A DNA stretch of 64,000 nucleotides. Source: a virus. A program made the position numbers and the translations under genes. Below, piece by piece: positions 1-64,000 of this stretch. The stretch is from the IMG/VR virus record IMGVR_UViG_3300027418_000370. One strand, given 5' to 3'. The notes beneath the pieces were generated by a model, which saw only the letters and a program-made list of their open reading frames with translations, did not search any database and was not told where the DNA came from. How positions within the stretch are numbered: the stretch's first letter is position 1; each line of letters begins with the position of its first letter.

Positions 1-1
1 T

Positions 2-2164
2 GAAGTAGGTAGAGTGTTTGCTCAACTAAAAACCTCTGCAGATAACGTTGCTAAAGTACAACGAAGTATTCAAGAGAGTTCTGCCGGTACTGCTAATGCT
101 ATTAAGGAACAAAAAGCTAACCAGGATAAAGCTACTCAGTTAGCAAAACAAGCTGGTGAGTTTTATATTCAAGCTCAGACAGCAACCGGTAAAACAAAAG
201 ATAATCTTCTACAGCAATCAGAAAACCTTTATAGAGCTTCAGGAGAAGCTAGAGTACTTTCTGAATTATATAAAGAAATTGCAATACAGGCAGCTAAACT
301 AGACTCCTCCACAAAGTTCTTTAGAGCAGCAAGCACATTTATATCCAGTATACCTGGATTTAAAGCATTCGCTGAACCTTTCCAGCAAGCAGAAAAAGCA
401 GCCAGAGAAGCTGTAGCTAAGACAGGTAGTACTATATCAGGCTTTGGAGCAGGTTTAAAAGCTCTAGGTAAAGGTTTATTTGATATGCTATCTCTTCCTG
501 CTTTAATTGCAGGTACATTACAGCTTTCAAAGAATACTAAGGACTTAAGTACTAACTTAGGTATTAGCATGAGTGCTGCAAGAGATATTGAAAGAAGTTT
601 CGATAGGTTTGCACTAAGTACAGAAGATAGCAGAGTAACTACTCAGAAACTACTACAGGCACAGAATACATTATCCGGTCAATTAGGTTTAGCAGTACAG
701 TTTAGTGGGGAGACTCTACAGAACTTTATCATGCTTACCGAGTATATGGGAGTAAGCACAGAAGCTGCTGCTAAACTCACCCTACTCACAGAAGGACTTG
801 GAGATAACTCTAAGAAATTCACAGATAATATAGCTGAGTCTGTAACTCTAGCTGGACAGGCATTAGGAGTTAATATACCTCTAAAAGAAGCTTACGAGAC
901 TATCGGTAAGATGTCTTCAACTACGCTAGTTAATCTACAGAGAAACCCAGAAGCATTAGCCAGAGCAGTAGCAGAAGCAAAAGCATTAGGAGCTACCTTT
1001 GAACAGTTAAGCAGTGTTTCAAGTAGCTTACTTAATTTTGAGACCTCTATCGAGAATGAGCTTCAAGCTGAACTTCTAGTAGGACGTCAGCTTAATCTAG
1101 AAAAAGCTAGAGCAGCAGCACTGACTGGTGATCAAGCAAGCTTAGCAAAAGAACTGAGAACTCAGATCGGCTCGATTAACGAGTTCGAAAAGATGAACGT
1201 AATTCAAAGAGAATCTCTAGCACAGGCCTTTGGATTAAACGTTGAGCAGTTGAGTGAGATGCTTCTAAAGCAAGAAGCATTAAATGCTAATGCTAAATCT
1301 GCCAGAGACCTAACAACAGAGCAGATCAGTCAAGCTAGAGCGTTAGCTAAAGAGAAGAACATAGGATTTGGAGATGCACTATCTCAGATTCAAGAAGAAA
1401 GAGATGCTGCTAAAGCTTTTGAAGATGCATCTAAAAAACTACTAGGTACATTCCAGAGATTATTTATCGAGCTATCTCCTGTACTAGAAAAGATTGCTAA
1501 TATTGCTGGTGATCTAGCTGCTAATCCATTCTTCAAAGGACTTACTCTTGTAGGAGCTGGAACAATGGCTTTATCCTCTATTGCTAAATCTCTAAACCTT
1601 ATGCCTCAAAAGGTGTTTGTTGTTAACCAAGCAGGTGGAACAGGAGCAAGCGGAGGAGGTATGCTAGGTACATACGGAGCCGGAAGCAACGCTTCAGCAC
1701 TATCGGCAGCTAGAGCAAAAGGACTTTCAAATAAGCAAATTGCTGCAGGCTTTGGAGGTAAAGGAGCTATGCAAGGACTAAAGAGCAGTAGAATGGTTAC
1801 CAGAGGAGCAGGAATTGCTGCTATAGGAGGACTAGCTGGCGCTGCAATGATGCAATCTGAAAACGAAGGAATGCAGATCGGTGGAGCAGCTCTATCTGGA
1901 GCAAGTACCGGAGCGATGGTCGGTGGTATGTTCGGCCCAGCCGGTATGGCAGTAGGAGCAGGATTAGGAGCAGCTATTGGAGGTCTTACAGCCTACCTTA
2001 ATAAGAAGGATAAGGATGATGAGAAAGCAAAAGACACTGGTGCTGAAAAATACGATAAGATGATTAAGCTGCTCGAAGAGCAAGCTAAGAAAGATACTAA
2101 GATATTCATGGATGCCAATCAGGTCGGTATCTCTATGGCTTTAGGTAACCCAAGATTGAATTAA
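2..2164 (+). CDS. Tail tape-measure protein (5'-truncated by window edge)
   Basis: Frame is open from position 2. Long Ala/Leu/Gln-rich helical protein with a Gly-rich hydrophobic C-terminal region (GAALSGASTGAMVGGMFGPAG), upstream of baseplate-like genes. Confidence 0.8.
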   Translation, partial: EVGRVFAQLKTSADNVAKVQRSIQESSAGTANAIKEQKANQDKATQLAKQAGEFYIQAQTATGKTKDNLLQQSENLYRASGEARVLSELYKEIAIQAAKLDSSTKFFRAASTFISSIPGFKAFAEPFQQAEKAAREAVAKTGSTISGFGAGLKALGKGLFDMLSLPALIAGTLQLSKNTKDLSTNLGISMSAARDIERSFDRFALSTEDSRVTTQKLLQAQNTLSGQLGLAVQFSGETLQNFIMLTEYMGVSTEAAAKLTLLTEGLGDNSKKFTDNIAESVTLAGQALGVNIPLKEAYETIGKMSSTTLVNLQRNPEALARAVAEAKALGATFEQLSSVSSSLLNFETSIENELQAELLVGRQLNLEKARAAALTGDQASLAKELRTQIGSINEFEKMNVIQRESLAQAFGLNVEQLSEMLLKQEALNANAKSARDLTTEQISQARALAKEKNIGFGDALSQIQEERDAAKAFEDASKKLLGTFQRLFIELSPVLEKIANIAGDLAANPFFKGLTLVGAGTMALSSIAKSLNLMPQKVFVVNQAGGTGASGGGMLGTYGAGSNASALSAARAKGLSNKQIAAGFGGKGAMQGLKSSRMVTRGAGIAAIGGLAGAAMMQSENEGMQIGGAALSGASTGAMVGGMFGPAGMAVGAGLGAAIGGLTAYLNKKDKDDEKAKDTGAEKYDKMIKLLEEQAKKDTKIFMDANQVGISMALGNPRLN

Positions 2165-2165
2165 G

Positions 2166-3581
2166 ATGCCTTTACTAGACTTAAAAACTAAATTAAAAGA
2201 TCTAAAGTTTGGTACTTTAGCACCTTATATCCAAAAAGATATAAACAATCCGGGTGTACCTTCCTCTAATCAGATTCAAGCCAGAGCCGAAGATCTAGAA
2301 CGTCTTACTAAAATGCTAGCCGATAGACCGGGTGTAGAATTTGCTACTAAACAAGTAGTACTTGAGGCCAGTAAAGCAGATACTTTAATAGATATCTTTA
2401 ATAAGAATACTGTCGTAAACCCGGCCTTAAGAATCGGTAACATACTTCTACAGATTCCTGTTAATAGAACAGGTACGCATTTCTCTGCATTAGGAGGAGG
2501 ACCTCTCACTAACTACTATACTAGAAATAATAATGCTGCTAGTGAAGCGCTTGCCGGTAAGACAATACGTATTGAGAAACGCTCTCAATTACGTACTAAA
2601 ATAAGTGAGTTAGGTAAGCCTGAGAGATTTAGCACAGTATTAACTAGAACTCAAGCTAGTGCTCAAGCTAAAAACAATAAAAAGGTTGTTCTTGGAGTTA
2701 AGCCCGACTTAGTAGACACACGGTCAACTGATTCTGTTAACCTACTAGACGTAGGAGGAACTCTTAAAGACGATTTACTGATGGGAGTAACCTTCAACGT
2801 ATTTGGAAAAGCAACTACTACGATGAATACCTTCAGGGGCTTTGTTCAGAACATCTCAGATAACTATACAGGTAACTGGCAATCAGTTAACTACGTAGGT
2901 AGAATGGAACAATTCTTTACATATACAGGGTTTACTCGAACGTTTAACTTTCAATTAGTTATTCCAATATTTTCTGCTGCCGAGCAACCAAGAGTCTTTA
3001 ATAAAATTAACTCTCTAGTATCCTATACTGCTCCTACTTATGTGGATAACTTACCTCAAGGTACTATTGTCTATATGACAATGGGTAACTACCTACGTAC
3101 TGCCGGAATAATAAACTCAGTATCTATTACTGTCGCCAACGATGTACCATGGTCTTACAGTCAGAAGAGTGCATACGGAGATAATAAAGCAAGACTACTG
3201 CCTCAAGTTATTACCGCTAATATCCAATTTACTCCAATCCACAGCACAGTACCTCAGCTCTTTACATCCCCATTCAGCAAAGCTACACCAGACGGACAGT
3301 ACATCAATCAAGGAAGTAAGGTAGTTGACAGAGATTTTGCAAGAGAAGAGACATTAGCTACTCTAGGAGATATGGAAGCTCTACAGTTAGATGAAATTGA
3401 CCTTCTTCAAGGCGAATTAGTGCCGTTAATTGATAAATTAACTTCTGCTATTTCAACTGAAGCAGAAGATTTCGCTGCTCTATTTGCTAATAGGTCAAGC
3501 AGATTTGGTGGTTTAACGCCGTCAATTGAAGTAGGAGAAGGATTCTTTAGTGATATTGAAGATCAAGACACTTACTTATGA
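2166..3581 (+). CDS. Putative baseplate/tail-tube initiator-like structural protein
   Basis: FRGFVQNISDNYTGNWQSVNYVGR..FTYTGFTRTFNF segment typical of contractile-tail tube-initiator proteins; follows the tape measure gene. Confidence 0.6.
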   Translation: MPLLDLKTKLKDLKFGTLAPYIQKDINNPGVPSSNQIQARAEDLERLTKMLADRPGVEFATKQVVLEASKADTLIDIFNKNTVVNPALRIGNILLQIPVNRTGTHFSALGGGPLTNYYTRNNNAASEALAGKTIRIEKRSQLRTKISELGKPERFSTVLTRTQASAQAKNNKKVVLGVKPDLVDTRSTDSVNLLDVGGTLKDDLLMGVTFNVFGKATTTMNTFRGFVQNISDNYTGNWQSVNYVGRMEQFFTYTGFTRTFNFQLVIPIFSAAEQPRVFNKINSLVSYTAPTYVDNLPQGTIVYMTMGNYLRTAGIINSVSITVANDVPWSYSQKSAYGDNKARLLPQVITANIQFTPIHSTVPQLFTSPFSKATPDGQYINQGSKVVDRDFAREETLATLGDMEALQLDEIDLLQGELVPLIDKLTSAISTEAEDFAALFANRSSRFGGLTPSIEVGEGFFSDIEDQDTYL

Positions 3582-3877
3582 AAAGATACGAAGACATACC
3601 GGTACGTAATGTAGGAGCTAAACCTTACAGGGGAGCAACTATCTATCCAGAAGTACCAGCTTCAGAGCAAGACTACTATGTAGTTACTTCTGTAGGCGAT
3701 AGGTTTGATATTTTATCTAAGCAATTCTACGGCGATCAACAGTACTGGTGGGTAATTGCTTCTGCTAATCCCAATGTTAGAAGAGATACTATGTACATTG
3801 AACCAGGGTTACAGTTGCGTATTCCACCTCTAAGAGCTATATTAAACAGTTACGAACAGTTAAATGCTTCTAGATGA
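3578..3877 (+). CDS. LysM/tail-X-like baseplate wedge protein
   Basis: GDRFDILSKQFYGDQQYWWVIASAN...PGLQLRIP LysM-like signature. Confidence 0.8.
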   Translation: MKRYEDIPVRNVGAKPYRGATIYPEVPASEQDYYVVTSVGDRFDILSKQFYGDQQYWWVIASANPNVRRDTMYIEPGLQLRIPPLRAILNSYEQLNASR

Positions 3878-5112
3878 ATTATCTTGTAGGTACACCTATA
3901 GCAGGATCCGTTGCTAAAAGCATCGAAGATCGTCAAAACATCTTTGAAGCTAACGATGGTTCTTTACGTCAAGCTTATATACAGTACCAGTCCCTAGCAC
4001 CTTGGGTAAGACTAAGCTCAGCCGTTAAAATTAAAGCAGGTACTAAGACAGCTGAAAAGTTTGGTACCGGTACTGAACTAGCTAAGAATAACGTACTCTT
4101 TACTCTCTTTAATAAAGAGACAGATGGACTTCCAGGCTATGAAAGAACACAGCTCGGATACAGACCTGCTCCCGGTATACAGGACATGCAGATTCATTCC
4201 CATAATAGATTTGGATCTTTAAGAACAGCTGTAGTAAAGTACCAATGCTGGAGTAGAGAGCAACTAGATGTATTAGAACTCCTTTATATGAGACCCGGGT
4301 TTAACGTGTTCTTAGAATGGGGATGGTCAGGCTACTTAGCTAACGATAACGGCAACTATAACGTTGATACGTTGGTAGAACCTATTGATTTTACAGCCTA
4401 TAACACCAGAGAAGCTGCACAAGCAGCTATGGTTACCAAACGCAATAAGTATACGTACCATTATGATGGTATAGCAGGAGTAGTAAAAAACTTTACCTGG
4501 TCTCTAAGAAACGATGGCGGTTATGATTGCTCTACATATATTGTAACAGCAGGCGATGTAGCAGAGTCCTTAAAAATTAACTTCTATGTCTCTAATGCGG
4601 ACATTAAAAAAGCAATAACAAAAGCAACCAATGCTGTAGATACCGCTGCCCTCGCAGTAACTTCTAAAACAGTTACAGTTCAAGGGATAGACAAACCTGT
4701 AACACTCACAGACATTCAAGCAAAAGCTAAGATTACCCCGCAATTCCCCGACGTTAACGAAATACGGTATAAAAGCGCTATCGCACCACCAGACTTTAAT
4801 AGTGCAGCAGATCCTGAAGCCGGTCAAACATTATCTAAACTTTACGAAGAATATAAAGCAAGAGTGAATGACGCGTTAAAAGTTACTAGACAGACAAGTA
4901 TTGTTAAAGACCCGAAAGACAAGGGCCTCTATATAAATCTAAAAGAAGGTACATTTGGCTTTGAAGGAAGCTACTACCAGCTTAACAATGTCAACGGTCT
5001 TATTGCTCAAGCAGAAAAGTTCGTACAGGATAATCCTGCAGTTGAAATCTTAGTCCGACCAACCCGAATAAATGAAATGGTAGTAATGCGATTTAAAGAT
5101 TATACAATCTAA
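3874..5112 (+). CDS. Putative baseplate hub/structural protein
   Basis: Position in the tail module; LYMRPGFNVFLEWGWS and GVVKNFTWS..GGYDC motifs resembling phage hub proteins. Confidence 0.5.
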   Translation: MNYLVGTPIAGSVAKSIEDRQNIFEANDGSLRQAYIQYQSLAPWVRLSSAVKIKAGTKTAEKFGTGTELAKNNVLFTLFNKETDGLPGYERTQLGYRPAPGIQDMQIHSHNRFGSLRTAVVKYQCWSREQLDVLELLYMRPGFNVFLEWGWSGYLANDNGNYNVDTLVEPIDFTAYNTREAAQAAMVTKRNKYTYHYDGIAGVVKNFTWSLRNDGGYDCSTYIVTAGDVAESLKINFYVSNADIKKAITKATNAVDTAALAVTSKTVTVQGIDKPVTLTDIQAKAKITPQFPDVNEIRYKSAIAPPDFNSAADPEAGQTLSKLYEEYKARVNDALKVTRQTSIVKDPKDKGLYINLKEGTFGFEGSYYQLNNVNGLIAQAEKFVQDNPAVEILVRPTRINEMVVMRFKDYTI

Positions 5113-5118
5113 TTAACT

Positions 5119-7017
5119 ATGGCGTTTACTCAAGAATATAAGACAAAGATCCACGAAGCGCTGCTGGTAAAGGTATGGTCAGAAAATACTACAGCCCCAG
5201 GCACCGGCTATATAATTCTTCCTGATGATACGCTTGATGATATTATTTCATCTAAAGATAAGGAAACAGTAAAAAGCAAACTATACCACCAGACATTCGT
5301 ATACAAAGCCAGTACTGTTGAGCAGACTCAAAACGGAAACTCTGCTCAAGATGCTACTCAGGTATTTGTAAAACTTGGATTATTTCTAGCTATACTTAAT
5401 AAGCAGTTAAAAAAAGCTACCGCTCCTTACATATCTTTTGAAATAGACTCAGGTGATAACTTCTACAGAACTATTGATGGACACATCTCTATAGATCCTC
5501 AAGTATGTTTACTACCAAGCACACTACAGTCACTACTAGACGGACAGGAAGGTTTTGATCCTCCTCTTGTCTACGATGTATTACTTAACATTAATGCTAT
5601 AACTCGTATACTTGATGAACATACCAGCAGAGATGCCTCAGTAGCCTTATTAGACTTCTTTGAAAGCTTATTTAGTGAGGTTGAAAGAGTAACTGGAGTA
5701 ATAAACAAATATGAATTACAGTACTACGAAGAGTCTTCAACGTTTACAGTTGTAGATCGAAATCATTTAAGTACAGTACCTAAGTCAAAGCTCCCACAAA
5801 TAAACATTTTTGGTCTAAACAGTATTGTTAAAAACGTAGGGCTTGTAAGCAAGATATCTCCAAAGATTTCGAGCATGATAGCCATCTCAGCTCAAGATTC
5901 ACCGTTCACTACCAATATGGAAGGAACAGGTTTTAATGCCTTAAGTAAAGATTTAGAACAAAGTATTACTAACACTATAGAAGACGACAGCGGTACTATT
6001 GACTCTGTTAAAATTGAAGCTGCTACTACCACATATGAGCAGATGTTAGAAGCTTTTGAAAAAGATATGATTGTAATCTTCGCTCACGTAAACGCAATCT
6101 ACGGAGTAGCAAAAGTACTAAACCTAACAGACGCTTATACAGTATCTAGTTTGTACCAAAACTACTGTAATATGGTTATAGGTAAGAAGCAGGATCCTGC
6201 ATATTCTTTTATTATTCCTTTTGAGCTTAACTTAGCTCTCCATGGAATGTCAGGATTTAGAGTACTAGAGAGCTTTAGAATTGATAAAAGAGTGTTACCT
6301 AGTACATACGGCGGTACTCGAGGTACAGATATTGCTTTTGTAATCACAGGAGTAGAACATCAGGTAAACAGAGGTCAATGGGTAACAAATATAAAAACTC
6401 AGATCTATAATGTAAACGACGCAGGCACTATTAACGATGGTAAAAATTACCAAAAGTTCTGGAAGCTAGGAGTTGATATTGGAGCTACTGGAGCTTCCTC
6501 TAGCCCCGGTTCTGGTGCAGATGTTATTTCAGGAGCCTACTCTACATCAACCGATAATAACCCCTACAATATACGTCCGATAGGAACATCAGTTAATTTT
6601 AACGGAGTGACCGGACAAAAAGAGGGCTTTAGAGGAAATACTTCGATAGGGTACTTCTTAGTCTTTGATACCCTAGATAATGGAGTACGAGCAGGAATGA
6701 AGAACCTTCTCAACGGATACTTTAAAGCAAACATAAACACAGTCTCTAAAATTATTAATAAGTACGCTCCAGCATCAGACGGAAACGATACAGCAAACTA
6801 TATTGCCAACGTTACATCTCGAATGAAGACAAATTTGAGTGGTACATTCTATTCTAATATTACCAAAGATACTGTACTAGCATTTGCAGGCGCTGCAGAA
6901 ACTAAACCAGATAACATAAAGATGTTTAAAGAACTCAATAAAGCAATACTTATATCAGAAGGAGGAAGCTTTGCTACAGCAACAGTAGATTCTTTCCAAA
7001 TATCTAATTTAGCTTAA
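5119..7017 (+). CDS. Tail/baseplate protein with C-terminal lysozyme-like domain
   Basis: Hub-like C-terminal part (FVITGVEHQVNRGQWVTNIKT), then a Gly/Ser linker and NNPYNIR...IINKYAPASDGNDTANYI, a motif of virion-associated lysozyme-like domains. Confidence 0.6.
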   Translation: MAFTQEYKTKIHEALLVKVWSENTTAPGTGYIILPDDTLDDIISSKDKETVKSKLYHQTFVYKASTVEQTQNGNSAQDATQVFVKLGLFLAILNKQLKKATAPYISFEIDSGDNFYRTIDGHISIDPQVCLLPSTLQSLLDGQEGFDPPLVYDVLLNINAITRILDEHTSRDASVALLDFFESLFSEVERVTGVINKYELQYYEESSTFTVVDRNHLSTVPKSKLPQINIFGLNSIVKNVGLVSKISPKISSMIAISAQDSPFTTNMEGTGFNALSKDLEQSITNTIEDDSGTIDSVKIEAATTTYEQMLEAFEKDMIVIFAHVNAIYGVAKVLNLTDAYTVSSLYQNYCNMVIGKKQDPAYSFIIPFELNLALHGMSGFRVLESFRIDKRVLPSTYGGTRGTDIAFVITGVEHQVNRGQWVTNIKTQIYNVNDAGTINDGKNYQKFWKLGVDIGATGASSSPGSGADVISGAYSTSTDNNPYNIRPIGTSVNFNGVTGQKEGFRGNTSIGYFLVFDTLDNGVRAGMKNLLNGYFKANINTVSKIINKYAPASDGNDTANYIANVTSRMKTNLSGTFYSNITKDTVLAFAGAAETKPDNIKMFKELNKAILISEGGSFATATVDSFQISNLA

Positions 7018-7018
7018 T

Positions 7019-7609
7019 ATGTATCTGCCTAAGTTTAAACATACTGCTGCTCTGTATACTTTTGGAGAAGAATTTGCAATTGCTAGTACCGGAGAACTAT
7101 ATACAGGTTTCTACATTAGAACTTCAAAAGGAACATTCTACACAGGTACGGAGTTTAAAAAAAATCAAAGCCAGGAACTTATTAAAACCTCGGCACTCTC
7201 TACATCTACCTACCGAAATGTAGGAAGAGAGAAGTACGACGATGCTGCTAAAGTTACAATTAACCAACTACTGCTTAAAGAAACTCAACCAGTACCTTCC
7301 TACACTTATATACCAGACTACGAATTAAAAATTAATCGAAGATTCTTTGCTAAGAGTAAGATCACTGGAAGTATTATTGAGATAGACAGAGACACGTATA
7401 AAGAACTTTACAGTAAGTCTAATAAATACCACCACCCTTCCTATGAAGTTATTCTGATAGACTGGGATTTATCATCTCCAGTTGACGATTCGGTAAATGG
7501 TTCGTATATTGTAGAAGGAAGTAAGACTAAGAATAAAAAGCAGGTTTTGAAATTAGATAAGACCCTCCCTGGGTTACACGATTACCTAACTCAAACCAGC
7601 CAGTTATGA
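7019..7609 (+). CDS. Hypothetical phage protein
   Basis: 196-aa ORF coupled to the tail module; no recognised motif. Confidence 0.5.
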   Translation: MYLPKFKHTAALYTFGEEFAIASTGELYTGFYIRTSKGTFYTGTEFKKNQSQELIKTSALSTSTYRNVGREKYDDAAKVTINQLLLKETQPVPSYTYIPDYELKINRRFFAKSKITGSIIEIDRDTYKELYSKSNKYHHPSYEVILIDWDLSSPVDDSVNGSYIVEGSKTKNKKQVLKLDKTLPGLHDYLTQTSQL

Positions 7610-7619
7610 TAAATGAGTT

Positions 7620-8960
7620 ATGTTTTATATCGTTGAAAGCGACGAACAGTTAAATTATCTTTGTGCACTAGGACGAAATGAAGCGTACGTTGAAATTATT
7701 TCGGGTAATGACCGTTTCCATAGTCTACTTACTGGGACTGTTGCTGCTTATGTACGCCCTATCGGCCACCGTGAAGGATACATTATTCCAGTAAATCACT
7801 CGGAAGGACTTAATGTCTCAAAGGATCGCATACAAGACCTCTTAAAATGTTACGATACACTGTATACGTTTAATAAGAAGGCGTTCTTATATCATTTCTC
7901 TCACGGTAATATCAACGATATTAACCTGATGTACTCTATGAAAGAGTACGAAAGCTTACAGCTTCCTGACCCTCCTCATAGTATTCAATGGTTTTATAAT
8001 AGGTTAAACGAGAAAGAAGATCTAAACACGATCATTCCTCTACCTAAGCTCTTCGAAAAATGTGAACGTAACTACAGAGCTCTAGTAGAGACTATTGAGG
8101 AATATAGGTTTATGACTGAAGATCCTAGCTGGAAGTTCTATAATAACTTAGCAGTAGGAGTTTTCTATTTATCTGAACAATCAGGAATAAGAGTAGTATA
8201 TGATCAGTTTGTCGAAAAGTTTACCCCTACAAATCCTCGCTTTAGTATTGCGAATAATATTGCTTATACTAATTACAATCTTTATAATCCCACTAGTCGC
8301 CCTACTAGTGCCTTTAATGCTGTCAACTTCGCTGCAATCCCCAAGAAAGAAGAATATCGAAAGTGTTTCATCCCGCAAGGAGACAAATTTATAGAGTTTG
8401 ACTTCGATGGCTACCATATTCGCTTGATTGGCGAGGTAGTTGGCTATGAGTTTACGCCTGAAAGCGTGCATACACAGCTAGGAAGGATGTATTTTAGCAA
8501 GAATGAACTTACAGAAGAAGAATATAAGCTATCTAAACAGACTACCTTCCAGATTATGTACGGAGGAGTGCCGGATAAGTACCGCCACATCGAATTCTTT
8601 GATAAAGTAGCAGGGTTTATCAATAAACTGTGGAAAGAGTTTGCTGAAACCGGTATTGTACGTGCTCCTATCTCAAATAAGCCGTTTTTCTCTAACTTAA
8701 GAGATATGAACCCACAGAAATTGTTTAATTATGTGATTCAGTCGTTGGAAACCTCAAGAAACGTTCTTATATTAAGAGAAGTACTGAGCTACCTCAGAGA
8801 TAAGAAATCAAAGGTTACGTTATACACTTACGATGCTATCCTATTTGACTTCTATTTGGAGGACGGCAAAGATACCCTGGAAAATTTAGTAAAAATCCTT
8901 GATCAGGGAGGAAAATACCCTGTAAAATATAAACACAGTAATAATCTAGTTTTAGACTAA
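7620..8960 (+). CDS. Short, divergent family-A DNA polymerase-like protein
   Basis: Motif A-like FIEFDFDGYHIRL, motif B-like SKQTTFQIMYGG, motif C-like LYTYDAILFD; only 446 aa. Confidence 0.75.
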   Translation: MFYIVESDEQLNYLCALGRNEAYVEIISGNDRFHSLLTGTVAAYVRPIGHREGYIIPVNHSEGLNVSKDRIQDLLKCYDTLYTFNKKAFLYHFSHGNINDINLMYSMKEYESLQLPDPPHSIQWFYNRLNEKEDLNTIIPLPKLFEKCERNYRALVETIEEYRFMTEDPSWKFYNNLAVGVFYLSEQSGIRVVYDQFVEKFTPTNPRFSIANNIAYTNYNLYNPTSRPTSAFNAVNFAAIPKKEEYRKCFIPQGDKFIEFDFDGYHIRLIGEVVGYEFTPESVHTQLGRMYFSKNELTEEEYKLSKQTTFQIMYGGVPDKYRHIEFFDKVAGFINKLWKEFAETGIVRAPISNKPFFSNLRDMNPQKLFNYVIQSLETSRNVLILREVLSYLRDKKSKVTLYTYDAILFDFYLEDGKDTLENLVKILDQGGKYPVKYKHSNNLVLD

Positions 8961-8967
8961 TAAATTC

Positions 8968-8975
8968 TATTTATA
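8968..8975 (+). promoter_or_regulatory. Recurrent TATTTAT(A) motif, putative late promoter (representative)
   Basis: Also at about 13814, 16601, 35388, 38590, 45153, 45923, 52117 and 55336, all intergenic and upstream of + strand genes. Confidence 0.55.
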
Positions 8976-9428
8976 ATGGAAGTAATGGAACCACAATTTG
9001 GTTACGACTTTGTCACAGATACGGCAATTTGGAACGACGATATGAGTAATAAACTATTCTGTACATTCACCACAGAAGAGAATATAGATAACTTAGTAGA
9101 GACGATCAAAGGTAAGTACGACATCATGTACAATAAAATCTTTGTCCTCCATGCTAAAAGTAATGACGAGTACGTATGCACGTATAACGTTGACTTTGGC
9201 AATGTCGCTAACTTCCTAGATAATACTATTCTTGTACATCGCAAGAAAGAATCTAATACGCTTTATACAATTAATGCTCTTAATACACTCATCAAAGAGC
9301 TAAATGGCGGAGTAGCTGATTCAAGCTACCGGGTAGACTGGAATGACTACCGTAATTGTATTCTCCTCACTCGAGGAAACGAACTCAAGCGTATCAATAC
9401 CCGCCTTCACAAAATTATCGAGCTCTAA
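8976..9428 (+). CDS. Hypothetical phage protein
   Basis: 150-aa ORF immediately after a TATTTATA motif. Confidence 0.55.
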   Translation: MEVMEPQFGYDFVTDTAIWNDDMSNKLFCTFTTEENIDNLVETIKGKYDIMYNKIFVLHAKSNDEYVCTYNVDFGNVANFLDNTILVHRKKESNTLYTINALNTLIKELNGGVADSSYRVDWNDYRNCILLTRGNELKRINTRLHKIIEL

Positions 9429-9458
9429 GTTGGAGCAATGAAAACTTTTTCGTATATT
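9429..9458 (+). promoter_or_regulatory. Bacteroidota-type promoter (representative of about 17 copies)
   Basis: (G)TTG-N15/16-TTC(G/T)TAT(A/C)TT; further copies near 7481, 8744, 12260, 17237, 18271, 22824, 28213, 30936, 32448, 32996, 35930, 38795, 39087, 41947, 44587 and 53672. Confidence 0.75.
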
Positions 9459-9505
9459 GTATACGGAAACATATTCTATTAATCAGTTATTTAATCAGTT
9501 GTAGT

Positions 9506-10318
9506 ATGGATTTATCCGCTATTAAGCAAAAGCTCGCCTCCATGCAGAGTAATGGACGTGAGGAACGAGAGAAGATCGACTATGAAGCGGTGTTCTGGAA
9601 GCCAAGTATTGGCAAACACCAAATTCGTATCGTACCTTCAGCACTCAACCCTGAATACCCTTTCAGTGAGTTGTATTTTCACTACGGTATTGGAAAATAC
9701 CCTATGATCGCTCTAACCAATTTTGGTGAGCAAGATCCTGTTGTTGACTTTGTCAATGAGCTTCGTAAGACTTCCGATCGTGACAATTGGTCATTGTCTG
9801 GAAAGCTTGCACCTAAGATGCGAGTATTCGCACCTGTAGTAGTTCGTGGTGAGGAAGATAGAGGAGTACGTTTGTGGGGCTTTGGTAAGCAGGTTTACAA
9901 CACCTTGCTTCAATTAGCCGCTGATGAGGATGTCGGTGATTTTACTGACGTAATGAATGGCTTCGATATCGTTGTCGAGATGGTACAGGGTAATCCTTAT
10001 CCACAGACTTCGGTTCGTATCAAGCCTAAGCAGTCTACTTTGAGTGATAATAATACTCATGTAGATACTTGGTTGAAGACTCAACCAGATCCTTTGAAGT
10101 GCTTTACTAAGTACGACTTTAACTTCGTTAAGAAGCAATTAGAAGGTTGGCTTTCTGGTAATGAAGAAGGTGATGAAGCTCCTGCACCTGTTGCAGCTGC
10201 TCCTGCCGCTGTTCAAGCACCTAAGCAGTCGTTTACTTTGGAGACTCAAGCTCCTAAAGCAGCCGATACTGTTAGCCAATTCGACGATTTGTTTAAGGAC
10301 GACGATCTACCCTTCTAA
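9506..10318 (+). CDS. Single-stranded DNA-binding protein (T4 gp32-like)
   Basis: FWKP..GKHQIRIVP, GVRLWGFGKQVY, DFTDVMNGFD and acidic tail DDDLPF. ATG at 9506 lies downstream of the promoter at 9429-9458. Confidence 0.8.
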   Translation: MDLSAIKQKLASMQSNGREEREKIDYEAVFWKPSIGKHQIRIVPSALNPEYPFSELYFHYGIGKYPMIALTNFGEQDPVVDFVNELRKTSDRDNWSLSGKLAPKMRVFAPVVVRGEEDRGVRLWGFGKQVYNTLLQLAADEDVGDFTDVMNGFDIVVEMVQGNPYPQTSVRIKPKQSTLSDNNTHVDTWLKTQPDPLKCFTKYDFNFVKKQLEGWLSGNEEGDEAPAPVAAAPAAVQAPKQSFTLETQAPKAADTVSQFDDLFKDDDLPF

Positions 10319-10320
10319 GT

Positions 10321-11412
10321 ATGGCCAAAAGAAAAGGAGTTTCTGAGAGCGCTCAAGTAGCGATCAAGAAGAGTTTTAGCCTGGATAAGTTTAAGAAGAA
10401 TAAAGGGCTTGCTAACACGAGCATTAAGTTCAAGGAGCAACGCTGGATTCCACTATCCAAAGCCTTCCAGGAGATTACTTCTATCCCAGGTATTCCCGAA
10501 GGTCATATTACACTACTACGAGGTCATAGTGACACTGGTAAGACCACCGCTCTATTAGAGGCAGCAGTCTCTGCACAGAAGATGGGAATCTTGCCGGTGT
10601 TCATTATCACCGAGATGAAATGGTCTTGGGAACACGCCCGTGAGATGGGTCTAGACTTCCAAGAGGTTGTAGACGAGAGTACAGGTGAGATTGTAGACTA
10701 CGAAGGCTTCTTTATCTACACAGATAGAGGTCAGATGAATACCATCGAAGACGTAGCTGCATTTATCCTCGATCTTATCGACGATCAAAAGAAAGGCGAT
10801 CTACCTTATAACCTTTGTTTCTTCTGGGATTCTATCGGTTCAGTACCATGCGACCTATCAGTACGTTCTAATAAGAACAACAACGAATGGAATGCAGGTG
10901 CTATGTCTACACAGTTTGGTAATAACGTGAATCAGAAGATTCTTCTTTCTCGTAAGGAAGGTTCTCCGTACACCAACACGTTAGTATGTATCAACAAGGT
11001 ATGGACTATGAAGCCTGAATCACCAATGGGTATGGCTAAGTTGCAGAACAAAGGCGGTATGTCGATGTGGTATGATGCAACGTTAGTAGTAACGTTCGGT
11101 AATATTACTAACCCAGGTACCTCTAAGATCAAAGCGATCAAGAGCGGTCTGCAAGTAGAGTTTGCTAAACGTACTAATATTCAGATTGAGAAGAATCACA
11201 TCAACGGTATTCAGTCACGAGGTCGTATCGTCATGACTCCTCACGGATTCATCTTCGACGATAAAAAGGCAATTGACAAGTATAAGGATGAGCATAAGGA
11301 TCGCTGGTTAACCCTCTTAGGTACAGTAGACTTTGACCTTGTCGAAGAAGGAAGCATGGAAGAAGATATCCGAGACATCGGAGTAGACTTCGACCTTAAT
11401 ATGGATATGTAA
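10321..11412 (+). CDS. RecA/UvsX-like recombinase
   Basis: Walker A GHSDTGKT, Walker B FFWDSIGS, GG...YDATL RecA-type motif. Confidence 0.85.
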   Translation: MAKRKGVSESAQVAIKKSFSLDKFKKNKGLANTSIKFKEQRWIPLSKAFQEITSIPGIPEGHITLLRGHSDTGKTTALLEAAVSAQKMGILPVFIITEMKWSWEHAREMGLDFQEVVDESTGEIVDYEGFFIYTDRGQMNTIEDVAAFILDLIDDQKKGDLPYNLCFFWDSIGSVPCDLSVRSNKNNNEWNAGAMSTQFGNNVNQKILLSRKEGSPYTNTLVCINKVWTMKPESPMGMAKLQNKGGMSMWYDATLVVTFGNITNPGTSKIKAIKSGLQVEFAKRTNIQIEKNHINGIQSRGRIVMTPHGFIFDDKKAIDKYKDEHKDRWLTLLGTVDFDLVEEGSMEEDIRDIGVDFDLNMDM

Positions 11413-12434
11413 TGGGCAAATACGACGACTTACTAAATAAAGTACAGCCGTCGGCACCCCGCAAAGTTAACGATCACATTCTGGTTATAGATGCGCTGAA
11501 TACGTTCATTCGCAGCTTTACCATGATTAATATGATGAACCCTCAAGGGGCTCACGTAGGCGGCATGGTCGGATTTTTAAAGTCATTAGGTTTCTTAACC
11601 CGTACTTTTAATCCAACCAGAGTAGTGATCGTCTTTGACGGACCAGGGTCGTCGGCAGCAAGAAAGAATATCAATTCGGATTACAAAGCTAACCGAGATA
11701 TTACTAGAATCACCAACTGGGAGATCTTTGATAAGAAGGACGATGAGTACGCTTCTATGTCAGCACAGATTGAACGTCTGGTTGAATACCTTCAGATGCT
11801 ACCGGTAGATATGATCTCTATGCCTAAAGTAGAGGCTGATGATGTTATTGCATATATCGGTCAACAGTTTGGAGATAACAACAAAGTAACTATAGTATCA
11901 TCAGATAAGGACTTTCTTCAGATTGTCGATGAAAATGTAGAGGTATACTCTCCTATTAAGAAGAAAATATACGGACCTGCACAAGTAAAAGAAGAAGTAG
12001 GTGTTCTTGCAGAGAACTATTTAGTAATGAAGTCGCTTTTGGGAGATAATTCAGACAACCTCCCAGGTGTTAAGGGCCTCGGACCGAAAGGAATCTTCAA
12101 ACACTTCCCGGACTTGATAGACAAGCCTGGTACTGATTTGGAGTATGTTTTTGAGATCTGTGAAGCAGGTGTTGAGAAGACTAAGATCTTTCAGAAGATA
12201 CTTACAAACTACGACCGAGTGTGGCAGAACCATGATTTAATGAATTTAATGGAGCCAAGGTTGTCTGATACCCAAAAAGTTCTTATATTGGATTTAATGG
12301 ATAACTGCCCATCACAGTTAAATGTAATGGCGTTCCTCTTAATGCTCAAGCAAGATAACATCGAGCACGGCATTACAAAGAACACAGAAAGTTGGCTAGA
12401 AAATTTTAGATATTTACTTACAGTTAAAAAATAG
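11412..12434 (+). CDS. 5'-3' exonuclease / flap endonuclease (T4 RNase H-like)
   Basis: VIDALN, VFDG, YKANR, EADD, SSDKDFLQ, GDNSDNLPGVKGLG motifs. Confidence 0.9.
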   Translation: MGKYDDLLNKVQPSAPRKVNDHILVIDALNTFIRSFTMINMMNPQGAHVGGMVGFLKSLGFLTRTFNPTRVVIVFDGPGSSAARKNINSDYKANRDITRITNWEIFDKKDDEYASMSAQIERLVEYLQMLPVDMISMPKVEADDVIAYIGQQFGDNNKVTIVSSDKDFLQIVDENVEVYSPIKKKIYGPAQVKEEVGVLAENYLVMKSLLGDNSDNLPGVKGLGPKGIFKHFPDLIDKPGTDLEYVFEICEAGVEKTKIFQKILTNYDRVWQNHDLMNLMEPRLSDTQKVLILDLMDNCPSQLNVMAFLLMLKQDNIEHGITKNTESWLENFRYLLTVKK

Positions 12435-12439
12435 GTTAT

Positions 12440-13804
12440 ATGACGCTTACAAAGCTATCGCAGTACGGCAAGCCCTTCCAAGTTAAGGTACTAGGCTCTC
12501 TACTTACAGACAAGGCATTTCTACTTAACGTACGTGATACTATACAAGAAGATTACTTTGATGCTGATTCACATAAGTGGATCTTAAAGAACATCGTTCA
12601 ATACTTTGATAAGTACCATACCGTCATTACGATGGACGTACTTAAGATCGAGCTTGTAAAGATCGAGAACGAGGTACTAAAGACTGCAATTAAAGAAGAG
12701 CTTCGTAACTCTTATCAAGCTTCCCAGCAAGATCTAGAGTACGTACAGGAAGAGTTTACTACCTTCTGTAAGAACCAAAAGCTTAAACAAGCTTTGATGG
12801 ACTCTGCTGATCTGCTTAACGCCGGTGATTATGATTCTATTCGAGGTATGATCGAAGCAGCTCTAAAAGCCGGTATGGATAAGAATATCGGTCACGAGTA
12901 TCTCAAGGATATTGAAAGTCGTTACCGAGAGAACTACCGCCCTACTATTCCTACACCCTGGCCAGTACTTAATGAAGGCTTCCAGGGAGGCTTTGGACCT
13001 GGTGATCTAGGAATTGTATTCGGTAATCCTGGAGGTGGCAAATCTTGGATGATGGTAGCTATTGCAGCTCATGCGGTACAGCAAGGCTTTAACGTTATCT
13101 ACTATACTCTTGAATTAGGAGAGGATTATGTAGGAAAACGCTTTGACTGCTACTTTACAGGCTACTCTATCGACGAAGTTAATAAGCATCGTGCTAAGGT
13201 AGAAGATATTGTAACTAAGCTACCCGGTAAATTAATTGTAAAAGAGTATCCTCCTAAGGCAGCTACTGTAACGACTATTAAGTCTCATATTCAGAAGTGT
13301 GAAGATATGGAGTTTAAGGCTGATCTAGTTGTCATCGACTATGTTGATTACTTGCGAGGACCTTCAAGGAAATTCGCTGAGCGTAAGGACGAGATTGATG
13401 ATGTATTCGTAGCTGTGAAAGGATTGGCTAAGGAGCTGAAAATTCCTATCCTAACACCTTCTCAGGTTAACCGAATGGGTGCTAAAGATCAAGTCATTGA
13501 AGGAGATAAAGCAGCAGGCTCGTATGATAAGTTGATGGTAGCAGACGTAGCAATCTCTCTGTCACGTCAGAAAGAAGACAAGGTAAATGGTACTGGACGT
13601 ATTCACATCATGAAGAATCGATATGGAATGGACGGTATGACTTATAATGCTAAGGTAGATACCAATAACGGACACATCGAAGTCTCAAATGATATCATGC
13701 TCGAAGATATGTCACCAGTACAGCCTACTAATGTAGCTGGAGTTGATACGCATGATCGAGCACTTTTAGCAAAAAAATTCTTTGAATTACAGCAAGGAAG
13801 TTAA
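12440..13804 (+). CDS. Replicative DnaB/gp41-like helicase
   Basis: GNPGGGKS Walker A, YTLEL, VVIDYVDYL, SQVNR, KNRYG. Confidence 0.9.
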   Translation: MTLTKLSQYGKPFQVKVLGSLLTDKAFLLNVRDTIQEDYFDADSHKWILKNIVQYFDKYHTVITMDVLKIELVKIENEVLKTAIKEELRNSYQASQQDLEYVQEEFTTFCKNQKLKQALMDSADLLNAGDYDSIRGMIEAALKAGMDKNIGHEYLKDIESRYRENYRPTIPTPWPVLNEGFQGGFGPGDLGIVFGNPGGGKSWMMVAIAAHAVQQGFNVIYYTLELGEDYVGKRFDCYFTGYSIDEVNKHRAKVEDIVTKLPGKLIVKEYPPKAATVTTIKSHIQKCEDMEFKADLVVIDYVDYLRGPSRKFAERKDEIDDVFVAVKGLAKELKIPILTPSQVNRMGAKDQVIEGDKAAGSYDKLMVADVAISLSRQKEDKVNGTGRIHIMKNRYGMDGMTYNAKVDTNNGHIEVSNDIMLEDMSPVQPTNVAGVDTHDRALLAKKFFELQQGS

Positions 13805-13826
13805 CGCTGGCCGTATTTATAAAACA

Positions 13827-13860
13827 CGGCCCGAGAGTACAAAACTCAAGGGCTGTTTTT
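13827..13860 (+). terminator. Putative intrinsic terminator after the helicase
   Basis: cggccc-ga-gagt-acaaa-actc-aa-gggctg followed by ttttt. Confidence 0.5.
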
Positions 13861-13889
13861 GTCTAACATATTAAGGATTATATAAAGAT

Positions 13890-14873
13890 ATGAGTATATT
13901 ACAAGAAAGAGTGGTTTACAAGCCATTTGAGTACCCTAAAGCTCACGAGTATTGGTTAAAGCAGCAGCAAGCACACTGGTTACATACCGAAGTGCCGATG
14001 GCAAATGACATCACGGACTGGAAATCAAACTTAAAAGATCACGAAAAGAACGTTATAGGGGGTATCTTAAAAGGCTTCGCTCAGACAGAAACAGTAGTAA
14101 ATGATTACTGGACTGGTCTTGTAACAAAATGGTTCCGTAAGCCAGAAATTATTATGATGGCCACTACGTTTGGTGCCTTTGAAACTATTCACGCCGAAGC
14201 TTATTCTTTATTGAATGAGCAATTAGGTCTGGATAACTTCGCAGAGTTCTTAGAAGATGAAGCTACTCACGCTAAGATTGAATCTCTTATGAATGTAAGA
14301 GACGGTCACAACGGAGAACTCGATTACCAAGAAGTTGCTCGTAGCCTTGCGATCTTCTCTGCCTTTACAGAAGGTGTTAACCTATTCAGTTCCTTTGCTG
14401 TACTCCTTTCATTTAAAATGAGAAACAAGTTAAAGGGCGTAGGTCAGATCGTAGAATGGTCCGTTAGAGATGAATCTCTTCACTCTGAGGCAGGCTGCTG
14501 GTTATTCAAACAGTTAATGAAAGAACATCCAGAACTTAAGACAGATAAGCTTGTTGCTGATATTGAAGAGGCAGCTAGAATGGCTTTGAAGTTAGAGTTC
14601 GATTTCATCGATAAAATCTTTGAGATGGGTGATCTAGAGAACTTAGGTAAGGAAGAGCTTAAGAATTTTATTAAGCACCGTGTAAATACTAAGATGGGTG
14701 ACCTAGGTCTTAAGCCTTTGATCCCTTCCTCAGAGATTGACAAGGGCGCAATCAAGACTATGAAGTGGTTTGATATGGTAATTGCAGGTAAGCAGCATAC
14801 TGACTTCTTCGCAAACAGAGTAACTAACTATAGTAAAGGTCATATGGAGTGGGATTCCGCTTCAATCTTCTAA
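13890..14873 (+). CDS. nrdB: Class I ribonucleotide reductase beta subunit
   Basis: ETIHAEAY, TEGVNLFSSF, RDESLH di-metal ligands; DFFANRVTNY. Confidence 0.95.
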   Translation: MSILQERVVYKPFEYPKAHEYWLKQQQAHWLHTEVPMANDITDWKSNLKDHEKNVIGGILKGFAQTETVVNDYWTGLVTKWFRKPEIIMMATTFGAFETIHAEAYSLLNEQLGLDNFAEFLEDEATHAKIESLMNVRDGHNGELDYQEVARSLAIFSAFTEGVNLFSSFAVLLSFKMRNKLKGVGQIVEWSVRDESLHSEAGCWLFKQLMKEHPELKTDKLVADIEEAARMALKLEFDFIDKIFEMGDLENLGKEELKNFIKHRVNTKMGDLGLKPLIPSSEIDKGAIKTMKWFDMVIAGKQHTDFFANRVTNYSKGHMEWDSASIF

Positions 14874-14884
14874 AATAAACTAAA

Positions 14885-16600
14885 ATGAATAACAGTATCT
14901 ATGTAGATACCTCCTTATGGGAGGCAGGAAAGGATTTTCCTGAATGGATGAACGAGTTATCCTTAGCAACTATCTCAAAAGGTTATTTGCTTCCAGGAGA
15001 AACTCCTAAGAAAGCTTACCAGCGAGTGTCCACTGCTGTTGCTAACAGGTTAAAGCGCCCTGAATTAGCTGCTAAATTTTATAAGTACATGTGGAAAGGC
15101 TGGTTAAACTTAGCTTCTCCTGTACTATCTAACACAGGTACTGATAGAGGTTTACCTATCTCATGCTTTGGCATCGATACACCTGATAGCATTAGAGGAA
15201 TAGGTCTAACAAATGCAGAGCTGATGAGACTCTCTTCATTAGGTGGTGGTGTAGGTATTAGCTTATCCCGTGTTAGAGAAAGAGGAACAGCTATCACCGG
15301 TAACGGTAACTCAGAAGGTGTAGTGCCATGGGCTAAGATTTACGATTCAACTATTATTGCAACCAACCAGGGTGCTGTACGTAGAGGAGCAGCCTCTGTT
15401 AACTTAGATATCAATCATGGAGACATCAAAGAATTCCTCCAAATCAGACGTCCAAAAGGAGACCCAAATAGACAGTGTCTCAACCTACACCAATGCGTTG
15501 TGGTGGATGATGAGTTCATGCGCAAGCTTGAACGACGAGATCAAGAAGCGGTCGAACTCTGGGTTGAAATCCTCAAATCAAGAGTAGAGACTGGAGAGCC
15601 TTATCTTATGTTTAAGGACAACGTTAACAACGATAATCCTCAGGCATACGTTAAGAACAACCTAGACGTTAGTATGACTAACATCTGTACTGAGATTACT
15701 CTACATACAGACGAAGAGCATTCATTTATCTGCTGCTTAAGTTCAGTAAACTTAGCTAAGTATGATGAATGGAAAGACTCAGACTTGATTGAAACTGCTG
15801 TTTACTTCCTAGACGGAGTAATGGAAGAGTTTTTATATAAGACCGACGGTAAGGATTCACTTGCCCGCTCACATCGTTCAGCTAAAAAAGGTCGTGCAAT
15901 CGGACTAGGAGTTCTAGGATGGCATACTTTCTTACAGCAAAAAGGATTGCCATTCGTATCTGTTGCTTCTACGGCATGGACAAACCGAATCTTCTCACAG
16001 ATCAGAACACAAGCCGAAGCTGCTTCAAGAAAATTAGCTGAAGAATATGGAGAACCAGAATGGTGTAAAGGCACGGGAATGCGCAACACGCATTTGCTCG
16101 CGATTGCTCCGACTGTTAGCAATAGTTCTATTTCCGGAGGTGTATCTGCTGGTATCGAGCCGTTACCTGCTAACATCTATACGTTCAATAGCGGTAAGGG
16201 TACGTTCATTCGTAAGAACCCGGTGCTCGAACAATACTTAGAAGACAAAGGTCACAATACTGATGAGGTATGGGACATCATTATGAAGGATAGAGGTTCA
16301 GTTATCAACGTACCTGAAGCTGTTATGCCCGCAGCTGACAAAGAGATCTTCTACACCTTTACCGAGATCAATCAGCTAGCATTAGTAGAGCAGGCTGCCG
16401 TACGTCAGAAATATATCGACCAGACTCAGTCATTAAACTTAGCTTTTGATCCTACAGACAGTCCTAAGTTCATCAACTTAGTTCATCAGACAGCTTGGAA
16501 GTTAGGTATCAAGACCCTTTACTACCTACGTACCGACTCAGTAATTAACGGCGATATTGGCTCTAGAACTAACGAGGATTGCTTAAGCTGTGATGGGTAA
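14885..16600 (+). CDS. nrdA: Class I ribonucleotide reductase alpha subunit (no ATP cone)
   Basis: PISCF, TNICTEI (NxCxE), ICCLSS, AIAPT, KTLYY, C-terminal CLSC. Confidence 0.95.
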   Translation: MNNSIYVDTSLWEAGKDFPEWMNELSLATISKGYLLPGETPKKAYQRVSTAVANRLKRPELAAKFYKYMWKGWLNLASPVLSNTGTDRGLPISCFGIDTPDSIRGIGLTNAELMRLSSLGGGVGISLSRVRERGTAITGNGNSEGVVPWAKIYDSTIIATNQGAVRRGAASVNLDINHGDIKEFLQIRRPKGDPNRQCLNLHQCVVVDDEFMRKLERRDQEAVELWVEILKSRVETGEPYLMFKDNVNNDNPQAYVKNNLDVSMTNICTEITLHTDEEHSFICCLSSVNLAKYDEWKDSDLIETAVYFLDGVMEEFLYKTDGKDSLARSHRSAKKGRAIGLGVLGWHTFLQQKGLPFVSVASTAWTNRIFSQIRTQAEAASRKLAEEYGEPEWCKGTGMRNTHLLAIAPTVSNSSISGGVSAGIEPLPANIYTFNSGKGTFIRKNPVLEQYLEDKGHNTDEVWDIIMKDRGSVINVPEAVMPAADKEIFYTFTEINQLALVEQAAVRQKYIDQTQSLNLAFDPTDSPKFINLVHQTAWKLGIKTLYYLRTDSVINGDIGSRTNEDCLSCDG

Positions 16601-16622
16601 TATTTATAATAAATCTTTGAAT

Positions 16623-16934
16623 ATGAAATTATCTGATATTATCCTAGAAGGAACCTACGACGTTGAAGGAATTACAGCTGACAACGTAGAAAAAGTAGAT
16701 ATTACTTTTGTAGACGGCAAGACCATGTTATACGGAGTATACGTCTACCTAAAAGACGGAAGCGGTACAAACTGGGATAAGAAACTTCATAGTAAAGAAG
16801 CTCAAAGGATGCTAGACATCTTAGGAATTGACATTGACTTTCAGTCAGATCCTTATGAAGCTCACGGTGCAGTAATTAAAGCACTAAAAGAAAAAGGAAT
16901 TAAAGCAGATACATCAGAGTTCGATGTAAGTTAA
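16623..16934 (+). CDS. Hypothetical acidic protein, possibly an internal virion protein
   Basis: Likely start MKLSDIILEG, preceded by TATTTATA at 16601. Confidence 0.45.
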   Translation: MKLSDIILEGTYDVEGITADNVEKVDITFVDGKTMLYGVYVYLKDGSGTNWDKKLHSKEAQRMLDILGIDIDFQSDPYEAHGAVIKALKEKGIKADTSEFDVS

Positions 16935-16963
16935 AAAAGAAAGGGCCTAACGGCCCTTTTTTT
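16933..16963. terminator. Bidirectional intrinsic terminator
   Basis: A-tract, aaagggcc-taac-ggcccttt hairpin, T-tract, between convergent genes. Confidence 0.8.
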
Positions 16964-17183
16964 ATTTGTTTAAGTCTCGATTGTTTCGAGTCTTTTCTAA
17001 CATTAACGCATACTCCATTGGAGTCAGTGTGGTTCGAGTTACGATTACTACCTTATCTTCGTAGATAAGAGCCTGTCTTTCTCGATTTAGCTCTTTAGAG
17101 ATGTGCTCTGTAGCTAAAGCCTGAGGGGCTGAACATGATGCCATCAAGATCAACCCTGAAATGAATAAGAGTGCTTTTTTCAT
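16962..17183 (-). CDS. Small lipoprotein
   Basis: Signal peptide with lipobox LMAS-C; has its own minus-strand promoter and terminator. Confidence 0.65.
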   Translation of the reverse strand: MKKALLFISGLILMASCSAPQALATEHISKELNRERQALIYEDKVVIVTRTTLTPMEYALMLEKTRNNRDLNK

Positions 17184-17285
17184 GGGTCTTAATATTATAT
17201 TAATACATAGTTAAACTTCTCTTAATATACGAAAAAGTTGTTTAAATGCAAACTAGTTCTTATATTTATAGAAACGAAAGAGGTT

Positions 17286-17480
17286 ATGAAAAGAAAAGAG
17301 TTATTAGAACACAAACGAGCCGAACTGCTCAACGAACTATTTGATGTCGTTGACCAACTGCACTCTTCTATCTTTGAGACAGTAGAGCAGATGACCGGAC
17401 TGGCCGAGCGCCAGGTATCTTTAGAGAGAAACCTCTCGAAGATTAACGAAAGTATTGCTAGACTTAATTCTGAAAAATAA
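17286..17480 (+). CDS. Small coiled-coil hypothetical protein
   Basis: ATG at 17286, downstream of the promoter at 17237-17266. Confidence 0.5.
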   Translation: MKRKELLEHKRAELLNELFDVVDQLHSSIFETVEQMTGLAERQVSLERNLSKINESIARLNSEK

Positions 17481-17481
17481 T

Positions 17482-18048
17482 ATGCTTTATACTTACGACA
17501 AAAAGAACTTGCAGTTTAAGAAGTTAGATCGCAAGAAAGCTCTAATGCTTATAGGAGGAATCTTTGCGATACTAGCCTTTAGTACAAGCATTACCCCGGG
17601 TATACGTACATCCAAAGAAACTATCACAATAGTTGAACACGATACTGTATATACTCAGAAATTCTCAGAAGAGAACTTAATTCGTTATATGAAGGAACTA
17701 AACATTAAGTATCCTCATATTGTATTAGCTCAAGCACGAATTGAATCAGGAACGTATACTTCGAACATTTTCAAAGAGAATAACAACCTCTTTGGTATGA
17801 AGAAAGCTTATCAACGAGCTACTACAGCCATAGGACGTAATCGAGGTCATGCTCAATACGATCATTGGACTCATTCGGTAATCGATTATGCTTTGTGGCA
17901 GAATAAGTACCTAAGTAGAGCTAGAAACGAAACTGAATACTACCAGTACCTAGGTAAGCACTATGCAGAAGCAGGTCATTACATTGCTTCTTTAAAAGCA
18001 AAGATAAAGAAAGAAGGTTTGGAAGATTTAGTAGAATATACTCATTAA
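17482..18048 (+). CDS. Membrane-anchored glucosaminidase-domain (GH73-like) peptidoglycan hydrolase
   Basis: N-terminal TM segment; IVLAQARIESG, NNNLFGM and YAE motifs. Confidence 0.8.
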   Translation: MLYTYDKKNLQFKKLDRKKALMLIGGIFAILAFSTSITPGIRTSKETITIVEHDTVYTQKFSEENLIRYMKELNIKYPHIVLAQARIESGTYTSNIFKENNNLFGMKKAYQRATTAIGRNRGHAQYDHWTHSVIDYALWQNKYLSRARNETEYYQYLGKHYAEAGHYIASLKAKIKKEGLEDLVEYTH

Positions 18049-18269
18049 TGAGATTCAGATCAGGTAAATATAAGGATTACACATACCAAGAGGTATGGGA
18101 GATTGATCCGGGTTATATGTATTGGGTGCAGGAGAACAGACCTGAGATGTTTCGCACTCCTAAACCTAAAGCAGTACCTCAAAAAGCTCCTCAAATGTCT
18201 GAGGAAGATCTAGAGAGCTACAACTACAATAAAAATATTCGTCCGGCAACTTTAGATGAAGCATTTTAA
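18048..18269 (+). CDS. Hypothetical protein
   Basis: FRSGKYKD...DPGYMYW small-domain motif. Confidence 0.5.
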   Translation: MRFRSGKYKDYTYQEVWEIDPGYMYWVQENRPEMFRTPKPKAVPQKAPQMSEEDLESYNYNKNIRPATLDEAF

Positions 18270-18324
18270 AGTTGTAGATCTGAAAGATAGTTCTTATATT
18301 TAGGTATAAAGTGATTAAGGTTAT

Positions 18325-18777
18325 ATGAAGTACACAAACAGATACGGAGACGTTTATACATTTACCAAACAGGAAGATGGTAATGTATTGTGGGAAGGTA
18401 GTTTTAAATGGTGCCGATATGGTTGGCCTAACGTCTATAAAGACGCTTATCAGCAATACCGCAAGGACGGAGGTGATATGCATATTCAGGACTTTGAGAA
18501 GGAAGTACACAGGTATGACGATGTCACATTTGAGTATTCTGAAATCTCTAAGAAGTACCAATCACTAGTATATTCAGATACAAAAAACATCAGTATGGTT
18601 GATCCATCTGGCGGTCCTTATTTGACCAGAGGTATTGATCTTGGAGAGTATTTAGGTAAAGAATTTGAAAACAGAATTGTAAGTTCATTTGAACCCGTAA
18701 AAACTGGTTATTTGATTAAGACTTATGGTAAGTTTGATCATTTACAAGACAGAGATATTATAGGAGGTATTATATGA
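18325..18777 (+). CDS. Hypothetical protein
   Basis: ORF after the promoter at 18271-18300. Confidence 0.55.
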   Translation: MKYTNRYGDVYTFTKQEDGNVLWEGSFKWCRYGWPNVYKDAYQQYRKDGGDMHIQDFEKEVHRYDDVTFEYSEISKKYQSLVYSDTKNISMVDPSGGPYLTRGIDLGEYLGKEFENRIVSSFEPVKTGYLIKTYGKFDHLQDRDIIGGII

Positions 18778-19292
18778 GGACTAAATTTAAAATAAAAGAA
18801 AATAAAACATTTAGCCAAAAAGCTAAATCGTTCGGTCAATCTATGTTATTCTGGAAAGGTCGTAAGAAAGGTATGATTCATACTCGTGACTTAGAATGGG
18901 ATGATTTACGTTACATTTTCTTTCCTAAAGGATATGAAAAATATGGCTACTTAGGTATGATACCTTACGATAAAGATAGTGATATTGGTAAAGCAATGTT
19001 CCCTCTAATACTAGCAATGGATTATGAAGCGAAACCGAAATGGTGTCCAAGATGGTTTCTACGTTTTTTAGAAGTGTTTGGAAATGATAAAAGTATTGTG
19101 AGGGTTCGTAATCGTAAATTATCAAACCTACATCGTAAACTAACTAAAGGTATACTGATGTGGGATTATAAAACTAAATGGTATCACTATGATTTAAGAA
19201 TCTCAATATCAGCACCAAAACATTTACAAAATCTTGCGTCGGACATTGAGCACGGATTTTACAGACGAGGACAAAAACAAGAAGAGGAATGA
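18774..19292 (+). CDS. Hypothetical basic protein
   Basis: ATGA overlap with the upstream ORF. Confidence 0.55.
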   Translation: MRTKFKIKENKTFSQKAKSFGQSMLFWKGRKKGMIHTRDLEWDDLRYIFFPKGYEKYGYLGMIPYDKDSDIGKAMFPLILAMDYEAKPKWCPRWFLRFLEVFGNDKSIVRVRNRKLSNLHRKLTKGILMWDYKTKWYHYDLRISISAPKHLQNLASDIEHGFYRRGQKQEEE

Positions 19293-19471
19293 ATAAAGCA
19301 GAAATAGTTCAAAGATTATTGGAGAATAATCATATTACAGCAGAAGAAGCAGTAATACTCCTTGTAGAAAACCAAGTAACACAAGTAACGCTACCACCTT
19401 ATTCTCCAAATAGTACCAAGAATCCATACGAACCACCATTTGAAATAACTTGTAACACCAAAGAGAAATGA
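19289..19471 (+). CDS. Hypothetical protein
   Basis: Translationally coupled small ORF. Confidence 0.5.
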   Translation: MNKAEIVQRLLENNHITAEEAVILLVENQVTQVTLPPYSPNSTKNPYEPPFEITCNTKEK

Positions 19472-19815
19472 GCAAGTTAAAACAAACCAAAATCCCAATG
19501 ACATTAGAAGATAATGTCTTGAAGGTTGCTCTTGAACAAAATGTAATTGAAAACGAATTCAATTGGAAACTGGTTCGTGAACGAGACGGACTAACCAATG
19601 AATCTAAGGAAGTAATGTGGGTTGAATGGAATGAAGAAGGTAAGTTTAAATCCAAACACGATGAACCAGCAGTAGAACGTTCATTGATTATGTCTCCATT
19701 CAATCAGTTTTTTACTTGGCAAACAACTCCTATTACAGAGGTGTTGGAAAAACGAGAAAATTTTCTTAAATTTAAGACTAAGAACTCAGTATACGAATTA
19801 TGGAAGCTATCTTAA
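19468..19815 (+). CDS. Hypothetical protein
   Basis: Coupled ORF with WQTTPITEV...FKTKNSVYEL. Confidence 0.55.
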   Translation: MSKLKQTKIPMTLEDNVLKVALEQNVIENEFNWKLVRERDGLTNESKEVMWVEWNEEGKFKSKHDEPAVERSLIMSPFNQFFTWQTTPITEVLEKRENFLKFKTKNSVYELWKLS

Positions 19816-20036
19816 AATTTAATCTGCCTGAAGACAATCAAGAGTTTGAACTTGCAACTAAAGCTCAAGATTGGTGGAATGTTTGTTGGGATATGGATCA
19901 ATGGCTAAGAGCTCAGTATAAGTATATGCCTGATGAAGGATTTAGCAAAGATAAGTACGATGCTTATGTTCAAGCTAGAGAAAAGTTATTTGAGTTTATG
20001 AGTGAGCATGGTGTAAGTTTAGATGATGTATCGTAG
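19800..20036 (+). CDS. Hypothetical protein
   Basis: MEAILKFNLPED-type small phage ORF. Confidence 0.55.
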   Translation: MEAILKFNLPEDNQEFELATKAQDWWNVCWDMDQWLRAQYKYMPDEGFSKDKYDAYVQAREKLFEFMSEHGVSLDDVS

Positions 20037-20289
20037 TGTTATGACAGAAGAAATTTTTAAAGAGCTAGGCTTTCAGCGTAACGAAGTCACTCCAGAAGAA
20101 TCAGGTTACGAATACACCTTTTACTACTACACCGCTGATATCGGGGATATCTGTATAATGTCTAACTCAGATGATGAAGCGGCAAAGAACGGCTGGGAAG
20201 CTATGATCTTTGACTCTAGAACCCTAAGTATCAAAGGAGAAGGAGATCTAAAAGATTTAGTTCGAATTCTAAAAAATAATACGTTATGA
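20023..20289 (+). CDS. Hypothetical protein
   Basis: Small acidic ORF in the same run. Confidence 0.5.
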   Translation: MMYRSVMTEEIFKELGFQRNEVTPEESGYEYTFYYYTADIGDICIMSNSDDEAAKNGWEAMIFDSRTLSIKGEGDLKDLVRILKNNTL

Positions 20290-20808
20290 AAAAAGCTGAA
20301 CGAATAATGAAGTCGGAAGCTGCTCGTAAGCGCCGTCGATCTATTAAAGAACTGCGTCAGGCAGTTCAAGAGCGGTTATTTAGTATATTACGTAAAAAAC
20401 GCAAAAAGAAGTGAAGCGAGGACACCATATGTCAAGAGATAGAAAAGTAGAGATCGTTAGAACTGTACTGGGTAGAGCTAAAGGATTGACTATGCTTCAT
20501 GGAGAGAAGCTAGTACAGCACGTAGCAAATTCAATTACACTATACGAAAAACACATACCAGAAAATGATTGAGCTTATTAAGCACTCGTTAGGTTTTTGT
20601 GGAGAGCACTGGCATCCAAATCTTTTTACAATTTCAGCATCAGGAGTTGGAATCCTGCCAGCTTTTTCATATATTAAGTATAAATTAAAAAGAACAAAGT
20701 AATGGACAGTTTTATGGCTATTGTGCCTTTTATTGCAATCGGAACTATGGCGTTCCTATTCTTGCAGTTTATTGTGGATGTAATCCGCGGTAAGTACCGT
20801 ACCGAAAA

Positions 20809-21258
20809 ATGAAAAAATTAATCTTAGGTCTATTTGTTACCTTAACCGCTCTTAGCGCTTACGGTCAAAAGCCTACTGAGGAACCGAGTGTACTAATCAC
20901 TCGCAATACTTCCACCCAGCGTATGGTTTGGAGTGATGTAGAAGACGAATGGATGTTCTTCGATTTAGTCGATCGTCATTCAGATAATAATGTTTGGCTT
21001 TCGTACTTCAACGATAACGGAAGCGGTTACATGAAAATGGTCCGAGTATCAACCGGTGAAGAGTTTGCATTTACTATTTACGATTATGAGATGCGAGAAA
21101 ATGACCAAGGCCAGTACCTCTGGATTGATGCTCTTCAAGTACACGATGGACAAAAGGTTACTATCCTGGTACAGGAATACGGTCAGGGAATAAAGATGGT
21201 TACTATCTTTATGCCTACTAGTAAAGTAGTTTTATATTTTGATACTGAAAAGCTTTAA
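20809..21258 (+). CDS. Secreted hypothetical protein
   Basis: Sec signal peptide ending AYG-Q (Bacteroidota-style Gln after the cleavage site). Confidence 0.55.
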   Translation: MKKLILGLFVTLTALSAYGQKPTEEPSVLITRNTSTQRMVWSDVEDEWMFFDLVDRHSDNNVWLSYFNDNGSGYMKMVRVSTGEEFAFTIYDYEMRENDQGQYLWIDALQVHDGQKVTILVQEYGQGIKMVTIFMPTSKVVLYFDTEKL

Positions 21259-21260
21259 TT

Positions 21261-21446
21261 ATGGCTAAATTAATTAGAGTAGAAACAGACTACCGTTACT
21301 ACGCAGTAGAGCTAACTGAAGAACAGTTACAGCGGTATAACTCAGGCGACGATGATCTCGTAGATGAGGTAATGGATGAAGTTTACGATGAAATGGAAAA
21401 TGTTCGTACTAAAGATGGTGGAACTGAATATTATATTGAAGAATAA
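21261..21446 (+). CDS. Small acidic hypothetical protein
   Basis: ORF track; coupled to neighbours. Confidence 0.5.
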   Translation: MAKLIRVETDYRYYAVELTEEQLQRYNSGDDDLVDEVMDEVYDEMENVRTKDGGTEYYIEE

Positions 21447-21943
21447 TGGCAAATACTTGTAGAACAGATGTAAAAATTGTTGCTTCAAAAGAAGCAGTTG
21501 ACTTTTTGTATGGAAAGTTTGAAAATATGAATGATGGGAAGTATCCAAATGAAAAGGAAACTCCACATATTGTAGATGTATTTGGTGCTGATGCTGAATT
21601 ATTTATTGATAAAGTAGGTTCAAAGTGGATTACAATTTACGATTATAGCACCTATGAGAATGAATTTGAAGTTAGCTTTGAATCAGCTTGGTATCCACCA
21701 TCAGATCTATTGAAAGAAATGCATCGACAGTTGATGGCTATTGATCCGGATGCTACATTTACAGCACGTTATTGGGATGAAGCATACGATCCTATTGGAG
21801 TAATTAAGATTACAGATGCCGGCCAGTACCTAACTGTTGAGACCGAACCTGAGCCTGAAGACGAATTCGAAGGTGAGTACTACTGGGATGATGTAATCGA
21901 TCCAGAGTTTGCTCGACTAGAAAGAAAATTAGGAATAGCGTAA
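21446..21943 (+). CDS. Hypothetical protein (DUF1281/YubB-like C-terminal motif)
   Basis: MANTC...GSKW...FESAWYPP...YWDE pattern. Confidence 0.5.
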   Translation: MANTCRTDVKIVASKEAVDFLYGKFENMNDGKYPNEKETPHIVDVFGADAELFIDKVGSKWITIYDYSTYENEFEVSFESAWYPPSDLLKEMHRQLMAIDPDATFTARYWDEAYDPIGVIKITDAGQYLTVETEPEPEDEFEGEYYWDDVIDPEFARLERKLGIA

Positions 21944-21987
21944 GCCTATACGCTTAAAATACCTGGCAGTTATAAATTATATTTAAA

Positions 21988-22812
21988 ATGGCAAAACACG
22001 TTGTTGTTAGTCTTTCAGGAGGGATGGACTCCTCTACGTTACTTCTAAAAGCTCTTAAAGAGTTTGATACAGTAACAGCAATGTCTTTTGATTACGGTCA
22101 AAAGCACAGAGTAGAGCTTGAAAGAGCTCAAGAGTTGGTAAAGTACTTGAGTGATAACGGTCACTCTGTTAATTACCGAGTAATCAAACTAGACGGCTTG
22201 GTTGACCTGCTCAACTCGGCTCTAGTAACAGGTGGTGCTGAAGTACCTGAAGGTCATTACGCAGAAGAGAATATGAAAGCTACTGTTGTACCGAACCGAA
22301 ACAAAATCTTCAGTTCAATTTCTCAAGCTGTAGCACTTTCTATTGCAAATGAAACTCAGGAAGAAACTTCCATTGCGTTGGGCATTCATGCTGGTGATCA
22401 TGCGATCTATCCGGACTGCCGACAGGAATTTCGGGATGCAGATGACGCTGCTTTCCGCACTGGTAACTGGGACGCTGAGCGCGTATCTTATTGGACTCCT
22501 TATCTTGAAGGCGATAAGTTTACTATTCTAGAAGACGGACTGGTATTATGTGAGAAGCTAGGAATAGACTTTGATGAAGTTTATAAGCGTACTAACACCT
22601 CTTATAAGCCAATCAAGTACTATCACCGTCCAGAGACTAATGCCTGGACTTGGTACTCAGACTACAAATCAGCTTCTTCAGTAGAGCGTATTGAAGCTTT
22701 TATTAAGCTAGGACGACCTGATCCTGTAGCGTACGCTGATGAGACCGGCCCAGTGAGCTGGGAGGTAGCACGTGAGCATGTTGAAAAAGTTTTAGCAGCA
22801 CACGCAAATTAA
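21988..22812 (+). CDS. queC: 7-cyano-7-deazaguanine synthase
   Basis: SLSGGMDS, FDYGQKH, VPNRN, YPDCRQEF. Confidence 0.95.
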   Translation: MAKHVVVSLSGGMDSSTLLLKALKEFDTVTAMSFDYGQKHRVELERAQELVKYLSDNGHSVNYRVIKLDGLVDLLNSALVTGGAEVPEGHYAEENMKATVVPNRNKIFSSISQAVALSIANETQEETSIALGIHAGDHAIYPDCRQEFRDADDAAFRTGNWDAERVSYWTPYLEGDKFTILEDGLVLCEKLGIDFDEVYKRTNTSYKPIKYYHRPETNAWTWYSDYKSASSVERIEAFIKLGRPDPVAYADETGPVSWEVAREHVEKVLAAHAN

Positions 22813-22813
22813 T

Positions 22814-22843
22814 TAGGGGGGAGCTTGTCTCCCTCCCTATTTA
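22814..22843 (+). terminator. Putative terminator hairpin after queC
   Basis: taggggggag-cttgt-ctccctcccta followed by ttt. Confidence 0.55.
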
Positions 22844-22856
22844 TTCTTATATTAAG

Positions 22857-22886
22857 AGTGTCGGAGCACCACTATAAAAACACCGG
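22857..22886 (+). ncRNA. Candidate preQ1 class I riboswitch aptamer (copy 1)
   Basis: P1 AGUG/CACU, loop UCGGAGCAC, tail AUAAAAACACCGG directly abutting ATG 22887; located just after a promoter. Confidence 0.6.
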
Positions 22887-23480
22887 ATGAAAAAGTTACT
22901 ACTATTATTACCTCTGCTCTGGGCTTGTGAAACGATTGAGCCCTATGTTCCTGAACCTTGTCAGGAATGTACTACTATTCATAGAGTAGATACTATTCAA
23001 CATCCTGGAACTTATTATCAAGACGGATACTGGCATTTACAATATTCAGGTATAAATTACTTCCAGGTTATCGGTCAGTTAGATTCCCTACATCCTCAAT
23101 ATGTTATAAATGGAGTACCGCTACTTCAAGTAGTATATGATAGCGATACCTGGTATGTATTTGATACCATTGCTATGCAAATACCTCTGTACTCTCCATT
23201 TACTTCCCAATATACTTCCCCAAGCTTTAATTACCCTATCTCAACAGGAGATACTACAATCTATATTACAAATCCTAACTACATTATAAATGCAGTAGGT
23301 TATACGTTTGGAAGTACAAACTTTGTGAATGCTATGCACACATACCAGCCCCGGTGTGAAGTACTGGTGTTTGAAGAGATGGTGGGAGATACGATTAATG
23401 TCTTCACAAGAACGCGTTATAACTACGATCTAGGTACTCAGATAATAGTAAACGATACAATTAAAGTTATAGTAGAATGA
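22887..23480 (+). CDS. Hypothetical lipoprotein
   Basis: MKKLLLLLPLLWA-C lipobox. Confidence 0.6.
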   Translation: MKKLLLLLPLLWACETIEPYVPEPCQECTTIHRVDTIQHPGTYYQDGYWHLQYSGINYFQVIGQLDSLHPQYVINGVPLLQVVYDSDTWYVFDTIAMQIPLYSPFTSQYTSPSFNYPISTGDTTIYITNPNYIINAVGYTFGSTNFVNAMHTYQPRCEVLVFEEMVGDTINVFTRTRYNYDLGTQIIVNDTIKVIVE

Positions 23481-23683
23481 AAAAACAGTTATTAGTAGAG
23501 CCTGTTCTTCCGAAAAGTAAGAACATTGAAAAGATGCCTGATCAGAAATGGCATCAAATTATCTCATTTATTAAATCCGGAGTCCGTATTCTTGGTTACG
23601 CACTGCTTATTGTTGATATCCCAACAGCAATGGTGGTACTGGTCTTGAGTGAGGCAGTCGGCATAATCGAAGAATTAGTATGA
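23477..23683 (+). CDS. Small membrane protein
   Basis: Hydrophobic C-terminal half. Confidence 0.55.
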   Translation: MKKQLLVEPVLPKSKNIEKMPDQKWHQIISFIKSGVRILGYALLIVDIPTAMVVLVLSEAVGIIEELV

Positions 23684-23940
23684 AGTATTTGTATTTCTCA
23701 GCACCTTGGTGCGGTCCTTGTAGAATGTTAGGTCCAACAATGGAAAAAGTAGCAGCAGAAGGAATTGCTGTAGAAAAAATTAACATCGATACGGAAGAGC
23801 TCCTAACGATGGAATACACAGTCCGCAGTGTACCTACTGTAGTACTGATTGATGATTCTGGAAAAGAATTTGCTCGTACAGTTGGCGCTAAGCCATTAAG
23901 TCACTATATTGAACAATATAATAATTTTACAAATGTATAA
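23680..23940 (+). CDS. Thioredoxin
   Basis: WCGPC active site, SVPT cis-Pro motif. Confidence 0.9.
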   Translation: MKYLYFSAPWCGPCRMLGPTMEKVAAEGIAVEKINIDTEELLTMEYTVRSVPTVVLIDDSGKEFARTVGAKPLSHYIEQYNNFTNV

Positions 23941-24391
23941 GTCAAGAAAGAAGTTTGATGGCTTTAGTACTTGCTTCCGTCAATGGAAAGCGAATACTAC
24001 ACACTGTCAGTACCTACACGGCTATGATGTAGAGTTTGAAGTAACGTTTGAAGGAGATCTCGATCACCGTAACTGGGTATGGGACTTCGGAGGTATGAAG
24101 CGAGCTAAGAACCTGATCGACGGTATGCAACCTAAAGAATGGATGGAGCATATGTTCGATCATACTGTAGTTGTAGCAGAAGACGATCCTGAACTAGATA
24201 ACTTCAGAGATATGGCCGACAGAGGCGTTATTCAGTTACGAGTAGTAGAGGCAGTAGGTGCAGAGAAATTTGCTGAATTTCTTTACCACAAGCTAAATGA
24301 CTTCGTACAGACAGAGACAGACGGCCGAGTTAAGGTCATTAAAGTTAAATTTATGGAGAACCACAAAAACTCAGCAATCTATGGCGCTTAA
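23933..24391 (+). CDS. queD: 6-carboxy-5,6,7,8-tetrahydropterin synthase
   Basis: CQYLHGY, WVWDFG, FDHT, AE motifs; ATG at 23933. Confidence 0.9.
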   Translation: MYKSRKKFDGFSTCFRQWKANTTHCQYLHGYDVEFEVTFEGDLDHRNWVWDFGGMKRAKNLIDGMQPKEWMEHMFDHTVVVAEDDPELDNFRDMADRGVIQLRVVEAVGAEKFAEFLYHKLNDFVQTETDGRVKVIKVKFMENHKNSAIYGA

Positions 24392-25157
24392 GAGAATTGA
24401 AGATTATAATAAGGTACTGCCGATTGTAGAGCTTTACCGATGTGTACAATCAGAGGGTAGTCGTTTTGGACGTCCTACTATCGCTGTACGTACTACAGGA
24501 TGTACTCACCGCTGCTACTTCGGTGAAGGAGGTTGGTGTGATAGCTGGTATACCTCTATCCATCCAGAGAAAGGTGGTTATTCATTTAACGATATTATTA
24601 AGATTTACGATGAGAATCCTCACGTAAAGGAGATGATGCTAACAGGAGGTAGCCCAACAATGCACCCAGCCTTAGTAAATGAGATTACTCACTTTGCTAA
24701 AGAAAGAGGTATTATTGTTACTATTGAGACTGAAGGTTCTCACTTCCTTGAGACGGACTATCCTCTTGATCTTATCTCTCTATCTCCTAAGTTCTCTAAT
24801 AGCGTACCCGTAGTAGGAGCTGTTACACCTCAAGGCGCTATTGCAGATGAGAAGATGATTAAGCAACATAACAAGTTCCGTATCAACAAAGATGCTATCC
24901 GTCAGACTTTGGACTATCATACTGATTACCACTTTAAGCCGGTATGGGACGGTAGCGCAGCGAATCTAGTAGAGATTGAAGCATTTAGGGTTGAGATGAA
25001 TATTCCTAAAGACAAGACTTTTGTTATGCCTGCAGGTGATACTCGTGAGACTTTAATTGAAATGTACCCAATCGTATTTGAGATGTGTGCCGAGCACGGT
25101 TACAATATGACCGGACGTGATCACATCATTGCCTACGATACTAAGAGAGAAGTATAA
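24381..25157 (+). CDS. queE: 7-carboxy-7-deazaguanine synthase (radical SAM)
   Basis: VQSEG..GRP, GCTHRC-x7-CDS, LTGGSP, IETEG, SLSPK. Confidence 0.92.
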   Translation: MALKRIEDYNKVLPIVELYRCVQSEGSRFGRPTIAVRTTGCTHRCYFGEGGWCDSWYTSIHPEKGGYSFNDIIKIYDENPHVKEMMLTGGSPTMHPALVNEITHFAKERGIIVTIETEGSHFLETDYPLDLISLSPKFSNSVPVVGAVTPQGAIADEKMIKQHNKFRINKDAIRQTLDYHTDYHFKPVWDGSAANLVEIEAFRVEMNIPKDKTFVMPAGDTRETLIEMYPIVFEMCAEHGYNMTGRDHIIAYDTKREV

Positions 25158-25339
25158 TGCCAAACGGATACTTAGGAGCTTTATGGTTGATGTGGAGTAA
25201 TAGCGCTATCGAACCAGCACACGTTATTAAAGCCCTAAGTATCTACGGCTATAAATTAGATGCATTAACCAAACAGGGCTTAGTAGCCTCAAATGAAAAT
25301 ACACGTTTTGAATATAAAGAGTATACTTCTTGGAGCTAG
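25157..25339 (+). CDS. Hypothetical protein
   Basis: Small ORF coupled to queE. Confidence 0.4.
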   Translation: MPNGYLGALWLMWSNSAIEPAHVIKALSIYGYKLDALTKQGLVASNENTRFEYKEYTSWS

Positions 25340-25655
25340 TCTGTTCTTTCTAGGACAAGTAATAACCTTCTACCAGCTTAACGGACAGTTTATCTGGAGC
25401 TGGTTTAAAAAGTACGAATGGGCTGTTGCTCTATTTGGTATACCTATTTCGTTCATTTTTATCTGGGCTACCAGAACAGCAGTCGCTGGCTTTGACGGTT
25501 TACTATGGCCTGCTCGTTTTATAGGATTCGGTACAGGAATGATAGTTTATGCCTTCTGCGTATGGTACTATATGGGAGAGCCGATATCCACTAAGACTGC
25601 TATTAGTCTCCTTCTAGCTCTAGTATTAATCTGTGTTCAAGTACTCTGGAAATGA
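25293..25655 (+). CDS. Small multi-pass membrane protein (SMR/DMT-like)
   Basis: About four TM helices; YYMGEPISTKTAIS resembles the DMT/SMR C-terminal motif. Confidence 0.55.
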   Translation: MKIHVLNIKSILLGASLFFLGQVITFYQLNGQFIWSWFKKYEWAVALFGIPISFIFIWATRTAVAGFDGLLWPARFIGFGTGMIVYAFCVWYYMGEPISTKTAISLLLALVLICVQVLWK

Positions 25656-25903
25656 GTTATATTATAGGTTCTAAGTGTATAGATGTTAAAGACAGTGGAT
25701 GTATGGATGTATGTCCTGTTGACTGTATATACGAGGACCTACAGCAAATGTTCATTAACCCAGATGAATGTATTGATTGCGGAGCTTGCATTCCAGCTTG
25801 CCCAGTAGAAGCTATTTGGGACAGTGAAGAATGGGCTATTAGGATGGGTGATCAAGCATCTGTACATGCTAACTATAAGCATTTCGGATTAGAATATAAA
25901 TGA
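25652..25903 (+). CDS. Ferredoxin (7Fe/dicluster type)
   Basis: CIDVKDSGCMDVCPVDC and CIDCGACIPACP. Confidence 0.9.
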   Translation: MSYIIGSKCIDVKDSGCMDVCPVDCIYEDLQQMFINPDECIDCGACIPACPVEAIWDSEEWAIRMGDQASVHANYKHFGLEYK

Positions 25904-26085
25904 GAAGAAAAGATATAATAACATTAAATGATGACTGGTATGAAGTTCAGAGAGTACTTAGAGAGGATCGTCAATGGGATGTTGAAATTCTTAAACAGTA
26001 CTGGTCTTGTACACATACCTTCCGTAAAGACGGTCTACTCTATTTTTGTAGAGAGATCCCAAAAATTGAATATCAACAAATATGA
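25900..26085 (+). CDS. Hypothetical protein
   Basis: ATGA-coupled small ORF. Confidence 0.5.
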   Translation: MRRKDIITLNDDWYEVQRVLREDRQWDVEILKQYWSCTHTFRKDGLLYFCREIPKIEYQQI

Positions 26086-26729
26086 AAGTAACCCTAAATC
26101 ATGTAACTCCGGACGCGGAGAATGCAATTGTAAAAATTGCTAGAGTATCCTCTAAACGTACCGACAAGGTAGAGAAGCCTGAAAGGCTACTACACTACCT
26201 TATCAAGCATAAGCATTGGTCTCCATTCGAGCACGGATATATGTCTGTAGAGATTGAGACTTCTAAAGCTATTGGTATTCAGTTAATTCGTCACCGCTCT
26301 TTTACCTACCAAGAGTTCTCACAACGTTACCAGGATGTAAGCTTAATTGACGGTATGTTTGAGAGTGTAGAGCTAAGAAAACAAGCTGAAGATAATAGAC
26401 AAAGCTCCACTGAAGTATTTAACCCAGACGTATTCTATGCCGGATACAGTACTGCAGCTTCAGCTCAGATCGGTAAACACTTTAGAGCTTCCCAAGATCT
26501 TTATAAGCGACTCCTTGATGAAGGTGTAGCAAGAGAAGTAGCTCGAATGGTATTGCCACTATCTACTAAAACTAAGATTCACATGACCGGTTCTATTCGT
26601 TCATGGATCCACTTCTTAGATCTCAGAGATGATGCTCATGCTCAGAAAGAGATTCAAGATGTAGCAAAAGAGATCAAGAAGATCTTTATCGAACAATTCC
26701 CAGTAATCTCAAAATCACTAAACTATTAA
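26082..26729 (+). CDS. thyX: Flavin-dependent thymidylate synthase
   Basis: HWSPFEH, QLIRHRSFTYQEFSQRY, HAQKEI. Confidence 0.95.
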   Translation: MKVTLNHVTPDAENAIVKIARVSSKRTDKVEKPERLLHYLIKHKHWSPFEHGYMSVEIETSKAIGIQLIRHRSFTYQEFSQRYQDVSLIDGMFESVELRKQAEDNRQSSTEVFNPDVFYAGYSTAASAQIGKHFRASQDLYKRLLDEGVAREVARMVLPLSTKTKIHMTGSIRSWIHFLDLRDDAHAQKEIQDVAKEIKKIFIEQFPVISKSLNY

Positions 26730-26731
26730 TT

Positions 26732-27355
26732 ATGAAAAAATGGCAGCACTTTACTTTCTTGTTATGGGTGGCATTCTCGGTTTACTCCTTTACAGCCTCT
26801 GGTCAGAAATCTTTAAGAGACAGCGTTGAATGGAACACTCCTTACTTTAGAATCTGGTATTCAGAACCTCTAGAGAATCCTTTATCAGTACGTTACGGTG
26901 TAGCTTGTCCTACAGGTACTGCTTCTAGATCAGGAATGGACTTCCACAAAGAAAAAGGAATTCATACTTCCGATAACGATGACTATGTAGCCAACGAATG
27001 GGACAAAGGTCATATGGCTCCTGCCGCAGACTTTAACTGTACCCGTGAAATGCTATTGGAGACATTTACATACGTTAACTCTTCCTTGCAGCACCAATCT
27101 CTCAATAGAGGTGTATGGAAGAAGCTAGAGACTCGAGAAAGAGAATTAGCATTAGGACACGAAGTACAAGTCTTTATCCGAGTAGAATTCTCAACTAATC
27201 CTGAAAGAGTACCTGGCGGTGCTGCTATCCCTTCCGGATACTATAAGGAACTAAAAGTTGCAAATCGCCGAGAATGTTACTATTTTAAGAACGAGAAACC
27301 TGTAACATCAGAGCTCTCAGATTATAAATGTCCTTGCAGAAATGCAATTAATTAG
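26732..27355 (+). CDS. Secreted DNA/RNA non-specific endonuclease (NucA/EndoG family)
   Basis: Signal peptide; DKGHMAPA, QHQSLNRGVWKKLE. Confidence 0.85.
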   Translation: MKKWQHFTFLLWVAFSVYSFTASGQKSLRDSVEWNTPYFRIWYSEPLENPLSVRYGVACPTGTASRSGMDFHKEKGIHTSDNDDYVANEWDKGHMAPAADFNCTREMLLETFTYVNSSLQHQSLNRGVWKKLETRERELALGHEVQVFIRVEFSTNPERVPGGAAIPSGYYKELKVANRRECYYFKNEKPVTSELSDYKCPCRNAIN

Positions 27356-27734
27356 TACGCATCCTATTAAGAAATCTGACCTCGGCTTTCATGCTAACCT
27401 CTTTGGAGGTAAGCTGTTAGCCTGGTTGGATGCTGCTGGAGCAGCTATGGCAATGGAGGTAGCTGATACTCCTAGAATGGTTACTATCAAGATAGACGAA
27501 TGTCTTTTTAAGAAACCAGCCAAAGAAGGTCAGTTGTTAAAAATTTATGGAAAGGTAGCAGAAGTTGGAAATACGTCTTTAACTCTCTATCTTGAAGCTA
27601 GAGCACATAACGTATACTCAGGAAGTCAGTCGGTAATACTCTCCACTAAGATTAAGTTTGTACGTATTGATGAAAATAATGAACCAATTCCAATCTCAGA
27701 TAGAATTAGATTAAAGTATGCAACAGTTAATTGA
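27342..27734 (+). CDS. Hotdog-fold acyl-CoA thioesterase
   Basis: NLFGGKLLAWLD..AA, FKKP, VGNTS, FVRID. Confidence 0.85.
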   Translation: MQLISTHPIKKSDLGFHANLFGGKLLAWLDAAGAAMAMEVADTPRMVTIKIDECLFKKPAKEGQLLKIYGKVAEVGNTSLTLYLEARAHNVYSGSQSVILSTKIKFVRIDENNEPIPISDRIRLKYATVN

Positions 27735-28224
27735 CGCAAAGGATATTGATATCCAAACTAAGATCATCGCTAAGAAGATCTCAGCAGAGCACAATGGAGA
27801 TAAAACTCCAATCGTTATGGTAGGGTTATTGAATGGAGCATTTATGTTCTATGCAGACCTAGTACGCAACATTACAGTAGACGTAGAATGTGATTTTATG
27901 AGAATAAGATCATACGTCAGTAAAAAGAAACAAGGTGATATTCAGATCACCAAAGACTTAGAGACGCCTGTTAAAGGAAAGCACGTCTATATCGTAGACG
28001 ACATTTACGATTCGGGTAATACAATGGATGCTGTGATTGAATACCTTCAGGTCAAACACCCAGCCTCGATTAATATTGTTACTCTACTGACTAGAGAAAC
28101 TTCTAGGATACCCCCAGTACCTTCCTATCATGCATTCACTATCAAGGATGAATGGGTAGTAGGCTTTGGAATGGATAACGATAAAGGTTATGCAAGAAAT
28201 TACAGAAGTGTGTTTGCACTCTGA
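27718..28224 (+). CDS. hpt: Hypoxanthine-guanine phosphoribosyltransferase-like protein
   Basis: GLLNGAFMFYADL, PRPP motif IVDDIYDSGNT, WVVGFGMD. Confidence 0.9.
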   Translation: MQQLIDAKDIDIQTKIIAKKISAEHNGDKTPIVMVGLLNGAFMFYADLVRNITVDVECDFMRIRSYVSKKKQGDIQITKDLETPVKGKHVYIVDDIYDSGNTMDAVIEYLQVKHPASINIVTLLTRETSRIPPVPSYHAFTIKDEWVVGFGMDNDKGYARNYRSVFAL

Positions 28225-28247
28225 AATAGTTTTCGTATATTAATAAG

Positions 28248-28277
28248 AGGTGTCGAAGCACCACCTAAAAAAACAAA
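28248..28277 (+). ncRNA. Candidate preQ1 class I riboswitch aptamer (copy 2) upstream of folE
   Basis: P1 AGGUG/CACCU, loop UCGAAGCAC, tail AAAAAAACAAA; lies between a promoter (28213-28241) and the folE ATG (28282). Confidence 0.7.
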
Positions 28278-28281
28278 TTAT

Positions 28282-28992
28282 ATGGCAGATAAAAAACGTT
28301 ATGATGTAGAACTCGCTCAAGCCGGGTTCGCTAATGGTGTCTCTTCTCAACTGGCTGAGAAGTTTAAAGTTCATTCTATGAACTCTATGCACTTAACAGA
28401 TCAAGAGAAGCATACTATTATTGAGAATGCTGCAAAGGCATTCGGAGAATTCCTAGATGCTCTAGGATGTGACTGGCGTGATGACCCTAACTCATCTGAT
28501 ACTCCTCGTCGAGTAGCTAAGGCTTATGTAAACGACTTATGGGCAGGACGATTCAATCCTATGCCTGAGATCACAGCCTTCCCTGCTGATGGTTATGATG
28601 GTATTGTATTTGAGGGTAATATTCCTTTGACCTCGATGTGTTCGCATCACCACCAGACTATTCAAGGTCGAGTTCATATTGCTTACATTCCAGGTCCTGG
28701 AGGTAAGGTAATCGGTCTATCTAAGCTCAATCGTATTGTAGAGCATTTCGGACGTAGAGGTGCTATTCAAGAGCAGCTTACTGTTGCTATTCATAATGCA
28801 GTTCATACTGTTTGTGAAGGTAATGTAGGTGTAGCAGTTATGGTAGAAGCTACTCACAATTGTGTATCATGCCGCGGTACTAAACACGCTGGTGCGTCAA
28901 TGAAGACTTCTAAGCTATCAGGTAGCTTTATGTACGAAGACTCAGCACGAGCAGAATTTTATGAATTTGTTAAAGGTTACGCATGCAAATGA
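28282..28992 (+). CDS. folE: GTP cyclohydrolase I
   Basis: DTPRRVAK, SMCSHH, IGLSKLNRIV, QEQLT, HNCVSCRG. Confidence 0.95.
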   Translation: MADKKRYDVELAQAGFANGVSSQLAEKFKVHSMNSMHLTDQEKHTIIENAAKAFGEFLDALGCDWRDDPNSSDTPRRVAKAYVNDLWAGRFNPMPEITAFPADGYDGIVFEGNIPLTSMCSHHHQTIQGRVHIAYIPGPGGKVIGLSKLNRIVEHFGRRGAIQEQLTVAIHNAVHTVCEGNVGVAVMVEATHNCVSCRGTKHAGASMKTSKLSGSFMYEDSARAEFYEFVKGYACK

Positions 28993-29495
28993 AACGAGCA
29001 AAAAGTGTCCCATTTATCGACGAAGTAGAGATCTTCAACGATACGTTCGGTAAGCCGAACAATTACACTCCTATTATTCCTAATGATAAGAAACTTACTA
29101 ACTTCGTAGTAGATTTTATTAAAGAAGAGACTGACGAACTAGCACACGCTATTGAAGAGAAAGATATTGTAGAAGTACTAGATGCTATCTGCGATCTACT
29201 TTACGTAGCTATTGGAAATGCTACCATGGTGTTTGGATTGAAGAATAAGATCGTACCAGCTTACCGAGAGGTACAGGCATCGAATATGTCTAAGAGCTGT
29301 GCGACTGTAGAAGAAGCAGAAGAGACTATTGCTCTCCGTTCTCAACAGCACGGCGAGTGTTACTTCCGTAAGGTGGGAAACCGTTATGTTGTTTATCGCA
29401 AAGCGGACGATAAGGTTATGAAATCTATTAACTACTTCGCTCCTAATCTTGAGCAGTTCTTTACTCCAGAAGAAATCGAAAACGCTAAGCAATGA
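28983..29495 (+). CDS. MazG-like/PRA-PH nucleoside triphosphate pyrophosphohydrolase
   Basis: IKEETDEL, EVLDAICDLLYV, VQASNMSK. Confidence 0.85.
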   Translation: MQMKRAKSVPFIDEVEIFNDTFGKPNNYTPIIPNDKKLTNFVVDFIKEETDELAHAIEEKDIVEVLDAICDLLYVAIGNATMVFGLKNKIVPAYREVQASNMSKSCATVEEAEETIALRSQQHGECYFRKVGNRYVVYRKADDKVMKSINYFAPNLEQFFTPEEIENAKQ

Positions 29496-29689
29496 GTCCA
29501 AAAGAACTGGTAGAACAAAATAGTATCTTCTTAGAAGACCTACAACGCTGGGTTGTACCTTTAGAAGTAGTAGAGGAAGCCTTGCAGATCAAGAGCGCTA
29601 AAGAGCTTGAAGATAATTTAGGTAAACTTCAAGATAGTATGTTAGAATTAAACAAGTTATTTAACGATTTAGGAAACGCCAATGGTTAA
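29492..29689 (+). CDS. Hypothetical protein
   Basis: Small coupled ORF. Confidence 0.5.
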   Translation: MSPKELVEQNSIFLEDLQRWVVPLEVVEEALQIKSAKELEDNLGKLQDSMLELNKLFNDLGNANG

Positions 29690-30509
29690 GATTGCACACG
29701 AGAGTCCTATTGCTAGCTTTGACACTATTCAGCAGTATACGGATTATGATTACGCTTTAGTACATCTCTTTGAAGAGAACGAAACTTATTTAGATAAGTT
29801 TGTAGAAGCACGAGATAAAGGACGAGAGATTATTCTCGATAACTCTATCTTTGAATTAGGAAAAGCTTTTGATTCAGAACGCTTTGCTTTCTGGATTGAT
29901 TATTTAAAGCCTACCTGGTACATCGTACCTGATGCATTAGAGAATGTAAAGCGTACTTGTGCTAATATGGCTGAGTGGAACTTTAAGTATGCAGATCATC
30001 TAGCAGCACCTAGTAAAAAGATTGGAGTACTACAGGGAAAGACTTACTCTGAGCTTATCAATTGCTATGACTACATGATTAATATAGCAAAGGTAGATAT
30101 GGTGGCTATCTCTTTCGATTACAGTTATTACGAACAGCTCGTACCACACCCTAACAAGTATGTTAGCTGGATGCTAGGCAGAGTTGTGCTCTTAGGTAAG
30201 ATGTTACGTGATGGAGTAATCAACCCAGATATCCCTCACCACCTACTAGGCTGTGGACTTCCTCAAGAGTTTGCTTTCTATAAAGACTACGATTGGATCT
30301 ACTCACTAGATACTTCTAACCCAGTAGTACACGGTTTGTTGGGAATCGAGTATAAAGATCAAGGGTTGTGGGATAAGGCATCAATCAAGTTATTTGAGAT
30401 GATTAATATGACTCCTACCTCTGAGCAGGTTACTTCAGCAGTTTATAATGTTCAACGCTTTAGATGGTTCGCACATGGTAGCAACTCGTCCGTGGATAGC
30501 ATTCTTTAG
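29682..30509 (+). CDS. dpdA: DpdA-like 7-deazaguanine transglycosylase (TGT fold, probably DpdA3-type)
   Basis: TGT-barrel motifs ILDNSIFE, IVPD, GVLQG, HHLLGCG, SLDTS; no Zn-binding CxCxxC of tRNA TGTs; sits among que genes. Confidence 0.75.
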   Translation: MVKIAHESPIASFDTIQQYTDYDYALVHLFEENETYLDKFVEARDKGREIILDNSIFELGKAFDSERFAFWIDYLKPTWYIVPDALENVKRTCANMAEWNFKYADHLAAPSKKIGVLQGKTYSELINCYDYMINIAKVDMVAISFDYSYYEQLVPHPNKYVSWMLGRVVLLGKMLRDGVINPDIPHHLLGCGLPQEFAFYKDYDWIYSLDTSNPVVHGLLGIEYKDQGLWDKASIKLFEMINMTPTSEQVTSAVYNVQRFRWFAHGSNSSVDSIL

Positions 30510-31035
30510 TCAGACTGGATCTGAGATTGTTCAGGTTAGTAAGCAGTTAGGTCGCTGGCCTGACCTTATTATTACTAATATCAGGCCTTCTCATTTACGT
30601 ACTATACATCCTGAGATTCCTACAGACCTATTAAAGTATACTCAGAATAGACCTGAGGAGCATGAGCTTGTATGGCTGATGAGTGCAATAAGTGATAACC
30701 CTGTTGTAACTTTACACGGATGGTTAAGAGTAATGCCTGCTTCTATCTGTAATCGCTATGAAATCTATAACGGACATCCAGGATTGATTACTAAATATCC
30801 AGACCTAAAAGGAAAAGATCCTCAATATAGAGCCTGGGAAGGTAACTATAAGACTGCTGGCTGTGTTATTCACAAAGTAACTGCCGGAGTAGATGAAGGA
30901 GAAGTTCTAGTGGAGCGAGAAAGTATACATAAGATGTTGCCTAAGAACGATATTTTTCGTATCTTACATGACACATCAGTAGAGATGTGGATAGAATTTT
31001 TACATAATAAACTATGGTTAGACGAATTGCATTAG
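30475..31035 (+). CDS. PurN-like formyltransferase (DpdN, putative dPreQ1 formyltransferase)
   Basis: FFSQTGS, LHGWLRVM, NGHPG, GCVIHKVTAGVDEG formyltransferase motifs; overlaps the dpdA-like gene. Confidence 0.8.
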   Translation: MVATRPWIAFFSQTGSEIVQVSKQLGRWPDLIITNIRPSHLRTIHPEIPTDLLKYTQNRPEEHELVWLMSAISDNPVVTLHGWLRVMPASICNRYEIYNGHPGLITKYPDLKGKDPQYRAWEGNYKTAGCVIHKVTAGVDEGEVLVERESIHKMLPKNDIFRILHDTSVEMWIEFLHNKLWLDELH

Positions 31036-31532
31036 TAGGAGCTAGTAGTACTGGTAAGACTACTGTGTATGAGTTATTGAAAGCTAAACTACCTAAGTAT
31101 GAGTTTATTAACGAAAGTACTCGTACGGTAGCTAAGTTTGGCTTTCCTATTAACGAAGCAGGTACTACTGAGACTCAGTTAGCTATTTCTTCTTTTCACT
31201 TAGAGGCTTTGCTTAAGCCTCATAGTTTGATTCTAGATCGTTGTTATCTAGACTTAGTTGTATACTCTAAGCATATGCCTGCTTTATCTTCTCAAGGCTT
31301 AGACTTTATTGAAGATACTTGGACTAGAGTGCAGGATGAGTATACGCACTATATTTATTTCCCTATTGAATTCGATGCTGTGGATGATGGTCAGCGCAGT
31401 GTAGATGAAGCTTGGAGAAAGATTATTGATGAAGAGTTTAAGTATCAACTCGATTTAACTGACCGTCATTATTTAACTGTTACTGGCTCACCATTGCAGC
31501 GAGTAGATCAAATTTTAAAATACATAAAGTAA
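31014..31532 (+). CDS. P-loop nucleoside/nucleotide kinase-like protein (AAA_28/NadR type)
   Basis: IALVGASSTGKTT, LILDRCYLD, DDGQR. Confidence 0.75.
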   Translation: MVRRIALVGASSTGKTTVYELLKAKLPKYEFINESTRTVAKFGFPINEAGTTETQLAISSFHLEALLKPHSLILDRCYLDLVVYSKHMPALSSQGLDFIEDTWTRVQDEYTHYIYFPIEFDAVDDGQRSVDEAWRKIIDEEFKYQLDLTDRHYLTVTGSPLQRVDQILKYIK

Positions 31533-32447
31533 ATGGAAGAAGTAAAGAACTACAATGCAGTCGTTGAGATTGCTGGTAAACACCTCGGTAAGGTAGGTGG
31601 AGAAGGTTACTCAGATCAGTACAATGCTGAGTTGCTAGTAGCAGTACCTCGTTATTTAAACCGAGAAGCTTACGGAATTGAGGAGAGTAATCTTCCATTC
31701 GTAGGAGTAGATGCTTGGAACGCTTATGAAGTTTCAGCTATTACTAAAAAAGGTCAGCCTGTAGCAGGTATGTTAAAGATTGTATGCCCAGCTAATACAG
31801 AGTTTCACGTTGAGTCAAAGTCTATCAAATTATACTTGAACTCTTTGAATATGACTCCGATGGGTCAGACAGCTAAGGAGTGTATCAAGGAGATTGAAAC
31901 AACAGTAGCTAAAGACCTAACTGACCTACTAGGAGGAAATGTAACCTGTACCTTCTTCGGCAATACATACACTCCAGAGTTTGAGTTTGATGGCTTTACA
32001 GACTTAGGTGCAACAGTAAACCTTGACAACATTGAGTTTACAGCCTTTAAGTCTGATGCAGGTCAGCTTGAGATTGGCGGCAATCTTCCAATGTCTGTTA
32101 CAACTAAAGTAAGTTCTAACTTGCTACGTAGTAACTGCCGAGTAACTAACCAGCCTGACTGGGGTGATATCTACATCCATATGCAAGGTCATAACTCAAT
32201 TAAGCTTGAGTCACTAGCCAAGTATATCGTTAGTCACCGTACAGTATCTCACTTCCATGAAGAGATCTGTGAGATGGTATTTACTCACCTTCAGCAAGCC
32301 TATCAACCTGAGAAGCTTATGGTAGCATGTTTATATACACGTCGTGGTGGATTGGATATTAATCCTATTCGAGCTACACATAAAGATATGATCCCAGGAT
32401 GGTTTACTGATTCGGGTAAACGAATGAGAAAAACTTTACGTCAATAA
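31533..32447 (+). CDS. queF: NADPH-dependent preQ0 reductase (bimodular type)
   Basis: VESKSIKLYLNS, RSNCRVTNQPDWG, FHEEIC, YTRRGGLDINP. Confidence 0.95.
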   Translation: MEEVKNYNAVVEIAGKHLGKVGGEGYSDQYNAELLVAVPRYLNREAYGIEESNLPFVGVDAWNAYEVSAITKKGQPVAGMLKIVCPANTEFHVESKSIKLYLNSLNMTPMGQTAKECIKEIETTVAKDLTDLLGGNVTCTFFGNTYTPEFEFDGFTDLGATVNLDNIEFTAFKSDAGQLEIGGNLPMSVTTKVSSNLLRSNCRVTNQPDWGDIYIHMQGHNSIKLESLAKYIVSHRTVSHFHEEICEMVFTHLQQAYQPEKLMVACLYTRRGGLDINPIRATHKDMIPGWFTDSGKRMRKTLRQ

Positions 32448-32450
32448 GTT

Positions 32451-32473
32451 GGAGCCTACGGGCTCCTTTCTTA
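32451..32473 (+). terminator. Terminator after queF, overlapping the next promoter
   Basis: ggagcc-tacg-ggctcc followed by tttctt. Confidence 0.65.
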
Positions 32474-32502
32474 TCTTTATAGAGTATTAAAAAGTAACGG
32501 TT

Positions 32503-33027
32503 ATGAGTAAGACTGAAGTAGTAGAGCTGATTGAGACGCTTAATAAATGTAGAGAGCTAGCATCAAAGCTTAAACTTGACCCTGATCAGCTAAGTGGCCT
32601 GTACGGTGAAGCAGTAGCCTTGTTAGTTATAAAAGAAATTATTGGAGATAAAGAATACACACCAGCACCACCTCGTGAAAATAATATCGACGGTACAGGT
32701 AAGCTTGGAAGGTATTCTACAAAGTATCTTAGCCCTAAGATGCACGTACCTAAATCTTCAGAACGAAATCTTGTAACTCTACATTCAGACTTAGATTTTG
32801 ATTTTCTACTTATCGTCTGTGATACAGGAGAAGTATTTAACGTACCTCGTCAGGTAATAGTTAACCAAAGCGCATTTAATCTACACGAACGCCGTGAGCG
32901 TAAAATGATTAATTGGATGACGATGGGTAGTCGCAAGAAGCGTGCAATTCGTCCGACTAATGATAACTGGAATACTCTGGTAGAAAACTACCTAGTTTGT
33001 AATCTAAATGAAATTTCTTATCTTTAA
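32503..33027 (+). CDS. Hypothetical protein, possibly PD-(D/E)XK nuclease fold
   Basis: GLYGE..., NNIDG...YSTKY, DFDFLLIV pattern; weak. Confidence 0.4.
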   Translation: MSKTEVVELIETLNKCRELASKLKLDPDQLSGLYGEAVALLVIKEIIGDKEYTPAPPRENNIDGTGKLGRYSTKYLSPKMHVPKSSERNLVTLHSDLDFDFLLIVCDTGEVFNVPRQVIVNQSAFNLHERRERKMINWMTMGSRKKRAIRPTNDNWNTLVENYLVCNLNEISYL

Positions 33028-33030
33028 TAT

Positions 33031-35373
33031 ATGTCGATAGAAAAAAAGTATTATACGGTTACAGATAAGGAAACTGTTAACCTACTCATCCAGCACATTA
33101 ACGAATCAAACGTTATTGCGTACGATACCGAGACCGACTCCCTTAACATGCGTAAGGGTAAAGTAGTCGGCTTCTCCGTCTCAGGTGATATTGGTATTGG
33201 TTTCTATATGCCAACTATGGCTTGGAATCACGCTACTGAGACTCTAGATGAACTTCAGATCGAAGGCATCGGTTGTCATACCTTAGCTAAGAAGATCTTA
33301 AGTATGCTAGTCGGTAAGAAGCTTGTGATGCACAACGCATCGTTTGACTGCCGATTTACTAAGAACTTCTACGGTGTTAACTTACTAGATAGTCTCTGGG
33401 TTGATACTGCTCTGCTAGTACATACCGTCCAAGAAGAAGGAGCAGGTATGGGAGTATTCGGTCTTAAGCCTCTAGCTATTTCTATTCAAGAGCACATCGG
33501 TCTAGATGTAGAGAAGGCTGCTAACGAAGAGCAGATCGAACTGAAAGAGTCTATCAAACGTAACGGAGGCTCAGTAACTAAGGAAAGCTTTGAGATCTAC
33601 AAAGCAGACATGGACGTACTATCAAAGTATGCCGCTGCCGATACTGACTTAACTCTCCGAGTATGTACTTACTTTATTCAGAAACTTAAAGAAGAGAACT
33701 TAGAGCAGTTCTTCTTTGAAGAGGAAGTTATGCCTCTGTACCGTGAAGTAACTATTCCTATGGAAGAGATGGGAGTAGATTTAGACTTAGAGCTACTAGA
33801 AGAGACTAAGAAAGAGATTATTGAAGATCTTCAGAAGAATAAAAAGATTGTACTTGACTCTATTCTAGCTCTACCAGCCGGTAAAGAATGGGTTGTAGAT
33901 ACTGCTCTAAAAGAGTTCCCACCTTCTCATAAAGGAACATGGGCACAATACTTAGCTATGCGTTACTCTTTACCTCTGCCTAAATCTGAGAAGACCGGTA
34001 AGTACTCTATTACTCAAAAGACTGTAGGAGAGCTAGAAGATTCTCCTGCTAAAGAGTACCTCTTAACTGGAAACTTAGATGTGCTGAATGAAATGGAGGT
34101 ACTTAAAATCTCTATGGCATTATGGAAAGAGAAGAATGATGGGGAGTATATCAACATTCAATCTAAGAAACACTTAGGTGAACTTGTATTTGACTATATG
34201 GGTATTAAACCTCTTGTATCAGGAGCTAATACTAAGTCCGGTCGTGATAAGTTTGACATGGATATGATTGAAGAGCTCTCTAAAGACTACGAATGGGCTG
34301 AGAATCTTCGTATCTATAACAAGCTACTTAAGATTAAGTCTACTTATATCGATCGCTTTGTAGATAATCACGAAGACGGACGTTACTACTTCTACTTTAA
34401 ACAGAACGGTACTGTATCAGGCCGTTATGGTTCAGATGCTCAGCAACTACCTAAGCCTAAAGAGGAAGGAGAAGATGCTCCTATCATCGTCAAGTATACT
34501 AATATCGTCCGTGCTTTCTTAACCTCAGGACCAGGACGTAAAATTATCGATGCTGACTACGAGTCATTGGAACCTCACTGCTTTGCTTCTGTATCAGGAG
34601 ACATTAACCTTCAGGAGATCTTTAACAACGGATGGGACTTCTACTCTACTGTTGCTATCAGAACTGAGAAGCTAGATGAGCAGCGAGATAAGTACCCTGA
34701 CGGAGTATCAGCTGATAAGAGAGCTCCTAACTACCTTAAGAAGTTAGACCCTGTTAAGCGTAACCAAGCTAAGGCTTACTCCCTCGGTATTGCATATGGT
34801 ATGGAAGCTTACGCTCTAGGAATGACACTAGGCATCTCTCAGAAAGAAGCCGAAGTACTTGTAGATGGTTACCTAAATGGATTTCCTCAACTTAAGCAGT
34901 GGCGTATTAACTCTCGTAAGCAGGTTAAAGAGCATGGCTTTATTAAGAATAAGGTAGGCCGTATCCGTCACCTACCTAAAGTTAAAAAGATGTACGATAC
35001 TTTCGGAGACCAGATCATGGACTGGAAGTTCCGGAAAGACCTTTCAGAACGTTATGGCAAGGATCAAGTACTACAATGGTACCGTGACTACCGAAACGGA
35101 CTGAATAACTGTTTGAACTACCAACTGCAGAGCCTTGCAGCGGCTGTCGTAAACCGAGCGGCAGTACAGATCAATCGCAAGCTGAAAGAGCTTGGGATCG
35201 ACGGCCGTGTTCAAGCACAGGTACATGACCAGTTGATCATTAACGTACCAGAAGACCAGGCAGAGTTTGTAGCTCCTATCGTAAAAGAGATTATGGAGAG
35301 TACTACCAAGCTTGAAGGAGTAACTCTAAAAGCACCTCCTGAGATTTCTTATAACTGGAGAGACGGCCACTAA
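33031..35373 (+). CDS. polA: Family A DNA polymerase with 3'-5' exonuclease
   Basis: Exo I YDTETD, Exo II HNASFD, Exo III YAAAD; motif A DADYESLE, motif B RNQAKAYSLGIAYG, motif C QVHDQ. Confidence 0.95.
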   Translation: MSIEKKYYTVTDKETVNLLIQHINESNVIAYDTETDSLNMRKGKVVGFSVSGDIGIGFYMPTMAWNHATETLDELQIEGIGCHTLAKKILSMLVGKKLVMHNASFDCRFTKNFYGVNLLDSLWVDTALLVHTVQEEGAGMGVFGLKPLAISIQEHIGLDVEKAANEEQIELKESIKRNGGSVTKESFEIYKADMDVLSKYAAADTDLTLRVCTYFIQKLKEENLEQFFFEEEVMPLYREVTIPMEEMGVDLDLELLEETKKEIIEDLQKNKKIVLDSILALPAGKEWVVDTALKEFPPSHKGTWAQYLAMRYSLPLPKSEKTGKYSITQKTVGELEDSPAKEYLLTGNLDVLNEMEVLKISMALWKEKNDGEYINIQSKKHLGELVFDYMGIKPLVSGANTKSGRDKFDMDMIEELSKDYEWAENLRIYNKLLKIKSTYIDRFVDNHEDGRYYFYFKQNGTVSGRYGSDAQQLPKPKEEGEDAPIIVKYTNIVRAFLTSGPGRKIIDADYESLEPHCFASVSGDINLQEIFNNGWDFYSTVAIRTEKLDEQRDKYPDGVSADKRAPNYLKKLDPVKRNQAKAYSLGIAYGMEAYALGMTLGISQKEAEVLVDGYLNGFPQLKQWRINSRKQVKEHGFIKNKVGRIRHLPKVKKMYDTFGDQIMDWKFRKDLSERYGKDQVLQWYRDYRNGLNNCLNYQLQSLAAAVVNRAAVQINRKLKELGIDGRVQAQVHDQLIINVPEDQAEFVAPIVKEIMESTTKLEGVTLKAPPEISYNWRDGH

Positions 35374-35480
35374 AAATAAATCGTATATATTTATATGAAA
35401 GAGCAGGGAGCCGCTCATAAGATGACTCACCGAATGGGAGTCGGGTTACATAAATTACTAACTAAATAGATCTAAGGACT

Positions 35481-35921
35481 ATGACACAAATCAACTACAA
35501 GTTGTGGGATAATAACGTATCCTCAACATTTGATATCCTTTTCAAGGATTTCTTCAATCAGAACTCTACCTTTAATTCTCCGGTAGACAACAAGATCGGA
35601 CACCCGGTCGACATTTACGAAACACAACACGGACTATTTTTCGAGATTGCCTGCACAGGTCTTAGCAAATCAGATGTTGAGATTAATGTGGAAGGTGACG
35701 TACTCCGTATTGTACATAACTCAGAGGACAGGCTTAAAAAAGATCCTGAGAACCTCAGAGTGTATCACAAAGGAATTGCCAAACGTTCCTTCAATTTAGG
35801 TTATAAGATTGCTCGTAGATTTGACATGGAAGCTATCGATGCTAAGATGCAGGATGGTCTCTTAACAATTAATATCCCTCACACTGAGGAAAATAAACCT
35901 ACGAAAGTTAAAATTAAATAA
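35481..35921 (+). CDS. Small heat-shock protein (Hsp20/IbpA family)
   Basis: PVDIYE, HKGIAKRSF, AKMQDGLLTINIP. Confidence 0.9.
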   Translation: MTQINYKLWDNNVSSTFDILFKDFFNQNSTFNSPVDNKIGHPVDIYETQHGLFFEIACTGLSKSDVEINVEGDVLRIVHNSEDRLKKDPENLRVYHKGIAKRSFNLGYKIARRFDMEAIDAKMQDGLLTINIPHTEENKPTKVKIK

Positions 35922-35981
35922 GTTATAGAGTTGGCTCCCTGTACTCTTTTTCGTATATTAAGAGTATAATCAAAACAAGTT

Positions 35982-36263
35982 ATGGCAAGAGGAAAAAAGG
36001 CTGGGCATGTAAAGCCCCAAGTAACAATCAAAGACGATATGTTAACACCGTACTATATTAGTATGGATGAAACTCAGTACACTTTAATGATCGAAGGTTC
36101 TACTTTACCTTTAGGTTATTATAGCAGTCTAGAAGGAGCAATCAAAAGAGCAGCTCGATACCTTACAGTTGAAAGTCTTAATCAACAGACAGTAGATCTT
36201 ACAGACTTTCTGAAGGCCTATGATAATGTAATCACACAATTAAATAATCGCATCCCAGTATGA
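35982..36263 (+). CDS. Hypothetical protein
   Basis: ORF after the promoter at 35930-35959. Confidence 0.55.
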   Translation: MARGKKAGHVKPQVTIKDDMLTPYYISMDETQYTLMIEGSTLPLGYYSSLEGAIKRAARYLTVESLNQQTVDLTDFLKAYDNVITQLNNRIPV

Positions 36264-36586
36264 AAAGATTAGTACCTATGAATGACCGCTTGGTCGTTAA
36301 ACCTATAGAAGAGACTGAGCAGATGTACGGTAACATCATCATCGCTGATATGGGTAAAGAACGTCCTGAGATGGGCGAAGTTATTGCTGTAGGACCTGGA
36401 CGTATGTCCGAATACGGTAAATTTATCCCAGTTAACTTTAATGTAGGTGATATTGTATTGCTACCTAAGATTGGAACCCTCCGAGTAGAGTTTGAAGGCG
36501 AAGAGTTCTACATTGCTCAATCTCGAGAAGTTCTCTGTAAAGTACAAGAAACATATAATCCAGAATCAGATCACGAATTACTATGA
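36260..36586 (+). CDS. groES: Co-chaperonin GroES
   Basis: PMNDRLVV, GEVIAVGPG, VGDIVL. Confidence 0.92.
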   Translation: MKRLVPMNDRLVVKPIEETEQMYGNIIIADMGKERPEMGEVIAVGPGRMSEYGKFIPVNFNVGDIVLLPKIGTLRVEFEGEEFYIAQSREVLCKVQETYNPESDHELL

Positions 36587-38205
36587 GTAAACGTATAGAA
36601 TTTTCAAATGATGCCCGTAAAGGTCTTCTTAACGGTGTAGAGAAACTTTCAAATGCTGTAACAGCTACGCTAGGTCCTAACGGACGTAACGTTATTATCG
36701 AACAGCAGCAAGGTAACCCTATCTCTACTAAAGACGGTGTTACAGTAGCTAAGGCTGTTGAATTAGAAGATACAGTTGAGAATATGGGTGCACAGCTTGT
36801 TAAGCAGGCATCTATTAAAACAGCAGACGGTGCCGGTGACGGTACTACTACATCAACTCTGCTAGCAGCTGAGATTTACAAACACGGTTTAGGTTCTTTA
36901 GACTTCCATAATGCTACTGATGTCAGTCGCGGTATTGCTAAAGCTACTACAGCCGTTGTAGATTACTTAGAGAAGAATGCTAGAGAGATTACAGATGAGA
37001 ATCAGTTGCGTCAAGTAGCAACTATCTCAGCTAACAACGACCCAGAAGTGGGAGAGCTTATCGCTTCATCGATGGACAAGGTGGGACGAGAAGGCGTAGT
37101 GACGATTGAGGAGTCTCGCACAGGTGAGACTTACCTCGAGGTTGTTGAGGGTATGCAGTTTAATCGAGGATACAAGTCTATATACTTTGTCACGGATAAC
37201 AATTCCATGACTGCCGTTTTGAGCAACCCTCTCGTTTTGATTACAGATAAGAAAGTCACTGCCGCAAAAGAGCTACTGCCAATCCTTGAGGCTTGCTCTT
37301 CACAGAACAAACCATTGCTCATCATCGCTGATGACATCGATGGCGAGGCTCTCTCCACTTTGGTCGTTAATAAGATGCGAGGCATCCTTCAAGTAGTAGC
37401 AGTTAAAGCTCCAGACTTTGGAGATCGTAAGAAAGCTATGCTAGAAGACATTGCTGTGTTAACAGGAGGTCAAGTAGTAAGTACTGAGAAAGGTATGCGA
37501 CTTGATAAATTCAACCCAGACTGGTTAGGTTCTTCTCGTAAGATCACTATCGGTAAAGACGATACTACGATTGTAGACGGTAAAGGAGACACGGAAGCTA
37601 TCAGTGCTCGCATTGAGGAGATTAAAGCTCTTATCGATAATAGTAAATCACCTTTTGAAAAGGAGACCCTACAGGACCGCTTAGGACGATTGATCGGAGG
37701 CGTGGCTATCGTACACGTAGGAGGTCAGTCTGAACTTGAGATGAAAGAGAAGAAAGACCGAGTAGAGGATGCCCTTCACGCTACTAAAGCAGCTCTAGAA
37801 GAAGGTATTCTACCCGGAGGAGGTATTGCACTCCTTAATGCAGCACAGGTACTAACGATACCAGAAGGCTTAAACTCCTCAGAAGTAGAAGGTTATAGAA
37901 TTCTAATGAGCGCTATTGGAATGCCTTTTGATACTATTTTAAGCAATGCAGGCTTTACAAAAGATAGAATCGAGAGTATTCTAGAAAAGATTGTTGAATC
38001 GGATAACTTCTGGCAAGGATTTAATCTCCGTACTGAAGACTATGTAAATATGTTCGACGAAGGGATTATCGATCCTGCTAAGGTAACACGCCTAGCATTA
38101 GAGAATGCTTCTTCTATCGCACGTACTATGTTGACTACCGAGTGTATTATCAGCAACGTTAAAGAAGAGAACAAACAAGAGATGGACTTTAATCAATTTA
38201 TGTAA
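36583..38205 (+). CDS. groEL: Chaperonin GroEL
   Basis: TLGPNGRNV, TKDGVTVAK, GDGTTT, EGMQFNRGY, GIIDPAKV. Confidence 0.97.
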   Translation: MSKRIEFSNDARKGLLNGVEKLSNAVTATLGPNGRNVIIEQQQGNPISTKDGVTVAKAVELEDTVENMGAQLVKQASIKTADGAGDGTTTSTLLAAEIYKHGLGSLDFHNATDVSRGIAKATTAVVDYLEKNAREITDENQLRQVATISANNDPEVGELIASSMDKVGREGVVTIEESRTGETYLEVVEGMQFNRGYKSIYFVTDNNSMTAVLSNPLVLITDKKVTAAKELLPILEACSSQNKPLLIIADDIDGEALSTLVVNKMRGILQVVAVKAPDFGDRKKAMLEDIAVLTGGQVVSTEKGMRLDKFNPDWLGSSRKITIGKDDTTIVDGKGDTEAISARIEEIKALIDNSKSPFEKETLQDRLGRLIGGVAIVHVGGQSELEMKEKKDRVEDALHATKAALEEGILPGGGIALLNAAQVLTIPEGLNSSEVEGYRILMSAIGMPFDTILSNAGFTKDRIESILEKIVESDNFWQGFNLRTEDYVNMFDEGIIDPAKVTRLALENASSIARTMLTTECIISNVKEENKQEMDFNQFM

Positions 38206-39136
38206 TGAGTAAGATCACAGGACGTCAACGCTACTTAGCTTTTACCGAATGGTATAACTGGGCACAGACTAAGTACCCTATCCTAAAGAAGAAAAAGAAA
38301 CCACAACCTCAAAACTCTAACAATAATGAGCTTTAAATCAGGAGATGTTGTTCGTAGTATCGATCCTCGATGTGTGGGTAAGAACTTGAAGGTCTTAGAA
38401 GACAAAGGAGAGTTTCTAATCCTAGAAGATACTCAAGGAGAGATGTACAACGTATTTAAGAAGGACTGCCACAAGCAGATGTTGTTTGGTTAAGCCGAAG
38501 GGGCGGGCGAGGGGGCGTGTCTCTCTCCCCGCACCGAAGGTGCCACGCGCATTTTCTCTCAAAGTCCCTACCGGGCCTTGCTCCCGGGCTATTTATTAAA
38601 GTATTACTTGTCGTTTAACTGTCTATTACTTCCCAAGCATGAGTGAGAAGAGAATTGAGGAGTTGGGTCACCTCGCTTTCAATGAAGGTTTTTTTACACA
38701 ATGGCACGATACTGCCTCCCTTTATATGAAGGAAAATCCCAAAGTAGAGAGAGTCGAAGCGTACGAACAAGCATACAAAAAGTATTCCCGAACAGTTGTA
38801 AATAAGTAATAAAGTTCTTATCTTTAAGTTATGAGCGAATTTAGATTTTTGTATTGGGACGACTATGGAACGCCGGAGGGAGACAAAACAGGAGAGACAC
38901 CTAGCACAGCTAATACGCCGGAAGATGATTCAAAAGGATCACGGAAGTCAAAAGGAGTATAAGCGAGTAAACAAGAGAGTGTGGGATGACGAAGATTGAT
39001 TGGACAGACGAATACGATAATTGGTCTCCCGACCTCCCGTTAAGTTGGCACTCGGTAGAAAAAAATAAAGAAAGTTTTCCCGAAGAGTTGTCCGAACAGT
39101 AAAACGTTCGTATCTTTATAGAGTTAATAAGAGGTT

Positions 39137-39328
39137 ATGAGTAAAGAAGAAGAGTTGAGTTACGTAAGCGAAATACTGGCACAGGCGATGTATCACGGAT
39201 TAGAAGCCGAGATAGTCTTAGACGCCTTAGAATTAATCAAAGAAAATCCGAATACCGATCCAATCCTTGCGCTGCAGCTTGCAGCTGCGGACTGGGATGT
39301 GTATGTCGAAACAAAGCAGCACGACTAG
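39137..39328 (+). CDS. Hypothetical protein
   Basis: Follows the promoter at 39087-39116. Confidence 0.5.
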   Translation: MSKEEELSYVSEILAQAMYHGLEAEIVLDALELIKENPNTDPILALQLAAADWDVYVETKQHD

Positions 39329-39338
39329 TGCTAAACTT

Positions 39339-39424
39339 GCTACTGTGGTGAAATAGGTAGACACGAGGGACTTAAAATCCCTTGGCCAGTGATGGTCGTG
39401 CCGGTTCGATTCCGGCCAGTAGTA
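39339..39424 (+). tRNA. tRNA-Leu(TAA)
   Basis: Acceptor gctactg/cagtagt, anticodon arm aggga-cttaaaa-tccct, long variable arm, ggttcgattcc. Confidence 0.92.
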
Positions 39425-39442
39425 CACGGAAACCCATATACG

Positions 39443-39453
39443 GTTCTTTGACA
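39443..39453 (+). promoter_or_regulatory. boxA-like antitermination site
   Basis: GTTCTTTGACA in the first tRNA spacer. Confidence 0.5.
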
Positions 39454-39470
39454 TGTTGGATAGATAGAAT

Positions 39471-39552
39471 GCGGATGTGGTGTAATTGGTAGCCACGCCA
39501 GACTTAGGATCTGGTGCTTAATCGCGTGGGGGTTCGAGTCCCTTCATCCGCA
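39471..39552 (+). tRNA. tRNA-Leu(TAG)
   Basis: Acceptor gcggatg/catccgc, anticodon arm ccaga-cttagga-tctgg, ggttcgagtcc. Confidence 0.92.
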
Positions 39553-39669
39553 CATAATGAGAGGAGGAAAAGGTAAAATCCAAAGGTACGGTCGACGGGT
39601 CGTTTAAAACCTGAGGTACGGACTCTGATGCTGTAAGCGCGCTAAAGGAGTGAAGCCTCTCTATAATAT

Positions 39670-39743
39670 GGTCCGATAGCTCAGCTGGATAGAGCAACAG
39701 CCTTCTAAGCTGTCGGTCGAAGGTTCGAATCCTTCTCGGATCA
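39670..39743 (+). tRNA. tRNA-Arg(TCT)
   Basis: ggtccga/tcggatc, acagc-cttctaa-gctgt, ggttcgaatcc. Confidence 0.93.
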
Positions 39744-39835
39744 CTACGCAGTCAGATGCATCTGGTTTCTCTATTCCATTTAAAGATAGAGTGGAGCTAC
39801 AGTGGCAGGTTATGGTTGTCCTCTAACAACCAGCT

Positions 39836-39908
39836 CGGGATGTGGCGCAAGTGGTAGCGCACCTGGTTTGGGACCAGGGGGTTGGAGGTTCGAGTCCTGT
39901 CATCCCGA
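39836..39908 (+). tRNA. tRNA-Pro(TGG)
   Basis: cgggatg/catcccg, cctgg-tttggga-ccagg, ggttcgagtcc. Confidence 0.92.
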
Positions 39909-39930
39909 CTAATTATTAAATGTTTTAAAC

Positions 39931-40095
39931 ATGAAAACAATCATTAAGTACTTCTTTCCGGTAATGTACCTGCTTTACATTGTAGGTATTGGTTTAAACG
40001 TATCAGTTGGCGACTATTCAGATGCTGGCTGGATCTTCAGCGCACTACTCTGGATGTTTAACTACCATATGCTTTACCTAAAGATTACTAAATAA
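39931..40095 (+). CDS. Small membrane protein (54 aa) within the tRNA cluster
   Basis: MKTIIKYFFPVMYLLYIVGIG...WIFSALLWMF; two hydrophobic stretches; below the ORF-track cutoff. Confidence 0.5.
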   Translation: MKTIIKYFFPVMYLLYIVGIGLNVSVGDYSDAGWIFSALLWMFNYHMLYLKITK

Positions 40096-40224
40096 AGAAC
40101 CCAGACGTGTGCAAAGAGACTGAGTCTAGCCTCTAAATCCACTTCGGTGGTTGACTTTCGGGAAAAGATAGTGAGTGGGGAGTACGCCTACCGGACGGCG
40201 TCTCATTGATAACCTCCCCTATAA

Positions 40225-40297
40225 GCCTCCTTAGCTCAGTTGGTAGAGCCACTGATTTGTAATCAGTAGGTCGTTGGTTCGAGTCCGACAGGAGGCT
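40225..40297 (+). tRNA. tRNA-Thr(TGT)
   Basis: gcctcct/aggaggc, actga-tttgtaa-tcagt, ggttcgagtcc. Confidence 0.92.
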
Positions 40298-40392
40298 CAG
40301 AGAGTAGGACTAATAGTTCAGCATACCGCTGCAGCGGTAAAAGTAAGTTGCTGTTAATAGGACGCCGAATCCTAACGCCTATTCTTTTTTAC

Positions 40393-40475
40393 TGGAAGGT
40401 GGGTGAGTGGTTAAAACCGGCAGACTGTAAATCTGCTCCCTTACGGGTACGGCAGTTCGAATCTGTCCCTTCCAA
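40393..40475 (+). tRNA. tRNA-Tyr(GTA)
   Basis: tggaagg/ccttcca, gcaga-ctgtaaa-tctgc, variable arm, agttcgaatct. Confidence 0.9.
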
Positions 40476-40481
40476 CAAATT

Positions 40482-40555
40482 GCGCTTATAGCTCAGTTGG
40501 TTAGAGCATCCGACTCATAATCGGCAGGTCCTAGGTTCAAACCCTAGTAGGCGCA
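40482..40555 (+). tRNA. tRNA with CAT anticodon (probably Ile2/lysidine, otherwise Met)
   Basis: gcgctta/taggcgc, ccga-ctcataa-tcgg, ggttcaaa T-loop; overall resemblance to bacterial Ile2 tRNAs. Confidence 0.85.
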
Positions 40556-40568
40556 CTAATTATTATAA

Positions 40569-41264
40569 ATGAAGTTATTTGTACCTTTAATCTGTTATAA
40601 TCATACTGCCAATACAGAGTGGATGATGTCCACTATGAAGTTATTAAACTTTGTCAAGGATCAAAGTATACCTTGCACCTTCTATCCAATATTCTTTGAG
40701 AGTTTAGTTTCACGAGCACGCAATGCAGCAGTAGCACACTTCCTTCAAGATGAGGAAGCAACTCATTTATTGTTTATAGATTCCGATATCATCTTCGAAC
40801 CTGAGGATGTTGTTAAGCTTATTCAAGCTAAGAAAGAAGTAGTAGGGGGTATGTACCCTAAGAAGTATATTAAGTGGGATCATATTAAAAAGTATCCTGA
40901 AGCTCAAAGAGTAGACTTTCCAGTTGGTACTTCTACAATCAACTCAGAAGGTTTTATTGAGACTAAATACGCTCCTACAGGCTTCTTGATGATAGCTAAG
41001 ACAGCAATCAATAGACTAATTAAAAGCAATCCCCACCTCAAATATAGAAACGATATCGATGGATATGGAACAGGAGATACCTTCTATGATCTATTCCATG
41101 TAGGTATTAAAGGCGGTATCTATGAGAGTGAAGACTGGGGATTTAGTTCTCTATGGAGAGAAGAAGGTGAAGCAGTTTATATCCATCCTGAAGTAAACTT
41201 AAAGCACGTCGGATGGCATGAGTACGAAGGCAATTTAAAGAAATATATTTTAGAAAATCGATGA
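40569..41264 (+). CDS. GT-A fold glycosyltransferase-like protein
   Basis: ESLVSRARN, HLLFIDSDI (DxD), YPKK, SEDWGF. Confidence 0.75.
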   Translation: MKLFVPLICYNHTANTEWMMSTMKLLNFVKDQSIPCTFYPIFFESLVSRARNAAVAHFLQDEEATHLLFIDSDIIFEPEDVVKLIQAKKEVVGGMYPKKYIKWDHIKKYPEAQRVDFPVGTSTINSEGFIETKYAPTGFLMIAKTAINRLIKSNPHLKYRNDIDGYGTGDTFYDLFHVGIKGGIYESEDWGFSSLWREEGEAVYIHPEVNLKHVGWHEYEGNLKKYILENR

Positions 41265-41926
41265 AGAAAGTTATATTTGCTCTCCCAGGTAGAGAGTTTT
41301 CCGGAAAGTTCTTACAGTCCTGGACTGAGTTAGTGTATGCCTGCCTACAGAATGGCATCCAACCTATTATGTCTCAGCACTACTCACCTCTATTGTACTA
41401 CGTACGCAATATGTGCTTAGGAGGAGATAACTTAAGAGGAGTAGATCAAAAGCCTTTTGGCGGTCAATTTGACTACGATTACATTATGTGGATTGATTCC
41501 GATATCGTCTTTACTCCTGAGCACTTCTTTAAGCTTTTAAATCACGATAAAGATATCGTATCAGGTCTTTACATGATGAACGATAATGTTCACTATGCAA
41601 CAGTTGAGGATTGGGATGATGAGTTCTTTTTGAAGAACGGACACTTTCAGTTTCTTAATCGAGAGATGGTCCAAGCTAAAGAAGGAAAGCTCTTTACAGC
41701 CGACTACACAGGCTTTGGATGGGTGCTTACTAAGAAGGGAGTATTTGAATCTCTAGAGTATCCTTGGTTCCAACCTATGTGGACTGAATATAATATTGAC
41801 GGTAAACTCGTTAGAGACTTTACAATGGAAGATGTTGCCTTCTGTAAAATGATTAAGGAGAAAGGTTTTGATGTATGGATTGATCCGACTATCATTGTAG
41901 GTCACGAAAAGATGATGGTACTCTAA
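41261..41926 (+). CDS. GT-A fold glycosyltransferase-like protein
   Basis: YIMWIDSDIVF, TGFGWVL, EDVAFC, VGHEK. Confidence 0.75.
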   Translation: MKKVIFALPGREFSGKFLQSWTELVYACLQNGIQPIMSQHYSPLLYYVRNMCLGGDNLRGVDQKPFGGQFDYDYIMWIDSDIVFTPEHFFKLLNHDKDIVSGLYMMNDNVHYATVEDWDDEFFLKNGHFQFLNREMVQAKEGKLFTADYTGFGWVLTKKGVFESLEYPWFQPMWTEYNIDGKLVRDFTMEDVAFCKMIKEKGFDVWIDPTIIVGHEKMMVL

Positions 41927-42022
41927 TATTAAATTTGTATTAAGAGCTTGTATGTTTAAATTAAGTTCGTATCTTTATTACCAACGGTTGTATTATAATT
42001 TTGTTTAATTAAATTTTATCTT

Positions 42023-44560
42023 ATGAAAAAAGGTAAGTTCTGGATGTTACTTGGAGCAATTGTGTTGTCTTCCAACGTAGCGTTCGCACAAGAGACCCCT
42101 GACTATACAGCTCTCGACTCGCTCTATCAGCTAGACGAAGTAACTGTAACCTCAGGGGTTATTGATATCGCTAAGGTTCGAGAGACACCTGTAGCAGTAT
42201 CGACTCTGTCTTTAGCAGAGATCCAACTAAAGGTGGGTAACTTAGAGTTCCCAGAAGTAATGAACCGCACTCCAGGTGTATACGCTACCAAGCAAGGTGG
42301 TGGTTACGGCGACTCACGAATCAACCTTCGTGGCTTTGACCAGCGTAATACATCTATTCTTATCAACGGCCAGCCGGTCAACGATATGGAGAGTGGATGG
42401 GTTTATTGGTCCAACTGGCAAGGCCTTACTGATGTTGCATCTGGTATTCAGATCCAACGCGGCTTAGGTGCTTCCCGCTTAGCTGTTCCTTCTGTAGGTG
42501 GTACTATCTCCATCTTCACTAAGGCTGCAGAGAAGCAAGAAGGTGGATCTATCTCCCAGACTTCTGGTAACAATGGTTACTCAAAAACATCTGTTGTCTA
42601 TAACACAGGTAAGGATGCTAACGGATGGGCTACATCTGTACTTCTTTCCAAGTGGCAAGGTGACGGATATGCGTACGGTACAGCCGGTGAAGGTTGGACC
42701 TACTTCACAGCATTAGGTTATGCTCCTGAAGGTTCCGATCACGCCCTTAACTTCTCCTTCTTAGGAGCTGGTCAATGGCACCACCAAAGAAGTGCATGGG
42801 TATCTATCCGTGACTATCAGAACTTTGGTGAAGAGGGGATTGACCGTCGTTGGAATACCGATGCTGGTTTCTTGAATGGTGAAGAGTTTAATATGCGTAG
42901 AAACTTCTACAATAAGCCTCTTGCTACTATTAACTGGGACTGGAACATCAACTCCAACTGGAAACTAAACACTTCATTGTACGGTTCAGCCGGACGTGGT
43001 GGTGGCACAGGACCACGAGGCGGTAACTTCCGTAATGGAGATATCGACTTCTATCCTTACAACAAGGACCTTACTGAGCATTACTTAGATAATGGTAGAG
43101 GTACTCGTGACTCAAATGGCTTTATTGATTTCAATGCTGCTATTGCTGTTAACCAAGGTACTACTAATGGTTACGGTACAACTGACTCACTTACTTCATC
43201 TCCGTTCTACGGCTTGTTAGTCGGTTCTAACGGTTACAGAAGTAACGATGTTAACAGAGCTGTATTAGTACGTCGTGCTTCTATGAACTCACACGACTGG
43301 TATGGAGCTATCTCTAACTTAGAAGGTCAGTTCGGTAAGTTAAGAACTTCTATCGGTGTTGATCTTCGTACATACAAAGGTTACCACTACCGTGTTATGA
43401 ATGACTTGATGGGTCTTGACGCTTACTACTCAACTGGTAACAAGAACTCAGAAGGTCAGTTCATCACTACAACTGTTGCTGCTACTCCATTTACAGGTAC
43501 TGGCTTGAACGGTCCTAAGATTGACTACTACAACAATGGTATCGTAGGATGGCAAGGCGTTAATGGTTTACTGGAGTGGGCTGATACTAAGCTTACTGCT
43601 GTAGTGCAAGGTGGATTATCTAACCAATCTTTCCAGAGAGAAGACTTCTTCGACCAGCCGACACTTCCTATCTCAGAAGTTGCTAACCTAGGAGGCGGAT
43701 ACTTAAAGGGCGGTGCTAACTATAACATTAACGAGTACTCTAACGTATTCTTTAATACTGGTTACATCTCTCGTCAGCCTCAGTTTGATGCTGTATTCCC
43801 TAACTATGCTAACCTTATTAACGAAGACCTACAGAACGAAGAGATTACCTCTCTAGAATTAGGTTACGGTTATAACAGCAGCAAACTTACCTTAAATGTA
43901 AATGCTTACTCTACAACGTGGGGTAATCGTTTTATCACTCGTGCATTGTTTAATGCTCAAGGTGATCAGGGTTACGGTCAGTTCCGTAATATCGACGTAC
44001 GTCACAACGGTATTGAAGTTGAAGGTGTATACAACGCAACTCCTAAGTTGAAGTTGACTGCTATGACTTCTATCGGTGATTGGAGATACACTAAAGACTT
44101 TGATGCAGAGTTGTTCGACGATCAACAGCAATCAATCGGTACAGGTACTCTTTACTTAAAGGGTGCTAAGGTTGGTGATGCTGCTCAGTTCACTACTTAC
44201 TTAGCTGCTGACTACCGCGCTAATAAGTGGATTGCTCTTGATTTAGGTTACCGCTTTGTAGATGGTCTTTATGCTGACTACTCTATTGTAGATGCTGTCT
44301 TTACTCAACCAGACAATGCTGGAGCTCTTAAGCTTCCTTCATACGGTTTAGTAGATGCCGGCCTTACTACTCGCTTAGGTGAGAAGTGGTCTTTGAGAGT
44401 AAACGTCAACAACTTATTTGATGCTACTTACATCGCTGAGTCTGAAACAAACATCCACGCTGATGAGAACTCTGTTACCTGGAATGGTATCGACGTTCGT
44501 AACTCAGTATGGTTTGGTTTCGGCCGTACTTGGAACGCTAGCTTGAAGTACAACTTCTAA
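42023..44560 (+). CDS. TonB-dependent outer-membrane receptor
   Basis: Signal peptide, TonB-box-like LDEVTVT, plug motifs INLRGF...ILINGQP...GGTISIFTK, barrel end NVNNLFD...GRTWNASLKYNF. Confidence 0.92.
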   Translation: MKKGKFWMLLGAIVLSSNVAFAQETPDYTALDSLYQLDEVTVTSGVIDIAKVRETPVAVSTLSLAEIQLKVGNLEFPEVMNRTPGVYATKQGGGYGDSRINLRGFDQRNTSILINGQPVNDMESGWVYWSNWQGLTDVASGIQIQRGLGASRLAVPSVGGTISIFTKAAEKQEGGSISQTSGNNGYSKTSVVYNTGKDANGWATSVLLSKWQGDGYAYGTAGEGWTYFTALGYAPEGSDHALNFSFLGAGQWHHQRSAWVSIRDYQNFGEEGIDRRWNTDAGFLNGEEFNMRRNFYNKPLATINWDWNINSNWKLNTSLYGSAGRGGGTGPRGGNFRNGDIDFYPYNKDLTEHYLDNGRGTRDSNGFIDFNAAIAVNQGTTNGYGTTDSLTSSPFYGLLVGSNGYRSNDVNRAVLVRRASMNSHDWYGAISNLEGQFGKLRTSIGVDLRTYKGYHYRVMNDLMGLDAYYSTGNKNSEGQFITTTVAATPFTGTGLNGPKIDYYNNGIVGWQGVNGLLEWADTKLTAVVQGGLSNQSFQREDFFDQPTLPISEVANLGGGYLKGGANYNINEYSNVFFNTGYISRQPQFDAVFPNYANLINEDLQNEEITSLELGYGYNSSKLTLNVNAYSTTWGNRFITRALFNAQGDQGYGQFRNIDVRHNGIEVEGVYNATPKLKLTAMTSIGDWRYTKDFDAELFDDQQQSIGTGTLYLKGAKVGDAAQFTTYLAADYRANKWIALDLGYRFVDGLYADYSIVDAVFTQPDNAGALKLPSYGLVDAGLTTRLGEKWSLRVNVNNLFDATYIAESETNIHADENSVTWNGIDVRNSVWFGFGRTWNASLKYNF

Positions 44561-44584
44561 GTTTCGGGAAATATATTTGAAGAG

Positions 44585-44609
44585 AGGGTGGCTTCGGTCA
44601 CCCTTTTTT
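44585..44609 (+). terminator. Intrinsic terminator after the TonB receptor
   Basis: agggtggc-ttcg-gtcaccct followed by a T-tract. Confidence 0.8.
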
Positions 44610-44623
44610 CGTATATTAAGGTC

Positions 44624-45136
44624 ATGGAAAGTGTTATGAAGTACGACGAAAAGGATCAGTGTCCTTATCAACCTATCCACACCGAAGAGTGGTTAGAGGC
44701 TTTTTTTAAGAAAAACTATTTTAAGATGCCCTATAACCGCTTTATGTGGTGGAAGAGCTATACTCCTAAGACTCGTCCATTGACCGGTAAGGCTTCTCCT
44801 CTAGAGCGAGTTAAGAATGGAGACTTTGATCCTGCTCCTTATAAGTTTGAAGCTCAGTTGGTAGAGCATCGTCTACGCCGTAAGTGGTTTGAGCTTCAAG
44901 GAGACTGGCAGAAGTTCTTAGAGGTGTGTGCTGTAGATCTAGCTCGACGTAAACGTCTCTTAGAAGATCATGAGAAGGAAGAGAATCGCCGGTTAGAAGG
45001 CTTCTTTAAGTACGTAGGACGTATCTTCGGGATGAACCGGGATGAGATTATGCTTCACTTAGAGAGCTTTGCCGGTGAGACTGTACTTGAATTTTATAAC
45101 TTTCTCCATGAGAAATACGATGATAAACCGTATTAA
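44624..45136 (+). CDS. Hypothetical protein
   Basis: Likely ATG start after the ttcgtatatt promoter element. Confidence 0.55.
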   Translation: MESVMKYDEKDQCPYQPIHTEEWLEAFFKKNYFKMPYNRFMWWKSYTPKTRPLTGKASPLERVKNGDFDPAPYKFEAQLVEHRLRRKWFELQGDWQKFLEVCAVDLARRKRLLEDHEKEENRRLEGFFKYVGRIFGMNRDEIMLHLESFAGETVLEFYNFLHEKYDDKPY

Positions 45137-45184
45137 AACATAATCAGTATATATTTATATAAAAGAACACTAAATTAAATTATC

Positions 45185-45547
45185 ATGTTAAAACGTTTTT
45201 GGAATTGGTTACTAGGTAAAACTACCATTGATGAAAAAGTAATCGAAGTTGTTGAAGAAGTAAAAGAAGACATCCAAGTTATTCGCGAAAGAGCTAAAAG
45301 AGTAGCTGAAGAGACTAGAGATGTACTTGAAGCTGCTAAAGAGGTTGCTAAGCAATCTAAAGATGTTGTTAGTGCTGCTAAAGGCGCTCCTAGAAAAGGA
45401 CGTAAGCCTGCTAATAGAAAGCCAGCTAACAAACCAGCTACCGCTCCTGCTCCTAAAGTAGAAGCTCCTAAAGTTGAAGTAGTAGAAGCTGCTAAGAAAC
45501 CTACCCCACGTCGTAGAAACAATCGTAAGCCAGCAGCTAAGAAATGA
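45185..45547 (+). CDS. Lys/Ala/Pro-rich basic protein with N-terminal amphipathic segment
   Basis: RKPANRKPANKP and APKVE repeats; histone-H1-like tail. Confidence 0.55.
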   Translation: MLKRFWNWLLGKTTIDEKVIEVVEEVKEDIQVIRERAKRVAEETRDVLEAAKEVAKQSKDVVSAAKGAPRKGRKPANRKPANKPATAPAPKVEAPKVEVVEAAKKPTPRRRNNRKPAAKK

Positions 45548-45786
45548 ACCAACCTAACGTAAACGTAAGTTTAGATCAAACATCACCAGTATCGTGTGAT
45601 GAATGCGGACACTTGTATTTTGAGCAAGCGCTCCATATCCGCAAAGTATCAGGCCTACTCACAGGTACAGGACAAACTTCGTACCTTCCTATCCCAGTCT
45701 TTGCATGTACCGCTTGCGGTCATATCAATACAGAATTTTTACCTAAAGAAGTTAAAGACCTGGGAAATGAACAAACCGCTGATTAG
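45544..45786 (+). CDS. Zinc-ribbon protein
   Basis: CDEC...CTACGH. Confidence 0.6.
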   Translation: MNQPNVNVSLDQTSPVSCDECGHLYFEQALHIRKVSGLLTGTGQTSYLPIPVFACTACGHINTEFLPKEVKDLGNEQTAD

Positions 45787-45888
45787 TATTCACTTCAACG
45801 AGCCTGTTTGGATGTATGATGGTATTCAAGAATCCATCTACAACGAGCACTCGGAAGAAGAGGAGTAAGTTTAAAGAAAGAATAAATT

Positions 45889-45921
45889 AGGGAAAGGGAC
45901 TACGGTCCCTATTCCTGTTTC
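45889..45921 (+). terminator. Putative terminator
   Basis: aggga-c-tacg-g-tccct core with an extended ggaa/ttcc stem and T-rich tail. Confidence 0.55.
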
Positions 45922-45983
45922 TATTTATTAAAGAATTGTTACAGGTAATTGTTTTCGTTAGTTCTATTAAACTATGACGACTT

Positions 45984-47906
45984 ATGAAAAAATTATTTGT
46001 AGCATTAGCTGCATTAATCAGCCTAACTGCCTTTGGACAGAATGGTAAGCTTGAAGTACTCACAGCTCCAAATTCCAACAGTCCTTACATCTTAGTAGAT
46101 ACCCTCTTCACATTAGAGGATACTTCTGTAACGACAGACATCTACATCCACTTTGCTAACCCTACAGCAAATGATGTCAAAGCTGTTCAGTTCAGATTGT
46201 TCTACGATGCTGTTAGATTCTCCAACGCTCAGATTTACTGGGGACCAACAGCCACTCCTGTAGCAGACAAATACGGCTCTTACTTTAAGAGCGGAGATTA
46301 CATTAACGTAATCGCTTCTTACACAGGAACATCCTCTAACTTTAACTGGGCTGACGGAGCAATGTTTAAATTAAGATTGACTCACTCTTCAGCTTATGCT
46401 GGTATTGCTGACTCAATTGCTATTGCAGGCTCTACTTCCTATAACAACTTAGCTACAACTGGCAACGGTACAGACGTTGCTTTAGGAATGTATAACTACG
46501 GAGGTAACTTCCAGATGCAGCCTCAATCATTCCCAATCAAAGTTAGAAACGCTGATGGATCAAATGCATTAGGAGTTTGGTTTACAGCTTCTAAGAGATT
46601 AAAAACAGATACTCAAGGTTCATGGACAACTATCGTATCTGATTCTACAGATGCAACTGGCCTTATGGTTGTTACTCACCCAATCGATACTGCTTACTGG
46701 CATTTAAGATTAGTAACTCAGACTGACACAATGTCTGACGGCTCTGCTATCTCTATTGTAGATGCTTATAAATTAGCTAATGCTGCTTCAATGCAAGATA
46801 CTTTAACAGGTATTGAATTATATGAAGGTGATATCAACGAGAGTGGTGATGCTACTATCTCTGATGCATTCGCAGTCTTTAACAGATTAGCTCTAGGAAC
46901 TACTAACTGGAACTCTTTATTCACAGGCGTTAATAACGTAGCTGTACTATGGCCTTCAGAATGGCAATCAGCAGTAGCTGCTACTTCTTTCCCTGCTTGG
47001 ACTAGTGCTCCTAGGAGATATGCAATCGATACGTTAGTAAACGGAATGGATAGCTTAAAGCCTTACATCTATGTAATTGGTGACGCTACTACAACTGGCT
47101 ATAACAACCCAGCTGTACTAGTAGGTAAGATGGCTAACCCAGGTACAGGTACTGAGTACATCTTAGACCCAGCTGTCTATATGCAGAACATCGACGATAC
47201 AGTTCAGTTTAGAATTCCTAAGCTAGTAATGACTCAGGATTATGAGATGCAAGTTCCTGTTGTAATGTTTACTTACGGCAACAGTATCGGAGCAGCTCAA
47301 ATGGCTATCGAGTATGATACTAATATCTTTAGATTTACTTCTATCGATATGGGTGATGCACCTTCTAAGTGGACTTCAATCCTATCAGTAGAGAAAGGAA
47401 AAGTATTCTGGGCCGGTCACGAAGACAAGCTTAACCCATCTGTGATTACAGACATGACTACAACCTTTACTTTCAACTTCGAAGTTATTCAACCTCTAGG
47501 TTGGCAGACATCTCCTCTAAAGATCAGCCAGAAGTTTGCTGGTGATGAGAATGCTTATGACTTAAACATCAAGCCTTCACCTAACGATGGTTCAGTTGTT
47601 AATAAGATGTCAATCGAGCCAGGCTTGTTAGAGCTTATTGAAGGCTTTAAAGTATATCCTAATCCAACATCAGCTGATTATGATAACTGGGTCTTCATTG
47701 AGCACCACAACGATTACGAAGGTAGCACTTTACGCGCTGCAGTTTACAATATGTACGGCCAGCAGGTTATGTACTGGGAAGATCAAATTCAACAGAAAGG
47801 TTTCCAATTCCAAGGCTTCCAATTAAGTAACCTTCCAAAAGGTACATACTTAATCAAGCTAGTTGCTCATGATAGAGAAAAAGTTTATAGAATAATTAAA
47901 TACTAA
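45984..47906 (+). CDS. Secreted cohesin/dockerin-like protein with T9SS type-A C-terminal sorting domain
   Basis: Signal peptide; cohesin-like AVQFRLFYD and AAQMAIEYDTN; dockerin-like GDINESGDATISDAF; CTD KVYPNPT...VYNMYGQQV...LSNLPKGTYLIKL...RIIK. Confidence 0.8.
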   Translation: MKKLFVALAALISLTAFGQNGKLEVLTAPNSNSPYILVDTLFTLEDTSVTTDIYIHFANPTANDVKAVQFRLFYDAVRFSNAQIYWGPTATPVADKYGSYFKSGDYINVIASYTGTSSNFNWADGAMFKLRLTHSSAYAGIADSIAIAGSTSYNNLATTGNGTDVALGMYNYGGNFQMQPQSFPIKVRNADGSNALGVWFTASKRLKTDTQGSWTTIVSDSTDATGLMVVTHPIDTAYWHLRLVTQTDTMSDGSAISIVDAYKLANAASMQDTLTGIELYEGDINESGDATISDAFAVFNRLALGTTNWNSLFTGVNNVAVLWPSEWQSAVAATSFPAWTSAPRRYAIDTLVNGMDSLKPYIYVIGDATTTGYNNPAVLVGKMANPGTGTEYILDPAVYMQNIDDTVQFRIPKLVMTQDYEMQVPVVMFTYGNSIGAAQMAIEYDTNIFRFTSIDMGDAPSKWTSILSVEKGKVFWAGHEDKLNPSVITDMTTTFTFNFEVIQPLGWQTSPLKISQKFAGDENAYDLNIKPSPNDGSVVNKMSIEPGLLELIEGFKVYPNPTSADYDNWVFIEHHNDYEGSTLRAAVYNMYGQQVMYWEDQIQQKGFQFQGFQLSNLPKGTYLIKLVAHDREKVYRIIKY

Positions 47907-47909
47907 ATT

Positions 47910-48284
47910 ATGTCAGAAGAACAAGAAGGAGGAATGTCAACTCTTAAGAAGACTATCCTCGGTATCGGTACAACAATCATCACAGGCGCCGGCGCTTATG
48001 TAACAACTCACATCGACGCTTTGTTCGGTATAGAGGAAGAAGCTGCTACAGAAGTAGCTGCACCTGTACAGAACAACCAACAGAGTGTTAATGTGACTGG
48101 TCCAGAGATTATTATTAATATGCCAGAACAGAAAGCTGCGCCATCTCAGACAACTATCATCAGAGAGACTGTTAAGGAAGTTCCTGCAGCACCAGTTGAG
48201 GTAGTTGAAGAGAAGCCGGAGACAAATGCTGAAAGAATGGCTCGTCTAAAGAAAGCAAAAGAAGAACGTAACGCAGGTAAGTAA
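47910..48284 (+). CDS. Single-pass membrane protein
   Basis: N-terminal TM segment, Pro/Glu-rich linker. Confidence 0.55.
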   Translation: MSEEQEGGMSTLKKTILGIGTTIITGAGAYVTTHIDALFGIEEEAATEVAAPVQNNQQSVNVTGPEIIINMPEQKAAPSQTTIIRETVKEVPAAPVEVVEEKPETNAERMARLKKAKEERNAGK

Positions 48285-48286
48285 TC

Positions 48287-49027
48287 ATGAGAACAAGAAG
48301 AGATGAAGTTTTAGAGCTTATATTTGCTCCACTAGGTTTAGTATTAGTTGTATTTAGTTTGCTCTTTGTAGGAGGAATGGCTACGTCTTGTAGCTCTTCT
48401 ATTGGAGTAGTTCAATATCAAGCTGAGTTTGAGAAGGCAGAAGAGTTAAATACTCTACCAATCTACACAGGTGAAAGACAAGTAGTACAGTTATCTAAAC
48501 TAAACGTTAATAAAGAGCTGTGGGATATGTTTCCTGAGCTTAGAGACAAGAGAGTTGGTTTAGGAGTATCAAATAGAATTATTGAGAACTTTGAGATGAC
48601 AGGCCGCTTTAGCTATGCTGAAGAGAAAGATGCTATTGTATCTCAGATGTTAGATGCATGGGAGACAGAGTTAGAAGGTATGTCCAACGGTCAAACAGAA
48701 CTTACCATGGAAGGTATAGCTGTACCAAAATACATTGTCTATGCTGAAATTTACGACTTCGCTGTATCATACGGAGAAGATTATAACAAAGGTAAAGTCC
48801 AAAAGACTAACACTACCATCATCGGTATTCAAATCAGAATGGTTAATGTAGACAACTCACAGTACATTGTAGCATCAGGACAAGGAACAGCTACTCAGAT
48901 TGGTGAGGGTATGTTTAAAGATCCTAAAATGGGATTCGATCAGTCTACAGTCGGTATTGCTACACAACGTGCTCTTGAGGTCGCTACAGTGAACCTTGTC
49001 AAGCGCATGGAGGCTTATGGATGGTAA
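48287..49027 (+). CDS. CsgG/HfaB-family lipoprotein
   Basis: Lipobox ATS-C; TGRFSYAE, YIVYAEIYDF, IQIRMVNVDNSQYIVASGQG resemble the CsgG fold. Confidence 0.7.
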   Translation: MRTRRDEVLELIFAPLGLVLVVFSLLFVGGMATSCSSSIGVVQYQAEFEKAEELNTLPIYTGERQVVQLSKLNVNKELWDMFPELRDKRVGLGVSNRIIENFEMTGRFSYAEEKDAIVSQMLDAWETELEGMSNGQTELTMEGIAVPKYIVYAEIYDFAVSYGEDYNKGKVQKTNTTIIGIQIRMVNVDNSQYIVASGQGTATQIGEGMFKDPKMGFDQSTVGIATQRALEVATVNLVKRMEAYGW

Positions 49028-50531
49028 ATGGTGGAAAGTATTAATTTTACTGGTACTCGGATTCAGTAGCTACGGACAGTACGTTTACACCTACACCGAT
49101 CCTTGTACCGGAATACTTAATGCTGTCACTATTACCCAGCCATCAGGCAGTGTAACCTTATTCTATGCAGGACAATACAACACCTTTACTCAGGCCCAGC
49201 TTCAAGCCGGAGCATTCGAGCTTTGGGTACAAAGTGTTAACGCAACTGCTCCTCCAGGAAGTAACCCCTGCGCTGGAGCAGGAGGAACTCTCTCTACAGG
49301 ATCAAATGCAACTACTGGTACTAATACAGCCACTAATATCTCAGGCATAGTAGGTGTAGCAGCTAATATAGGAGGGAGTTTAGGAAGTGGAGCAGCATCA
49401 TCAACAGGAGGAGCAACAGGAGGGTCGACCAGTAACAATGACAACAACGGAAGCGGTTCGAACAATTCTACTGGTGGAAGTACTTCTACTGGCGGTAGCG
49501 GTTCTGGATCCGGCTCATCAGGGTCCTCTGGTAGCTCTGGCGGTAATGCTGGGACTGGTGGCGGTTCCGGTGGCTCTACTGGCTCGGGCGGAGGCTCAGG
49601 CTCGACTGGAGGATCTGGAGGCTCAGGTTCAGGAGGCGGTGCTACAGGAGGATCTGGAGGAGGTCAAGGAGGAGACAATTCAGGAAACGGAATAGGTGGC
49701 GGAGGTGATGCCGGAGGAGTAGATACAGGAACTAATACTGGAGGTACTTCTGATGGTGGAACTGATGCTGGTGCTGTAGGAGGTACAGAGAATACTTCAA
49801 CAGCCTCAGGAGGAGACTCTGAATCATCTTCCTCAGAAGGAGATGGAGGAGGAGGATCTGGTGGAGGTAAGAAGCAGAAATCTAAACAAGAGAAGATTGG
49901 TAGAGGTGCTTTAATTGGTGCCGGTGACTTTGTTATTGTTAGAAACTCTTCTGATATTAAACAGAGTGGAATGGACAACTTTAAGTTCAATATGTCTCTT
50001 ACTCACGTTAATACTAAACAGACTTTCATCAAAGGTATTAACTTTAACTTTACCACAGGAGAGAATGTATTGAATAGTACTTTGTACGGTTCATATAAGA
50101 AAGAAGGCTTCATGGGAGTATTCTCTAACTCTACTATGACTAACTTTAAGACTGATATCTTCAATACAACTACAGCGTTAGTAGCTCAAAAGGTTTGGAT
50201 AGTAACTCCTATGTTAGGAACTAACTTTACGTTAGGTAAGATAGGTGATAGCGACTTCCAGAACTGGTCTATTGTAGCAGGAGGCTATACAAACTTTAAA
50301 GGTATTCAAGCTCTATCAGGTAACGTAATGTTACTTGGTATCTATTCTCCGTACATATTTTATTATGAAGGACAGTGGTATAAGTCTGGACTCCTATTTG
50401 TTCCTCTAGCGAACGTTGATTTTAAAATCACAAGTACGTTTAAGTGGAGTATTTCTTTTGGAGGAGCTTACCAGTACAATGCAGATATATTAAACTACCA
50501 GCTATCAACTGGAACAAAAATTATGTTATGA
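49017..50531 (+). CDS. Secreted protein with long Gly/Ser/Thr-rich linker and C-terminal beta-barrel-like domain
   Basis: Signal peptide ending SYG-Q; about 170 aa of low-complexity G/S; amphipathic beta-strands at the C-terminus. Confidence 0.65.
   Translation: MDGKWWKVLILLVLGFSSYGQYVYTYTDPCTGILNAVTITQPSGSVTLFYAGQYNTFTQAQLQAGAFELWVQSVNATAPPGSNPCAGAGGTLSTGSNATTGTNTATNISGIVGVAANIGGSLGSGAASSTGGATGGSTSNNDNNGSGSNNSTGGSTSTGGSGSGSGSSGSSGSSGGNAGTGGGSGGSTGSGGGSGSTGGSGGSGSGGGATGGSGGGQGGDNSGNGIGGGGDAGGVDTGTNTGGTSDGGTDAGAVGGTENTSTASGGDSESSSSEGDGGGGSGGGKKQKSKQEKIGRGALIGAGDFVIVRNSSDIKQSGMDNFKFNMSLTHVNTKQTFIKGINFNFTTGENVLNSTLYGSYKKEGFMGVFSNSTMTNFKTDIFNTTTALVAQKVWIVTPMLGTNFTLGKIGDSDFQNWSIVAGGYTNFKGIQALSGNVMLLGIYSPYIFYYEGQWYKSGLLFVPLANVDFKITSTFKWSISFGGAYQYNADILNYQLSTGTKIML
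49380..49868 (+). repeat. Low-complexity Gly/Ser-coding repeat
   Basis: Imperfect GGx/TCx codon repeats encoding GGSGSG units. Confidence 0.7.
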
Positions 50532-51718
50532 AAAAGCTACTGCTGTTATTTCTTCCCTTATCCACTCTAGCACAGACTATAACCTTTGCTACTGTTGGTG
50601 TACAGGACATGACCGGCATTAGTGTTGAAGTAGAACATTATGTACCAGGAGGTACTTCAGGAACTATTACAGCTTTAGGTACAACTGTACCTACGGATAG
50701 AGGACAAGCCTCTAATGTAGTTTTCTCAACAGCTAACTCAGACCAAGGAAGCGTTTTAATTAACTTCCCTACAGGGTATAGCTATACAATTGGAGCTACT
50801 ACTCACACAACAGGTACCCTTCATGCTAATGCCTGGATGGCATTCCCTTCTACTACATATAATAGTTACAATAGCTCTGCTACAGCTCCTAACGTACCAA
50901 CACTTCACTTCACTTCAGTCGACAACGGCTCTACAGATAATAATATGTCTCATGTATCTTGGGAGACGTACACTGATGTTACATACGGAGATGTATTTAG
51001 GATAAGGTACGAAGGAAGCTATAAATACAATGTGAGTGGCATTAATACTAAAATAGATTTATACTTCTTTAAAAACGATCCTGCTAAATGCTTTGTAGTA
51101 CTTAGAACATTCCTAGCTGATGGATCTAATCAAGAACAAATCGGACTATCAAACGGAAGTACTTGGTTAGCTTCTAACTTAATCAGTAACGCAACATACT
51201 CTTCAGGAGTAGGCTTTCAAATAACGAACGCAGTATCTAATTCAATCTGGTCTTCACAAGGAGTACAGACAACTACATCAACAGGTTCAGTAACATTCTC
51301 TAACCCAAACAGCTATCAATATAGAGTAATTGTAAACGTAAGCGGAATAGACAATACATTTACAGAGTCAGAGATGAACTACTTAATGTATCTAAGAATG
51401 TTTCCTACTGAGATAGCATCATGGGATTACCATACAATGAACTTCTACGCACCAGACAGTTCTGATATTGTAACTTACTCAGATGTATTCTCTGCTTACC
51501 AAATATACAAATGGGGACAGAACTTTGGGTACACTTACAATAACAACTGGGTGTACTCTCAAGCAGAGAAGGATGATATAGAAGTAAATGCTAATAGTTT
51601 AACATACCATCTGAAGTATCCTCAAGCAGCAGTACGAACATTTAACAATCTTAACAGGTTTTATATTGTATCACTTGGTAAACATCGCCAAACTAAACCA
51701 GTAAATAAAATCCAATGA
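50528..51718 (+). CDS. Secreted beta-rich protein with degenerate dockerin-like C-terminal motif
   Basis: MKKLLLLFLPLSTLA-Q signal peptide; DIVTYSDVFSAYQ. Confidence 0.55.
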   Translation: MKKLLLLFLPLSTLAQTITFATVGVQDMTGISVEVEHYVPGGTSGTITALGTTVPTDRGQASNVVFSTANSDQGSVLINFPTGYSYTIGATTHTTGTLHANAWMAFPSTTYNSYNSSATAPNVPTLHFTSVDNGSTDNNMSHVSWETYTDVTYGDVFRIRYEGSYKYNVSGINTKIDLYFFKNDPAKCFVVLRTFLADGSNQEQIGLSNGSTWLASNLISNATYSSGVGFQITNAVSNSIWSSQGVQTTTSTGSVTFSNPNSYQYRVIVNVSGIDNTFTESEMNYLMYLRMFPTEIASWDYHTMNFYAPDSSDIVTYSDVFSAYQIYKWGQNFGYTYNNNWVYSQAEKDDIEVNANSLTYHLKYPQAAVRTFNNLNRFYIVSLGKHRQTKPVNKIQ

Positions 51719-52113
51719 ACCCAATCGTATGTTACTTCGTCGCTAGTGTAATGTCTCTAGCATCAATCAATGGAATCGAACAAGAGAAATTTACGTTCGG
51801 TGTAAGACAAATCACAGAAGAGATCGTAGGACAGCAGGCTCCTTTATGTCCTGATGGCAGTCCTATCTATGTTGTAGTAGAAGAGATTAAAGCTCCTACT
51901 CAAGGTATTCGTGTAGGTCCTTTTGAGTTTAAACAAAAGAAAACCTATGTTACTGTTAAGGTAACTAAGGATGGTAAAGAGTCTGTAGGAGTAGGAACAG
52001 CTAAGATGAATGTAGCAGCTACTCTACTTCAACTTCAGGATGAAAATCTTCCATTCGAACAAACAGAATTTTCTATTGCAATCAAGAAAGCTATTGTGGA
52101 TGCGTTAGACTGA
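51715..52113 (+). CDS. Small protein, possibly a second CsgG-like fold
   Basis: FTFGVRQITEEIV...GVGTAK...FEQTEFSIAIKKAI parallels the 48287 protein (GLGVSNRIIE...GQGTA...FDQSTVGIATQRAL). Confidence 0.45.
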   Translation: MNPIVCYFVASVMSLASINGIEQEKFTFGVRQITEEIVGQQAPLCPDGSPIYVVVEEIKAPTQGIRVGPFEFKQKKTYVTVKVTKDGKESVGVGTAKMNVAATLLQLQDENLPFEQTEFSIAIKKAIVDALD

Positions 52114-52154
52114 GCCTATTTATCTGAAAGAAGTTTCACTTAATTTGTTGTGCT

Positions 52155-52427
52155 ATGTTAAATTATATTAAAAAGAAATTTATGGCGTTTTCAGACATTT
52201 TTAAGGATGATAACTCATACAATGAAAAGAACATTGTAGGGTTTGCTTCTTTTGCAGTAATGAGTATCTTTGCTGCTGCCGATATCGTAACAGGTATCTT
52301 AGGTATGGACTTAGTAATCTCTGATACTATCTTCAACTCATTCGTAATTATCGTATTGGGTTCATTTGGTATCGATGGTGCTACTAAGATCTTCAGCAAA
52401 GAGAATAAAGAAGAAGAACAAGGTTAA
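52155..52427 (+). CDS. Two-TM membrane protein, holin-like
   Basis: Two hydrophobic helices, charged C-terminus, directly upstream of the endolysin. Confidence 0.55.
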   Translation: MLNYIKKKFMAFSDIFKDDNSYNEKNIVGFASFAVMSIFAAADIVTGILGMDLVISDTIFNSFVIIVLGSFGIDGATKIFSKENKEEEQG

Positions 52428-52438
52428 AATAGTTTACA

Positions 52439-53254
52439 ATGGTATTAAGAAAAGGTGACAATAACGAAACCGTAAAGAAGATCCAAAAGGTCTTAGGTGT
52501 CGAGCAAGTAGGTAACTTTGGTCCTAAGACTGAAGCTGCTGTTAAGGAATGGCAGAAGAAGAACGGACTAGCTGCCGACGGTATTGTTGGCCCTGCTACT
52601 CTAGCTAAGATGGGCATTGTAGTAGAGGCAGCACCAGTTAAAGCTCCTAACAACACTCCTACAGCTGATGCAAAGTATAGCAAAGAGAAGATCGAAGCTA
52701 CTATCAAAGCAAAAGACTATCAATGGTTCGAAGGTGACTACGTACTTAACATTGTAGGTGTTCGTAATTCAGACACAGGTACAGCCGTAACAAATGCTTT
52801 CGATGATAAGATTACTTTATCTTATATGGCTGAAGGCAAATGGGTATACAAGGAGTGGATGAATACAACTGACCCTGGTACAAAAGGAGTTAAGGAGTAT
52901 CACAACGCTGCCGGAGTAGCTAGATTAGTTCCTGGTCAATACATCAACTCACACTTCTTAGGTAAGCACCAAGGTAAGTATGAAGCTCTTAAGCAAGGCG
53001 GTAAAGTAAAAGTATACCGTGATGCTAACAGAGATATGAATTATGATGAGAAAGTTATCCAAGAGGGTGTATTCGGAATCAATATTCACAAGGCCGGAGC
53101 CAATTCTACTTATGTAGAGAACTGGTCTGAAGGATGTCAAGTTTTCAAAAGAGCAGCTGACTTCGAAGAGTTCATGACTATCGTGAGAGCTTCAGTAGCA
53201 AAGGGTCACACTAAGTTTACTTATACTCTAATTGAATCTAAAGACATCGCATAA
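52439..53254 (+). CDS. Endolysin with N-terminal peptidoglycan-binding domain
   Basis: PG_binding_1 motif FGPKTEAAVKEWQKKNGLAADGIVGPAT; C-terminal GINIH...WSEGCQV. Confidence 0.8.
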   Translation: MVLRKGDNNETVKKIQKVLGVEQVGNFGPKTEAAVKEWQKKNGLAADGIVGPATLAKMGIVVEAAPVKAPNNTPTADAKYSKEKIEATIKAKDYQWFEGDYVLNIVGVRNSDTGTAVTNAFDDKITLSYMAEGKWVYKEWMNTTDPGTKGVKEYHNAAGVARLVPGQYINSHFLGKHQGKYEALKQGGKVKVYRDANRDMNYDEKVIQEGVFGINIHKAGANSTYVENWSEGCQVFKRAADFEEFMTIVRASVAKGHTKFTYTLIESKDIA

Positions 53255-53257
53255 GCT

Positions 53258-53671
53258 ATGAAATCGACGTCCGTGTTCCTATCGATAACTGCAACCTTAA
53301 CATTCATGTGCACCTACTTTATGGAGCTCACAATGAGTAATGCAGAGCAATACTTAGCATTAATAGCGGTTGTATTTATCGATGGGTTCTTCGGCATCGC
53401 CGCAGGCATCAAAAGAGAAGGTTTTCAAACACGAAAGGCTGTAAGAGTATTACAGAGAGCAATAACGTGGGTAGCTTTCTTAACAGTTATATTAATGGTT
53501 GAAAAAGGTTTTGAAGGAACAGGATGGTTATCAGAAACAATCATCGTACCATTTATCATCCTCCAACTACTCAGTGCATTAAAGAACGCCTCAATGGTAG
53601 GCATCATCAAGAGCACAGACCTTAACAAGATCCTAGACAAGATCGATCTACACAAAGGAGATAGAAGTTAA
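53258..53671 (+). CDS. Phage holin (family 4-like)
   Basis: Three TM helices; IDGFFGI, LLSALKNAS. Confidence 0.7.
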   Translation: MKSTSVFLSITATLTFMCTYFMELTMSNAEQYLALIAVVFIDGFFGIAAGIKREGFQTRKAVRVLQRAITWVAFLTVILMVEKGFEGTGWLSETIIVPFIILQLLSALKNASMVGIIKSTDLNKILDKIDLHKGDRS

Positions 53672-53726
53672 GTTGCTCGTTTAAATTATATTTCGTATCT
53701 TATAGTAAATATAATAGATACGGTAT

Positions 53727-54020
53727 ATGATACACATCCTACAGACCCTTACTGCTTTATTTGTTTTTACTATTCTAGTAGCACCTATCGTGATGCTAAC
53801 CATCTTGCTATTACGAGGTACAAAAACTAAGACAGATACTCCTAAAGTATCAATCGATCAAATTGCTCAACTAGAACAGAACGATAGTATCATTGTAGAA
53901 GATATCAATGAAGCTTTATCTGCTATTGCCGGACGCTTAGAGGCGATTGAAGAGCGTTTAGATCGAGAAGAGAACACAGTAAAAGGTTTTGCTAATAAAA
54001 AGAATCAATCAAACGATTAA
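53727..54020 (+). CDS. Membrane-anchored coiled-coil protein
   Basis: N-terminal TM segment plus heptad C-terminus. Confidence 0.5.
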   Translation: MIHILQTLTALFVFTILVAPIVMLTILLLRGTKTKTDTPKVSIDQIAQLEQNDSIIVEDINEALSAIAGRLEAIEERLDREENTVKGFANKKNQSND

Positions 54021-54027
54021 TAGTTAT

Positions 54028-54387
54028 ATGTCAGAAGAAATAGTTAAGTACGGCCCAAGTGCTACTGAGATCCTCAAGAAAGAATATCCTACCATTTATA
54101 ATGGCTATATGGCTGTCATGGAAGAGCAGCTGGAGCTATTTAGTAAGAAACATCTTGACTACGGTATGCATAATATTACTGCTGGTACTCAGCTTAGTAA
54201 TGAAGAAGAAAGGTCTTTTGCTCTTACAGGGCTTTGGTATCGAATGAGCGATAAGATCAATCGTTGGAAGAATTTAATTATTAAGAATAGAGGAACACAA
54301 AATGAATCTCTATCAGATACCTTTCAGGACATCTGTAACTATGCAATCATCTGCCAGCTGGTAGAGAAAGGATTGTGGAAAAAATAA
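54028..54387 (+). CDS. Nucleotide-modification-associated domain protein (DUF1599-like)
   Basis: KKHLDYG...RMSDKINR...ESLSDTFQDICNYAII. Confidence 0.75.
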   Translation: MSEEIVKYGPSATEILKKEYPTIYNGYMAVMEEQLELFSKKHLDYGMHNITAGTQLSNEEERSFALTGLWYRMSDKINRWKNLIIKNRGTQNESLSDTFQDICNYAIICQLVEKGLWKK

Positions 54388-54390
54388 GTT

Positions 54391-55326
54391 ATGGCTAAAA
54401 AACTCCCAAAGGAGGTTAAAGTAGTACAAGAGTATAAAGCTAGAAAAGTTGACTATAGTGTAGAGAAGAATATCTCTTTCAGTCAGATTCTACTCTATGA
54501 TAGCTGTCAATACAAATGGTACCTAACTTACCCTAAGAAGTTAGCACCTTATACACCTTCCATACATACAGTCTTTGGTACTGCTCTTCACGAGACAGCA
54601 CAAGAGTGGTTAGATGTATTATACAATCAAAGTGTTAAGGCTGCTACTGAGATGGACTTATCTGAGTTACTCTTAGATAGAATGAAGAAGACTTATAAGA
54701 AAGAGCGTTACAATAATGCTCATCAAGACTTCACTACTCCTGAACAGCTTCAAGAGTTTCATACTGATGGGGTACAGATATTAAACTACCTCAAGAAGAA
54801 ACGAGCTATATACTTCAGTACAAAGAATACTTACCTAGCAGGTATCGAAGTACCTATCCTTCAGGAGGTAAAGCCTGGTGTACTATTCAAAGGTTTTATT
54901 GACTTAGTATTCTATAACAGCTTCACTAATAAGTATTTGATTATCGATATCAAAACTTCTACTAGAGGCTGGAGCGATTACGAGAAGAAGGACGAAACTA
55001 AAATAGCTCAGATACTTCTATACAAAGAGTACTTCGCCCAGCAATTCAATACCGATGTAGATAATATAGACGTTGAGTACTTTATTGTTCGTAGAAAGAT
55101 CTTCGAAGGAGGAGAGTTTGTACCCAAGCGAGTGCAAGAGTTTAAACCGGCCTCCGGAAAGGTTAAGCGAAAGAAGGCAATGGAGAAGGTTAATAGCTTT
55201 GTAGCAGATGCTTTTGACGATAATGGAAACTATCTTGAAAGAGAGTATCCTAAACAGCCTTCAAAGAGTAGCTGTATGTTTTGTCCTTTTAAAAATAATC
55301 CTTTGTGTAATGTAGCCATAAAGTAG
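54391..55326 (+). CDS. PD-(D/E)XK exonuclease (RecB/Cas4-like)
   Basis: SFSQ...C, GTALHE, GFIDLV, IIDIKT, QILLY, CMFCPFK...C. Confidence 0.85.
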   Translation: MAKKLPKEVKVVQEYKARKVDYSVEKNISFSQILLYDSCQYKWYLTYPKKLAPYTPSIHTVFGTALHETAQEWLDVLYNQSVKAATEMDLSELLLDRMKKTYKKERYNNAHQDFTTPEQLQEFHTDGVQILNYLKKKRAIYFSTKNTYLAGIEVPILQEVKPGVLFKGFIDLVFYNSFTNKYLIIDIKTSTRGWSDYEKKDETKIAQILLYKEYFAQQFNTDVDNIDVEYFIVRRKIFEGGEFVPKRVQEFKPASGKVKRKKAMEKVNSFVADAFDDNGNYLEREYPKQPSKSSCMFCPFKNNPLCNVAIK

Positions 55327-55367
55327 TCTAGGGTATATTTATATATAGATATATAATACTAAAGGCT

Positions 55368-55550
55368 ATGAGTGATAAAAAGCTAACCAGTGTAAGGGTG
55401 GAGCAAGAGTTATTTGAACAGTTTAAGATACAATGTGTACGCCACAAATTTTCTTTTCAAAAGCTTGCCGACCGAGCAATTTTTCTCTATCTTACAGATG
55501 ATAGATTCCGAGAGAAGGTACACAATCAAAATGATATAAGTATCAAATAA
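55368..55550 (+). CDS. Small ribbon-helix-helix-like protein
   Basis: LTSVRV followed by two helices; preceded by TATTTATA. Confidence 0.5.
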   Translation: MSDKKLTSVRVEQELFEQFKIQCVRHKFSFQKLADRAIFLYLTDDRFREKVHNQNDISIK

Positions 55551-56996
55551 ATGAACAGTAAATTAAGTTACGTTAAAAAAGAAGATCGAAAGAAGATCCT
55601 TCTGTTATCAGATGATATGAGACTACACTCCGGCATCGCTACGATGTCCAGAGAGATAGTAATACAAACCTCACATCACTTCAACTGGGTTAACCTAGGA
55701 GGAGCAATGAACCATCCAGATGATAAGAAAGCATTTGACCTATCGGCAGATGTTAACAAACAAGTAGGTATCGAAGACTCGTACGTTAAGCTATATGCTA
55801 CGTCAGGCTACGGTACTGCTGATATTGTTAGGGAACTTATTAGAGTAGAGAAGCCAGATGCTATTCTACACTTTACTGATCCTAGATACTGGACTTGGTT
55901 GTACGATATTGAAAGAGAGATTAGACAGACTATTCCTCTTCTCTATCTAAACATTTGGGATGATTATCCTACTCCTCTTTACAATAAGAGCTTCTACGAG
56001 TGTTGTGATCTACTGATGGGAATCTCTAAGCAGACTGTTAACATTAACAGAATGGTATTAGATGAGAAAGGGAAAGGTAAAGTTATTAAGTATGTACCTC
56101 ACGGCATCAACACAGACTTCTTCTCACCAGTCACAAAAGACTCTGACCAGTATGCTAAGTACTTAGAGTTTAGAAATAGTATCTTTGAAGGAAGAGATAT
56201 TGAATTCGTTGTCTTCTGGAACTCTAGAAACATCCGACGTAAGTCACCAGGTGATGTAATTCTATCCTACAGACAGTTCTGTGATCAGATCGGACCAGAG
56301 AAAGCTAAGAAGTGTGCACTAGTAATGCATACACAAGCAGTAGATCAGAATGGTACAGACCTATATGCTGTTAGGGAAGCTATCTGTGACCCAAGCTATG
56401 TAAATGTATTCTTCTCTCAGAACAAGCTAGGAGCAGAGCAGATGAACTGGCTCTACAATATGGCTGATGTTACGATGTTGATCTCTTCTAATGAAGGATG
56501 GGGCTTATCTCTAACTGAATCAATGACTGCCGGTACTATGATCATCGGTAACGTTACCGGAGGTATGCAAGACCAAATGAGGTTTGTAGATGAAGCAGGA
56601 GAATGGTATACACCAAACCCATCAGTACCTTCTAATCATATGGGCACTTATAAAGAGCATGGTGAGTGGGCAGTACCTGTATTCCCTTCTAACATCTCAT
56701 TAGTAGGCTCAGTACCTACTCCATACATTCACGATGACAGATGTGACTTCAGAGATGTAGCTAATGCTATTCAAGAAGTATACGAGTTACCTAAAGAAGA
56801 AAGAGATCGTAGAGGTATGCTAGGTCATGACTGGGTACGTTCAGATGAAGCTAAGATGACAGCTGACGCTATGGGAGCTAATATCGCTCAATGTATCGAA
56901 GAGACGTTTGAAAGCTTTGTACCACGTACTACGTACGACCTTATTAAGGTAGAGACTCTACCAGCAAGATATGTTAAACACGCAATGGTATACTAA
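55551..56996 (+). CDS. GT-B (GT4-like) glycosyltransferase
   Basis: VPHGIN, RNIRRK, SSNEGWGLSLTESM. Confidence 0.85.
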   Translation: MNSKLSYVKKEDRKKILLLSDDMRLHSGIATMSREIVIQTSHHFNWVNLGGAMNHPDDKKAFDLSADVNKQVGIEDSYVKLYATSGYGTADIVRELIRVEKPDAILHFTDPRYWTWLYDIEREIRQTIPLLYLNIWDDYPTPLYNKSFYECCDLLMGISKQTVNINRMVLDEKGKGKVIKYVPHGINTDFFSPVTKDSDQYAKYLEFRNSIFEGRDIEFVVFWNSRNIRRKSPGDVILSYRQFCDQIGPEKAKKCALVMHTQAVDQNGTDLYAVREAICDPSYVNVFFSQNKLGAEQMNWLYNMADVTMLISSNEGWGLSLTESMTAGTMIIGNVTGGMQDQMRFVDEAGEWYTPNPSVPSNHMGTYKEHGEWAVPVFPSNISLVGSVPTPYIHDDRCDFRDVANAIQEVYELPKEERDRRGMLGHDWVRSDEAKMTADAMGANIAQCIEETFESFVPRTTYDLIKVETLPARYVKHAMVY

Positions 56997-58258
56997 TGAG
57001 TAAGATAAATGTTACAATAAGCTGTCCGATTGATACGTACAGCGGTTATGGAGCAAGAAGCAGAGACTTAGTTAAAGCTCTTTTAAAGACAGGTAAGTAC
57101 GATGTAAAGATTCTAAGCCAGCGCTGGGGTAATACTCGCTTCGGTTACTTAAAGGATCATAACGAAGTAGAGCTACTATCACTCGTTATACCTAACCTTA
57201 CATCAAAGCCTCAAGTATGGATACAGGTAACTGTACCTAATGAATTCCAGCCTGTAGGTGAATATAACATCGGAGTTACTGCTGGCATTGAGACTACGAT
57301 CTGTGACCCTAGCTGGATTGAAGGACTGAATAGAATGAATCTTAATCTAGTCTCTTCTAATCATGCTAAGGAGACCTTTCAACGCTCTAAGTTTAATGTA
57401 GAAGAAGCTGGCAAAGTAAAAGGTACAGTAGAGTTGCAGAAGCCTATTGAGGTACTGCTTGAAGGAGCAGACTTAGAAAAGTACTTTGTTACTCCTTCTA
57501 ACTTTAACCTATCTGGTGTCGAAGAAGACTTTGCTTTCTTATTTGTAGGACATTGGTTGCAAGGAGACTTTGCACAAGACAGAAAGAATGTTGGCTATAT
57601 GATCAAAGCCTTCTTAGAAGTATTTAAGAATAAAAAGAAACAACCAGCTCTTATTCTAAAGACTCAATCAGCTAACGCTTCCATCTTAGACAGAGATCAG
57701 ATCTTAAAAAAGATAGATGAGATTAGAAGTACTGTTAGCGGTACTCTACCAAACATCTACGTACTTCATGGAGAGATGTCTGATCAAGAAGTTAACGAAC
57801 TATACAACCACAAGAAGGTAAAAGCTATGGTTAGCTTTACTAAGGGTGAAGGCTTTGGACGTCCTCTATTAGAGTTCAGTCTGGTTAACAAACCTATCAT
57901 TGCCACAGGATGGTCAGGACATATTGACTTCTTAGATGGAGAATTTACTACTCTAGTAGGAGGTTCATTAACGAATGTACACCCAAGTGCCGTAGTTAAG
58001 AATATGATCTTGGCAGAGTCACAATGGTTTACTCCTGCAGATAGTGAAGCAGGATTAGCTCTACGTAACGTATTCGAAGACTATAAGAAGTATTCAGAGC
58101 TAGCTAAACGTCAAGGGTATAAGTCACGTAATAACTTTAGCTTTGATAATATGGTAGAGCAATTAGATTCAATTCTATCAAAGAGTCTCCCGGCATTTGC
58201 TCAACAGGTAGAGTTAAAACTACCAACACTTTCACTTCCTAAACTACAAAAGATTTAA
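56996..58258 (+). CDS. GT-B (GT4-like) glycosyltransferase
   Basis: SGYG, DRKNVG, GEGFGRPLLEF, TGWSGHIDF. Confidence 0.85.
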   Translation: MSKINVTISCPIDTYSGYGARSRDLVKALLKTGKYDVKILSQRWGNTRFGYLKDHNEVELLSLVIPNLTSKPQVWIQVTVPNEFQPVGEYNIGVTAGIETTICDPSWIEGLNRMNLNLVSSNHAKETFQRSKFNVEEAGKVKGTVELQKPIEVLLEGADLEKYFVTPSNFNLSGVEEDFAFLFVGHWLQGDFAQDRKNVGYMIKAFLEVFKNKKKQPALILKTQSANASILDRDQILKKIDEIRSTVSGTLPNIYVLHGEMSDQEVNELYNHKKVKAMVSFTKGEGFGRPLLEFSLVNKPIIATGWSGHIDFLDGEFTTLVGGSLTNVHPSAVVKNMILAESQWFTPADSEAGLALRNVFEDYKKYSELAKRQGYKSRNNFSFDNMVEQLDSILSKSLPAFAQQVELKLPTLSLPKLQKI

Positions 58259-58259
58259 A

Positions 58260-58697
58260 ATGGAACAGTTAACTATTTGTAAGCGCTGTGGATCGAATGC
58301 CTGCTACGAACAGCAGGTAAGTGAAGAGGTTAAAACTTGGCTCTGTATGGGCTGTGGCTTTACTACCTCAACAGTAATGACTGAAGGCTCGGAGCCTATT
58401 AAAGCTATCTTAGAATCATCTCCTGAATTGTATAAAGATCTTATGCATACAGATGCCGATGGGTGTATCTGGGTACCTTCTACAATTACTTTACCTAATA
58501 GGGGCATGGTATTTCTAGATGGAACATCAGCAACAGATTGGAAATGGGCAGCAGTTAAAGCAGTACCGCTTCAAGAAGGCGATAAGAAGTTAAGTGAGAA
58601 CCAAACTCATAGAATGGATATGCAGAACGTACAGCATTTTGCTGAACGAGACTTTATGGATGCTCTAGAGGTAATTGGCTTTTTCGAATTGTTATGA
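58260..58697 (+). CDS. Zinc-ribbon hypothetical protein
   Basis: CKRC...CMGC. Confidence 0.55.
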   Translation: MEQLTICKRCGSNACYEQQVSEEVKTWLCMGCGFTTSTVMTEGSEPIKAILESSPELYKDLMHTDADGCIWVPSTITLPNRGMVFLDGTSATDWKWAAVKAVPLQEGDKKLSENQTHRMDMQNVQHFAERDFMDALEVIGFFELL

Positions 58698-59317
58698 AAC
58701 TAAGCTACGCCATTACTGTCTGTAATGAACTAGAAGAAATTAAAAGGCTAGTACCTTTCCTGAAGGAACATAAACGTCCTGAGGATGAAGTCGTTGTACT
58801 CTTTGATCAGAAGAACGGCGATAAAGAAGTTATCGACTACCTAGTAGAGTTTAACAAGTACCCTAACATTCAAACCTGGCGAGGGTTCTTTGATAATGAT
58901 TTTGCTGCTTGGAAGAATAGACTTAACGGCTACTGTACAGGTGACTTTATCTTCCAGATTGATGCTGATGAGATGCCTACAGAGTATATGATGAAGATAC
59001 TTCCTCAGATTATTGAAGCTAATGATGTAGATCTAATTAGAGTACCTCGAATCAATACTGTAGAAGGACTAACAGAAGCTCATATTCAGAAATGGGGCTG
59101 GCAGGTTAACGAACAAGGCTGGGTTAATTATCCTGACTATCAATGGCGTATCTATAGAAACGATCCTAGAATTAGATGGTGGGGTACTGTGCATGAGAAG
59201 ATTCATGGACATGCTAACTTTGCTCACCTGCCAATGGAAGAGACAGAACTAGCACTAAGACATGCAAAGGCAATTGAGAGACAAGAGAAACAAAATAACT
59301 ACTACGATACTTTATAA
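58694..59317 (+). CDS. GT2 glycosyltransferase
   Basis: SYAITVCNE, IFQIDADE, PDYQWR, VHE. Confidence 0.85.
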   Translation: MKLSYAITVCNELEEIKRLVPFLKEHKRPEDEVVVLFDQKNGDKEVIDYLVEFNKYPNIQTWRGFFDNDFAAWKNRLNGYCTGDFIFQIDADEMPTEYMMKILPQIIEANDVDLIRVPRINTVEGLTEAHIQKWGWQVNEQGWVNYPDYQWRIYRNDPRIRWWGTVHEKIHGHANFAHLPMEETELALRHAKAIERQEKQNNYYDTL

Positions 59318-59736
59318 TGGAAAAGATTTATTCAAAAGTAGATCCTAATAAGCTTCTACACATCATTGTACGTAAAGAAGATCTAACACCAGGACGTGTA
59401 GAGGTTGTACCAGAAGATCATTTTATCCAATGTGCACTTCTTAATATGGAAGAAGGTAAGACCTTTAGGCCACATAGGCATATCTGGAAAGAGCGTACCC
59501 GTAATGTGATTGCTCAAGAGAGCTGGATAGTAGTACAGGGGAGTGTACGTTGTACCTTCTTTGATATAGATGATGAAGTAATTGCTGAACCTATCTTATA
59601 CCCAGGTGATGCTTCCTTTACTTTAGAAGGAGGACATACCTATACAATCCTAGAAGACAATACTCTAGTATACGAATACAAGACAGGTCCTTACGAAGGT
59701 CAGGCATTAGATAAAACATTCTTAGATGGACAATAG
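59317..59736 (+). CDS. Cupin-fold protein (WbuC/sugar isomerase-like)
   Basis: PHRH...QE...GGHT...EYKTGPY. Confidence 0.7.
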   Translation: MEKIYSKVDPNKLLHIIVRKEDLTPGRVEVVPEDHFIQCALLNMEEGKTFRPHRHIWKERTRNVIAQESWIVVQGSVRCTFFDIDDEVIAEPILYPGDASFTLEGGHTYTILEDNTLVYEYKTGPYEGQALDKTFLDGQ

Positions 59737-60487
59737 GTTTGTTATCATCACTACATGTTACAATGTAGAGCCGTACATTAGGATGAATATTCATATGAAT
59801 AGATTCCAATCGTATAAAAATGCTCTCTTTATTTACGTTGATGATAATTCAAAAGATACTACTTATAGTACCTTAACTCATTTAGGCTTTGCTGATGATC
59901 GCTTCCTGGTCATTAAAAATAAAGATAACGGAAGTCAAGGTAAGGCATTTATGTATGCATTGAACTACTTAGAGAGTAATAACCTGATACAGGATGAAGA
60001 CATTATTGTCGAAGTAGATGGAGATGATTGGCTCTCAAGTAGCTTTGTACTTCAATACCTAAATGAAGTATACCAGAACGAACACATTTGGATGACCTTT
60101 GGACAATACCAGATGTGGCCTACAGCTCAGTTAGGAGGTCACTTCCAGGCAGATATACATCCAGAAGTAGATAAGCAGAACCTACATCGTCAATATGATT
60201 TTCCTTACTCACACCTAAAGACTTATAAGTACTGGCTACTTAATAAGATAGAGAGGGAAGACCTAATTGATCCTGCTACAGGAGAGATCTTTGCAGCAGC
60301 ATGGGATCATGCTCTATGCTTACCGATGGTAGAGATGGCTGGCAAGGACCATATCTTTAGATGTCCAGAAGTACTCTATGTACTTAATCGAGACCAAGAG
60401 CTACAAAATGAAGGAAAGCTTAGGACAGCTGAGCAGAAGCAAACAGAACAGAGAATTAGAGAAGGAAAAGTATACCAGAGGTTATGA
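59726..60487 (+). CDS. GT2 glycosyltransferase
   Basis: TTCYN, YVDDNSKD, VDGDDWL. Confidence 0.85.
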   Translation: MDNRFVIITTCYNVEPYIRMNIHMNRFQSYKNALFIYVDDNSKDTTYSTLTHLGFADDRFLVIKNKDNGSQGKAFMYALNYLESNNLIQDEDIIVEVDGDDWLSSSFVLQYLNEVYQNEHIWMTFGQYQMWPTAQLGGHFQADIHPEVDKQNLHRQYDFPYSHLKTYKYWLLNKIEREDLIDPATGEIFAAAWDHALCLPMVEMAGKDHIFRCPEVLYVLNRDQELQNEGKLRTAEQKQTEQRIREGKVYQRL

Positions 60488-61923
60488 TAGTATTTGTTGT
60501 TGGTTTATATAAATCAGGTACATCTTTAATAGCTTCTATGCTAGAGGAGATAGGCTGTGAGAGTATTGTCGATAGGGTAGCTACAACTAAAGGACTTACC
60601 AGAGAGTATGACATTAAAGAGTCTTACTTTGTTAATCAACTAAACAATAAGATACTAGCCACCTACTCTAATGCAGAGATCTATTTTAAGAATGAAGACC
60701 TTCCGGAAGTTATTGATGAGGCTTTCACTACACTCATTAGGGATTTCTTAGCACAGCTTAAAGGCAGAACAGTCTTTATCAAAGACCCTCGCTTTATTGG
60801 CACATTAAAGTATTGGATAGATAATATACCAGAAGGAGAGCAGTATAAGATTGTCTATGTAGATAGGGAAGATGGATTAGAAAGCTCCTTTAGAATCGAT
60901 AAATGGTTCAACAATAAGATAGTAGATGGCGATTACAGAAGAGCAATAGACTCTCTAAAGAGCAACTACTATCAAACCAGAAGCCAATTTAAAGGAATAG
61001 AGATTGACTTTGATACTCAGAAAAAGGATCAAGTAAAACTAGGTCACCTACTGTATAATTTTATCACTCAGGACTTTGATACAACTTACAAAGTTTACTT
61101 TCATAACTACTTCCTACCTTCCAAAGAACTAACTGAACTGTTTAGTAAACAGACACCAGGTAGTAGTGGAGTATGGAAGAACCTTATTGCTGTAGATGAT
61201 ATCAATCAAGCTGACTATGAAGTAGCTCAAGATAGAACAGACGGAAAGTATCATGCAAGTAAATTAATCTTCTTTGGAAGAGAGCCAAGACATATATACT
61301 TCCATGATATACCTCAAGCAGCATATAACTTTCATCACGAGAAAGGAAACAGCCATATGCCTCAGACCTGGTGGGTGAATCGAACCTATGATGAGATACT
61401 CTCTAATACGTCTACAGATAAGCCTCACCTACTAAGCATTATTGACTCCGGTAAGTTAGGAGTAAGCGGACATAATAAGAGAGTTGAAGTAGTTGATAAG
61501 CTTCACACTTCCAGTATTGATTTACATATCTACGGAAAGACTACTCGCTATACAGATGAGAAGTATTTAGGAGAGCTTCCAGCTAGAGATAAGACAGATG
61601 GATTAATTCCTTATCGATTTAATTTAGCTATTGAGAACGGACAAACAGACTTATACTTCTCAGAGAAGTTCTGCGACCCTGTACTATGTAATACGTTTCC
61701 TATCTATGTAGGATGTAAACAGATCGATAGATTCTTTCCTAAAGGAAGTTACTTCACAATTGATCTAGACAAAGATGTAATCGCTCAAGTAAGAGACATT
61801 ACAAGCATCCCAGTAGAGCAGTTAGACTACTCAGCTTTATTTGAAGCAAAGGATTTGATACTAAACAAATATAACATCTGGGATACTATCCACAGAGTCA
61901 TTCATACAGGTAAGACATTATGA
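60484..61923 (+). CDS. Sulfotransferase-like + GT10 (alpha-1,3-fucosyltransferase-like) fusion
   Basis: N-terminal GLYKSGTS...IKDPR; C-terminal YRFNLAIEN...YFSEKF...PIYVG. Confidence 0.7.
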   Translation: MIVFVVGLYKSGTSLIASMLEEIGCESIVDRVATTKGLTREYDIKESYFVNQLNNKILATYSNAEIYFKNEDLPEVIDEAFTTLIRDFLAQLKGRTVFIKDPRFIGTLKYWIDNIPEGEQYKIVYVDREDGLESSFRIDKWFNNKIVDGDYRRAIDSLKSNYYQTRSQFKGIEIDFDTQKKDQVKLGHLLYNFITQDFDTTYKVYFHNYFLPSKELTELFSKQTPGSSGVWKNLIAVDDINQADYEVAQDRTDGKYHASKLIFFGREPRHIYFHDIPQAAYNFHHEKGNSHMPQTWWVNRTYDEILSNTSTDKPHLLSIIDSGKLGVSGHNKRVEVVDKLHTSSIDLHIYGKTTRYTDEKYLGELPARDKTDGLIPYRFNLAIENGQTDLYFSEKFCDPVLCNTFPIYVGCKQIDRFFPKGSYFTIDLDKDVIAQVRDITSIPVEQLDYSALFEAKDLILNKYNIWDTIHRVIHTGKTL

Positions 61924-62804
61924 AGTATATTCAGTCAGCACCTATACACTTCACAGACCCAGACGCAGGTCGAAGTAGCTCAGGACATAAGTTCCATAAT
62001 TGGATTACAGGACTATACCTCAGTAAGTTATTTGACTTAGAGTACGTGTACAGTCCTTTTACAGAAGATGCAGAGAGGTATGAAGCATTCCTAAACCTAC
62101 ATACTGCTTATCGTTCAACTGATCAGATTAGTAACACATCAGTTGTTGAGTTAGGTACTCCTGAGCTATGCCATAACGATGAACTAGATCACATACACTA
62201 CTATCAAAGTATAGAACGTATAAGAGAAGTAATAGAGAGTAGTTCAGATGAAACATTATTTAAGTTAGGGCATAATCCATTTCCTGGATTACTTACTCAG
62301 TACTACTCTAAGGTAGTAGAAGAGCTTCAGCAAGCATACTGGAGCTTGGATAGAGGTATTGACTTGAAGTACGATAGCAGTAAAGTATCTATCGCTATTC
62401 ATATTCGTAGAGGAGATATTAATGCAAGTAAGAACCCAGACCGATGGTTGGATCTAGATTACTACGCCGGCATTATCGATAAGTTTAACTCAGAGCTAGG
62501 ATTGGAACTATTAGACATTCATATCTTCTCTGAAGGACAGCCTGAAGATTTTAAAGTACTTGTAAGAGAGAATGTAACACTACAGCTTGGAGGCTCTGAT
62601 CTAGAAGCATTTCACCATATGTGTGCTGCAGATATACTCATCACAGGTCAGAGTAGCTTCTCTATAATGGCAAGCTATTTTAACAGAGGTACAATCATCT
62701 GTACGCCTTTGAAGAACCTCATGTACAAGTGGGAAGATGCTCAACGGATGCATATTGATAGAATAGATTTTAATTCTTTAAGAAGAAGTTTCAATGTTAG
62801 ATAA
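61920..62804 (+). CDS. GT11/GT23-like fucosyltransferase
   Basis: IAIHIRRGD, IFSE, SSFS motifs. Confidence 0.7.
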   Translation: MKYIQSAPIHFTDPDAGRSSSGHKFHNWITGLYLSKLFDLEYVYSPFTEDAERYEAFLNLHTAYRSTDQISNTSVVELGTPELCHNDELDHIHYYQSIERIREVIESSSDETLFKLGHNPFPGLLTQYYSKVVEELQQAYWSLDRGIDLKYDSSKVSIAIHIRRGDINASKNPDRWLDLDYYAGIIDKFNSELGLELLDIHIFSEGQPEDFKVLVRENVTLQLGGSDLEAFHHMCAADILITGQSSFSIMASYFNRGTIICTPLKNLMYKWEDAQRMHIDRIDFNSLRRSFNVR

Positions 62805-63327
62805 GAGTTTTGTATTAGATTACTTCCCTCCACAAAGCAGAGGAGTAGAGATTGGAGTATGGAAAGGAGAGTTCTCTAAAACTATTAACAGTAAAATCTC
62901 TCCAGCAGTACTCTACTTATGTGACCCTTGGCTGTTTACACCTCAGCATCCAGATAGATGGTACGGAGGAACTCAAGCTACCTCACAGGAAGATATGGAT
63001 GGCATCTACAACGATGTAGTAGGAATGTTTAGGAGCAGTCCAAATGTACAGGTGATAAGAGACCTTAGCACAAACTTACTAAGTCATATTGAACCTAATA
63101 GCTTAGATTGGACATACATAGATGGTGACCATAGTTACGAAGCTGTGCTAGAAGATCTTAATATGAGCTACCAGTTAGTTAAATCAGGAGGGTACATAAC
63201 CGGAGATGATTTTGATAACGGTAACGATATTCATCGAGCGTTAGATCAGTTCGTGAATGAACATAAAGACCAAATTAAATCAGGTTTAGTACAAAATAGA
63301 CAATTCATTTTAAAAATAGAGAAATAA
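62794..63327 (+). CDS. Class I SAM-dependent methyltransferase (Methyltransf_24-like)
   Basis: VEIGVWKG, YIDGDHSY, GGYITGDD. Confidence 0.85.
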   Translation: MLDKSFVLDYFPPQSRGVEIGVWKGEFSKTINSKISPAVLYLCDPWLFTPQHPDRWYGGTQATSQEDMDGIYNDVVGMFRSSPNVQVIRDLSTNLLSHIEPNSLDWTYIDGDHSYEAVLEDLNMSYQLVKSGGYITGDDFDNGNDIHRALDQFVNEHKDQIKSGLVQNRQFILKIEK

Positions 63328-63866
63328 TGTTAAAGTTAAATTTAGGTTGCGGCTGGAGAGACTTTGGACCTGATTGGGTTCATATTGATGGAGGAGATTA
63401 TCCTCATCTTAATTCTAAAGACATTGTTAACCTCCCGTATGAAGACAACTCCGTAGACCTTATCTACGCTAGTCACGTTCTTGAGTACTTTGATAGAGAA
63501 GAAGCTAAAGAGCTTCTAACCAAATGGCATAGTAAACTAAAACCAGGAGGTGTAATTAGATTAGCTGTACCTAACTTTGAGGCAATGGTTAAGCTATACC
63601 TTGAAAAAGGATATCCACTATCCAAGTTCTTAGGACCTCTGTACGGAAAGATGCCTATGGGTGAACAAACAATCTACCATAAGACAACTTATGACTTCCA
63701 GGAGTTGGAATCCTTATTAAAAGTTCTTACATTTAGTAATATAGAAACGTACGACTGGGAAGATACAGAGCATGCTCTATTCGATGATCACTCTCAGGCA
63801 TACATTCCTCATATGGATAAAGTAAACGGAACACTAATCAGTTTAAACATACAAGCTACAAAATGA
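63327..63866 (+). CDS. Class I SAM-dependent methyltransferase
   Basis: LNLGCG, IYASHVLEY, LKPGG...AVP. Confidence 0.85.
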   Translation: MLKLNLGCGWRDFGPDWVHIDGGDYPHLNSKDIVNLPYEDNSVDLIYASHVLEYFDREEAKELLTKWHSKLKPGGVIRLAVPNFEAMVKLYLEKGYPLSKFLGPLYGKMPMGEQTIYHKTTYDFQELESLLKVLTFSNIETYDWEDTEHALFDDHSQAYIPHMDKVNGTLISLNIQATK

Positions 63867-64000
63867 GCTTTGAAGTAGTAACACAGTTTGAGAATAAGGT
63901 AGCAGAGTTCTTCGGTGCACCTTATGCTATCGCTGTTGATAGCTGTACCCATGGTATTGAATTAGCTCTCCGTTATACAGAGGTTGATCATATTAGAGTA
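63863..64000 (+). CDS. DegT/DnrJ/EryC1 sugar aminotransferase (3'-truncated)
   Basis: MSFEVVTQFENKVAEFFGAPYAIAVDSCTHGIELAL read from ATG 63863. Confidence 0.75.
   Translation, partial: MSFEVVTQFENKVAEFFGAPYAIAVDSCTHGIELALRYTEVDHIRV

Follow-up and report, generated by a model that had tools for sequence, protein, structure and literature searches.

Flavobacterium phage immuto is the closest described system. LC-MS/MS of its DNA found dG wholly replaced by 7-(formylamino)methyl-7-deazaguanine (fdPreQ1), with no dG peak; fdPreQ1 was detected whereas dPreQ1 was not, and the DNA is widely resistant to restriction (PMC10516641). DpdA3 expressed in E. coli by the same authors did not work (PMC10516641). 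The earlier note had cited a link between DpdA3, DpdN, QueF and fdPreQ1 in a Flavobacterium myophage, which agrees with that report. Here we describe a cluster of the same kind in an IMG/VR viral record (124,656 bp, metagenomic; CheckV completeness 76%), of which a stretch of 64,000 nucleotides, the window, was analyzed. The source is an uncultured immuto-like myophage, a relative of immuto, whose host is probably a member of the Bacteroidota.

A gene cluster collinear with that of immuto

Pathway genes were assigned with Pfam, NCBIfam, and PHROG profiles. Positions 21988-32447 (+ strand) encode QueC, QueD, QueE, FolE, a two-domain QueF, a TGT-fold transglycosylase, and an overlapping PurN-like formyltransferase, so that all seven genes proposed in the earlier note were found on the + strand at or near where it had placed them.

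21988..22812, + strand, QueC-like preQ0 synthase (PF06508, E 2.6e-38; 74% identity to immuto QueC)
23933..24391, + strand, QueD-like 6-carboxytetrahydropterin synthase (PTPS, E 6e-16; 59% identity to immuto QueD)
24384..25157, + strand, QueE, radical-SAM 7-carboxy-7-deazaguanine synthase (PF04055; 67% identity to immuto QueE)
28282..28992, + strand, FolE, GTP cyclohydrolase I (PF01227, E 1.6e-43; 76% identity to immuto FolE)
29682..30509, + strand, DpdA3-type guanine transglycosylase, 275 aa (phrog_19058, E 7.5e-46)
30448..31035, + strand, putative DpdN-type formyltransferase (PF00551, E 1.5e-10)
31014..31532, + strand, AAA_28 P-loop protein with a nucleoside/nucleotide-kinase fold (PF13521, E 6.3e-15)
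31533..32447, + strand, QueF, two-domain NADPH-dependent preQ0 reductase (QueF_N, E 3e-31; QueF, E 3.8e-19)

The cluster is collinear with that of immuto, with identities of 58-76% over the aligned genes, QueC included. Every Que protein falls short of its NCBIfam equivalog cut-off. QueC has the PP-loop SGGMDS; the canonical C-terminal four-cysteine zinc site is missing, with no CxxCxxC in the sequence or the lineage alignment, and alignments with QueC structures in the PDB end at about residue 159. QueD (ORF 23909-24391, likely start at ATG 23933), aligned with PDB 2oba and 7v0f, carries CxxxHGY instead of CxxxHGH, and HGY is present in 24/24 lineage sequences, immuto among them. Immuto makes fdPreQ1 despite its HGY QueD. 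QueE probably starts at 24384 within the ORF 24297-25157, because homologues align from M30; its cysteines, spaced CX3CX7C, are conserved across the lineage, with a five-residue insert between the second and third relative to B. subtilis QueE (5tgs). FolE retains CSHH and the THNC cysteine. QueF keeps ESKSIKLY, the catalytic Cys202 in SNCRVTNQPDW, and HEE, and matches TIGR03138 with E 1.8e-73 at 247.5 bits, below the cut-off of 293.45. QueC without the zinc cysteines and QueD with HGY could differ in behavior from the textbook enzymes.

The interval is not purely a pathway operon, as extra genes and two leader-like elements are interspersed in it.

22855..22886, + strand, preQ1-I-like hairpin with A-rich tail that runs up to the ATG opening the lipoprotein-like/thioredoxin/queD/queE unit
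Within 21988-32447, + strand, lipoprotein-like ORF, the first gene of that unit
23680..23940, + strand, thioredoxin, immediately 5' of queD (PF00085, E 4.1e-15)
25652..25903, + strand, small 4Fe-4S ferredoxin (PF00037, E 1.2e-10)
Within 21988-32447, ThyX, an Endonuclease_NS nuclease, and a 4HBT thioesterase
27718..28224, + strand, hypoxanthine-guanine phosphoribosyltransferase, HGPRT (TIGR01203, 153.6 bits, cut-off 150)
28247..28281, + strand, preQ1-I-like hairpin with A-rich tail that runs up to the start codon of folE
28983..29495, + strand, MazG/PRA-PH-like nucleoside triphosphate pyrophosphohydrolase (PF01503, E 6.1e-12; phrog_671, E 2.6e-29)
29492..29689, + strand, short conserved ORF of 65 aa, flanked by the MazG-like gene and dpdA, without a Pfam match
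33031..35373, + strand, family A DNA polymerase with 3'-5' exonuclease domain, PolA (PF00476, E 7.6e-57), outside the interval

The leader ahead of the queD/queE unit recurs in many related loci with a covarying stem and has no Rfam match. That of folE is conserved in the lineage, immuto included, with covariation in P1; it is the genome's best match to RF00522, at a sub-threshold 9.8 bits (gathering score 39). The ferredoxin could serve as electron donor for QueE. HGPRT, which matches solved Hpt structures with E 6.6e-31, is limited to the close clade of this phage and a few others. The MazG-like protein is 58% identical to its immuto homologue; most immuto-like loci have its gene just 5' of DpdA3, whereas the groups of 40-55% identity do not. 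The close loci L002-L004 and L024 carry copies of the 65-aa ORF with 61-74% identity, and an ORF of comparable length occupies this place in immuto. The modified base has to be copied, or incorporated, by PolA as the replicase.

DpdA3, DpdN, and the conserved core

The transglycosylase has no Pfam match, Pfam TGT included. Its AF2 model (pLDDT 91.4) was compared with the PDB by Foldseek, and the best 50 matches were all tRNA-guanine transglycosylases (prob 1.0, TMq 0.58-0.67). Residues D53, F57, D84, L189, and D210 are invariant. In bacterial DpdA, Asp95/Phe99, Asp130, and Leu236/Asp256 are essential (PMC10164549), and the spacing of D53/F57, D84, and L189/D210 resembles theirs. The conserved cysteine cluster of the TGT zinc subdomain was not found in this minimal barrel.

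The formyltransferase gene overlaps dpdA in a different frame, as claimed previously, by 62 nt from ATG 30448 or by 35 nt from ATG 30475; the latter (M10), where most homologues start, is the likely start. N108, H110, and D149 are invariant and match the Asn/His/Asp triad of PurN in the alignment, and the HPGLI folate motif is kept. Against the PurN equivalog the protein scores 45.8 bits, with a cut-off of 150.1. Among GenBank phages (50,697 records), full-length homologues were found only in immuto isolates. A search of IMG/VR, on the other hand, gave DpdN at 68 loci and DpdA3 on at least 536 stretches. The system, which had been called rare, is therefore rare among cultured phages but common in viral metagenomes.

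The conserved core has the order DpdA3, DpdN, AAA_28 kinase-fold protein, QueF. In 68/68 loci with DpdN, and in 54/56 of the DpdA3 loci with enough downstream sequence, DpdN is placed after DpdA3 and before QueF. In nearly all loci of sufficient length, the AAA_28 gene was detected between DpdN and QueF (four tblastn misses, two of them checked with Pfam). The earlier list had omitted this member of the core. Its product is 67% identical to the 'thymidylate kinase' of immuto; the best structural matches of its model (pLDDT 90.8) are the NadR ribosylnicotinamide kinase domain, thymidylate kinases, and deoxynucleoside kinases. L112/L148, a variant without DpdN, carries the kinase as a fusion with a GNAT-like domain, and the module of L059 contains an IMPDH/GMP-reductase-domain gene. 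The conserved kinase-fold gene bears on the route by which the base enters DNA.

Proposed pathway and alternative routes

The prediction of fdPreQ1 in this phage gains support from close homology to immuto, at 65% identity for DpdA3, 59% for DpdN, 62% for QueF, and 74% for PolA. With a collinear cluster of 58-76% identity, a TGT fold, and a retained PurN triad, this homology-based prediction is well founded. The cluster is probably an fdPreQ1 DNA-hypermodification module, with DpdA3 responsible for exchange and DpdN for formylation. FolE, QueD, QueE, and QueC would convert GTP to preQ0, and QueF with NADPH would convert preQ0 to preQ1. DpdA3 would swap guanine for the deazaguanine base, and DpdN would formylate the 7-aminomethyl nitrogen, with 10-formyl-tetrahydrofolate as the presumed donor. 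Most or all G of virion DNA would become 7-(formylamino)methyl-7-deazaguanine, which would block restriction enzymes whose sites contain G. Gene content and order, folds, catalytic motifs, and close homology suggest the same product as in immuto, the one phage for which it has been measured. Which of insertion and formylation comes first, what donates the formyl group, and whether exchange takes place on DNA, as published, or on a nucleotide are likewise inferred.

The same product could instead be made before replication, which we consider rather unlikely. DpdA3 or another enzyme would modify a free deoxynucleoside or nucleotide, the AAA_28 kinase would phosphorylate it, and PolA would incorporate the modified dNTP; the MazG-like hydrolase would clear dGTP, and HGPRT would return freed guanine via GMP to GTP for FolE. 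The established complete base replacements, hmC in T4 and aminoadenine in S-2L, are built at the dNTP level. The near-constant presence of the kinase-fold gene, its homologue directly 3' of DpdA3 in Campylobacter CP220-type phages, and a fold that matches nucleoside/nucleotide kinases rather than a DNA-dependent ATPase point in the same direction, as do the GNAT-like fusion where DpdN is missing and the MazG-like, HGPRT, and (L059) IMPDH/GMP-reductase-domain genes of the module. ADG nucleoside in CP220-infected cells is also mentioned, as a cited result, in PMC10516641. However, not every locus has MazG and HGPRT, dNMP kinases are frequent in large lytic phages for general reasons, and TGT-fold enzymes, bacterial DpdA included, are known to work on polynucleotides. 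Cellulophaga phage phiST replaces all G via DpdA3 with unshared flanking genes (PMC10516641), and our search for a kinase homologue in phiST found none. The published view is that DpdA exchange follows replication (PMC10516641).

DpdN could alternatively be an ordinary auxiliary PurN acting on GAR, which would leave DNA with plain dPreQ1 or partial formylation. Every top match in the PDB and NCBIfam is a GAR transformylase, the alignment places the N-terminal S-x-x-G-S loop over the GAR-phosphate loop of PurN, and auxiliary PurN is known in cyanophages (PHROG 9240 annotation). Nevertheless, this alternative is very improbable given the score far under the PurN equivalog cut-off, the confinement of full-length homologues among GenBank phages to immuto isolates, and the position of DpdN, which stays between DpdA3 and QueF and travels with both into unrelated genomic contexts; moreover, the compound detected in immuto was fdPreQ1, not dPreQ1 (PMC10516641). 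That the cluster instead raises queuosine in host or phage tRNAs, as the window's seven tRNA genes and the preQ1-like leaders typical of bacterial queuosine operons might suggest, is hardly credible, since the 275-aa barrel lacks the TGT zinc-subdomain cysteines and a Pfam TGT match, its nearest characterized relatives come from phages with fully substituted DNA, and queuosine synthesis uses no formyltransferase.

Comparison with known systems

The DpdA/DpdB/DpdC system of Salmonella Montevideo resembles the phage system in its TGT fold, three active-site aspartates, and exchange of guanine for a 7-deazaguanine, and requires an NTP-using partner (PMC10164549). That partner, DpdB, is ParB-like, with an ATPase activity stimulated by DNA; the partner in the phage instead folds like a small-molecule kinase. 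The bacterial system inserts preQ0 first, and ADG is then made on DNA. Well below 1% of its G is modified (PMC10516641).

The Campylobacter phages CP220, CPt10, and CP21 (dADG; DpdA3 subfamily) have 37% identity in DpdA3 and an AAA_28 homologue (~33%) as the next gene, and their G is completely replaced, as in immuto (PMC10516641). They differ in having neither DpdN nor QueF and in their product, 7-amido-7-deazaguanine; their DpdA3/kinase pair lies among tail genes, with an HD-domain and P-loop gene upstream. PurN shares with DpdN the Formyl_trans_N fold, the Asn-His-Asp triad, the HP(S/G)L(L/I) folate motif, and an aligned N-terminal G-S loop, but DpdN is shorter (~175-195 aa) and scores far under the PurN equivalog threshold, and its gene is linked to those of DpdA3 and QueF instead of to purine genes.

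The present genome (124.7 kb, incomplete, metagenomic) differs in part from that of immuto, whose chemistry has been measured. It has ThyX and the Endonuclease_NS nuclease, whereas immuto has ThyA in place of ThyX; it has a true HGPRT, whereas immuto has an unrelated 131-aa phosphoribosyltransferase; and its dpdA and dpdN overlap, whereas a small ORF separates them in immuto. Both share the order QueD, QueE, FolE, NTP pyrophosphohydrolase, small ORF, DpdA3, DpdN, 'thymidylate kinase', QueF, PolA, with QueC upstream of the remaining cluster, as well as the HGY variant of QueD and the preQ1-I-like leader ahead of folE. The gene set for a formylated 7-deazaguanine in place of guanine is already described from immuto, and the present case is an ordinary one.

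Gene content of the cluster and its likeness to phage immuto

The window belongs to a single IMG/VR viral record, a linear contig of 124,656 bp with a CheckV completeness of 76%, on which no terminal repeat was found. Nearly all ORFs lie on the + strand. The earlier note had claimed that folE, queD, queE, queC, queF, a DpdA-like gene and a PurN-like gene are encoded together, and all of them were found at 21988-32447. The overlap that it had described between the formyltransferase gene and dpdA was also confirmed (30448-31035 and 29682-30509).

Genes of the cluster and its immediate surroundings
21988-22812, + strand: QueC
23680-23940: thioredoxin, just upstream of queD
23933-24391 (ORF from 23909), + strand: QueD
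24384-25157 (ORF from 24297), + strand: QueE
25652-25903: 4Fe-4S ferredoxin, just downstream of queE
26082-27355: ThyX, then DNA/RNA non-specific endonuclease (Endonuclease_NS)
27718-28224: HGPRT (TIGR01203, 153.6 bits against a cut-off of 150)
28282-28992, + strand: FolE
29682-30509, + strand: DpdA3-type transglycosylase, 275 aa, without a Pfam match
30448-31035, + strand: DpdN-type protein (Formyl_trans_N), overlapping the 3' end of dpdA
31014-31532, + strand: AAA_28 P-loop protein
31533-32447, + strand: two-domain QueF
From 33031, downstream of the cluster: family A DNA polymerase (PolA)

Other genes are interspersed in this region, namely a lipoprotein-like ORF, a 4HBT thioesterase and a MazG/PRA-PH-like pyrophosphohydrolase; a sequence search for solved relatives of the MazG-like protein found none. 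The ferredoxin could serve as the reductant of the radical-SAM enzyme QueE, and the endonuclease could break down host DNA that is unmodified yet leave the fully substituted DNA of the phage intact. HGPRT, which matched the solved Hpt with an E value of 6.6e-31, is confined to the close clade of the window and a few others. It could convert guanine freed by base exchange to GMP and then GTP, the pathway's own precursor. Seven tRNA genes are clustered on the + strand at 39339-40555 of the window.

The proteins of the entire region follow the same order as in Flavobacterium phage immuto, an isolate whose dG is fully replaced by 7-(formylamino)methyl-7-deazaguanine (fdPreQ1). Identities to immuto are 59% for QueD, 67% for QueE, 72% for the thioesterase, 76% for FolE, 58% for the pyrophosphohydrolase, 65% for DpdA, 59% for the formyltransferase, 67% for the AAA_28 protein ('thymidylate kinase' in immuto), 62% for QueF, 74% for PolA and 74% for QueC. 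The two regions differ in that immuto has ThyA where the window encodes ThyX, and a small phosphoribosyltransferase unrelated to the window HGPRT in the same place. The immuto transglycosylase and formyltransferase were named DpdA3 and DpdN, respectively (NAR 2023, PMC10516641). The role of DpdN, formylation of the 7-aminomethyl group of preQ1 or dPreQ1, is a prediction, and DpdA3 was inactive in E. coli in the authors' hands (PMC10516641). This agrees with the statement in the earlier note that DpdA3, DpdN and QueF had been linked to fdPreQ1 with the activity of DpdN predicted only. Collinearity and identities thus support its claim of an fdPreQ1 system in this genome, and with it the predicted presence of fdPreQ1 in the DNA of this phage.

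Enzymes of the pathway and preQ1-like leaders

The transglycosylase was recognizable only by its fold. At the sequence level, there was no match to Pfam or NCBIfam and none to the PDB with phmmer, and the Pfam TGT profile matched nothing in the genome even at an E value of 10; a fold search was the only method that assigned DpdA3 to the TGT class. In a Foldseek search of the PDB with an AF2 model built from 22 homologues (pLDDT 91.4, pTM 0.89), the top 50 matches were all tRNA-guanine transglycosylases, with E values down to 1.7e-8, a probability of 1.00 and TMq of 0.58-0.67. A tblastn search of 50,697 phage records hit only immuto (65%), Campylobacter phages of the CP220 type (37%) and, weakly, two more; DpdA of the 9g, CAjan or Rosebush type was not hit in the same search. 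By these tblastn matches, rather than by a tree, the window DpdA appears to group with the named DpdA3 and not with DpdA1, DpdA2 or DpdA4. Invariant in 22 sequences were LD53-NSI-F57, P-D84, Q118-G119, HHLLG186-190 and D210-TSNP, where F57 lies four residues past D53 and L189 about 21 before D210. The residues essential in bacterial DpdA, Asp95/Phe99, Asp130 and Leu236/Asp256 (PMC10164549), are spaced like D53/F57, D84 and L189/D210 of the phage protein. D53, D84 and D210 are therefore putative counterparts of the three active-site aspartates of TGT and DpdA (general acid/base, base recognition and nucleophile), a correspondence by spacing and not by superposition. Net charge and pI (median pI 5.7) were dropped as a test of DNA binding by DpdA3, because the phage's own PolA is equally acidic.

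DpdN scored 41.6 bits against PF00551 (cut-off 26.1) and did not reach the PurN equivalog TIGR00639, whose cut-off is 150.1 and against which it scored 45.8 bits. Its N108, H110 and D149, which align with the Asn-His-Asp triad of PurN, were invariant in 22 sequences. The N-terminal S-Q-T-G-S loop aligns with the PurN loop that holds the phosphate of GAR, which hints that the substrate of DpdN may carry a phosphate, that is, may be a nucleotide or DNA.

Among the other enzymes, FolE and QueF possess their catalytic residues. In QueF, both the QueF_N and QueF Pfam domains were above their cut-offs, and the motif ESKSIKLY at residue 94, Cys202 in NCRVTNQPDW and HEE at 241-243 are present; the score against the NCBIfam equivalog was 247.5 bits, below the cut-off of 293.45. 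QueC has the PP-loop SGGMDS at residue 10 (PF06508, 132 bits). It lacks the four C-terminal cysteines that bind zinc in canonical QueC, with no CxxCxxC motif, and the C-terminus is instead a lineage-specific NTSYKP...SDYKSASSVERIEAF kept in 15 sequences (immuto not among them). QueD is above the cut-off of the Pfam PTPS domain, has Phe at the expected first zinc histidine, and reads C-QYL-HGY (CxxxHGY) at the expected CxxxHGH motif; Tyr replaces the last His in 24/24 sequences of the lineage. The cluster cysteines of QueE (C69, C73 and C81) show an unusual CX3CX7C spacing kept through the lineage, a five-residue insert relative to the CX3CX2C of B. subtilis QueE. Conservation within the lineage indicates that the departures of QueC and QueD are lineage traits and not defects of the window copy; immuto shares the HGY change of QueD, yet makes fdPreQ1.

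Two leaders resembling class I preQ1 riboswitches precede pathway genes.

preQ1-I-like leaders
22855-22886: ends at the start codon of the queD/queE unit
28247-28281: ends at the folE start codon

Each consists of a hairpin of 4-5 bp, a loop UCG-N-AG-NN-C, which presumably resembles the loop of the Thermoanaerobacter preQ1 aptamer, and a tail UAAAAACA running into the start codon. The element, seen also at 9902-9944 of locus L001, occurs 58 times, as 30 distinct sequences, in related loci, immuto included, and almost every copy is positioned just a few bases upstream of an ATG, those of folE and the queD/queE unit among them. When 26 distinct copies from in front of folE or the queD/queE unit were aligned, the loop TCG-N-AG-NN-C and the A-rich tail TAAAAACA were nearly invariant. 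The four inner P1 pairs were 100% paired, two of these four varied on both sides (GC/AU/UA and UA/AU), and the covariation score was 0.54 versus 0.14 in shuffles; these pairing figures come from a search pattern that demanded at least 4/5 stem pairs. Scans with all Rfam families gave no riboswitch match, whether the gathering score or E<=10 was applied. With RF00522 alone, the best match of the genome was exactly the folE leader, but it reached 9.8 bits where the gathering score is 39, so that Rfam does not confirm the riboswitch. Translation-acting class I preQ1 riboswitches share the architecture of the window leaders, a hairpin followed by an A-rich tail (general description in PMC3905878). 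The leaders are conserved structured elements that may be sensors of the free base, which would suggest that the phage adjusts how much deazaguanine it makes by sensing that base.

Distribution of the module and the AAA_28 kinase

The earlier note had called the system rare, which holds among isolates but not otherwise: we found 68 DpdN loci in IMG/VR at 39-93% identity, and the DpdA3 search gave at least 536 stretches there as well as 4189 proteins in a metagenome protein collection. DpdN is encoded between DpdA3 and QueF in 68/68 of its loci, and the order DpdA3, DpdN, AAA_28, QueF was found in every DpdN locus long enough. The AAA_28 gene was missed by tblastn in four loci of sufficient length (L056, L058-L060), and Pfam finds it in L056 and L059. 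Of the 80 best DpdA3 loci, 56 extend for 3 kb or more downstream; DpdN, AAA_28 and QueF were present in 54 of these 56, and DpdN was absent in the other two. The four-gene core of distant groups (about 40% identity) lies beside baseplate genes with no preQ0 genes nearby, so the core moves as a unit. One distant module (L059) holds an IMPDH/GMP-reductase-domain gene (10572-11525; PF00478, E 2.4e-56) between DpdN and the kinase.

The AAA_28 gene is not mentioned in PMC10516641. Its product has a Walker A loop as well as a D-R-C motif that is invariant. The folds nearest to its model (pLDDT 90.8) were the ribosylnicotinamide kinase domain of NadR (TMq up to 0.79), thymidylate kinases and deoxynucleoside kinases, and the modeled fold argues for a small-molecule kinase. 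Bacterial DpdA needs an ATPase helper, DpdB; given these fold matches, it is unlikely that the AAA_28 protein is a DpdB-like partner of the transglycosylase.

A homologue of the kinase (about 33% identity, E 1e-16) directly follows DpdA3 in Campylobacter phages CP220, CPt10, CP21, F379 and others. In these CP220-type phages, all G is replaced by a 7-amido derivative, and neither DpdN nor QueF is encoded. In CP220 (L070, 4862-7355), an HD-domain and P-loop protein (gp055), DpdA3 (gp056) and the AAA_28 homologue (gp057) are surrounded by genes for the tail sheath and the tail tube. A small-molecule kinase accompanies DpdA3 in nearly every locus long enough, and does so in three or more genomic contexts that are unrelated to one another.

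The two immuto-like contigs without DpdN (L112/L147 and L148) encode the AAA_28 kinase fused to a C-terminal GNAT-like domain.

Kinase::GNAT fusions
L112 6123-7079 (same as L147 5001-5954): adjoins DpdA3
L148 5001-5951: adjoins DpdA3

The GNAT-like domain matched PF13673 at an E value of 0.0023, which is below the cut-off, and its Atlas feature matches to GNAT clusters were 0.92. More than 60 metagenome protein clusters are of kinase::GNAT length, many with precomputed PF13673 and PF13521. Fusion to a GNAT-like domain where DpdN is missing would tie the kinase to chemistry on the aminomethyl group. It suggests that this variant makes a base related to fdPreQ1 but acetylated; the candidate is N-acetyl-preQ1, which would be a DNA base not described before.

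Entry of the base into DNA and comparison with known systems

In the published view, the base is exchanged in finished DNA (PMC10516641). Alternatively, the modified guanine would be built as a free deoxynucleoside or nucleotide, phosphorylated by the AAA_28 protein and incorporated by the phage polymerase. We consider this pre-replicative route unlikely, even though the kinase fold and its near-constant presence speak for it, as do the MazG-like hydrolase, HGPRT and, in L059, the IMPDH/GMP-reductase-domain gene within the module; incorporation by a polymerase would also account for 100% replacement. However, enzymes of the TGT fold are known only to act on polynucleotides, MazG and HGPRT are not universal in the module, and Cellulophaga phage phiST replaces all G although no kinase homologue was detected there. 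The combined proposal, in which the MazG-like hydrolase and salvage clear and recycle G along a pre-replicative route and the DpdN-less kinase::GNAT variant makes N-acetyl-preQ1, is likewise doubtful. Literature searches on DpdA3 and on pre-replicative incorporation of a deazaguanine turned up the 2023 paper and nothing further.

Exchange in finished DNA is still the preferred reading. DpdA3 has so far been reconstituted by nobody, and the kinase that accompanies it offers a tangible explanation for this, as well as another route that can be put to the test. Which route is the real one bears on the use of these enzymes to produce DNA that resists nucleases. It bears as well on the understanding of host defences against 7-deazaguanine DNA, among them glycosylases described recently (bioRxiv 10.1101/2025.10.29.685425).

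Taken at face value, the window adds a further genome to those with this anti-restriction hypermodification of DNA, which has been described before, and contributes little more than evidence that environmental phages widely carry the fdPreQ1 module. The comparative picture to which it leads is of greater use. The comparison with immuto supports the view that this phage, which is uncultured, belongs to the known fdPreQ1/DpdA3 kind, which, as stated, would not surprise a specialist. What merits follow-up, namely the kinase as an obligate companion, its fusion to GNAT and the leaders, is not specific to this contig but belongs to the whole family, immuto included.

Follow-up and report, generated by a model that had tools for sequence, protein, structure and literature searches.

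The analysed stretch of DNA (64,000 nucleotides of the IMG/VR virus record IMGVR_UViG_3300027418_000370, hereafter the window) carries, directly in front of a start codon and at the head of a group of genes that includes those for QueD and QueE, a short putative hairpin, which raises the question of whether a phage may control its 7-deazaguanine genes with a riboswitch of the preQ1-I type. The element occupies positions 22857-22886 of the + strand and reads AGUG-UCGGAGCAC-CACU-AUAAAAA-CACCGG (30 nt), the ATG adjoining at 22887. In the DNA, positions 22857-22889 are AGTG TCGGAGCAC CACT ATAAAAA CACCGG ATG, letter for letter as given in an earlier inspection of the locus made without database searches (the sequence-only reading). 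The other two features which that reading had described, a promoter upstream and a start codon directly abutting the element, were also found in place, since a promoter-like TTGTCT-17-TATATT ends at 22853 and the ATG begins at 22887.

The same reading had noticed only two copies of the motif, both in the que region. The 15-mer GTGTCG(G/A)AGCACCAC indeed has two mismatch-free occurrences, at 22858 and 28250, which lie 5392 nt apart, the second of them preceding folE. This sister copy spans positions 28248-28281 of the + strand and has the P1 strands AGGUG/CACCU, the loop UCGAAGCAC, an L3 of 7 A, C1' at 28274 and the ATG at 28282. A covariance model built from the relatives of the element (R1) was applied to the window, to the full phage record and to the IMG/VR sources. 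The two window sites scored 45.5 and 34.7 bits, followed within the 64 kb by a site of 11 bits, and the same two R1 matches only were obtained for the full record of 124,656 bases, so that the count of two copies can be extended to the entire record.

Searches of IMG/VR led to the identification of the element at more than 100 loci. An exact-pattern scan for the 15-mer common to both copies gave, besides numerous chance matches, about 40 loci that have a longer conserved string in common, A-GUG-UCGUAGCAC-CAC-U-UUAAAAACAC, which ends a few bases 5' of the ATG. A second scan, which constrained nothing but loop, closing pair and tail, gave 83 distinct instances, including 70 with a stem of at least 4 bp. 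As a chance control, the identical scan of the collection was repeated with a T in place of the specificity C; it yielded 31 loci, none of which has more than two stem pairs, and no C-to-U variant with a stem was found.

Model R1, run over 100 sources, detected 108 sites (49 distinct sequences). P1 comprises 4 bp, and all 196 cells are paired across the 49 distinct sequences: the first pair is AU in 33, GC in 11, UA in 4 and GU in 1, the second is GC in 48 and UA in 1, the third is UA in 41 and AU in 8, and all 49 close P1 with GC, the G being contributed by the 5' strand. Compensatory changes, altering both sides of the pair, are thus seen at three of the four P1 pairs. The observed covariation was reached by none of 500 shuffles, and the signal was lost when the partner strand was slid. 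One must bear in mind, however, that the copies all derive from a single broad phage lineage, and the compensatory changes therefore represent few independent events. The loop is near-invariant, U-C-G-n-A-G-n-A-C (9 nt), its U, AG and AC being invariant: the U after the P1 5' strand and the AC before the P1 3' strand are present in 49 of 49 sequences and C6 in 48 of 49. In all copies L3 ends in five invariant A followed by C, and its length is 7 nt in 67 of the 72 distinct copies. The stretch from C1' to the AUG measures 6-9 nt in most copies, the distance between aptamer and AUG being 6-13 nt overall.

A further sequence is found next to the element in part of the family: upstream GAC(A/U)AU adjoins AGUGUC at L045 (7150-7215) and in many copies of the small-protein type, which makes a GACA/UGUC hairpin possible as a rival to P1 and L1. 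Such a hairpin could represent an alternative fold adopted without ligand, or it could belong to the initiation region.

Without exception, the 77 distinct genes found behind the element are members of the 7-deazaguanine cluster. The first of them codes for a small membrane protein in 42 cases, FolE in 24, a lipoprotein in 4, QueD in 3 and QueE in 2; the remaining 2 of 77, where the gene was cut by the contig end or the ATG mis-picked, are read as FolE. A typical locus runs aptamer, small protein, (thioredoxin), QueD, QueE, ferredoxin, and further on PRTase, aptamer, FolE, and loci that are long enough also contain QueC, a MazG-like gene, a DpdA-like gene, a formyltransferase and QueF. In the window, the gene directly upstream of the element is that of QueC (21988-22812, +, Pfam QueC), and the gene directly downstream (22887-23480, +) encodes a lipoprotein-like product of 197 aa with the lipoprotein-type signal peptide MKKLLLLLPLLWAC. 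It is followed on the + strand by the genes for the small membrane protein (68 aa, 23477-23683, motif PDxKxHQxxSFxKSxxR), whose gene most often comes first after the element, for thioredoxin (23680-23940), for QueD (likely ATG at 23933, end at 24391) and for QueE (likely ATG at 24381, end at 25157). Each of these genes overlaps its neighbour, the start of queD lying within the end of the thioredoxin gene and the start of queE within the end of queD, in agreement with the coupled order proposed by the sequence-only reading.

That reading had left it undecided whether the lipoprotein belongs to preQ1 biology or was inserted behind the switch. The synteny comparison decides for the latter: the lipoprotein gene was found in four distinct cases only (the window, L025, L050 and L171), and in most relatives the element leads straight into the small protein gene, as it does at L099, a near relative whose QueC is 97% identical. 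The lipoprotein gene is therefore a lineage-specific insertion behind the switch. Homologues of the small membrane protein, 67-107 aa in length, are encoded in 61 of 95 loci, the gene being most often located directly under the aptamer. The protein matches no Pfam or PHROG family, and its relatives in the Atlas are viral hypothetical proteins only.

In class I preQ1 riboswitches, the ligand pairs with a C that precedes the P1 3' strand and is itself preceded by A in type II; further features are the uridine that directly follows the P1 5' strand, the adenine that ends L3, a floor made of a G-C pair whose guanine touches the aminomethyl group and, in the aptamer of T. tengcongensis (Tte), a ceiling made by the triple C7-G11-C30, all of which define the alpha binding mode (PMC11625349). 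When the phage consensus was aligned with the Tte aptamer, CUGGG-UCGCAGUAAC-CCCAG-UUAACAAAA-CAAGG (PMC10639078, the source of the B. subtilis sequence as well), every ligand-contacting base was in register. In the window copy (all positions on the + strand), the P1 5' strand AGUG (22857-22860) ends in the closing G22860, the equivalent of the pocket-floor base G5 of Tte, which faces C22870 (C16 of Tte) of the 3' strand CACU (22870-22873). The loop UCGGAGCAC (22861-22869) provides U22861 (U6), C22862 (C7) and G22866 (G11) and closes with A22868-C22869 (A14-C15), where C22869 corresponds to the specificity cytosine. The last A of the A-rich L3 AUAAAAA (22874-22880) is the equivalent of A29, and the tail CACCGG (22881-22886), the candidate 3' strand of P2, begins with C22881, which pairs with G22866 as C30 does with G11. 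The spacing from C6 to G10 equals that from C7 to G11 in Tte.

The likeness to type II preQ1-I riboswitches (T. tengcongensis, B. subtilis queC; RF00522) thus extends over the H-type layout, the short P1 closed by G-C, the U and C right after the 5' strand, the G three bases on that pairs with the C past the A-tract, the AC that leads into the P1 3' strand, an L3 rich in A and the position upstream of preQ1 biosynthesis genes, and the phage loop UCGnAG is near both UCGCAG of Tte and the Rfam consensus UUCGuA. However, P1 has 4 bp in the phage element and 5 bp in type II, L2 has 2 nt plus the specificity C instead of the 3 nt of Tte, which is one base below the smallest known aptamer, and the whole element is about 30 nt long compared with 33-34 nt, L3 being shorter too. 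Unlike type II, the element is restricted to phage contigs, and its P2 is not established past one G-C pair. The expression platform differs as well, since type II members sequester a Shine-Dalgarno sequence in P2 or use a terminator, whereas no Shine-Dalgarno-like sequence in the tails and no terminator between aptamer and AUG were found in the phage family.

Types I and III (Carnobacterium antarcticum, E. coli) share with the phage element the specificity cytosine, the A-rich L3 and the G-C floor. Type I, however, binds two ligands and carries UC ahead of the P1 3' strand and UU behind the 5' strand, where the phage family has AC and a single U, with the exception of one rare variant with UC (L249) and one with UU (L216); type III has a pyrimidine-rich loop and buries AAGG. 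Rare loop variants were noted at L216 (~1440-1500), L249 (~1430-1500), L142 (1049-1079) and L150 (2614-2644). Among these forms, UUCGAAGCAC has one U more, like canonical preQ1-I, UCGAAGUUC shows the signature of type I, UC 5' of the P1 3' strand, and UCACAGCAC has CAG like T. tengcongensis and G at tail position 4'.

The Rfam model RF00522 (PreQ1, gathering threshold 39 bits) was scanned at threshold and at E<=10 against the 64 kb, a 15 kb piece and pieces of 81-101 nt. Neither the window copy nor the family consensus gave a match at E<=10, and the folE copy reached 9.8 bits. Since this lies below the threshold, the element is not a member of the family by Rfam's operational test. The failure of the model may be ascribed to the one fewer P1 pair, the one fewer L2 base and the shorter L3, and annotation based on Rfam misses the phage subtype entirely. 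Taken together, the covarying stem, the invariant loop and tail, the exclusive association with que genes and the positional match to the ligand contacts of Tte support the interpretation of the element as a preQ1-I-like aptamer. Judged by its structural signature, it would work like a member of preQ1-I, ligand binding being inferred.

Stem 2 beyond the invariant G-C pair is, as far as can be deduced from the alignment, weakly supported. The G10-C1' pair is invariant and hence carries no information on pairing. The pair between positions 8 and 4', equivalent to C9-G33 of Tte, is UA in 24, UG in 6, CG in 2 and GC in 2 of the 49 distinct sequences and unpaired in 15; it is formed in 53 of 72 longer distinct sequences, and mismatches are frequent in the folE-type copies. 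All G8 variants, namely the window copy and its close kin, have C at 4', and the C8 variants (loop UCACAG, the nearest to Tte) have G at 4'; these two double changes, probably independent events, seem suggestive only. In the window copy the loop CGG (C22862-G22864) is able to pair with the tail CCG (C22883-G22885), which together with G22866-C22881 would make four pairs around an A-A mismatch, reaching -2 of the AUG. The compensatory pairing of CGG with CCG, which had been proposed earlier, is thus possible in this copy, but it cannot be generalised, as no more than 69-74% of the family's sequences form the 8-4' pair. Two other registers for P2, 8-3' and 7-3', were discarded, since the majority of sequences are mismatched there.

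Thermodynamic folding provided no support, the element folding no better than shuffled sequence (z-scores of -0.9 to +1.2) and the hairpin being weak; in the GCAC-loop variants the minimum-energy fold is a competing GUGU/GCAC hairpin. Stability was therefore given no weight, and the case rests on covariation, conservation and context.

Besides FolE, QueD, QueE and QueC, the record, that of a Flavobacterium-type phage, encodes a two-domain QueF (31533-32447), a PurN-like formyltransferase (30448-31035) and the product of an ORF (29682-30509) that is syntenic with the DpdA gene of the cultured Flavobacterium phage immuto_2-6A. In the DNA of immuto every G is replaced by fdPreQ1, 7-(formylamino)methyl-7-deazaguanine (PMC10516641). 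This base, along with the set of que, DpdA and formyltransferase genes, indicates that preQ1 is an intermediate of the phage-encoded pathway. Phage immuto_2-6A has one copy of the element, GGAG-UCGUAGAAC-CUCC-AUAAAAACAAUC..., situated 4 nt before FolE, and shares the gene set and order around FolE (PRTase, FolE, MazG-like hydrolase, DpdA3, formyltransferase, kinase, QueF, PolA). It differs in having no copy before QueD, and the small membrane protein is absent from it as well. The paper on the immuto enzymes and modified base does not mention a riboswitch (PMC10516641). Cellulophaga phage phiST, which stops at CDG/7-deazaguanine and is devoid of QueC and QueF (PMC10516641), has no copy of the element.

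A BLAST search with the 43-66-nt element against cultured phages retrieved immuto isolates only. A strict pattern produced ten matches in 185,579 species genomes, one of them genuine, and this locus is a 5.9-kb phage-like contig in a MAG, which carries both copies along with phage genes. No canonical RF00522 that could be a host source was found under strict filters in 151 sampled Bacteroidota genomes. Among the best 80 FolE relatives in IMG/VR, about 26 are preceded by the element and the remaining two thirds or so have the identical promoter directly before the ATG and no element. Such carriage among the closest FolE relatives indicates that the element is a discrete module of one sub-lineage.

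A preQ1 riboswitch in Streptococcus phage Dp-1 was considered as a precedent. It had to be dropped, as no Rfam preQ1 riboswitch of any class was found at E<=1 in the que operon of that phage (L326, 1-5000). The operon contains genes for FolE-like, QueC, QueD, QueE, QueT and TGT proteins. The literature yielded nothing relevant on phage preQ1 riboswitches or on riboswitches associated with DpdA.

The explanation that we regard as probable, if by no means settled, is that the element is a miniature aptamer specific to phages, is related to that of the class I (type II-like) preQ1 riboswitch and blocks translation without a Shine-Dalgarno sequence; there are no binding data. It is probably a metabolite sensor confined to phages, binding being untested. 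As inferred from the register with Tte, free preQ1 or its precursor preQ0 would dock between the G-C pair closing P1 and the pair of loop G22866 with tail C22881, and would be read by C22869 through Watson-Crick pairing, with additional contacts from U22861 and A22880, and the A-tract would sit in the minor groove of P1. The folded pseudoknot would cover about -30 to -4 of the AUG (to -2 in the window copy) and would block 30S loading. Initiation in flavobacteria and Bacteroidia makes no use of the Shine-Dalgarno sequence and depends on low mRNA structure and upstream A (PMC6847099). Since ribosomes that are blind to the Shine-Dalgarno sequence need an unstructured A-rich initiation region, the folded element would silence translation of the first gene. 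Silencing may then spread through translational coupling to the overlapping genes for the small protein, thioredoxin, QueD and QueE, the net effect being end-product feedback on the supply of the formyl-preQ1 DNA base.

The position of the promoter presents a difficulty for the window copy. A terminator-like hairpin (22816-22836, +), kept in L050 and L099, follows queC and holds in its loop the -35-like TTG of the promoter-like sequence TTGTCT-17-TATATT (22825-22853, +), whose box TTC[G/T]TATATT lies at 22844-22853. The latter conforms to a general promoter of the phage, (G/T)TTG located 16-17 nt upstream of TTC[G/T]TATATT, of which there are ten exact + strand copies in the window (7501, 8764, 9449, 12280, 17257, 18291, 22844, 28232, 35950 and 44608); when one mismatch was allowed, 41 matches were observed compared with 19 expected. 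Two of the ten copies are followed by the hairpin, and eight are without the element. The motif has sigma-70-like geometry with a -7-like TATATT. Across the family the -10 box is 3-20 nt away from the hairpin, whereas the distance to the AUG is tight. This difference, together with the variable stem and the invariant loop, favours, so far as it can be inferred from comparison of the copies, an RNA that acts at the level of translation over a DNA operator.

In F. johnsoniae, transcription starts 4-5 nt past the 8-nt -7 element (PMC6847099). By this rule the start of the folE transcript is predicted at 28248-28249, the first base of P1. In the window copy the -10 hexamer ends at 22853, 3 nt before P1, which is the family minimum, and the start is predicted at 22860-22861, where the 5' strand of P1 ends. 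This strand may thus not be transcribed from the adjacent promoter, and the window copy may be complete only on transcripts reading through from queC, unless the true start is atypical. The concern of the sequence-only reading about promoter proximity is therefore justified as to the spacing; that the start falls within P1 is predicted by the spacing rule alone. If it does, regulation probably acts on the queC read-through transcripts.

The same observations leave room for the possibility that the family is functional but the window copy is a relic, the promoter having moved so close that P1 is not made and the operon is constitutive. The minimal spacing and the start position predicted from PMC6847099 would both fit, as would the lack of a copy before QueD in immuto. 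However, the element is intact and is kept in the close relatives L025, L050, L171 and L099 at similarly short spacing, including a G8 change with its matching tail C, and read-through past the queC terminator would yield a full P1. We consider a relic somewhat unlikely, with a real chance remaining that it is the correct explanation for this particular copy.

It is also conceivable that the element is an RNA operator bound by a translational repressor protein, of phage or host origin, that governs the 7-deazaguanine genes, and that its likeness to preQ1-I is a coincidence. The targets of gp43 and RegA of T4 are likewise small hairpins with a conserved loop beside the start codon of phage nucleotide-metabolism genes, but they are bound by protein and have no likeness to a metabolite aptamer. 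An invariant loop on a variable stem by the AUG is a signature of protein-bound operators too, and the poor support for P2, the lack of recognition by Rfam and the occurrence in one phage lineage only would all be compatible with such an operator. Nevertheless, about eight separate preQ1-I positions match in register, including the AC and the A-tract followed by C, a coincidence that is hard to accept before exactly those genes that bacterial preQ1-I riboswitches control, and no candidate RNA-binding protein co-occurs in the loci. A protein-bound RNA operator cannot be excluded, although it would have to mimic the preQ1-I signature by chance, and it seems to us decidedly unlikely.

Another alternative keeps the fold and changes the ligand from preQ1 to preQ0, CDG, free formyl-preQ1 or another purine. 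P1 and L2 are shorter than in any characterised preQ1-I, the phages encode steps past preQ1 (formyltransferase, DpdA), and type II aptamers are known to bind preQ0 as well (PMC11625349). Yet the specificity C, the closing G that contacts the aminomethyl group through O6, the U and the A are all kept, and phiST, the phage whose pathway ends at CDG/7-deazaguanine, is without a copy; little probability can thus be given to a ligand other than preQ1. A DNA operator for a transcription factor at or just past the start of both promoters is hardly tenable: the element does lie 3-20 nt past a conserved promoter and overlaps the predicted start in the window copy, but its spacing is fixed to the AUG and not to the promoter, its stem varies and its unpaired loop is invariant, the reverse of what a palindromic operator would show, and it is asymmetric and occurs in sense orientation only.

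Should the miniature preQ1 aptamer indeed bind preQ1, it would represent a riboswitch lineage kept by viruses and not by cells, it would place a DNA anti-restriction modification pathway under riboswitch control, and the minimal preQ1 aptamer would shrink. No report of riboswitch control of a 7-deazaguanine DNA modification pathway was found in the literature. If the proposed mechanism is true, it would also be a natural case of a riboswitch acting on the translation of mRNAs that have no Shine-Dalgarno sequence, which was named an open challenge in the 2024 review of the preQ1 family (PMC11625349). The cultured and sequenced pair immuto_2-6A and Flavobacterium sp. LMO8 has a copy of the element, which makes the idea directly testable. 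One may go further and picture a riboswitch class exclusive to phages which, at about 30 nt, is the smallest natural aptamer so far described and gates a hypermodified DNA base instead of a tRNA base, hiding the A-rich landing site from ribosomes of hosts blind to the Shine-Dalgarno sequence, its ligand maybe being another intermediate and the element forming a multi-sensor RNA circuit for the control of phage DNA modification with a distinct conserved element in the queC leader. As a whole, this extended picture is unlikely.

The queC-leader element just mentioned is a third conserved RNA-like element of the phage, located at 21937-21968 of the window and also found at L201 (11991-12057), at 25 other loci and in the cultured phage immuto. 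It has the form (A)GCGU-NN-GCC-UAU-ACGC(U), followed by an A/U-rich stretch to AAUA, then CCUGGCA, 18-23 nt and the ATG. All 27 distinct copies have a paired stem, three pairs of which show double changes, and the loop GCC(UAU) could pair with a downstream (AUA)..GGC, those bases being invariant. The base 5' of its P1 3' strand is U, not C, and it has no match in Rfam.

Outside the que region, seven tRNA genes are clustered at 39339-40555 of the window (Rfam tRNA, 55-71 bits). Just past the gene of a family A DNA polymerase, the window encodes an Hsp20-family protein (35481-35921) and a GroEL-type chaperonin (Cpn60_TCP1, 36583-38205).

Follow-up and report, generated by a model that had tools for sequence, protein, structure and literature searches.

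Results

Gene organization of the region

The stretch of 64,000 nucleotides analyzed here (the window) belongs to IMGVR_UViG_3300027418_000370, an IMG/VR contig of an uncultured phage that is related to Flavobacterium phage immuto at 65–75% protein identity. The genes hpt, folE, a MazG-like gene, dpdA3, dpdN, a kinase gene, queF and polA were all found on the plus strand where the initial annotation had placed them, and all other features described below are on the same strand. Upstream lie the genes for the preQ0 synthase QueC of the upstream part of the pathway (21988–22812; Pfam QueC, E = 2.6e-38), the CPH4 synthase QueD (23909–24391; Pfam PTPS, E = 6e-16; 59% identity with immuto QueD) and the radical SAM enzyme QueE, a CDG synthase (24297–25157; Pfam Radical_SAM; 67% identity with immuto QueE). 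The genes for ThyX, a non-specific DNA/RNA endonuclease and a hotdog thioesterase (26082–27734; Pfam Thy1, Endonuclease_NS and 4HBT) form one overlapping string, whose last member is hpt (27718–28224) for an Hpt-type hypoxanthine/guanine phosphoribosyltransferase (PRT) (Pribosyltran, E = 2e-23; TIGR01203).

From folE through queF, neighboring genes overlap or abut. The leader of this second string (28244–28283) gave a weak, candidate preQ1-I-like match (Rfam PreQ1, 9.8 bits, E = 9.2, against a gathering score of 39). Its first gene encodes FolE, GTP cyclohydrolase I (28282–28992; Pfam E = 1.6e-43), followed by a MazG/HisE-type all-alpha NTP pyrophosphohydrolase (28983–29495; PRA-PH, E = 6e-12; phrog_671), the ORF o65 for a small acidic protein of pI 4.3 (29492–29689), the minimal TGT-fold guanine transglycosylase DpdA3 (29682–30509), the PurN-derived formyltransferase DpdN (30448–31035), an AAA_28 nucleoside/nucleotide kinase (31014–31532; Pfam E = 6e-15) and QueF for conversion of preQ0 to preQ1 (31533–32447; Pfam QueF_N and QueF). 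A terminator-like hairpin in the sequence (32451–32466) closes the string. Immuto and dozens of IMG/VR contigs share this gene order, and an ORF of 60–76 amino acids occupies the o65 slot in the immuto-like loci.

Behind the hairpin, a variable slot before polA holds the orphan ORF o174 (32503–33027), which had no match in Pfam, PHROG or NCBIfam and no homolog at the same slot in any of the related loci; o174 lies outside the module. Both small ORFs, o65 and o174, were absent from the initial annotation. The polA gene (33031–35373) encodes PolA with a 3'-5' exonuclease, as identified by Pfam and whole-record searches. It is indeed located away from the main replication module, since the genes for a RecA-like protein, FEN, DnaB and NrdAB lie at 10.3–16.6 kb, about 16 kb upstream.

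The initial annotation suggested that this PolA could incorporate a modified nucleotide, and compared it with the dedicated PolA of Z-genome phages. A dedicated role is not supported: no second family A or B polymerase was found in the record, which is estimated to be 76% complete and has a single PolA and no PolB, and polA sits behind the hairpin as a transcription unit separate from the folE-to-queF string. Moreover, DpdA1 of phage 9g likewise adjoins a polymerase. PolA is thus better regarded as the replicase, and not as a DpoZ-like second specialized polymerase beside a normal replicase.

The phosphoribosyltransferase

The PRT passed the cutoff of the NCBIfam Hpt equivalog TIGR01203 (153.6 bits, cutoff 150) and matched solved Hpt structures in the PDB (E = 7e-31). 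Its motif DDIYDSGNT aligns with EDIIDSGNT of E. coli-type Hpt, the PRPP motif and the catalytic Asp are present, and the Asp that contacts purine N7 is kept. A Gpt-type PRT occupies the hpt slot in immuto and in lineages L012, L013 and L015. By its sequence, this enzyme is a canonical Hpt, and it most likely recycles the guanine released by DpdA3. Such salvage had been mentioned as an alternative in the initial annotation, and these features favor it over a role in making a preQ1 nucleotide.

DpdA3 and DpdN

DpdA3 shares 65% identity with immuto DpdA across 97% of the latter's length, which places it in the DpdA3 subfamily of the DpdA3/DpdN system for fdPreQ1, though it had no Pfam match. Its AF2 model (pLDDT 95) is a TIM barrel of the TGT/DpdA superfamily (Foldseek to TGT, E = 4e-8, TM 0.61–0.65). 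The three conserved active-site Asp residues D53, D84 and D210 are invariant in an alignment of 25 diverse members and were paired with D102, D156 and D280 of TGT by motif, not by superposition. The C-terminal zinc site CxCxxC...H was not found in DpdA3, whose alignment has no invariant Cys, and the C-terminus extends about 65 residues beyond the putative nucleophile. Both DpdA3 and DpdA1 are acidic, so that overall charge fails to separate them.

DpdN matched PurN best among profiles (E = 5e-14) but stayed below the cutoff of the PurN equivalog TIGR00639 (45.8 bits, cutoff 150.1), and it is therefore termed PurN-like. The N-H-D triad is kept as invariant N108, H110 and D149, while the position of N13 in the PurN phosphate loop is an invariant Glu. 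Natural fusions of DpdN with DpdA3 occur in some phages (P0216, P0225). Therefore, formylation would belong to the DpdA3 step and not, as one option of the initial annotation had it, to a product of HPRT.

The kinase

The AF2 model of the AAA_28 protein (pLDDT 91) matched NadR-RNK (TM 0.78) and human dGK (TM 0.77) in Foldseek, and also dAK, dNK and TMPK. Its P-loop, DR and DDGxRS motifs are invariant, and three members of the family match Pfam dNK. Because of these structural matches to NadR-RNK, dGK and TMPK, the protein is predicted to be a kinase of small molecules rather than an ATPase like DpdB. Its closest structural relatives include nucleoside kinases, and the intermediate that it phosphorylates may be a nucleoside or a nucleotide.

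Kinases linked to the modifying enzyme, as in pre-replicative systems, were found within a five-gene range after DpdA3 in 73 of the 74 IMG/VR loci in which 2 kb or more of sequence follows DpdA3. The gene was AAA_28 in 66 loci and DUF3310 in seven; none had both and one had neither. DUF3310 forms the C-terminal part of T7 gp1.7 (jackhmmer E = 4e-23), an enzyme that phosphorylates dGMP and dTMP (PMC11897194, citing Tran 2012). A DpdA3::DUF3310 fusion also exists (P0256). In phages phiST and MA9V-3, AAA_18 kinases lie immediately upstream of DpdA3, and in CP220 DpdA3 is followed by AAA_28 and preceded by an HD-AAA_33 fusion. At least one DpdA3 context, L128, had no kinase nearby. On the other hand, the AAA_28 protein may be a general dNMP kinase or a thymidylate kinase, because the family also occurs in DpdA-less Streptomyces and Rhodococcus phages, within replication modules, and because it is the sole dNMP-kinase candidate in the record, where no thymidylate kinase (PF02223) was matched at E <= 0.01 and the kinase itself matched AAA_28 only.

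Hydrolases and the neighborhoods of DpdA3

The metal motif EExxE...ExxD of the MazG/HisE-type enzyme (E48 E49 E52 ... E64 D67 D71) is conserved in at least 95% of 34 homologs, and we propose from the sequence that the enzyme converts dGTP to dGMP. Five unrelated dNTP-hydrolase folds occur beside DpdA3 or within its cluster in different lineages: HisE/MazG (here), an unrelated MazG (phiST), HD (CP220), NUDIX and dUTPase/DCD-like. Within three genes on each side of DpdA3, 22 lineages had AAA_28 in 18, PRA-PH in eight and PRT in six, whereas none of the three was found beside DpdA1 in seven lineages of the phage 9g-like type with partial modification (Fisher p = 2e-4; the loci compared are from related phages, and the lineage counts are not wholly independent).

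In deep lineages, DpdA3 comes together with a nucleotide kinase and an enzyme that hydrolyzes dNTPs, with non-orthologous replacement, and both are absent by DpdA1; we do not regard the MazG-type enzyme or the kinase as bystanders. The initial annotation had named co-occurrence with DpdA3 and DpdN as a check on the pre-replicative route. The association suggests a signature of a nucleotide-level route.

Discussion

The region forms the core of an fdPreQ1 module of the immuto type. We propose that the replacement of G precedes replication and takes place on free deoxynucleotides, and we give this reading a probability of about 0.5. The MazG/HisE-type hydrolase would cleave dGTP to dGMP, removing the competitor and supplying the acceptor. 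DpdA3 would replace the guanine of the free deoxynucleotide (or deoxynucleoside) with preQ1, and DpdN beside it would formylate the aminomethyl group. The AAA_28 kinase would phosphorylate the modified nucleotide, which host kinases possibly refuse; the host NDK would make the triphosphate, and the single PolA of the phage would incorporate it. Released guanine would return through Hpt as GMP and then GTP to FolE. For the enzymes of this tight operon, whose identities, folds and intact motifs are described above together with the association of DpdA3 with kinase and hydrolase, we infer the substrates, and foremost the free dNMP for DpdA3, which is read solely from gene neighborhoods.

A modified-dGTP route was proposed earlier for Campylobacter phages (PMC6884629), and the ADG nucleoside was seen in the cytoplasm of CP220-infected cells (PMC10516641). 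On the other hand, bacterial DpdA binds and modifies dsDNA and every characterized TGT/DpdA enzyme has a polynucleotide substrate (PMC10164549), the authors who defined DpdA3 concluded that insertion is post-replicative (PMC10516641), and a paper of December 2025 still cites 7-deazaguanine as an example of modification at the nucleic-acid level (PMC12783734). The odds are about even that DpdA3 works on free deoxynucleotides or deoxynucleosides, as the first member of the TGT family to do so, and that a dGTP hydrolase and a dedicated kinase complete its pathway. The gene set of the present phage is one already known for complete replacement of G by formyl-preQ1. If the pre-replicative route is true, the published post-replicative model would be overturned for all phages with complete 7-deazaguanine replacement.

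We grant a substantial minority chance to post-replicative exchange as published, in which the phage copies its DNA with dGTP before DpdA3 exchanges every G for preQ1 or formyl-preQ1, and DpdN formylates the base either free or within DNA. A loop from guanine through GMP and GDP to GTP, made up of Hpt and the kinase, would feed FolE, and the MazG-like enzyme would serve general house-cleaning or pool-shaping. This is consistent with the TGT fold and invariant catalytic-type Asp residues of DpdA3, with its known relatives all acting on polymers, and with DpdA being the single gene common to all 7-deazaguanine phages (PMC10516641). Non-orthologous Hpt and Gpt before folE also fit guanine as the common substrate, and DpdA enzymes may work at the fork, because DpdA1 of phage 9g adjoins a polymerase. 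However, dGTP cleavage would be counter-productive if G-DNA is made first, and yet five hydrolase folds recur. Moreover, a GMP kinase should be dispensable because the hosts already possess essential Gmk, but a kinase is present in 20 of the 22 lineages, as conserved as QueF, against 10 for a PRT. The partial-modification DpdA1 clusters are without kinase, hydrolase and PRT, and DpdA3 expressed alone in E. coli showed no activity (PMC10516641).

The branch through HPRT that the initial annotation envisaged seems improbable to us. Here a PRT would join preQ1 or preQ0 with PRPP to a ribonucleotide, which would pass through DpdN, the kinase, NrdAB and polymerization, with DpdA3 clearing residual G. 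The biosynthesis of toyocamycin and tubercidin involves PRTs that use 7-deazaguanine bases. About half of the lineages, among them one without DpdN, have a purine PRT inside the cluster or close to it, the phage encodes class I ribonucleotide reductase NrdB and NrdA (13890–16600), needed only by this branch, and DpdN is derived from PurN, whose substrate is a phosphoribosyl amine. Against this, the present enzyme passes the cellular Hpt cutoff with its N7-contacting Asp, Gpt replaces it in relatives, no more than 10 of 22 lineages have a PRT within 6 kb of DpdA3, the fusions found for DpdN and QueF are with DpdA3 and not with a PRT, and the phosphate-loop Asn of PurN is Glu in DpdN. Furthermore, CP220 has no PRT, and yet 100% of its G is replaced (PMC10516641). 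Least probable of all is that the kinase is an ATPase partner needed by DpdA3 on DNA. Bacterial DpdA does require ATP hydrolysis by DpdB (PMC10164549), and a P-loop gene is tightly linked to dpdA3; but the model resembles small-molecule nucleoside/nucleotide kinases, with DR and LID-Arg motifs and the dNK-matching members, and the slot is alternatively held by a P-loop-less kinase domain of T7 gp1.7 type.

Comparison with known systems

Immuto, whose DNA was measured to have fdPreQ1 in place of all G (Cui/Hutinet 2023, PMC10516641), shares the order PRT, FolE, NTP pyrophosphohydrolase, small ORF, DpdA, formyltransferase, 'thymidylate kinase', QueF, PolA and GroES/GroEL with the present phage, at protein identities of 58–76%. 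It differs in a 131-aa Gpt-type PRT instead of Hpt and in ThyA instead of ThyX. Its authors gave PRT, hydrolase and kinase no role (PMC10516641). Cellulophaga phage phiST (dDG 100%) and Campylobacter phage CP220 (dADG 100%) (PMC10516641) also have a small P-loop kinase and a nucleotide hydrolase flanking DpdA3 and, like immuto, full replacement of G, though their hydrolases (MazG subtype and HD) are non-homologous to the present one and their clusters are without DpdN and QueF. In phiST, the AAA_18 kinase is also non-homologous to ours, and DnaE is found instead of PolA. In the seven AAA_28-less loci, the kinase slot behind DpdA3-DpdN is taken by proteins of 84–122 aa that correspond to the C-terminal domain of T7 gp1.7, DUF3310, only; this type is absent from the window, which has AAA_28.

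Bacterial DpdA/DpdB and DpdA1 of phage 9g share with DpdA3 the superfamily, the catalytic Asp pattern and a base from the Que pathway. However, DpdA3 is a minimal barrel of 275 aa without the Cys/His zinc motif or a long Ins8, the DpdA1 neighborhoods are without kinase, NTP pyrophosphatase and PRT, and 0.1–30% of G is modified in those systems against 100% in DpdA3 phages (PMC10516641).

Z-genome phages replace a base before replication with MazZ, PurZ, DatZ and DpoZ (PMC8342488, PMC12783734). In the present phage, on the other hand, the base-changing enzyme would be a TGT-family transglycosylase, and PolA is not known to be specialized. We know of no precedent for a TGT-family transglycosylase acting on free nucleotides. 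Pre-replicative replacement in T4 is carried out by dCTPase gp56, dCMP hydroxymethylase gp42 and dNMP kinase gp1. The logic of a dNTP pyrophosphatase, a dNMP base modifier, a kinase and a phage polymerase would match that of T4 and the Z-genome phages.

Gene organization of the deazaguanine cluster

The source IMG/VR record is a single contig of 124.7 kb with an estimated completeness of 76%, and the window represents 64 kb of it. The genes named in the initial annotation were all recovered there, at the stated coordinates, by Pfam, PHROG and NCBIfam scans. The upstream pathway genes are QueC (21988-22812), QueD (23909-24391) and QueE (24297-25157). Hpt (27718-28224) is the last member of a string of ThyX, a non-specific endonuclease and a hotdog thioesterase, and a gap of 57 nt separates it from FolE (28282-28992). 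From FolE onwards, neighbouring genes overlap or abut; they are a MazG/HisE-type NTP pyrophosphohydrolase (28983-29495), the small ORF o65, DpdA3 (29682-30509), DpdN (30448-31035), an AAA_28 kinase (31014-31532) and, as the last, QueF (31533-32447). After a terminator-like hairpin (32451-32466) come the orphan gene o174 (32503-33027) and PolA (33031-35373). Searches of the record (124.7 kb, estimated 76% complete) revealed no other polymerase of family A or B. The replication module (RecA-like, FEN, DnaB, NrdAB) is located 16 kb upstream of the cluster; a 446-aa ORF in it, at 7620-8960, matched DNA_pol_A below threshold (E 9e-4, 18.7 bits). Gene order is identical to that of the Flavobacterium phage immuto, with protein identities of 58-76%, and the cluster itself is a further member of the published system.

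The orphan o174 was dropped as a conserved module member, having no homolog at the pre-PolA slot in any related locus. This queF-polA slot is variable, and even contigs with 95% identical PolA bear a different small gene there. The hpt-folE leader (28244-28283) contains a preQ1-I aptamer-like AGAGGUG...CACC followed by an A-rich tail, but a riboswitch is not established, as the Rfam PreQ1 match reached only 9.8 bits (E 9.2; gathering score 39). If real, such a leader would provide feedback of free preQ1 on folE. A sigma-70 promoter scan yielded fewer sites than shuffled sequence did and is uninformative for this type of host.

Elsewhere in the window, a TonB-dependent receptor (Plug and beta-barrel) and a cohesin-domain protein with a T9SS C-terminal sorting domain (42023-47906) are unusual auxiliary genes, which by their annotation point to a Bacteroidota host. 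A glycosyltransferase run (55551-61923) includes two GT1 genes and a fucosyltransferase-like gene of GT10, two more weak glycosyltransferase-like matches lie at 40569-41926, and a four-tRNA cluster (39339-39908) is found downstream of Hsp20, GroES and GroEL.

Properties of the encoded enzymes

The DpdA3 model (AF2 pLDDT 95) matches TGT structures (E about 4e-8, TM 0.61-0.65) and represents a minimal barrel of 275 aa with invariant D53, D84 and D210; no Cys/His zinc motif was found in the alignment of members. The family comprises 1,486 clusters at 50% identity. Overall charge was uninformative as a proxy for DNA binding, since DpdA1 (pI 5.1-6.6) is equally acidic as DpdA3 (median pI 5.5). The closest profile of DpdN is PurN (E 5e-14); it retains the Asn-His-Asp triad, and its S-Q-T-G-x-E corresponds to the PurN GAR-phosphate loop with an invariant Glu at the position of PurN Asn13. 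The MazG-like protein carries an EExxE...ExxD metal motif, invariant across 34 homologs. With regard to its specificity, there was no sequence match among solved structures, and ESM Atlas gave generic viral PRA-PH clusters only.

The AAA_28 kinase model (AF2 pLDDT 91) is nearest to the NadR ribosylnicotinamide kinase domain (TM 0.74-0.78) and human deoxyguanosine kinase (0.77), along with YorR, dAK, dNK and thymidylate kinases, and the P-loop, DR motif and DDGxRS lid are invariant. Judging from the model, it is a small-molecule kinase and not a DNA-handling ATPase; a role as DpdB-like ATPase partner was rejected in view of its fold and motifs.

A kinase and a hydrolase accompany DpdA3

We fetched 95 IMG/VR loci with DpdA3 relatives, and the 92 in which DpdA3 was called entered clustering, their genes being typed against the window proteins. 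Dereplication at 75% DpdA3 identity left 22 lineages with 3 kb or more of sequence to either side. Within 6 kb of DpdA3, QueF was present in 22/22, DpdN in 21, FolE and the AAA_28 kinase each in 20, QueC in 15, a purine PRT in 10, the window-type MazG and a dUTPase/DCD-like gene each in 8, and PolA in 6. Conservation of the kinase therefore equals that of the pathway enzymes.

In loci lacking AAA_28, its position behind DpdN is occupied by a DUF3310 protein of 84-122 aa. In T7, DUF3310 makes up the C-terminal domain of gp1.7 (PF11753 on T7 8529-8717, within gene 1.7 at 8166-8756, E 3e-25), to which PMC11897194, citing Tran et al. 2012, ascribes phosphorylation of dGMP and dTMP. Downstream of DpdA3, 74 loci extend for 2 kb or more; of these, 66 had AAA_28, seven the gp1.7 type, none both and one neither. 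The co-occurrence of the kinase with DpdA3, a check proposed in the initial annotation, is borne out in 73/74 loci when both types are taken together.

Outside the DpdN clade, the kinase/hydrolase pairing recurs with different components. CP220 (100% dADG) has the order HD-AAA_33 fusion, DpdA3, AAA_28 kinase, and phiST (100% dDG) has FolE, MazG, DpdL, AAA_18 kinase, DpdA3, DnaE, though its MazG and kinase have no homology to their window counterparts. In Chryseobacterium phage MA9V-3, an AAA_18 kinase lies immediately upstream of DpdA3 with a DCD-like gene in the vicinity. One metagenomic contig has NUDIX, DpdA3 and AAA_28, each overlapping, and another has QueD, PRT, dUTPase, FolE ... QueE, DpdA3, QueC, AAA_28 and HAD phosphatase. 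No kinase was seen near DpdA3 in the locus L128. In a non-DpdN cluster of DpdA3, the gene after the AAA_28 kinase (L126:8070-8525) encodes a HAD-family phosphatase (Acid_phosphat_B/HAD_PNKP), which hints at a possible nucleoside-level step in some lineages.

Nuclease-like genes were also observed. In several immuto-like lineages (L036:7878-8243 and related loci), the kinase is separated from queF by staphylococcal-nuclease homologs or the non-specific endonuclease. A family of about 145 aa (L064:5570-6004 and 17 other loci; L010:13056-13574) with a PD-(D/E)xK-like GxxGE...D...DVK motif had no Pfam match and ESM Atlas leads to NOV_C and PDDEXK_14. It adjoins DpdA3 upstream in non-immuto lineages and PolA upstream in some immuto-like ones, and could be a candidate nuclease against unmodified DNA.

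The seven DpdA1 lineages (phage 9g type, about 25% modification) have FolE, QueD, QueC and PolA among the three genes on each side, but no kinase, NTP pyrophosphatase or PRT in that range, whereas the same Pfam tally in the 22 DpdA3 lineages gave AAA_28 in 18, PRA-PH in 8, Pribosyltran in 6 and dNK in 3. For the kinase, Fisher's test gave p = 2e-4, a value that overstates independence because the lineages are related. Phage 9g DpdA directly adjoins the clamp and polymerase, and therefore polymerase adjacency is not specific to complete replacement.

Natural fusions join DpdA3 to DpdN (P0216, P0225), to QueF (P0271, P0273) and to the T7 gp1.7-type domain DUF3310 (P0256) in metagenomic proteins; no P-loop kinase fused to DpdA3 was found among the representatives or longer forms examined. 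Intein/LAGLIDADG-bearing DpdA3 occurs among the set P0216, P0225, P0271, P0273, P0272 and P0256.

Discussion

The kinase and the dNTP hydrolase are likely the missing parts of the DpdA3 route, and we put the probability that 7-deazaguanine DNA arises by a nucleotide-level route at about 0.5. In such a route, the dNTP hydrolase, the base-changing DpdA3 and the nucleotide kinase would act before replication. It is favoured by the putative hydrolase of canonical dNTP, which would counteract any scheme first building G-DNA, and by the consideration that a GMP kinase from the phage would be redundant with an enzyme essential to the host. The kinase would be indispensable if the host cannot handle the modified nucleotide, which matches its conservation. 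In immuto, where DpdA3 and DpdN were defined, all G is replaced by fdPreQ1 (345,000 per 10^6 nt, no dG peak), and efforts to demonstrate activity of DpdA3 in E. coli were unsuccessful (PMC10516641); complete replacement and this failure of DpdA3 alone also favour the nucleotide level, as does the ADG nucleoside that the same paper cites for CP220-infected cytoplasm. On the other hand, the authors of that paper concluded post-replicative insertion, and all characterised TGT/DpdA enzymes use a polymer substrate (PMC10164549). Moreover, the AAA_28 kinase family is also present in DpdA-less actinophages, and no other dNMP kinase was found in the whole record (124.7 kb), so the kinase may have a general role. 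Post-replicative insertion combined with a salvage loop is a tenable explanation, though we consider it somewhat less probable than the nucleotide-level route.

The initial annotation suggested that the DpdA-like enzyme or HPRT could make a preQ1 nucleotide, or else that HPRT salvages guanine. Hpt exceeds the curated NCBIfam Hpt equivalog cutoff and aligns over its full length with solved Hpt structures, keeping the PRPP motif including the Asp contacting purine N7. The Hpt type is found in the window's own group and in two lineages distant from it, and a short Gpt type, closest to Pyrococcus purine PRT 1vdm, occupies the same slot before folE in immuto and the loci L010-L014, L015/L016 and L103. 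That two unrelated guanine-type PRTs share one slot suggests guanine itself as substrate. The PRT of phiST is elsewhere in the genome, and none was found in CP220 or MA9V-3, CP220 being fully modified nonetheless. The fusions to QueF and DpdN place preQ1 supply and formylation at the DpdA3 step, not at the PRT, and the ribonucleotide branch through HPRT is very improbable. Salvage is the better reading: the PRT would return released guanine to GTP for FolE, under either insertion model.

A modified dGTP for Campylobacter phages was raised in 2019 (PMC6884629) and set aside in 2023 upon the discovery of DpdA3. In our literature search, no paper connected DpdA3 with a hydrolase or kinase, and none tested a nucleotide substrate. 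Three findings are new here: AAA_28 and gp1.7-type kinases are mutually exclusive in one slot, Hpt and Gpt types displace each other, and DpdA1 neighbourhoods contrast with those of DpdA3. A nucleotide-level route, if true, would be a new reaction class for the TGT superfamily, explain the failed reconstitution with DpdA3 alone, and open enzymatic access to fully substituted DNA and to 7-deaza-dGTPs functionalised at C7; if it is wrong, kinase, PRT and FolE would still make up a candidate guanine recycling loop. A dNTP hydrolase, a base changer and a nucleotide kinase together are the hallmark by which pre-replicative replacement is recognised, with T4 as an example. Z-genome phages likewise achieve pre-replicative replacement by these three activities (PMC8342488, PMC12783734), and DpdA3 with its neighbouring kinase and dNTP hydrolase would make up a set of this kind.

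Follow-up and report, generated by a model that had tools for sequence, protein, structure and literature searches.

The RNA element described here is best compared with the class I preQ1 riboswitches (preQ1-I). According to a 2024 review, the alpha-mode pocket of this class contains a specificity base, a cytosine that directly precedes the 3′ strand of stem P1 and pairs with the ligand, together with U6 in L1 and the adenine that ends the A-rich loop L3; the floor of the pocket is the G-C pair that closes P1, and the O6 of its G contacts the 7-aminomethyl group of the ligand. The same review separates type II members, bearing AC before the P1 3′ strand, from type I members, which bear UC at this place and UU after the P1 5′ strand. 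The aptamer of T. tengcongensis (Tte) was published as CUGGG-UCGCAGUAAC-CCCAG-UUAACAAAA-CAAGGG, with the P2 pairs G11:C30 and C9:G33, and the version of it quoted in an earlier, sequence-only reading of our locus matches the published one. A second point of reference is the Flavobacterium phage immuto, whose DNA is fully substituted with fdPreQ1 (formyl-preQ1), not dPreQ1. In the published description of the immuto gene cluster the word ‘riboswitch’ is absent and no regulatory RNA is mentioned; the word does not occur in the key deazaguanine-phage literature either, and in a full-text literature search we met no preQ1 riboswitch described for phages or Flavobacteria. The same type of search found no described riboswitch for phage DNA hypermodification, as the earlier reading had supposed.

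The locus lies in a virus sequence of 64,000 nucleotides (IMG/VR record IMGVR_UViG_3300027418_000370); this whole stretch of DNA is called the window in the following and all coordinates refer to it. The element, AGGUG-UCGAAGCAC-CACCU-AAAAAAACAAAUUAU, occupies positions 28248–28281 and is followed by the ATG of folE at 28282; reading the window and the FolE family match listed below confirmed both positions as they had been given before. At 28213–28241, where a promoter had been placed, there is indeed a promoter-like site, TTTGCA-17-TATATT. Such sigma70-like sites are not enriched over shuffled sequences (23 found vs 17.5 ± 4.8), and the transcription start is undetermined. The parts of the folE leader are as follows:

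28213–28241, + strand: promoter-like site TTTGCA-17-TATATT, from a consensus scan
28248–28252, + strand: P1 5′ strand AGGUG, with the conserved core 28249–28252; G28252 is the pocket-floor G (G5 equivalent)
28253–28261, + strand: loop UCGAAGCAC, mapped onto Tte and type II features; L1 is U28253 (U6 equivalent) and C28254, the P2 5′ strand is G28255–G28258 with G28258 as G11 equivalent, L2 is C28259 and A28260, and C28261 is the equivalent of the specificity base (C15)
28262–28266, + strand: P1 3′ strand CACCU
28267–28273, + strand: L3 A-tract AAAAAAA; its final A is the equivalent of the ligand-contacting L3 adenine, a role taken from the 2024 review
28274–28277, + strand: candidate P2 3′ strand CAAA; C28274 is invariant and the equivalent of C30, pairing beyond this G-C is not shown
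28282–28992, + strand: folE (GTP cyclohydrolase I), PF01227 at 1.6e-43; the start codon lies 7 nt past the tail C

This first copy of the element spans 28248–28277, and its conserved P1 consists of 4 bp (28249–52 with 28262–65). The key class I positions named in the sequence-only reading are all there: the closing G-C pair, the U and C that open the loop, the loop G with its tail C and the last loop C. Every alpha-mode pocket position listed above is kept, and the AC signature of type II is found in addition.

Taken as a single sequence, the folE leader does not stand out. The minimum free energy of its fold is at chance level (z = −0.55), and the hairpin shows no exceptional stability. The Rfam model for preQ1-I (RF00522), which had been proposed as a check, scores the folE copy at 9.8 bits against a gathering threshold of 39 (E 2.7–4.8), and here the expectation failed. 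Despite this sub-threshold score the folE copy is the top RF00522 match in the whole 124.7-kb genome and is sensibly aligned; the second copy of the element described below is not listed by RF00522 at E ≤ 10. An Rfam search of the window in gathering mode returned tRNAs alone (seven tRNA genes are clustered at 39339–40555 on the + strand), and permissive searches of a 201-nt and a 53-nt stretch gave noise-level matches only. Apart from RF00522, the matches listed at E ≤ 10 belonged to the unrelated families SprC, ALIL, mir-1923, Histone3, U1 and snR33, and neither preQ1-II, preQ1-III and THF-II (the folE motif) nor any other Rfam 15 family matched beyond noise. For 16 representative viral loci Rfam likewise gave no riboswitch match, and none of them reaches the RF00522 threshold. 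The single-sequence statistics, being at noise level, are what a chance resemblance without function would produce; they are not what the element rests on, which stands above chance through the comparison across homologous leaders and through a second leader of the same pathway.

The failure of RF00522 weighs less because Tte-like type II elements of Bacillota themselves reach only 30–37 bits on this model, below the cut-off of 39. RF00522 is biased toward type I, and standard annotation under-detects the type II subgroup. The sub-threshold Tte-like elements (L424, L425, L427, L428, L435 and L436) come from Bacillota genomes and precede an ATG; they follow the pattern G-UCGCAG-N(2–4)-AC-C...A(n)-CAAGGAGG. 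We built a type II model, R2, from Tte and four of the Bacillota sequences; L424 and L436 were excluded because MAFFT had aligned them out of register. Its best match in the 64-kb window is 28248–28276, correctly aligned, at only 9.1 bits (E 2.2), and the second copy is not listed. Conversely, a covariance model made from 28 distinct phage sequences (R1) re-found 6 sites in 12 genuine Bacillota PreQ1 loci, but at 10–17 bits, which is the false-positive level. Formal membership in preQ1-I is not established; no bacterial model scores the site significantly.

Among FolE-anchored viral loci, 26 of 80 carry the element before folE. The five-pair P1 of the sequence-only reading holds for its inner part: the inner four pairs are formed in all 28 distinct sequences, with compensatory changes at two positions (A-U in 12, G-C in 12 and U-A in 4 at one, U-A in 21 and A-U in 7 at the other), and the closing G-C pair is invariant. 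The outermost pair A28248–U28266 did not hold, as it can form in just 5 of the 28, and P1 has 4 bp in most members. The covariation score of P1 is 0.41 compared with 0.13 in shuffles, was reached by none of 500 shuffles, and collapses in slid registers. Context-free pattern scans of viral contigs with a stem filter extended the collection to at least 169 motif instances with at least 76 distinct motif sequences in at least 98 distinct contexts; five stem variants occur among the 98 contexts listed. Across 76 distinct sequences each position of the loop U-C-G-N-A-G-N-A-C (UCGNAGNAC) is conserved to 98–100%, as are the five As of the tail A(5)CA, whose C is found in 100% and the following A in 98%. 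The first loop U and the specificity-base C directly 5′ of the P1 3′ strand are present in every sequence. AC precedes the P1 3′ strand in 98%, with one UC variant (L040), and L1 opens with UC, not UU. All positions of the phage motif conserved to at least 98% are identical in Tte. A lack of conservation of stem and A-tail in homologous leaders had been set beforehand as a condition that would refute the element; the opposite is clearly the case, with a covarying stem and a loop and tail at 98–100%.

The situation is different for P2, the formation of which remains an inference. The loop G and the tail C are both invariant and hence uninformative, and beyond this G-C pair we found no robust covariation in either the 28- or the 76-sequence set. 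The best register is the one that corresponds to Tte C9:G33; here N9 and C+3 can pair in 55 of 76 sequences and every G9 faces C or U, with p = 0.013 for the 76 sequences (uncorrected for six registers) and p = 0.23 for the set of 28. The observed element is nevertheless real and not a product of chance. Compensatory changes, 76 distinct sequences, a strict association with certain genes and an excess of viral over cellular occurrences (see below) effectively refute the chance reading, the likelihood of which we regard as negligible.

R1 finds exactly two matches in the 124.7-kb genome, one in the folE leader (47.1 bits) and one before a block of genes that ends with queD-queE (43.6 bits); nothing else appears at E ≤ 10. 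This block opens with an ATG at 22887, and the last nucleotide of the second copy is 22886. Two operons of one pathway share the element, which looks like a regulon. The features around the second copy and downstream of folE are listed here:

21988–22812, + strand: queC, PF06508 at 2.6e-38
22816–22836, + strand: terminator-like hairpin between queC and the second copy, with 8 pairs (6 G-C) and a T-rich tail
22825–22853, + strand: promoter-like site TTGTCT-17-TATATT upstream of the second copy, ending 3 nt before the P1 core
22857–22886, + strand: second copy of the aptamer, AGUG-UCGGAGCAC-CACU-AUAAAAAC-ACCGG; P1 is AGUG (22857–60) with CACU (22870–73), the loop UCGGAGCAC is 22861–69, L3 AUAAAAA is 22874–80, and the tail C22881 is followed by ACCGG
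22887–23480, + strand: 197-aa ORF, the first gene behind the second copy
23477–23683, + strand: conserved small ORF of 68 aa
23680–23940, + strand: thioredoxin
23909–24391, + strand: queD
24297–25157, + strand: queE
28983–29495, + strand: MazG-like
29682–30509, + strand: DpdA, 65% identical to the phage immuto protein
30448–31035, + strand: DpdN formyltransferase, 59% identical to the phage immuto protein
31014–31532, + strand: P-loop kinase-like
31533–32447, + strand: QueF

Together with genes for ThyX, a thioesterase, a nuclease and an HPRT-like protein, the surrounding genes constitute an immuto-type 7-deazaguanine cluster. The 197-aa ORF, which separates the aptamer from the small ORF, has a signal-peptide or lipoprotein-like N-terminus (MKKLLLLLLPLLWAC...); no family match was obtained for it, and apart from this phage we saw it in the closest relatives (L197 and L222) alone.

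The association with this pathway extends over the whole collection. Among the 98 contexts listed, 45 place the element before folE, which is then followed by mazG, dpdA and dpdN, and 52 place it either before a 65–92-aa ORF followed by queD-queE or directly before queD or queE; in the remaining one it precedes an unassigned ORF, where the nearest pathway match is mazG-like. In all listed contexts the element is on the strand of the gene, with the ATG 4–12 nt past the tail C, and a TAnnTT box is located upstream in 96 of the 98, mostly 13–15 nt before the stem core. R1 scores are bimodal, either 37–55 bits or nothing. Complete relatives of 156–191 kb have one or two sites each, with a single one in immuto (the folE copy) and none in phiST. 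A BLAST search of the queDE-type leader against cultured phages gave no match, possibly owing to the low-complexity filter.

Could the element be a 5′ structure that senses nothing and came to two operons through duplication, serving for instance in mRNA stabilisation, RNase processing or transcription initiation? A short hairpin at predicted transcript 5′ ends for which no ligand has been proven would fit. A generic element of this kind should, however, occur at many genes, whereas we see one or two per 125–190-kb genome, always at this pathway. Moreover, nine unpaired loop and tail positions stayed near-invariant while the stems changed across lineages, which points to a specific role in tertiary structure or ligand binding. 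We therefore give this explanation little credence.

In the cellular genomes searched the element was not found beyond chance level. A scan with a stem-containing pattern through 596 Gb of sequence from 185,579 bacterial and archaeal species yielded 13 stretches, about the number expected by chance, compared with more than 116 in viral sequences. The sole genuine case among the 13 is L321 (NYWG01000135.1), a 5.9-kb contig labelled as a Verrucomicrobiales MAG; it carries both aptamer copies as well as the phage-type order small ORF-queD-queE-folE and is probably a phage contig mis-binned into a bacterial MAG. An Oscillospiraceae MAG stretch (L325) was rejected as a cellular copy, being GC-rich and without queuosine context, and L328 and L329 were dismissed as host-lineage copies, as they lie inside coding regions. 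In 151 genomes of Flavobacteriales (the order of a Chryseobacterium anchor) there was no RF00522 match above the cut-off and no genuine R1 match. Within what was searched, the element is confined to phages.

Hairpins combined with an A-rich tract at the start codon are typical of phage translational operators. The element could accordingly be a binding site for a phage or host RNA-binding protein that acts in the manner of T4 RegA or gp32, its likeness to preQ1-I being coincidental: a hairpin and a single-stranded A-rich tract abut the start codon, P2 is unproven and the bacterial riboswitch models do not score the element. Furthermore, a conserved small ORF of 65–92 aa without annotation is the first gene behind most queDE-type copies, upstream of queD, and might supply such a protein. 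Examples of this ORF are window 23477–23683 (68 aa) and L063:649–906 (85 aa); no Pfam, NCBIfam or PHROG family was assigned to it. It is absent at the folE copies and in some queDE operons (L167, L217 and L267), and hence there is no consistently co-occurring partner protein. In addition, the conserved single-stranded bases match those of the preQ1-I pocket and of the type II signature one for one, and the genes that carry the element are exclusively ones for making the ligand of precisely this riboswitch class. On balance we consider a protein operator unlikely.

We regard as the probable explanation a phage-specific, preQ1-I-like translational OFF switch that exerts feedback control on the genes for fdPreQ1 DNA modification. 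A feedback switch of the preQ1-I kind had also been put forward in the sequence-only reading; conservation, gene context and pocket speak for it, the Rfam score and the weak P2 covariation do not. The name riboswitch is itself an inference, as there are no binding data. Under the OFF-switch model two mRNAs, folE-mazG-dpdA-dpdN and (small ORFs)-queD-queE, would carry the aptamer at their 5′ end or close to it. With the TAnnTT box mostly 13–15 nt ahead of the stem core, transcription is inferred to start at or just before P1 at most loci. At the second copy, where only 3 nt separate the end of the TATATT box from P1, a start at E. coli spacing would truncate P1. A free 7-deazaguanine base that accumulates would be sandwiched between two base pairs, the closing G-C of P1 and that of loop G with tail C, and three bases would read it: the loop C, the U that opens the loop and the last adenine of L3. 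That this base is preQ1 and/or preQ0 is inferred from the pocket, in which none of the bases for reading the guanine-like face and the aminomethyl group has changed. On binding, the A-tract may dock along P1 while the tail folds back, giving the predicted H-type pseudoknot. The folded state would hide the A-rich single-stranded initiation region and lower translation, and the synthesis of precursors would thereby be matched to their use by DpdA.

Bacteroidota initiate translation on A-rich unstructured leaders, and the absence of Shine-Dalgarno sequences is expected for their phages. The direction of regulation is likewise deduced, not measured: translational OFF control is most likely since there is no room for a terminator before the ATG, no Shine-Dalgarno sequence is present, and the A-tract and tail, which the bound pseudoknot would hold docked, lie inside the region engaged by the 30S subunit. 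Occlusion of the initiation region in particular is suggested by the distance of only 4–12 nt between tail C and AUG together with the lack of a Shine-Dalgarno sequence.

The same fold and logic could serve a different natural ligand of the pathway: preQ0 alone, for example, or formyl-preQ1, provided that the free base is a substrate of DpdN, or some other deazaguanine substituted at position 7. The DpdN cluster is commoner at motif-positive folE loci (17 of 22) than at motif-negative ones (6 of 38), and the modified base in immuto DNA is fdPreQ1, not dPreQ1. L2 is also one nucleotide shorter than in the collected bacterial type II examples, and the bacterial models fail from divergence; the short L2 and the absent Shine-Dalgarno part of P2 might reflect a changed pocket. 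The DpdN enrichment could, however, be due merely to common ancestry of the cluster, and the bases for the guanine-like face, the minor-groove edge and the contact to the 7-aminomethyl group are unchanged, which favours preQ1 or preQ0. We thus see only a small chance that another ligand is the natural one.

Motif-negative folE loci (a subset of L022–L085) differ in gene layout. Many have the order folE-queD-queE-thioredoxin-HPRT, and their folE starts right after a TTTG...TATATTA promoter-like region, without the aptamer. At other motif-negative loci folE is internal to dpdA-queF-dpdN-kinase-folE.

A different H-type pseudoknot was observed in the leader of queC, at 21937–21967 in front of the queC ATG at 21988. 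It is composed of the following parts:

21937–21942 with 21949–21954: P1
21943–21948: loop AGCCUA
21955–21964: L3 UAAAAUACCU
21965–21967: P2 3′ strand GGC

This structure is present in 45 of 73 distinct queC leaders. A context-free scan gave 123 instances, with queC as the next gene in 118 of them. Both helices covary: P1 occurs in six or more versions, some of them with G·U pairs, and P2 has variants such as GCC/GGC, GGCCC/GGGUC, GCUAC/GUAGC and GAAAGC/GCUUUC. In a gapless subset 95% of the cells are paired, and the observed score was reached by none of 500 shuffles. L3 always ends in AUAC(C)U, with U where preQ1-I has the specificity C. The queC pseudoknot has no Rfam match and occurs once in this genome, and no genuine match was found in the 151 Flavobacteriales genomes. 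Matches of the queC-element model (R3) there, at 19–28 bits, were rejected, as they are driven by AAUACCUGGCA and lack the helices and queC. A TATATT box (21978–21983) is located between the pseudoknot and the ATG, and the place of the pseudoknot in the queC mRNA is unmapped. We propose it as a candidate for a new riboswitch class or a regulatory pseudoknot. It is conceivable, though at present we would rather doubt it, that the phage controls its 7-deazaguanine cluster by RNA alone with two aptamers, the preQ1-I-like one on folE and queD-queE and the undescribed pseudoknot on queC, the latter sensing a different intermediate. If this two-aptamer reading is true, the phage would meter successive steps towards its hypermodified base with separate riboswitches that are absent from cells.

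To our knowledge riboswitches are rare in phages, and we know of none linked to a phage's own DNA hypermodification. If the preQ1-I-like switch is confirmed, phages that replace every G with a 7-deazaguanine derivative would meter the precursors by a protein-free sensor, and the smallest known riboswitch fold would be extended to mRNAs without a Shine-Dalgarno sequence. It would then have to be asked by what means a class I preQ1 pseudoknot can block initiation on leaders of the Bacteroidota type. For annotation the results reveal a blind spot: Rfam misses the phage variant and under-scores type II members. Owing to its small size and divergent periphery the element should be useful for studies of aptamer specificity and as a regulatory part for Bacteroidota. 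It is directly testable, as the cultured phage immuto carries it and the fdPreQ1 content of its DNA has been measured.

How does the element relate to systems already described? Other sensor candidates carried by phages before auxiliary genes, all cited in a single paper, are glutamine riboswitches, known from cyanophages, pelagiphages and phage Melnitz, and a psbA-associated element of cyanophages. They belong to another class with another ligand, can be detected with standard models, and none is known to be linked to the phage's own DNA base modification. Nearer in gene content are the Flavobacterium phage immuto isolates, the nearest cultured relatives of this phage (folE 73% identical at the nucleotide level). 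Their cluster has the same gene order of HPRT-like, folE, mazG-like, dpdA, dpdN, kinase-like and queF, and the element is found in the folE leader; immuto has one copy and this phage two.

The closest likeness is to preQ1-I type II. Shared features are the H-type layout of ~33 nt with P1, L1 UC, a P2 5′ strand GNAG, an L2 ending in AC, an A-rich L3, the tail CA and the loop-G/tail-C pair; both precede genes of preQ0/preQ1 synthesis, and the phage element adjoins the start codon as translational members do. It is best placed with the preQ1-I kind as a new variant specific to phages, with ligand binding, P2 and the transcription start not shown. It differs from the family consensus, which has a P1 of 5 bp, in its conserved P1 of 4 bp. 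Its loop is 9 nt long compared with 10–12 nt in bacterial type II members, and its L2 is one nucleotide shorter than in every bacterial example collected. The bacterial tail is the same up to CAA and then runs into a Shine-Dalgarno sequence, whereas the phage tail becomes AU-rich and variable; no AAGG or GGAGG Shine-Dalgarno sequence was found in the P2 3′ half of the phage tails, and GGAG occurs in L040 alone. Finally, preQ1-I in bacteria controls the synthesis and salvage of tRNA queuosine, while the phage element is attached to a pathway of DNA hypermodification.
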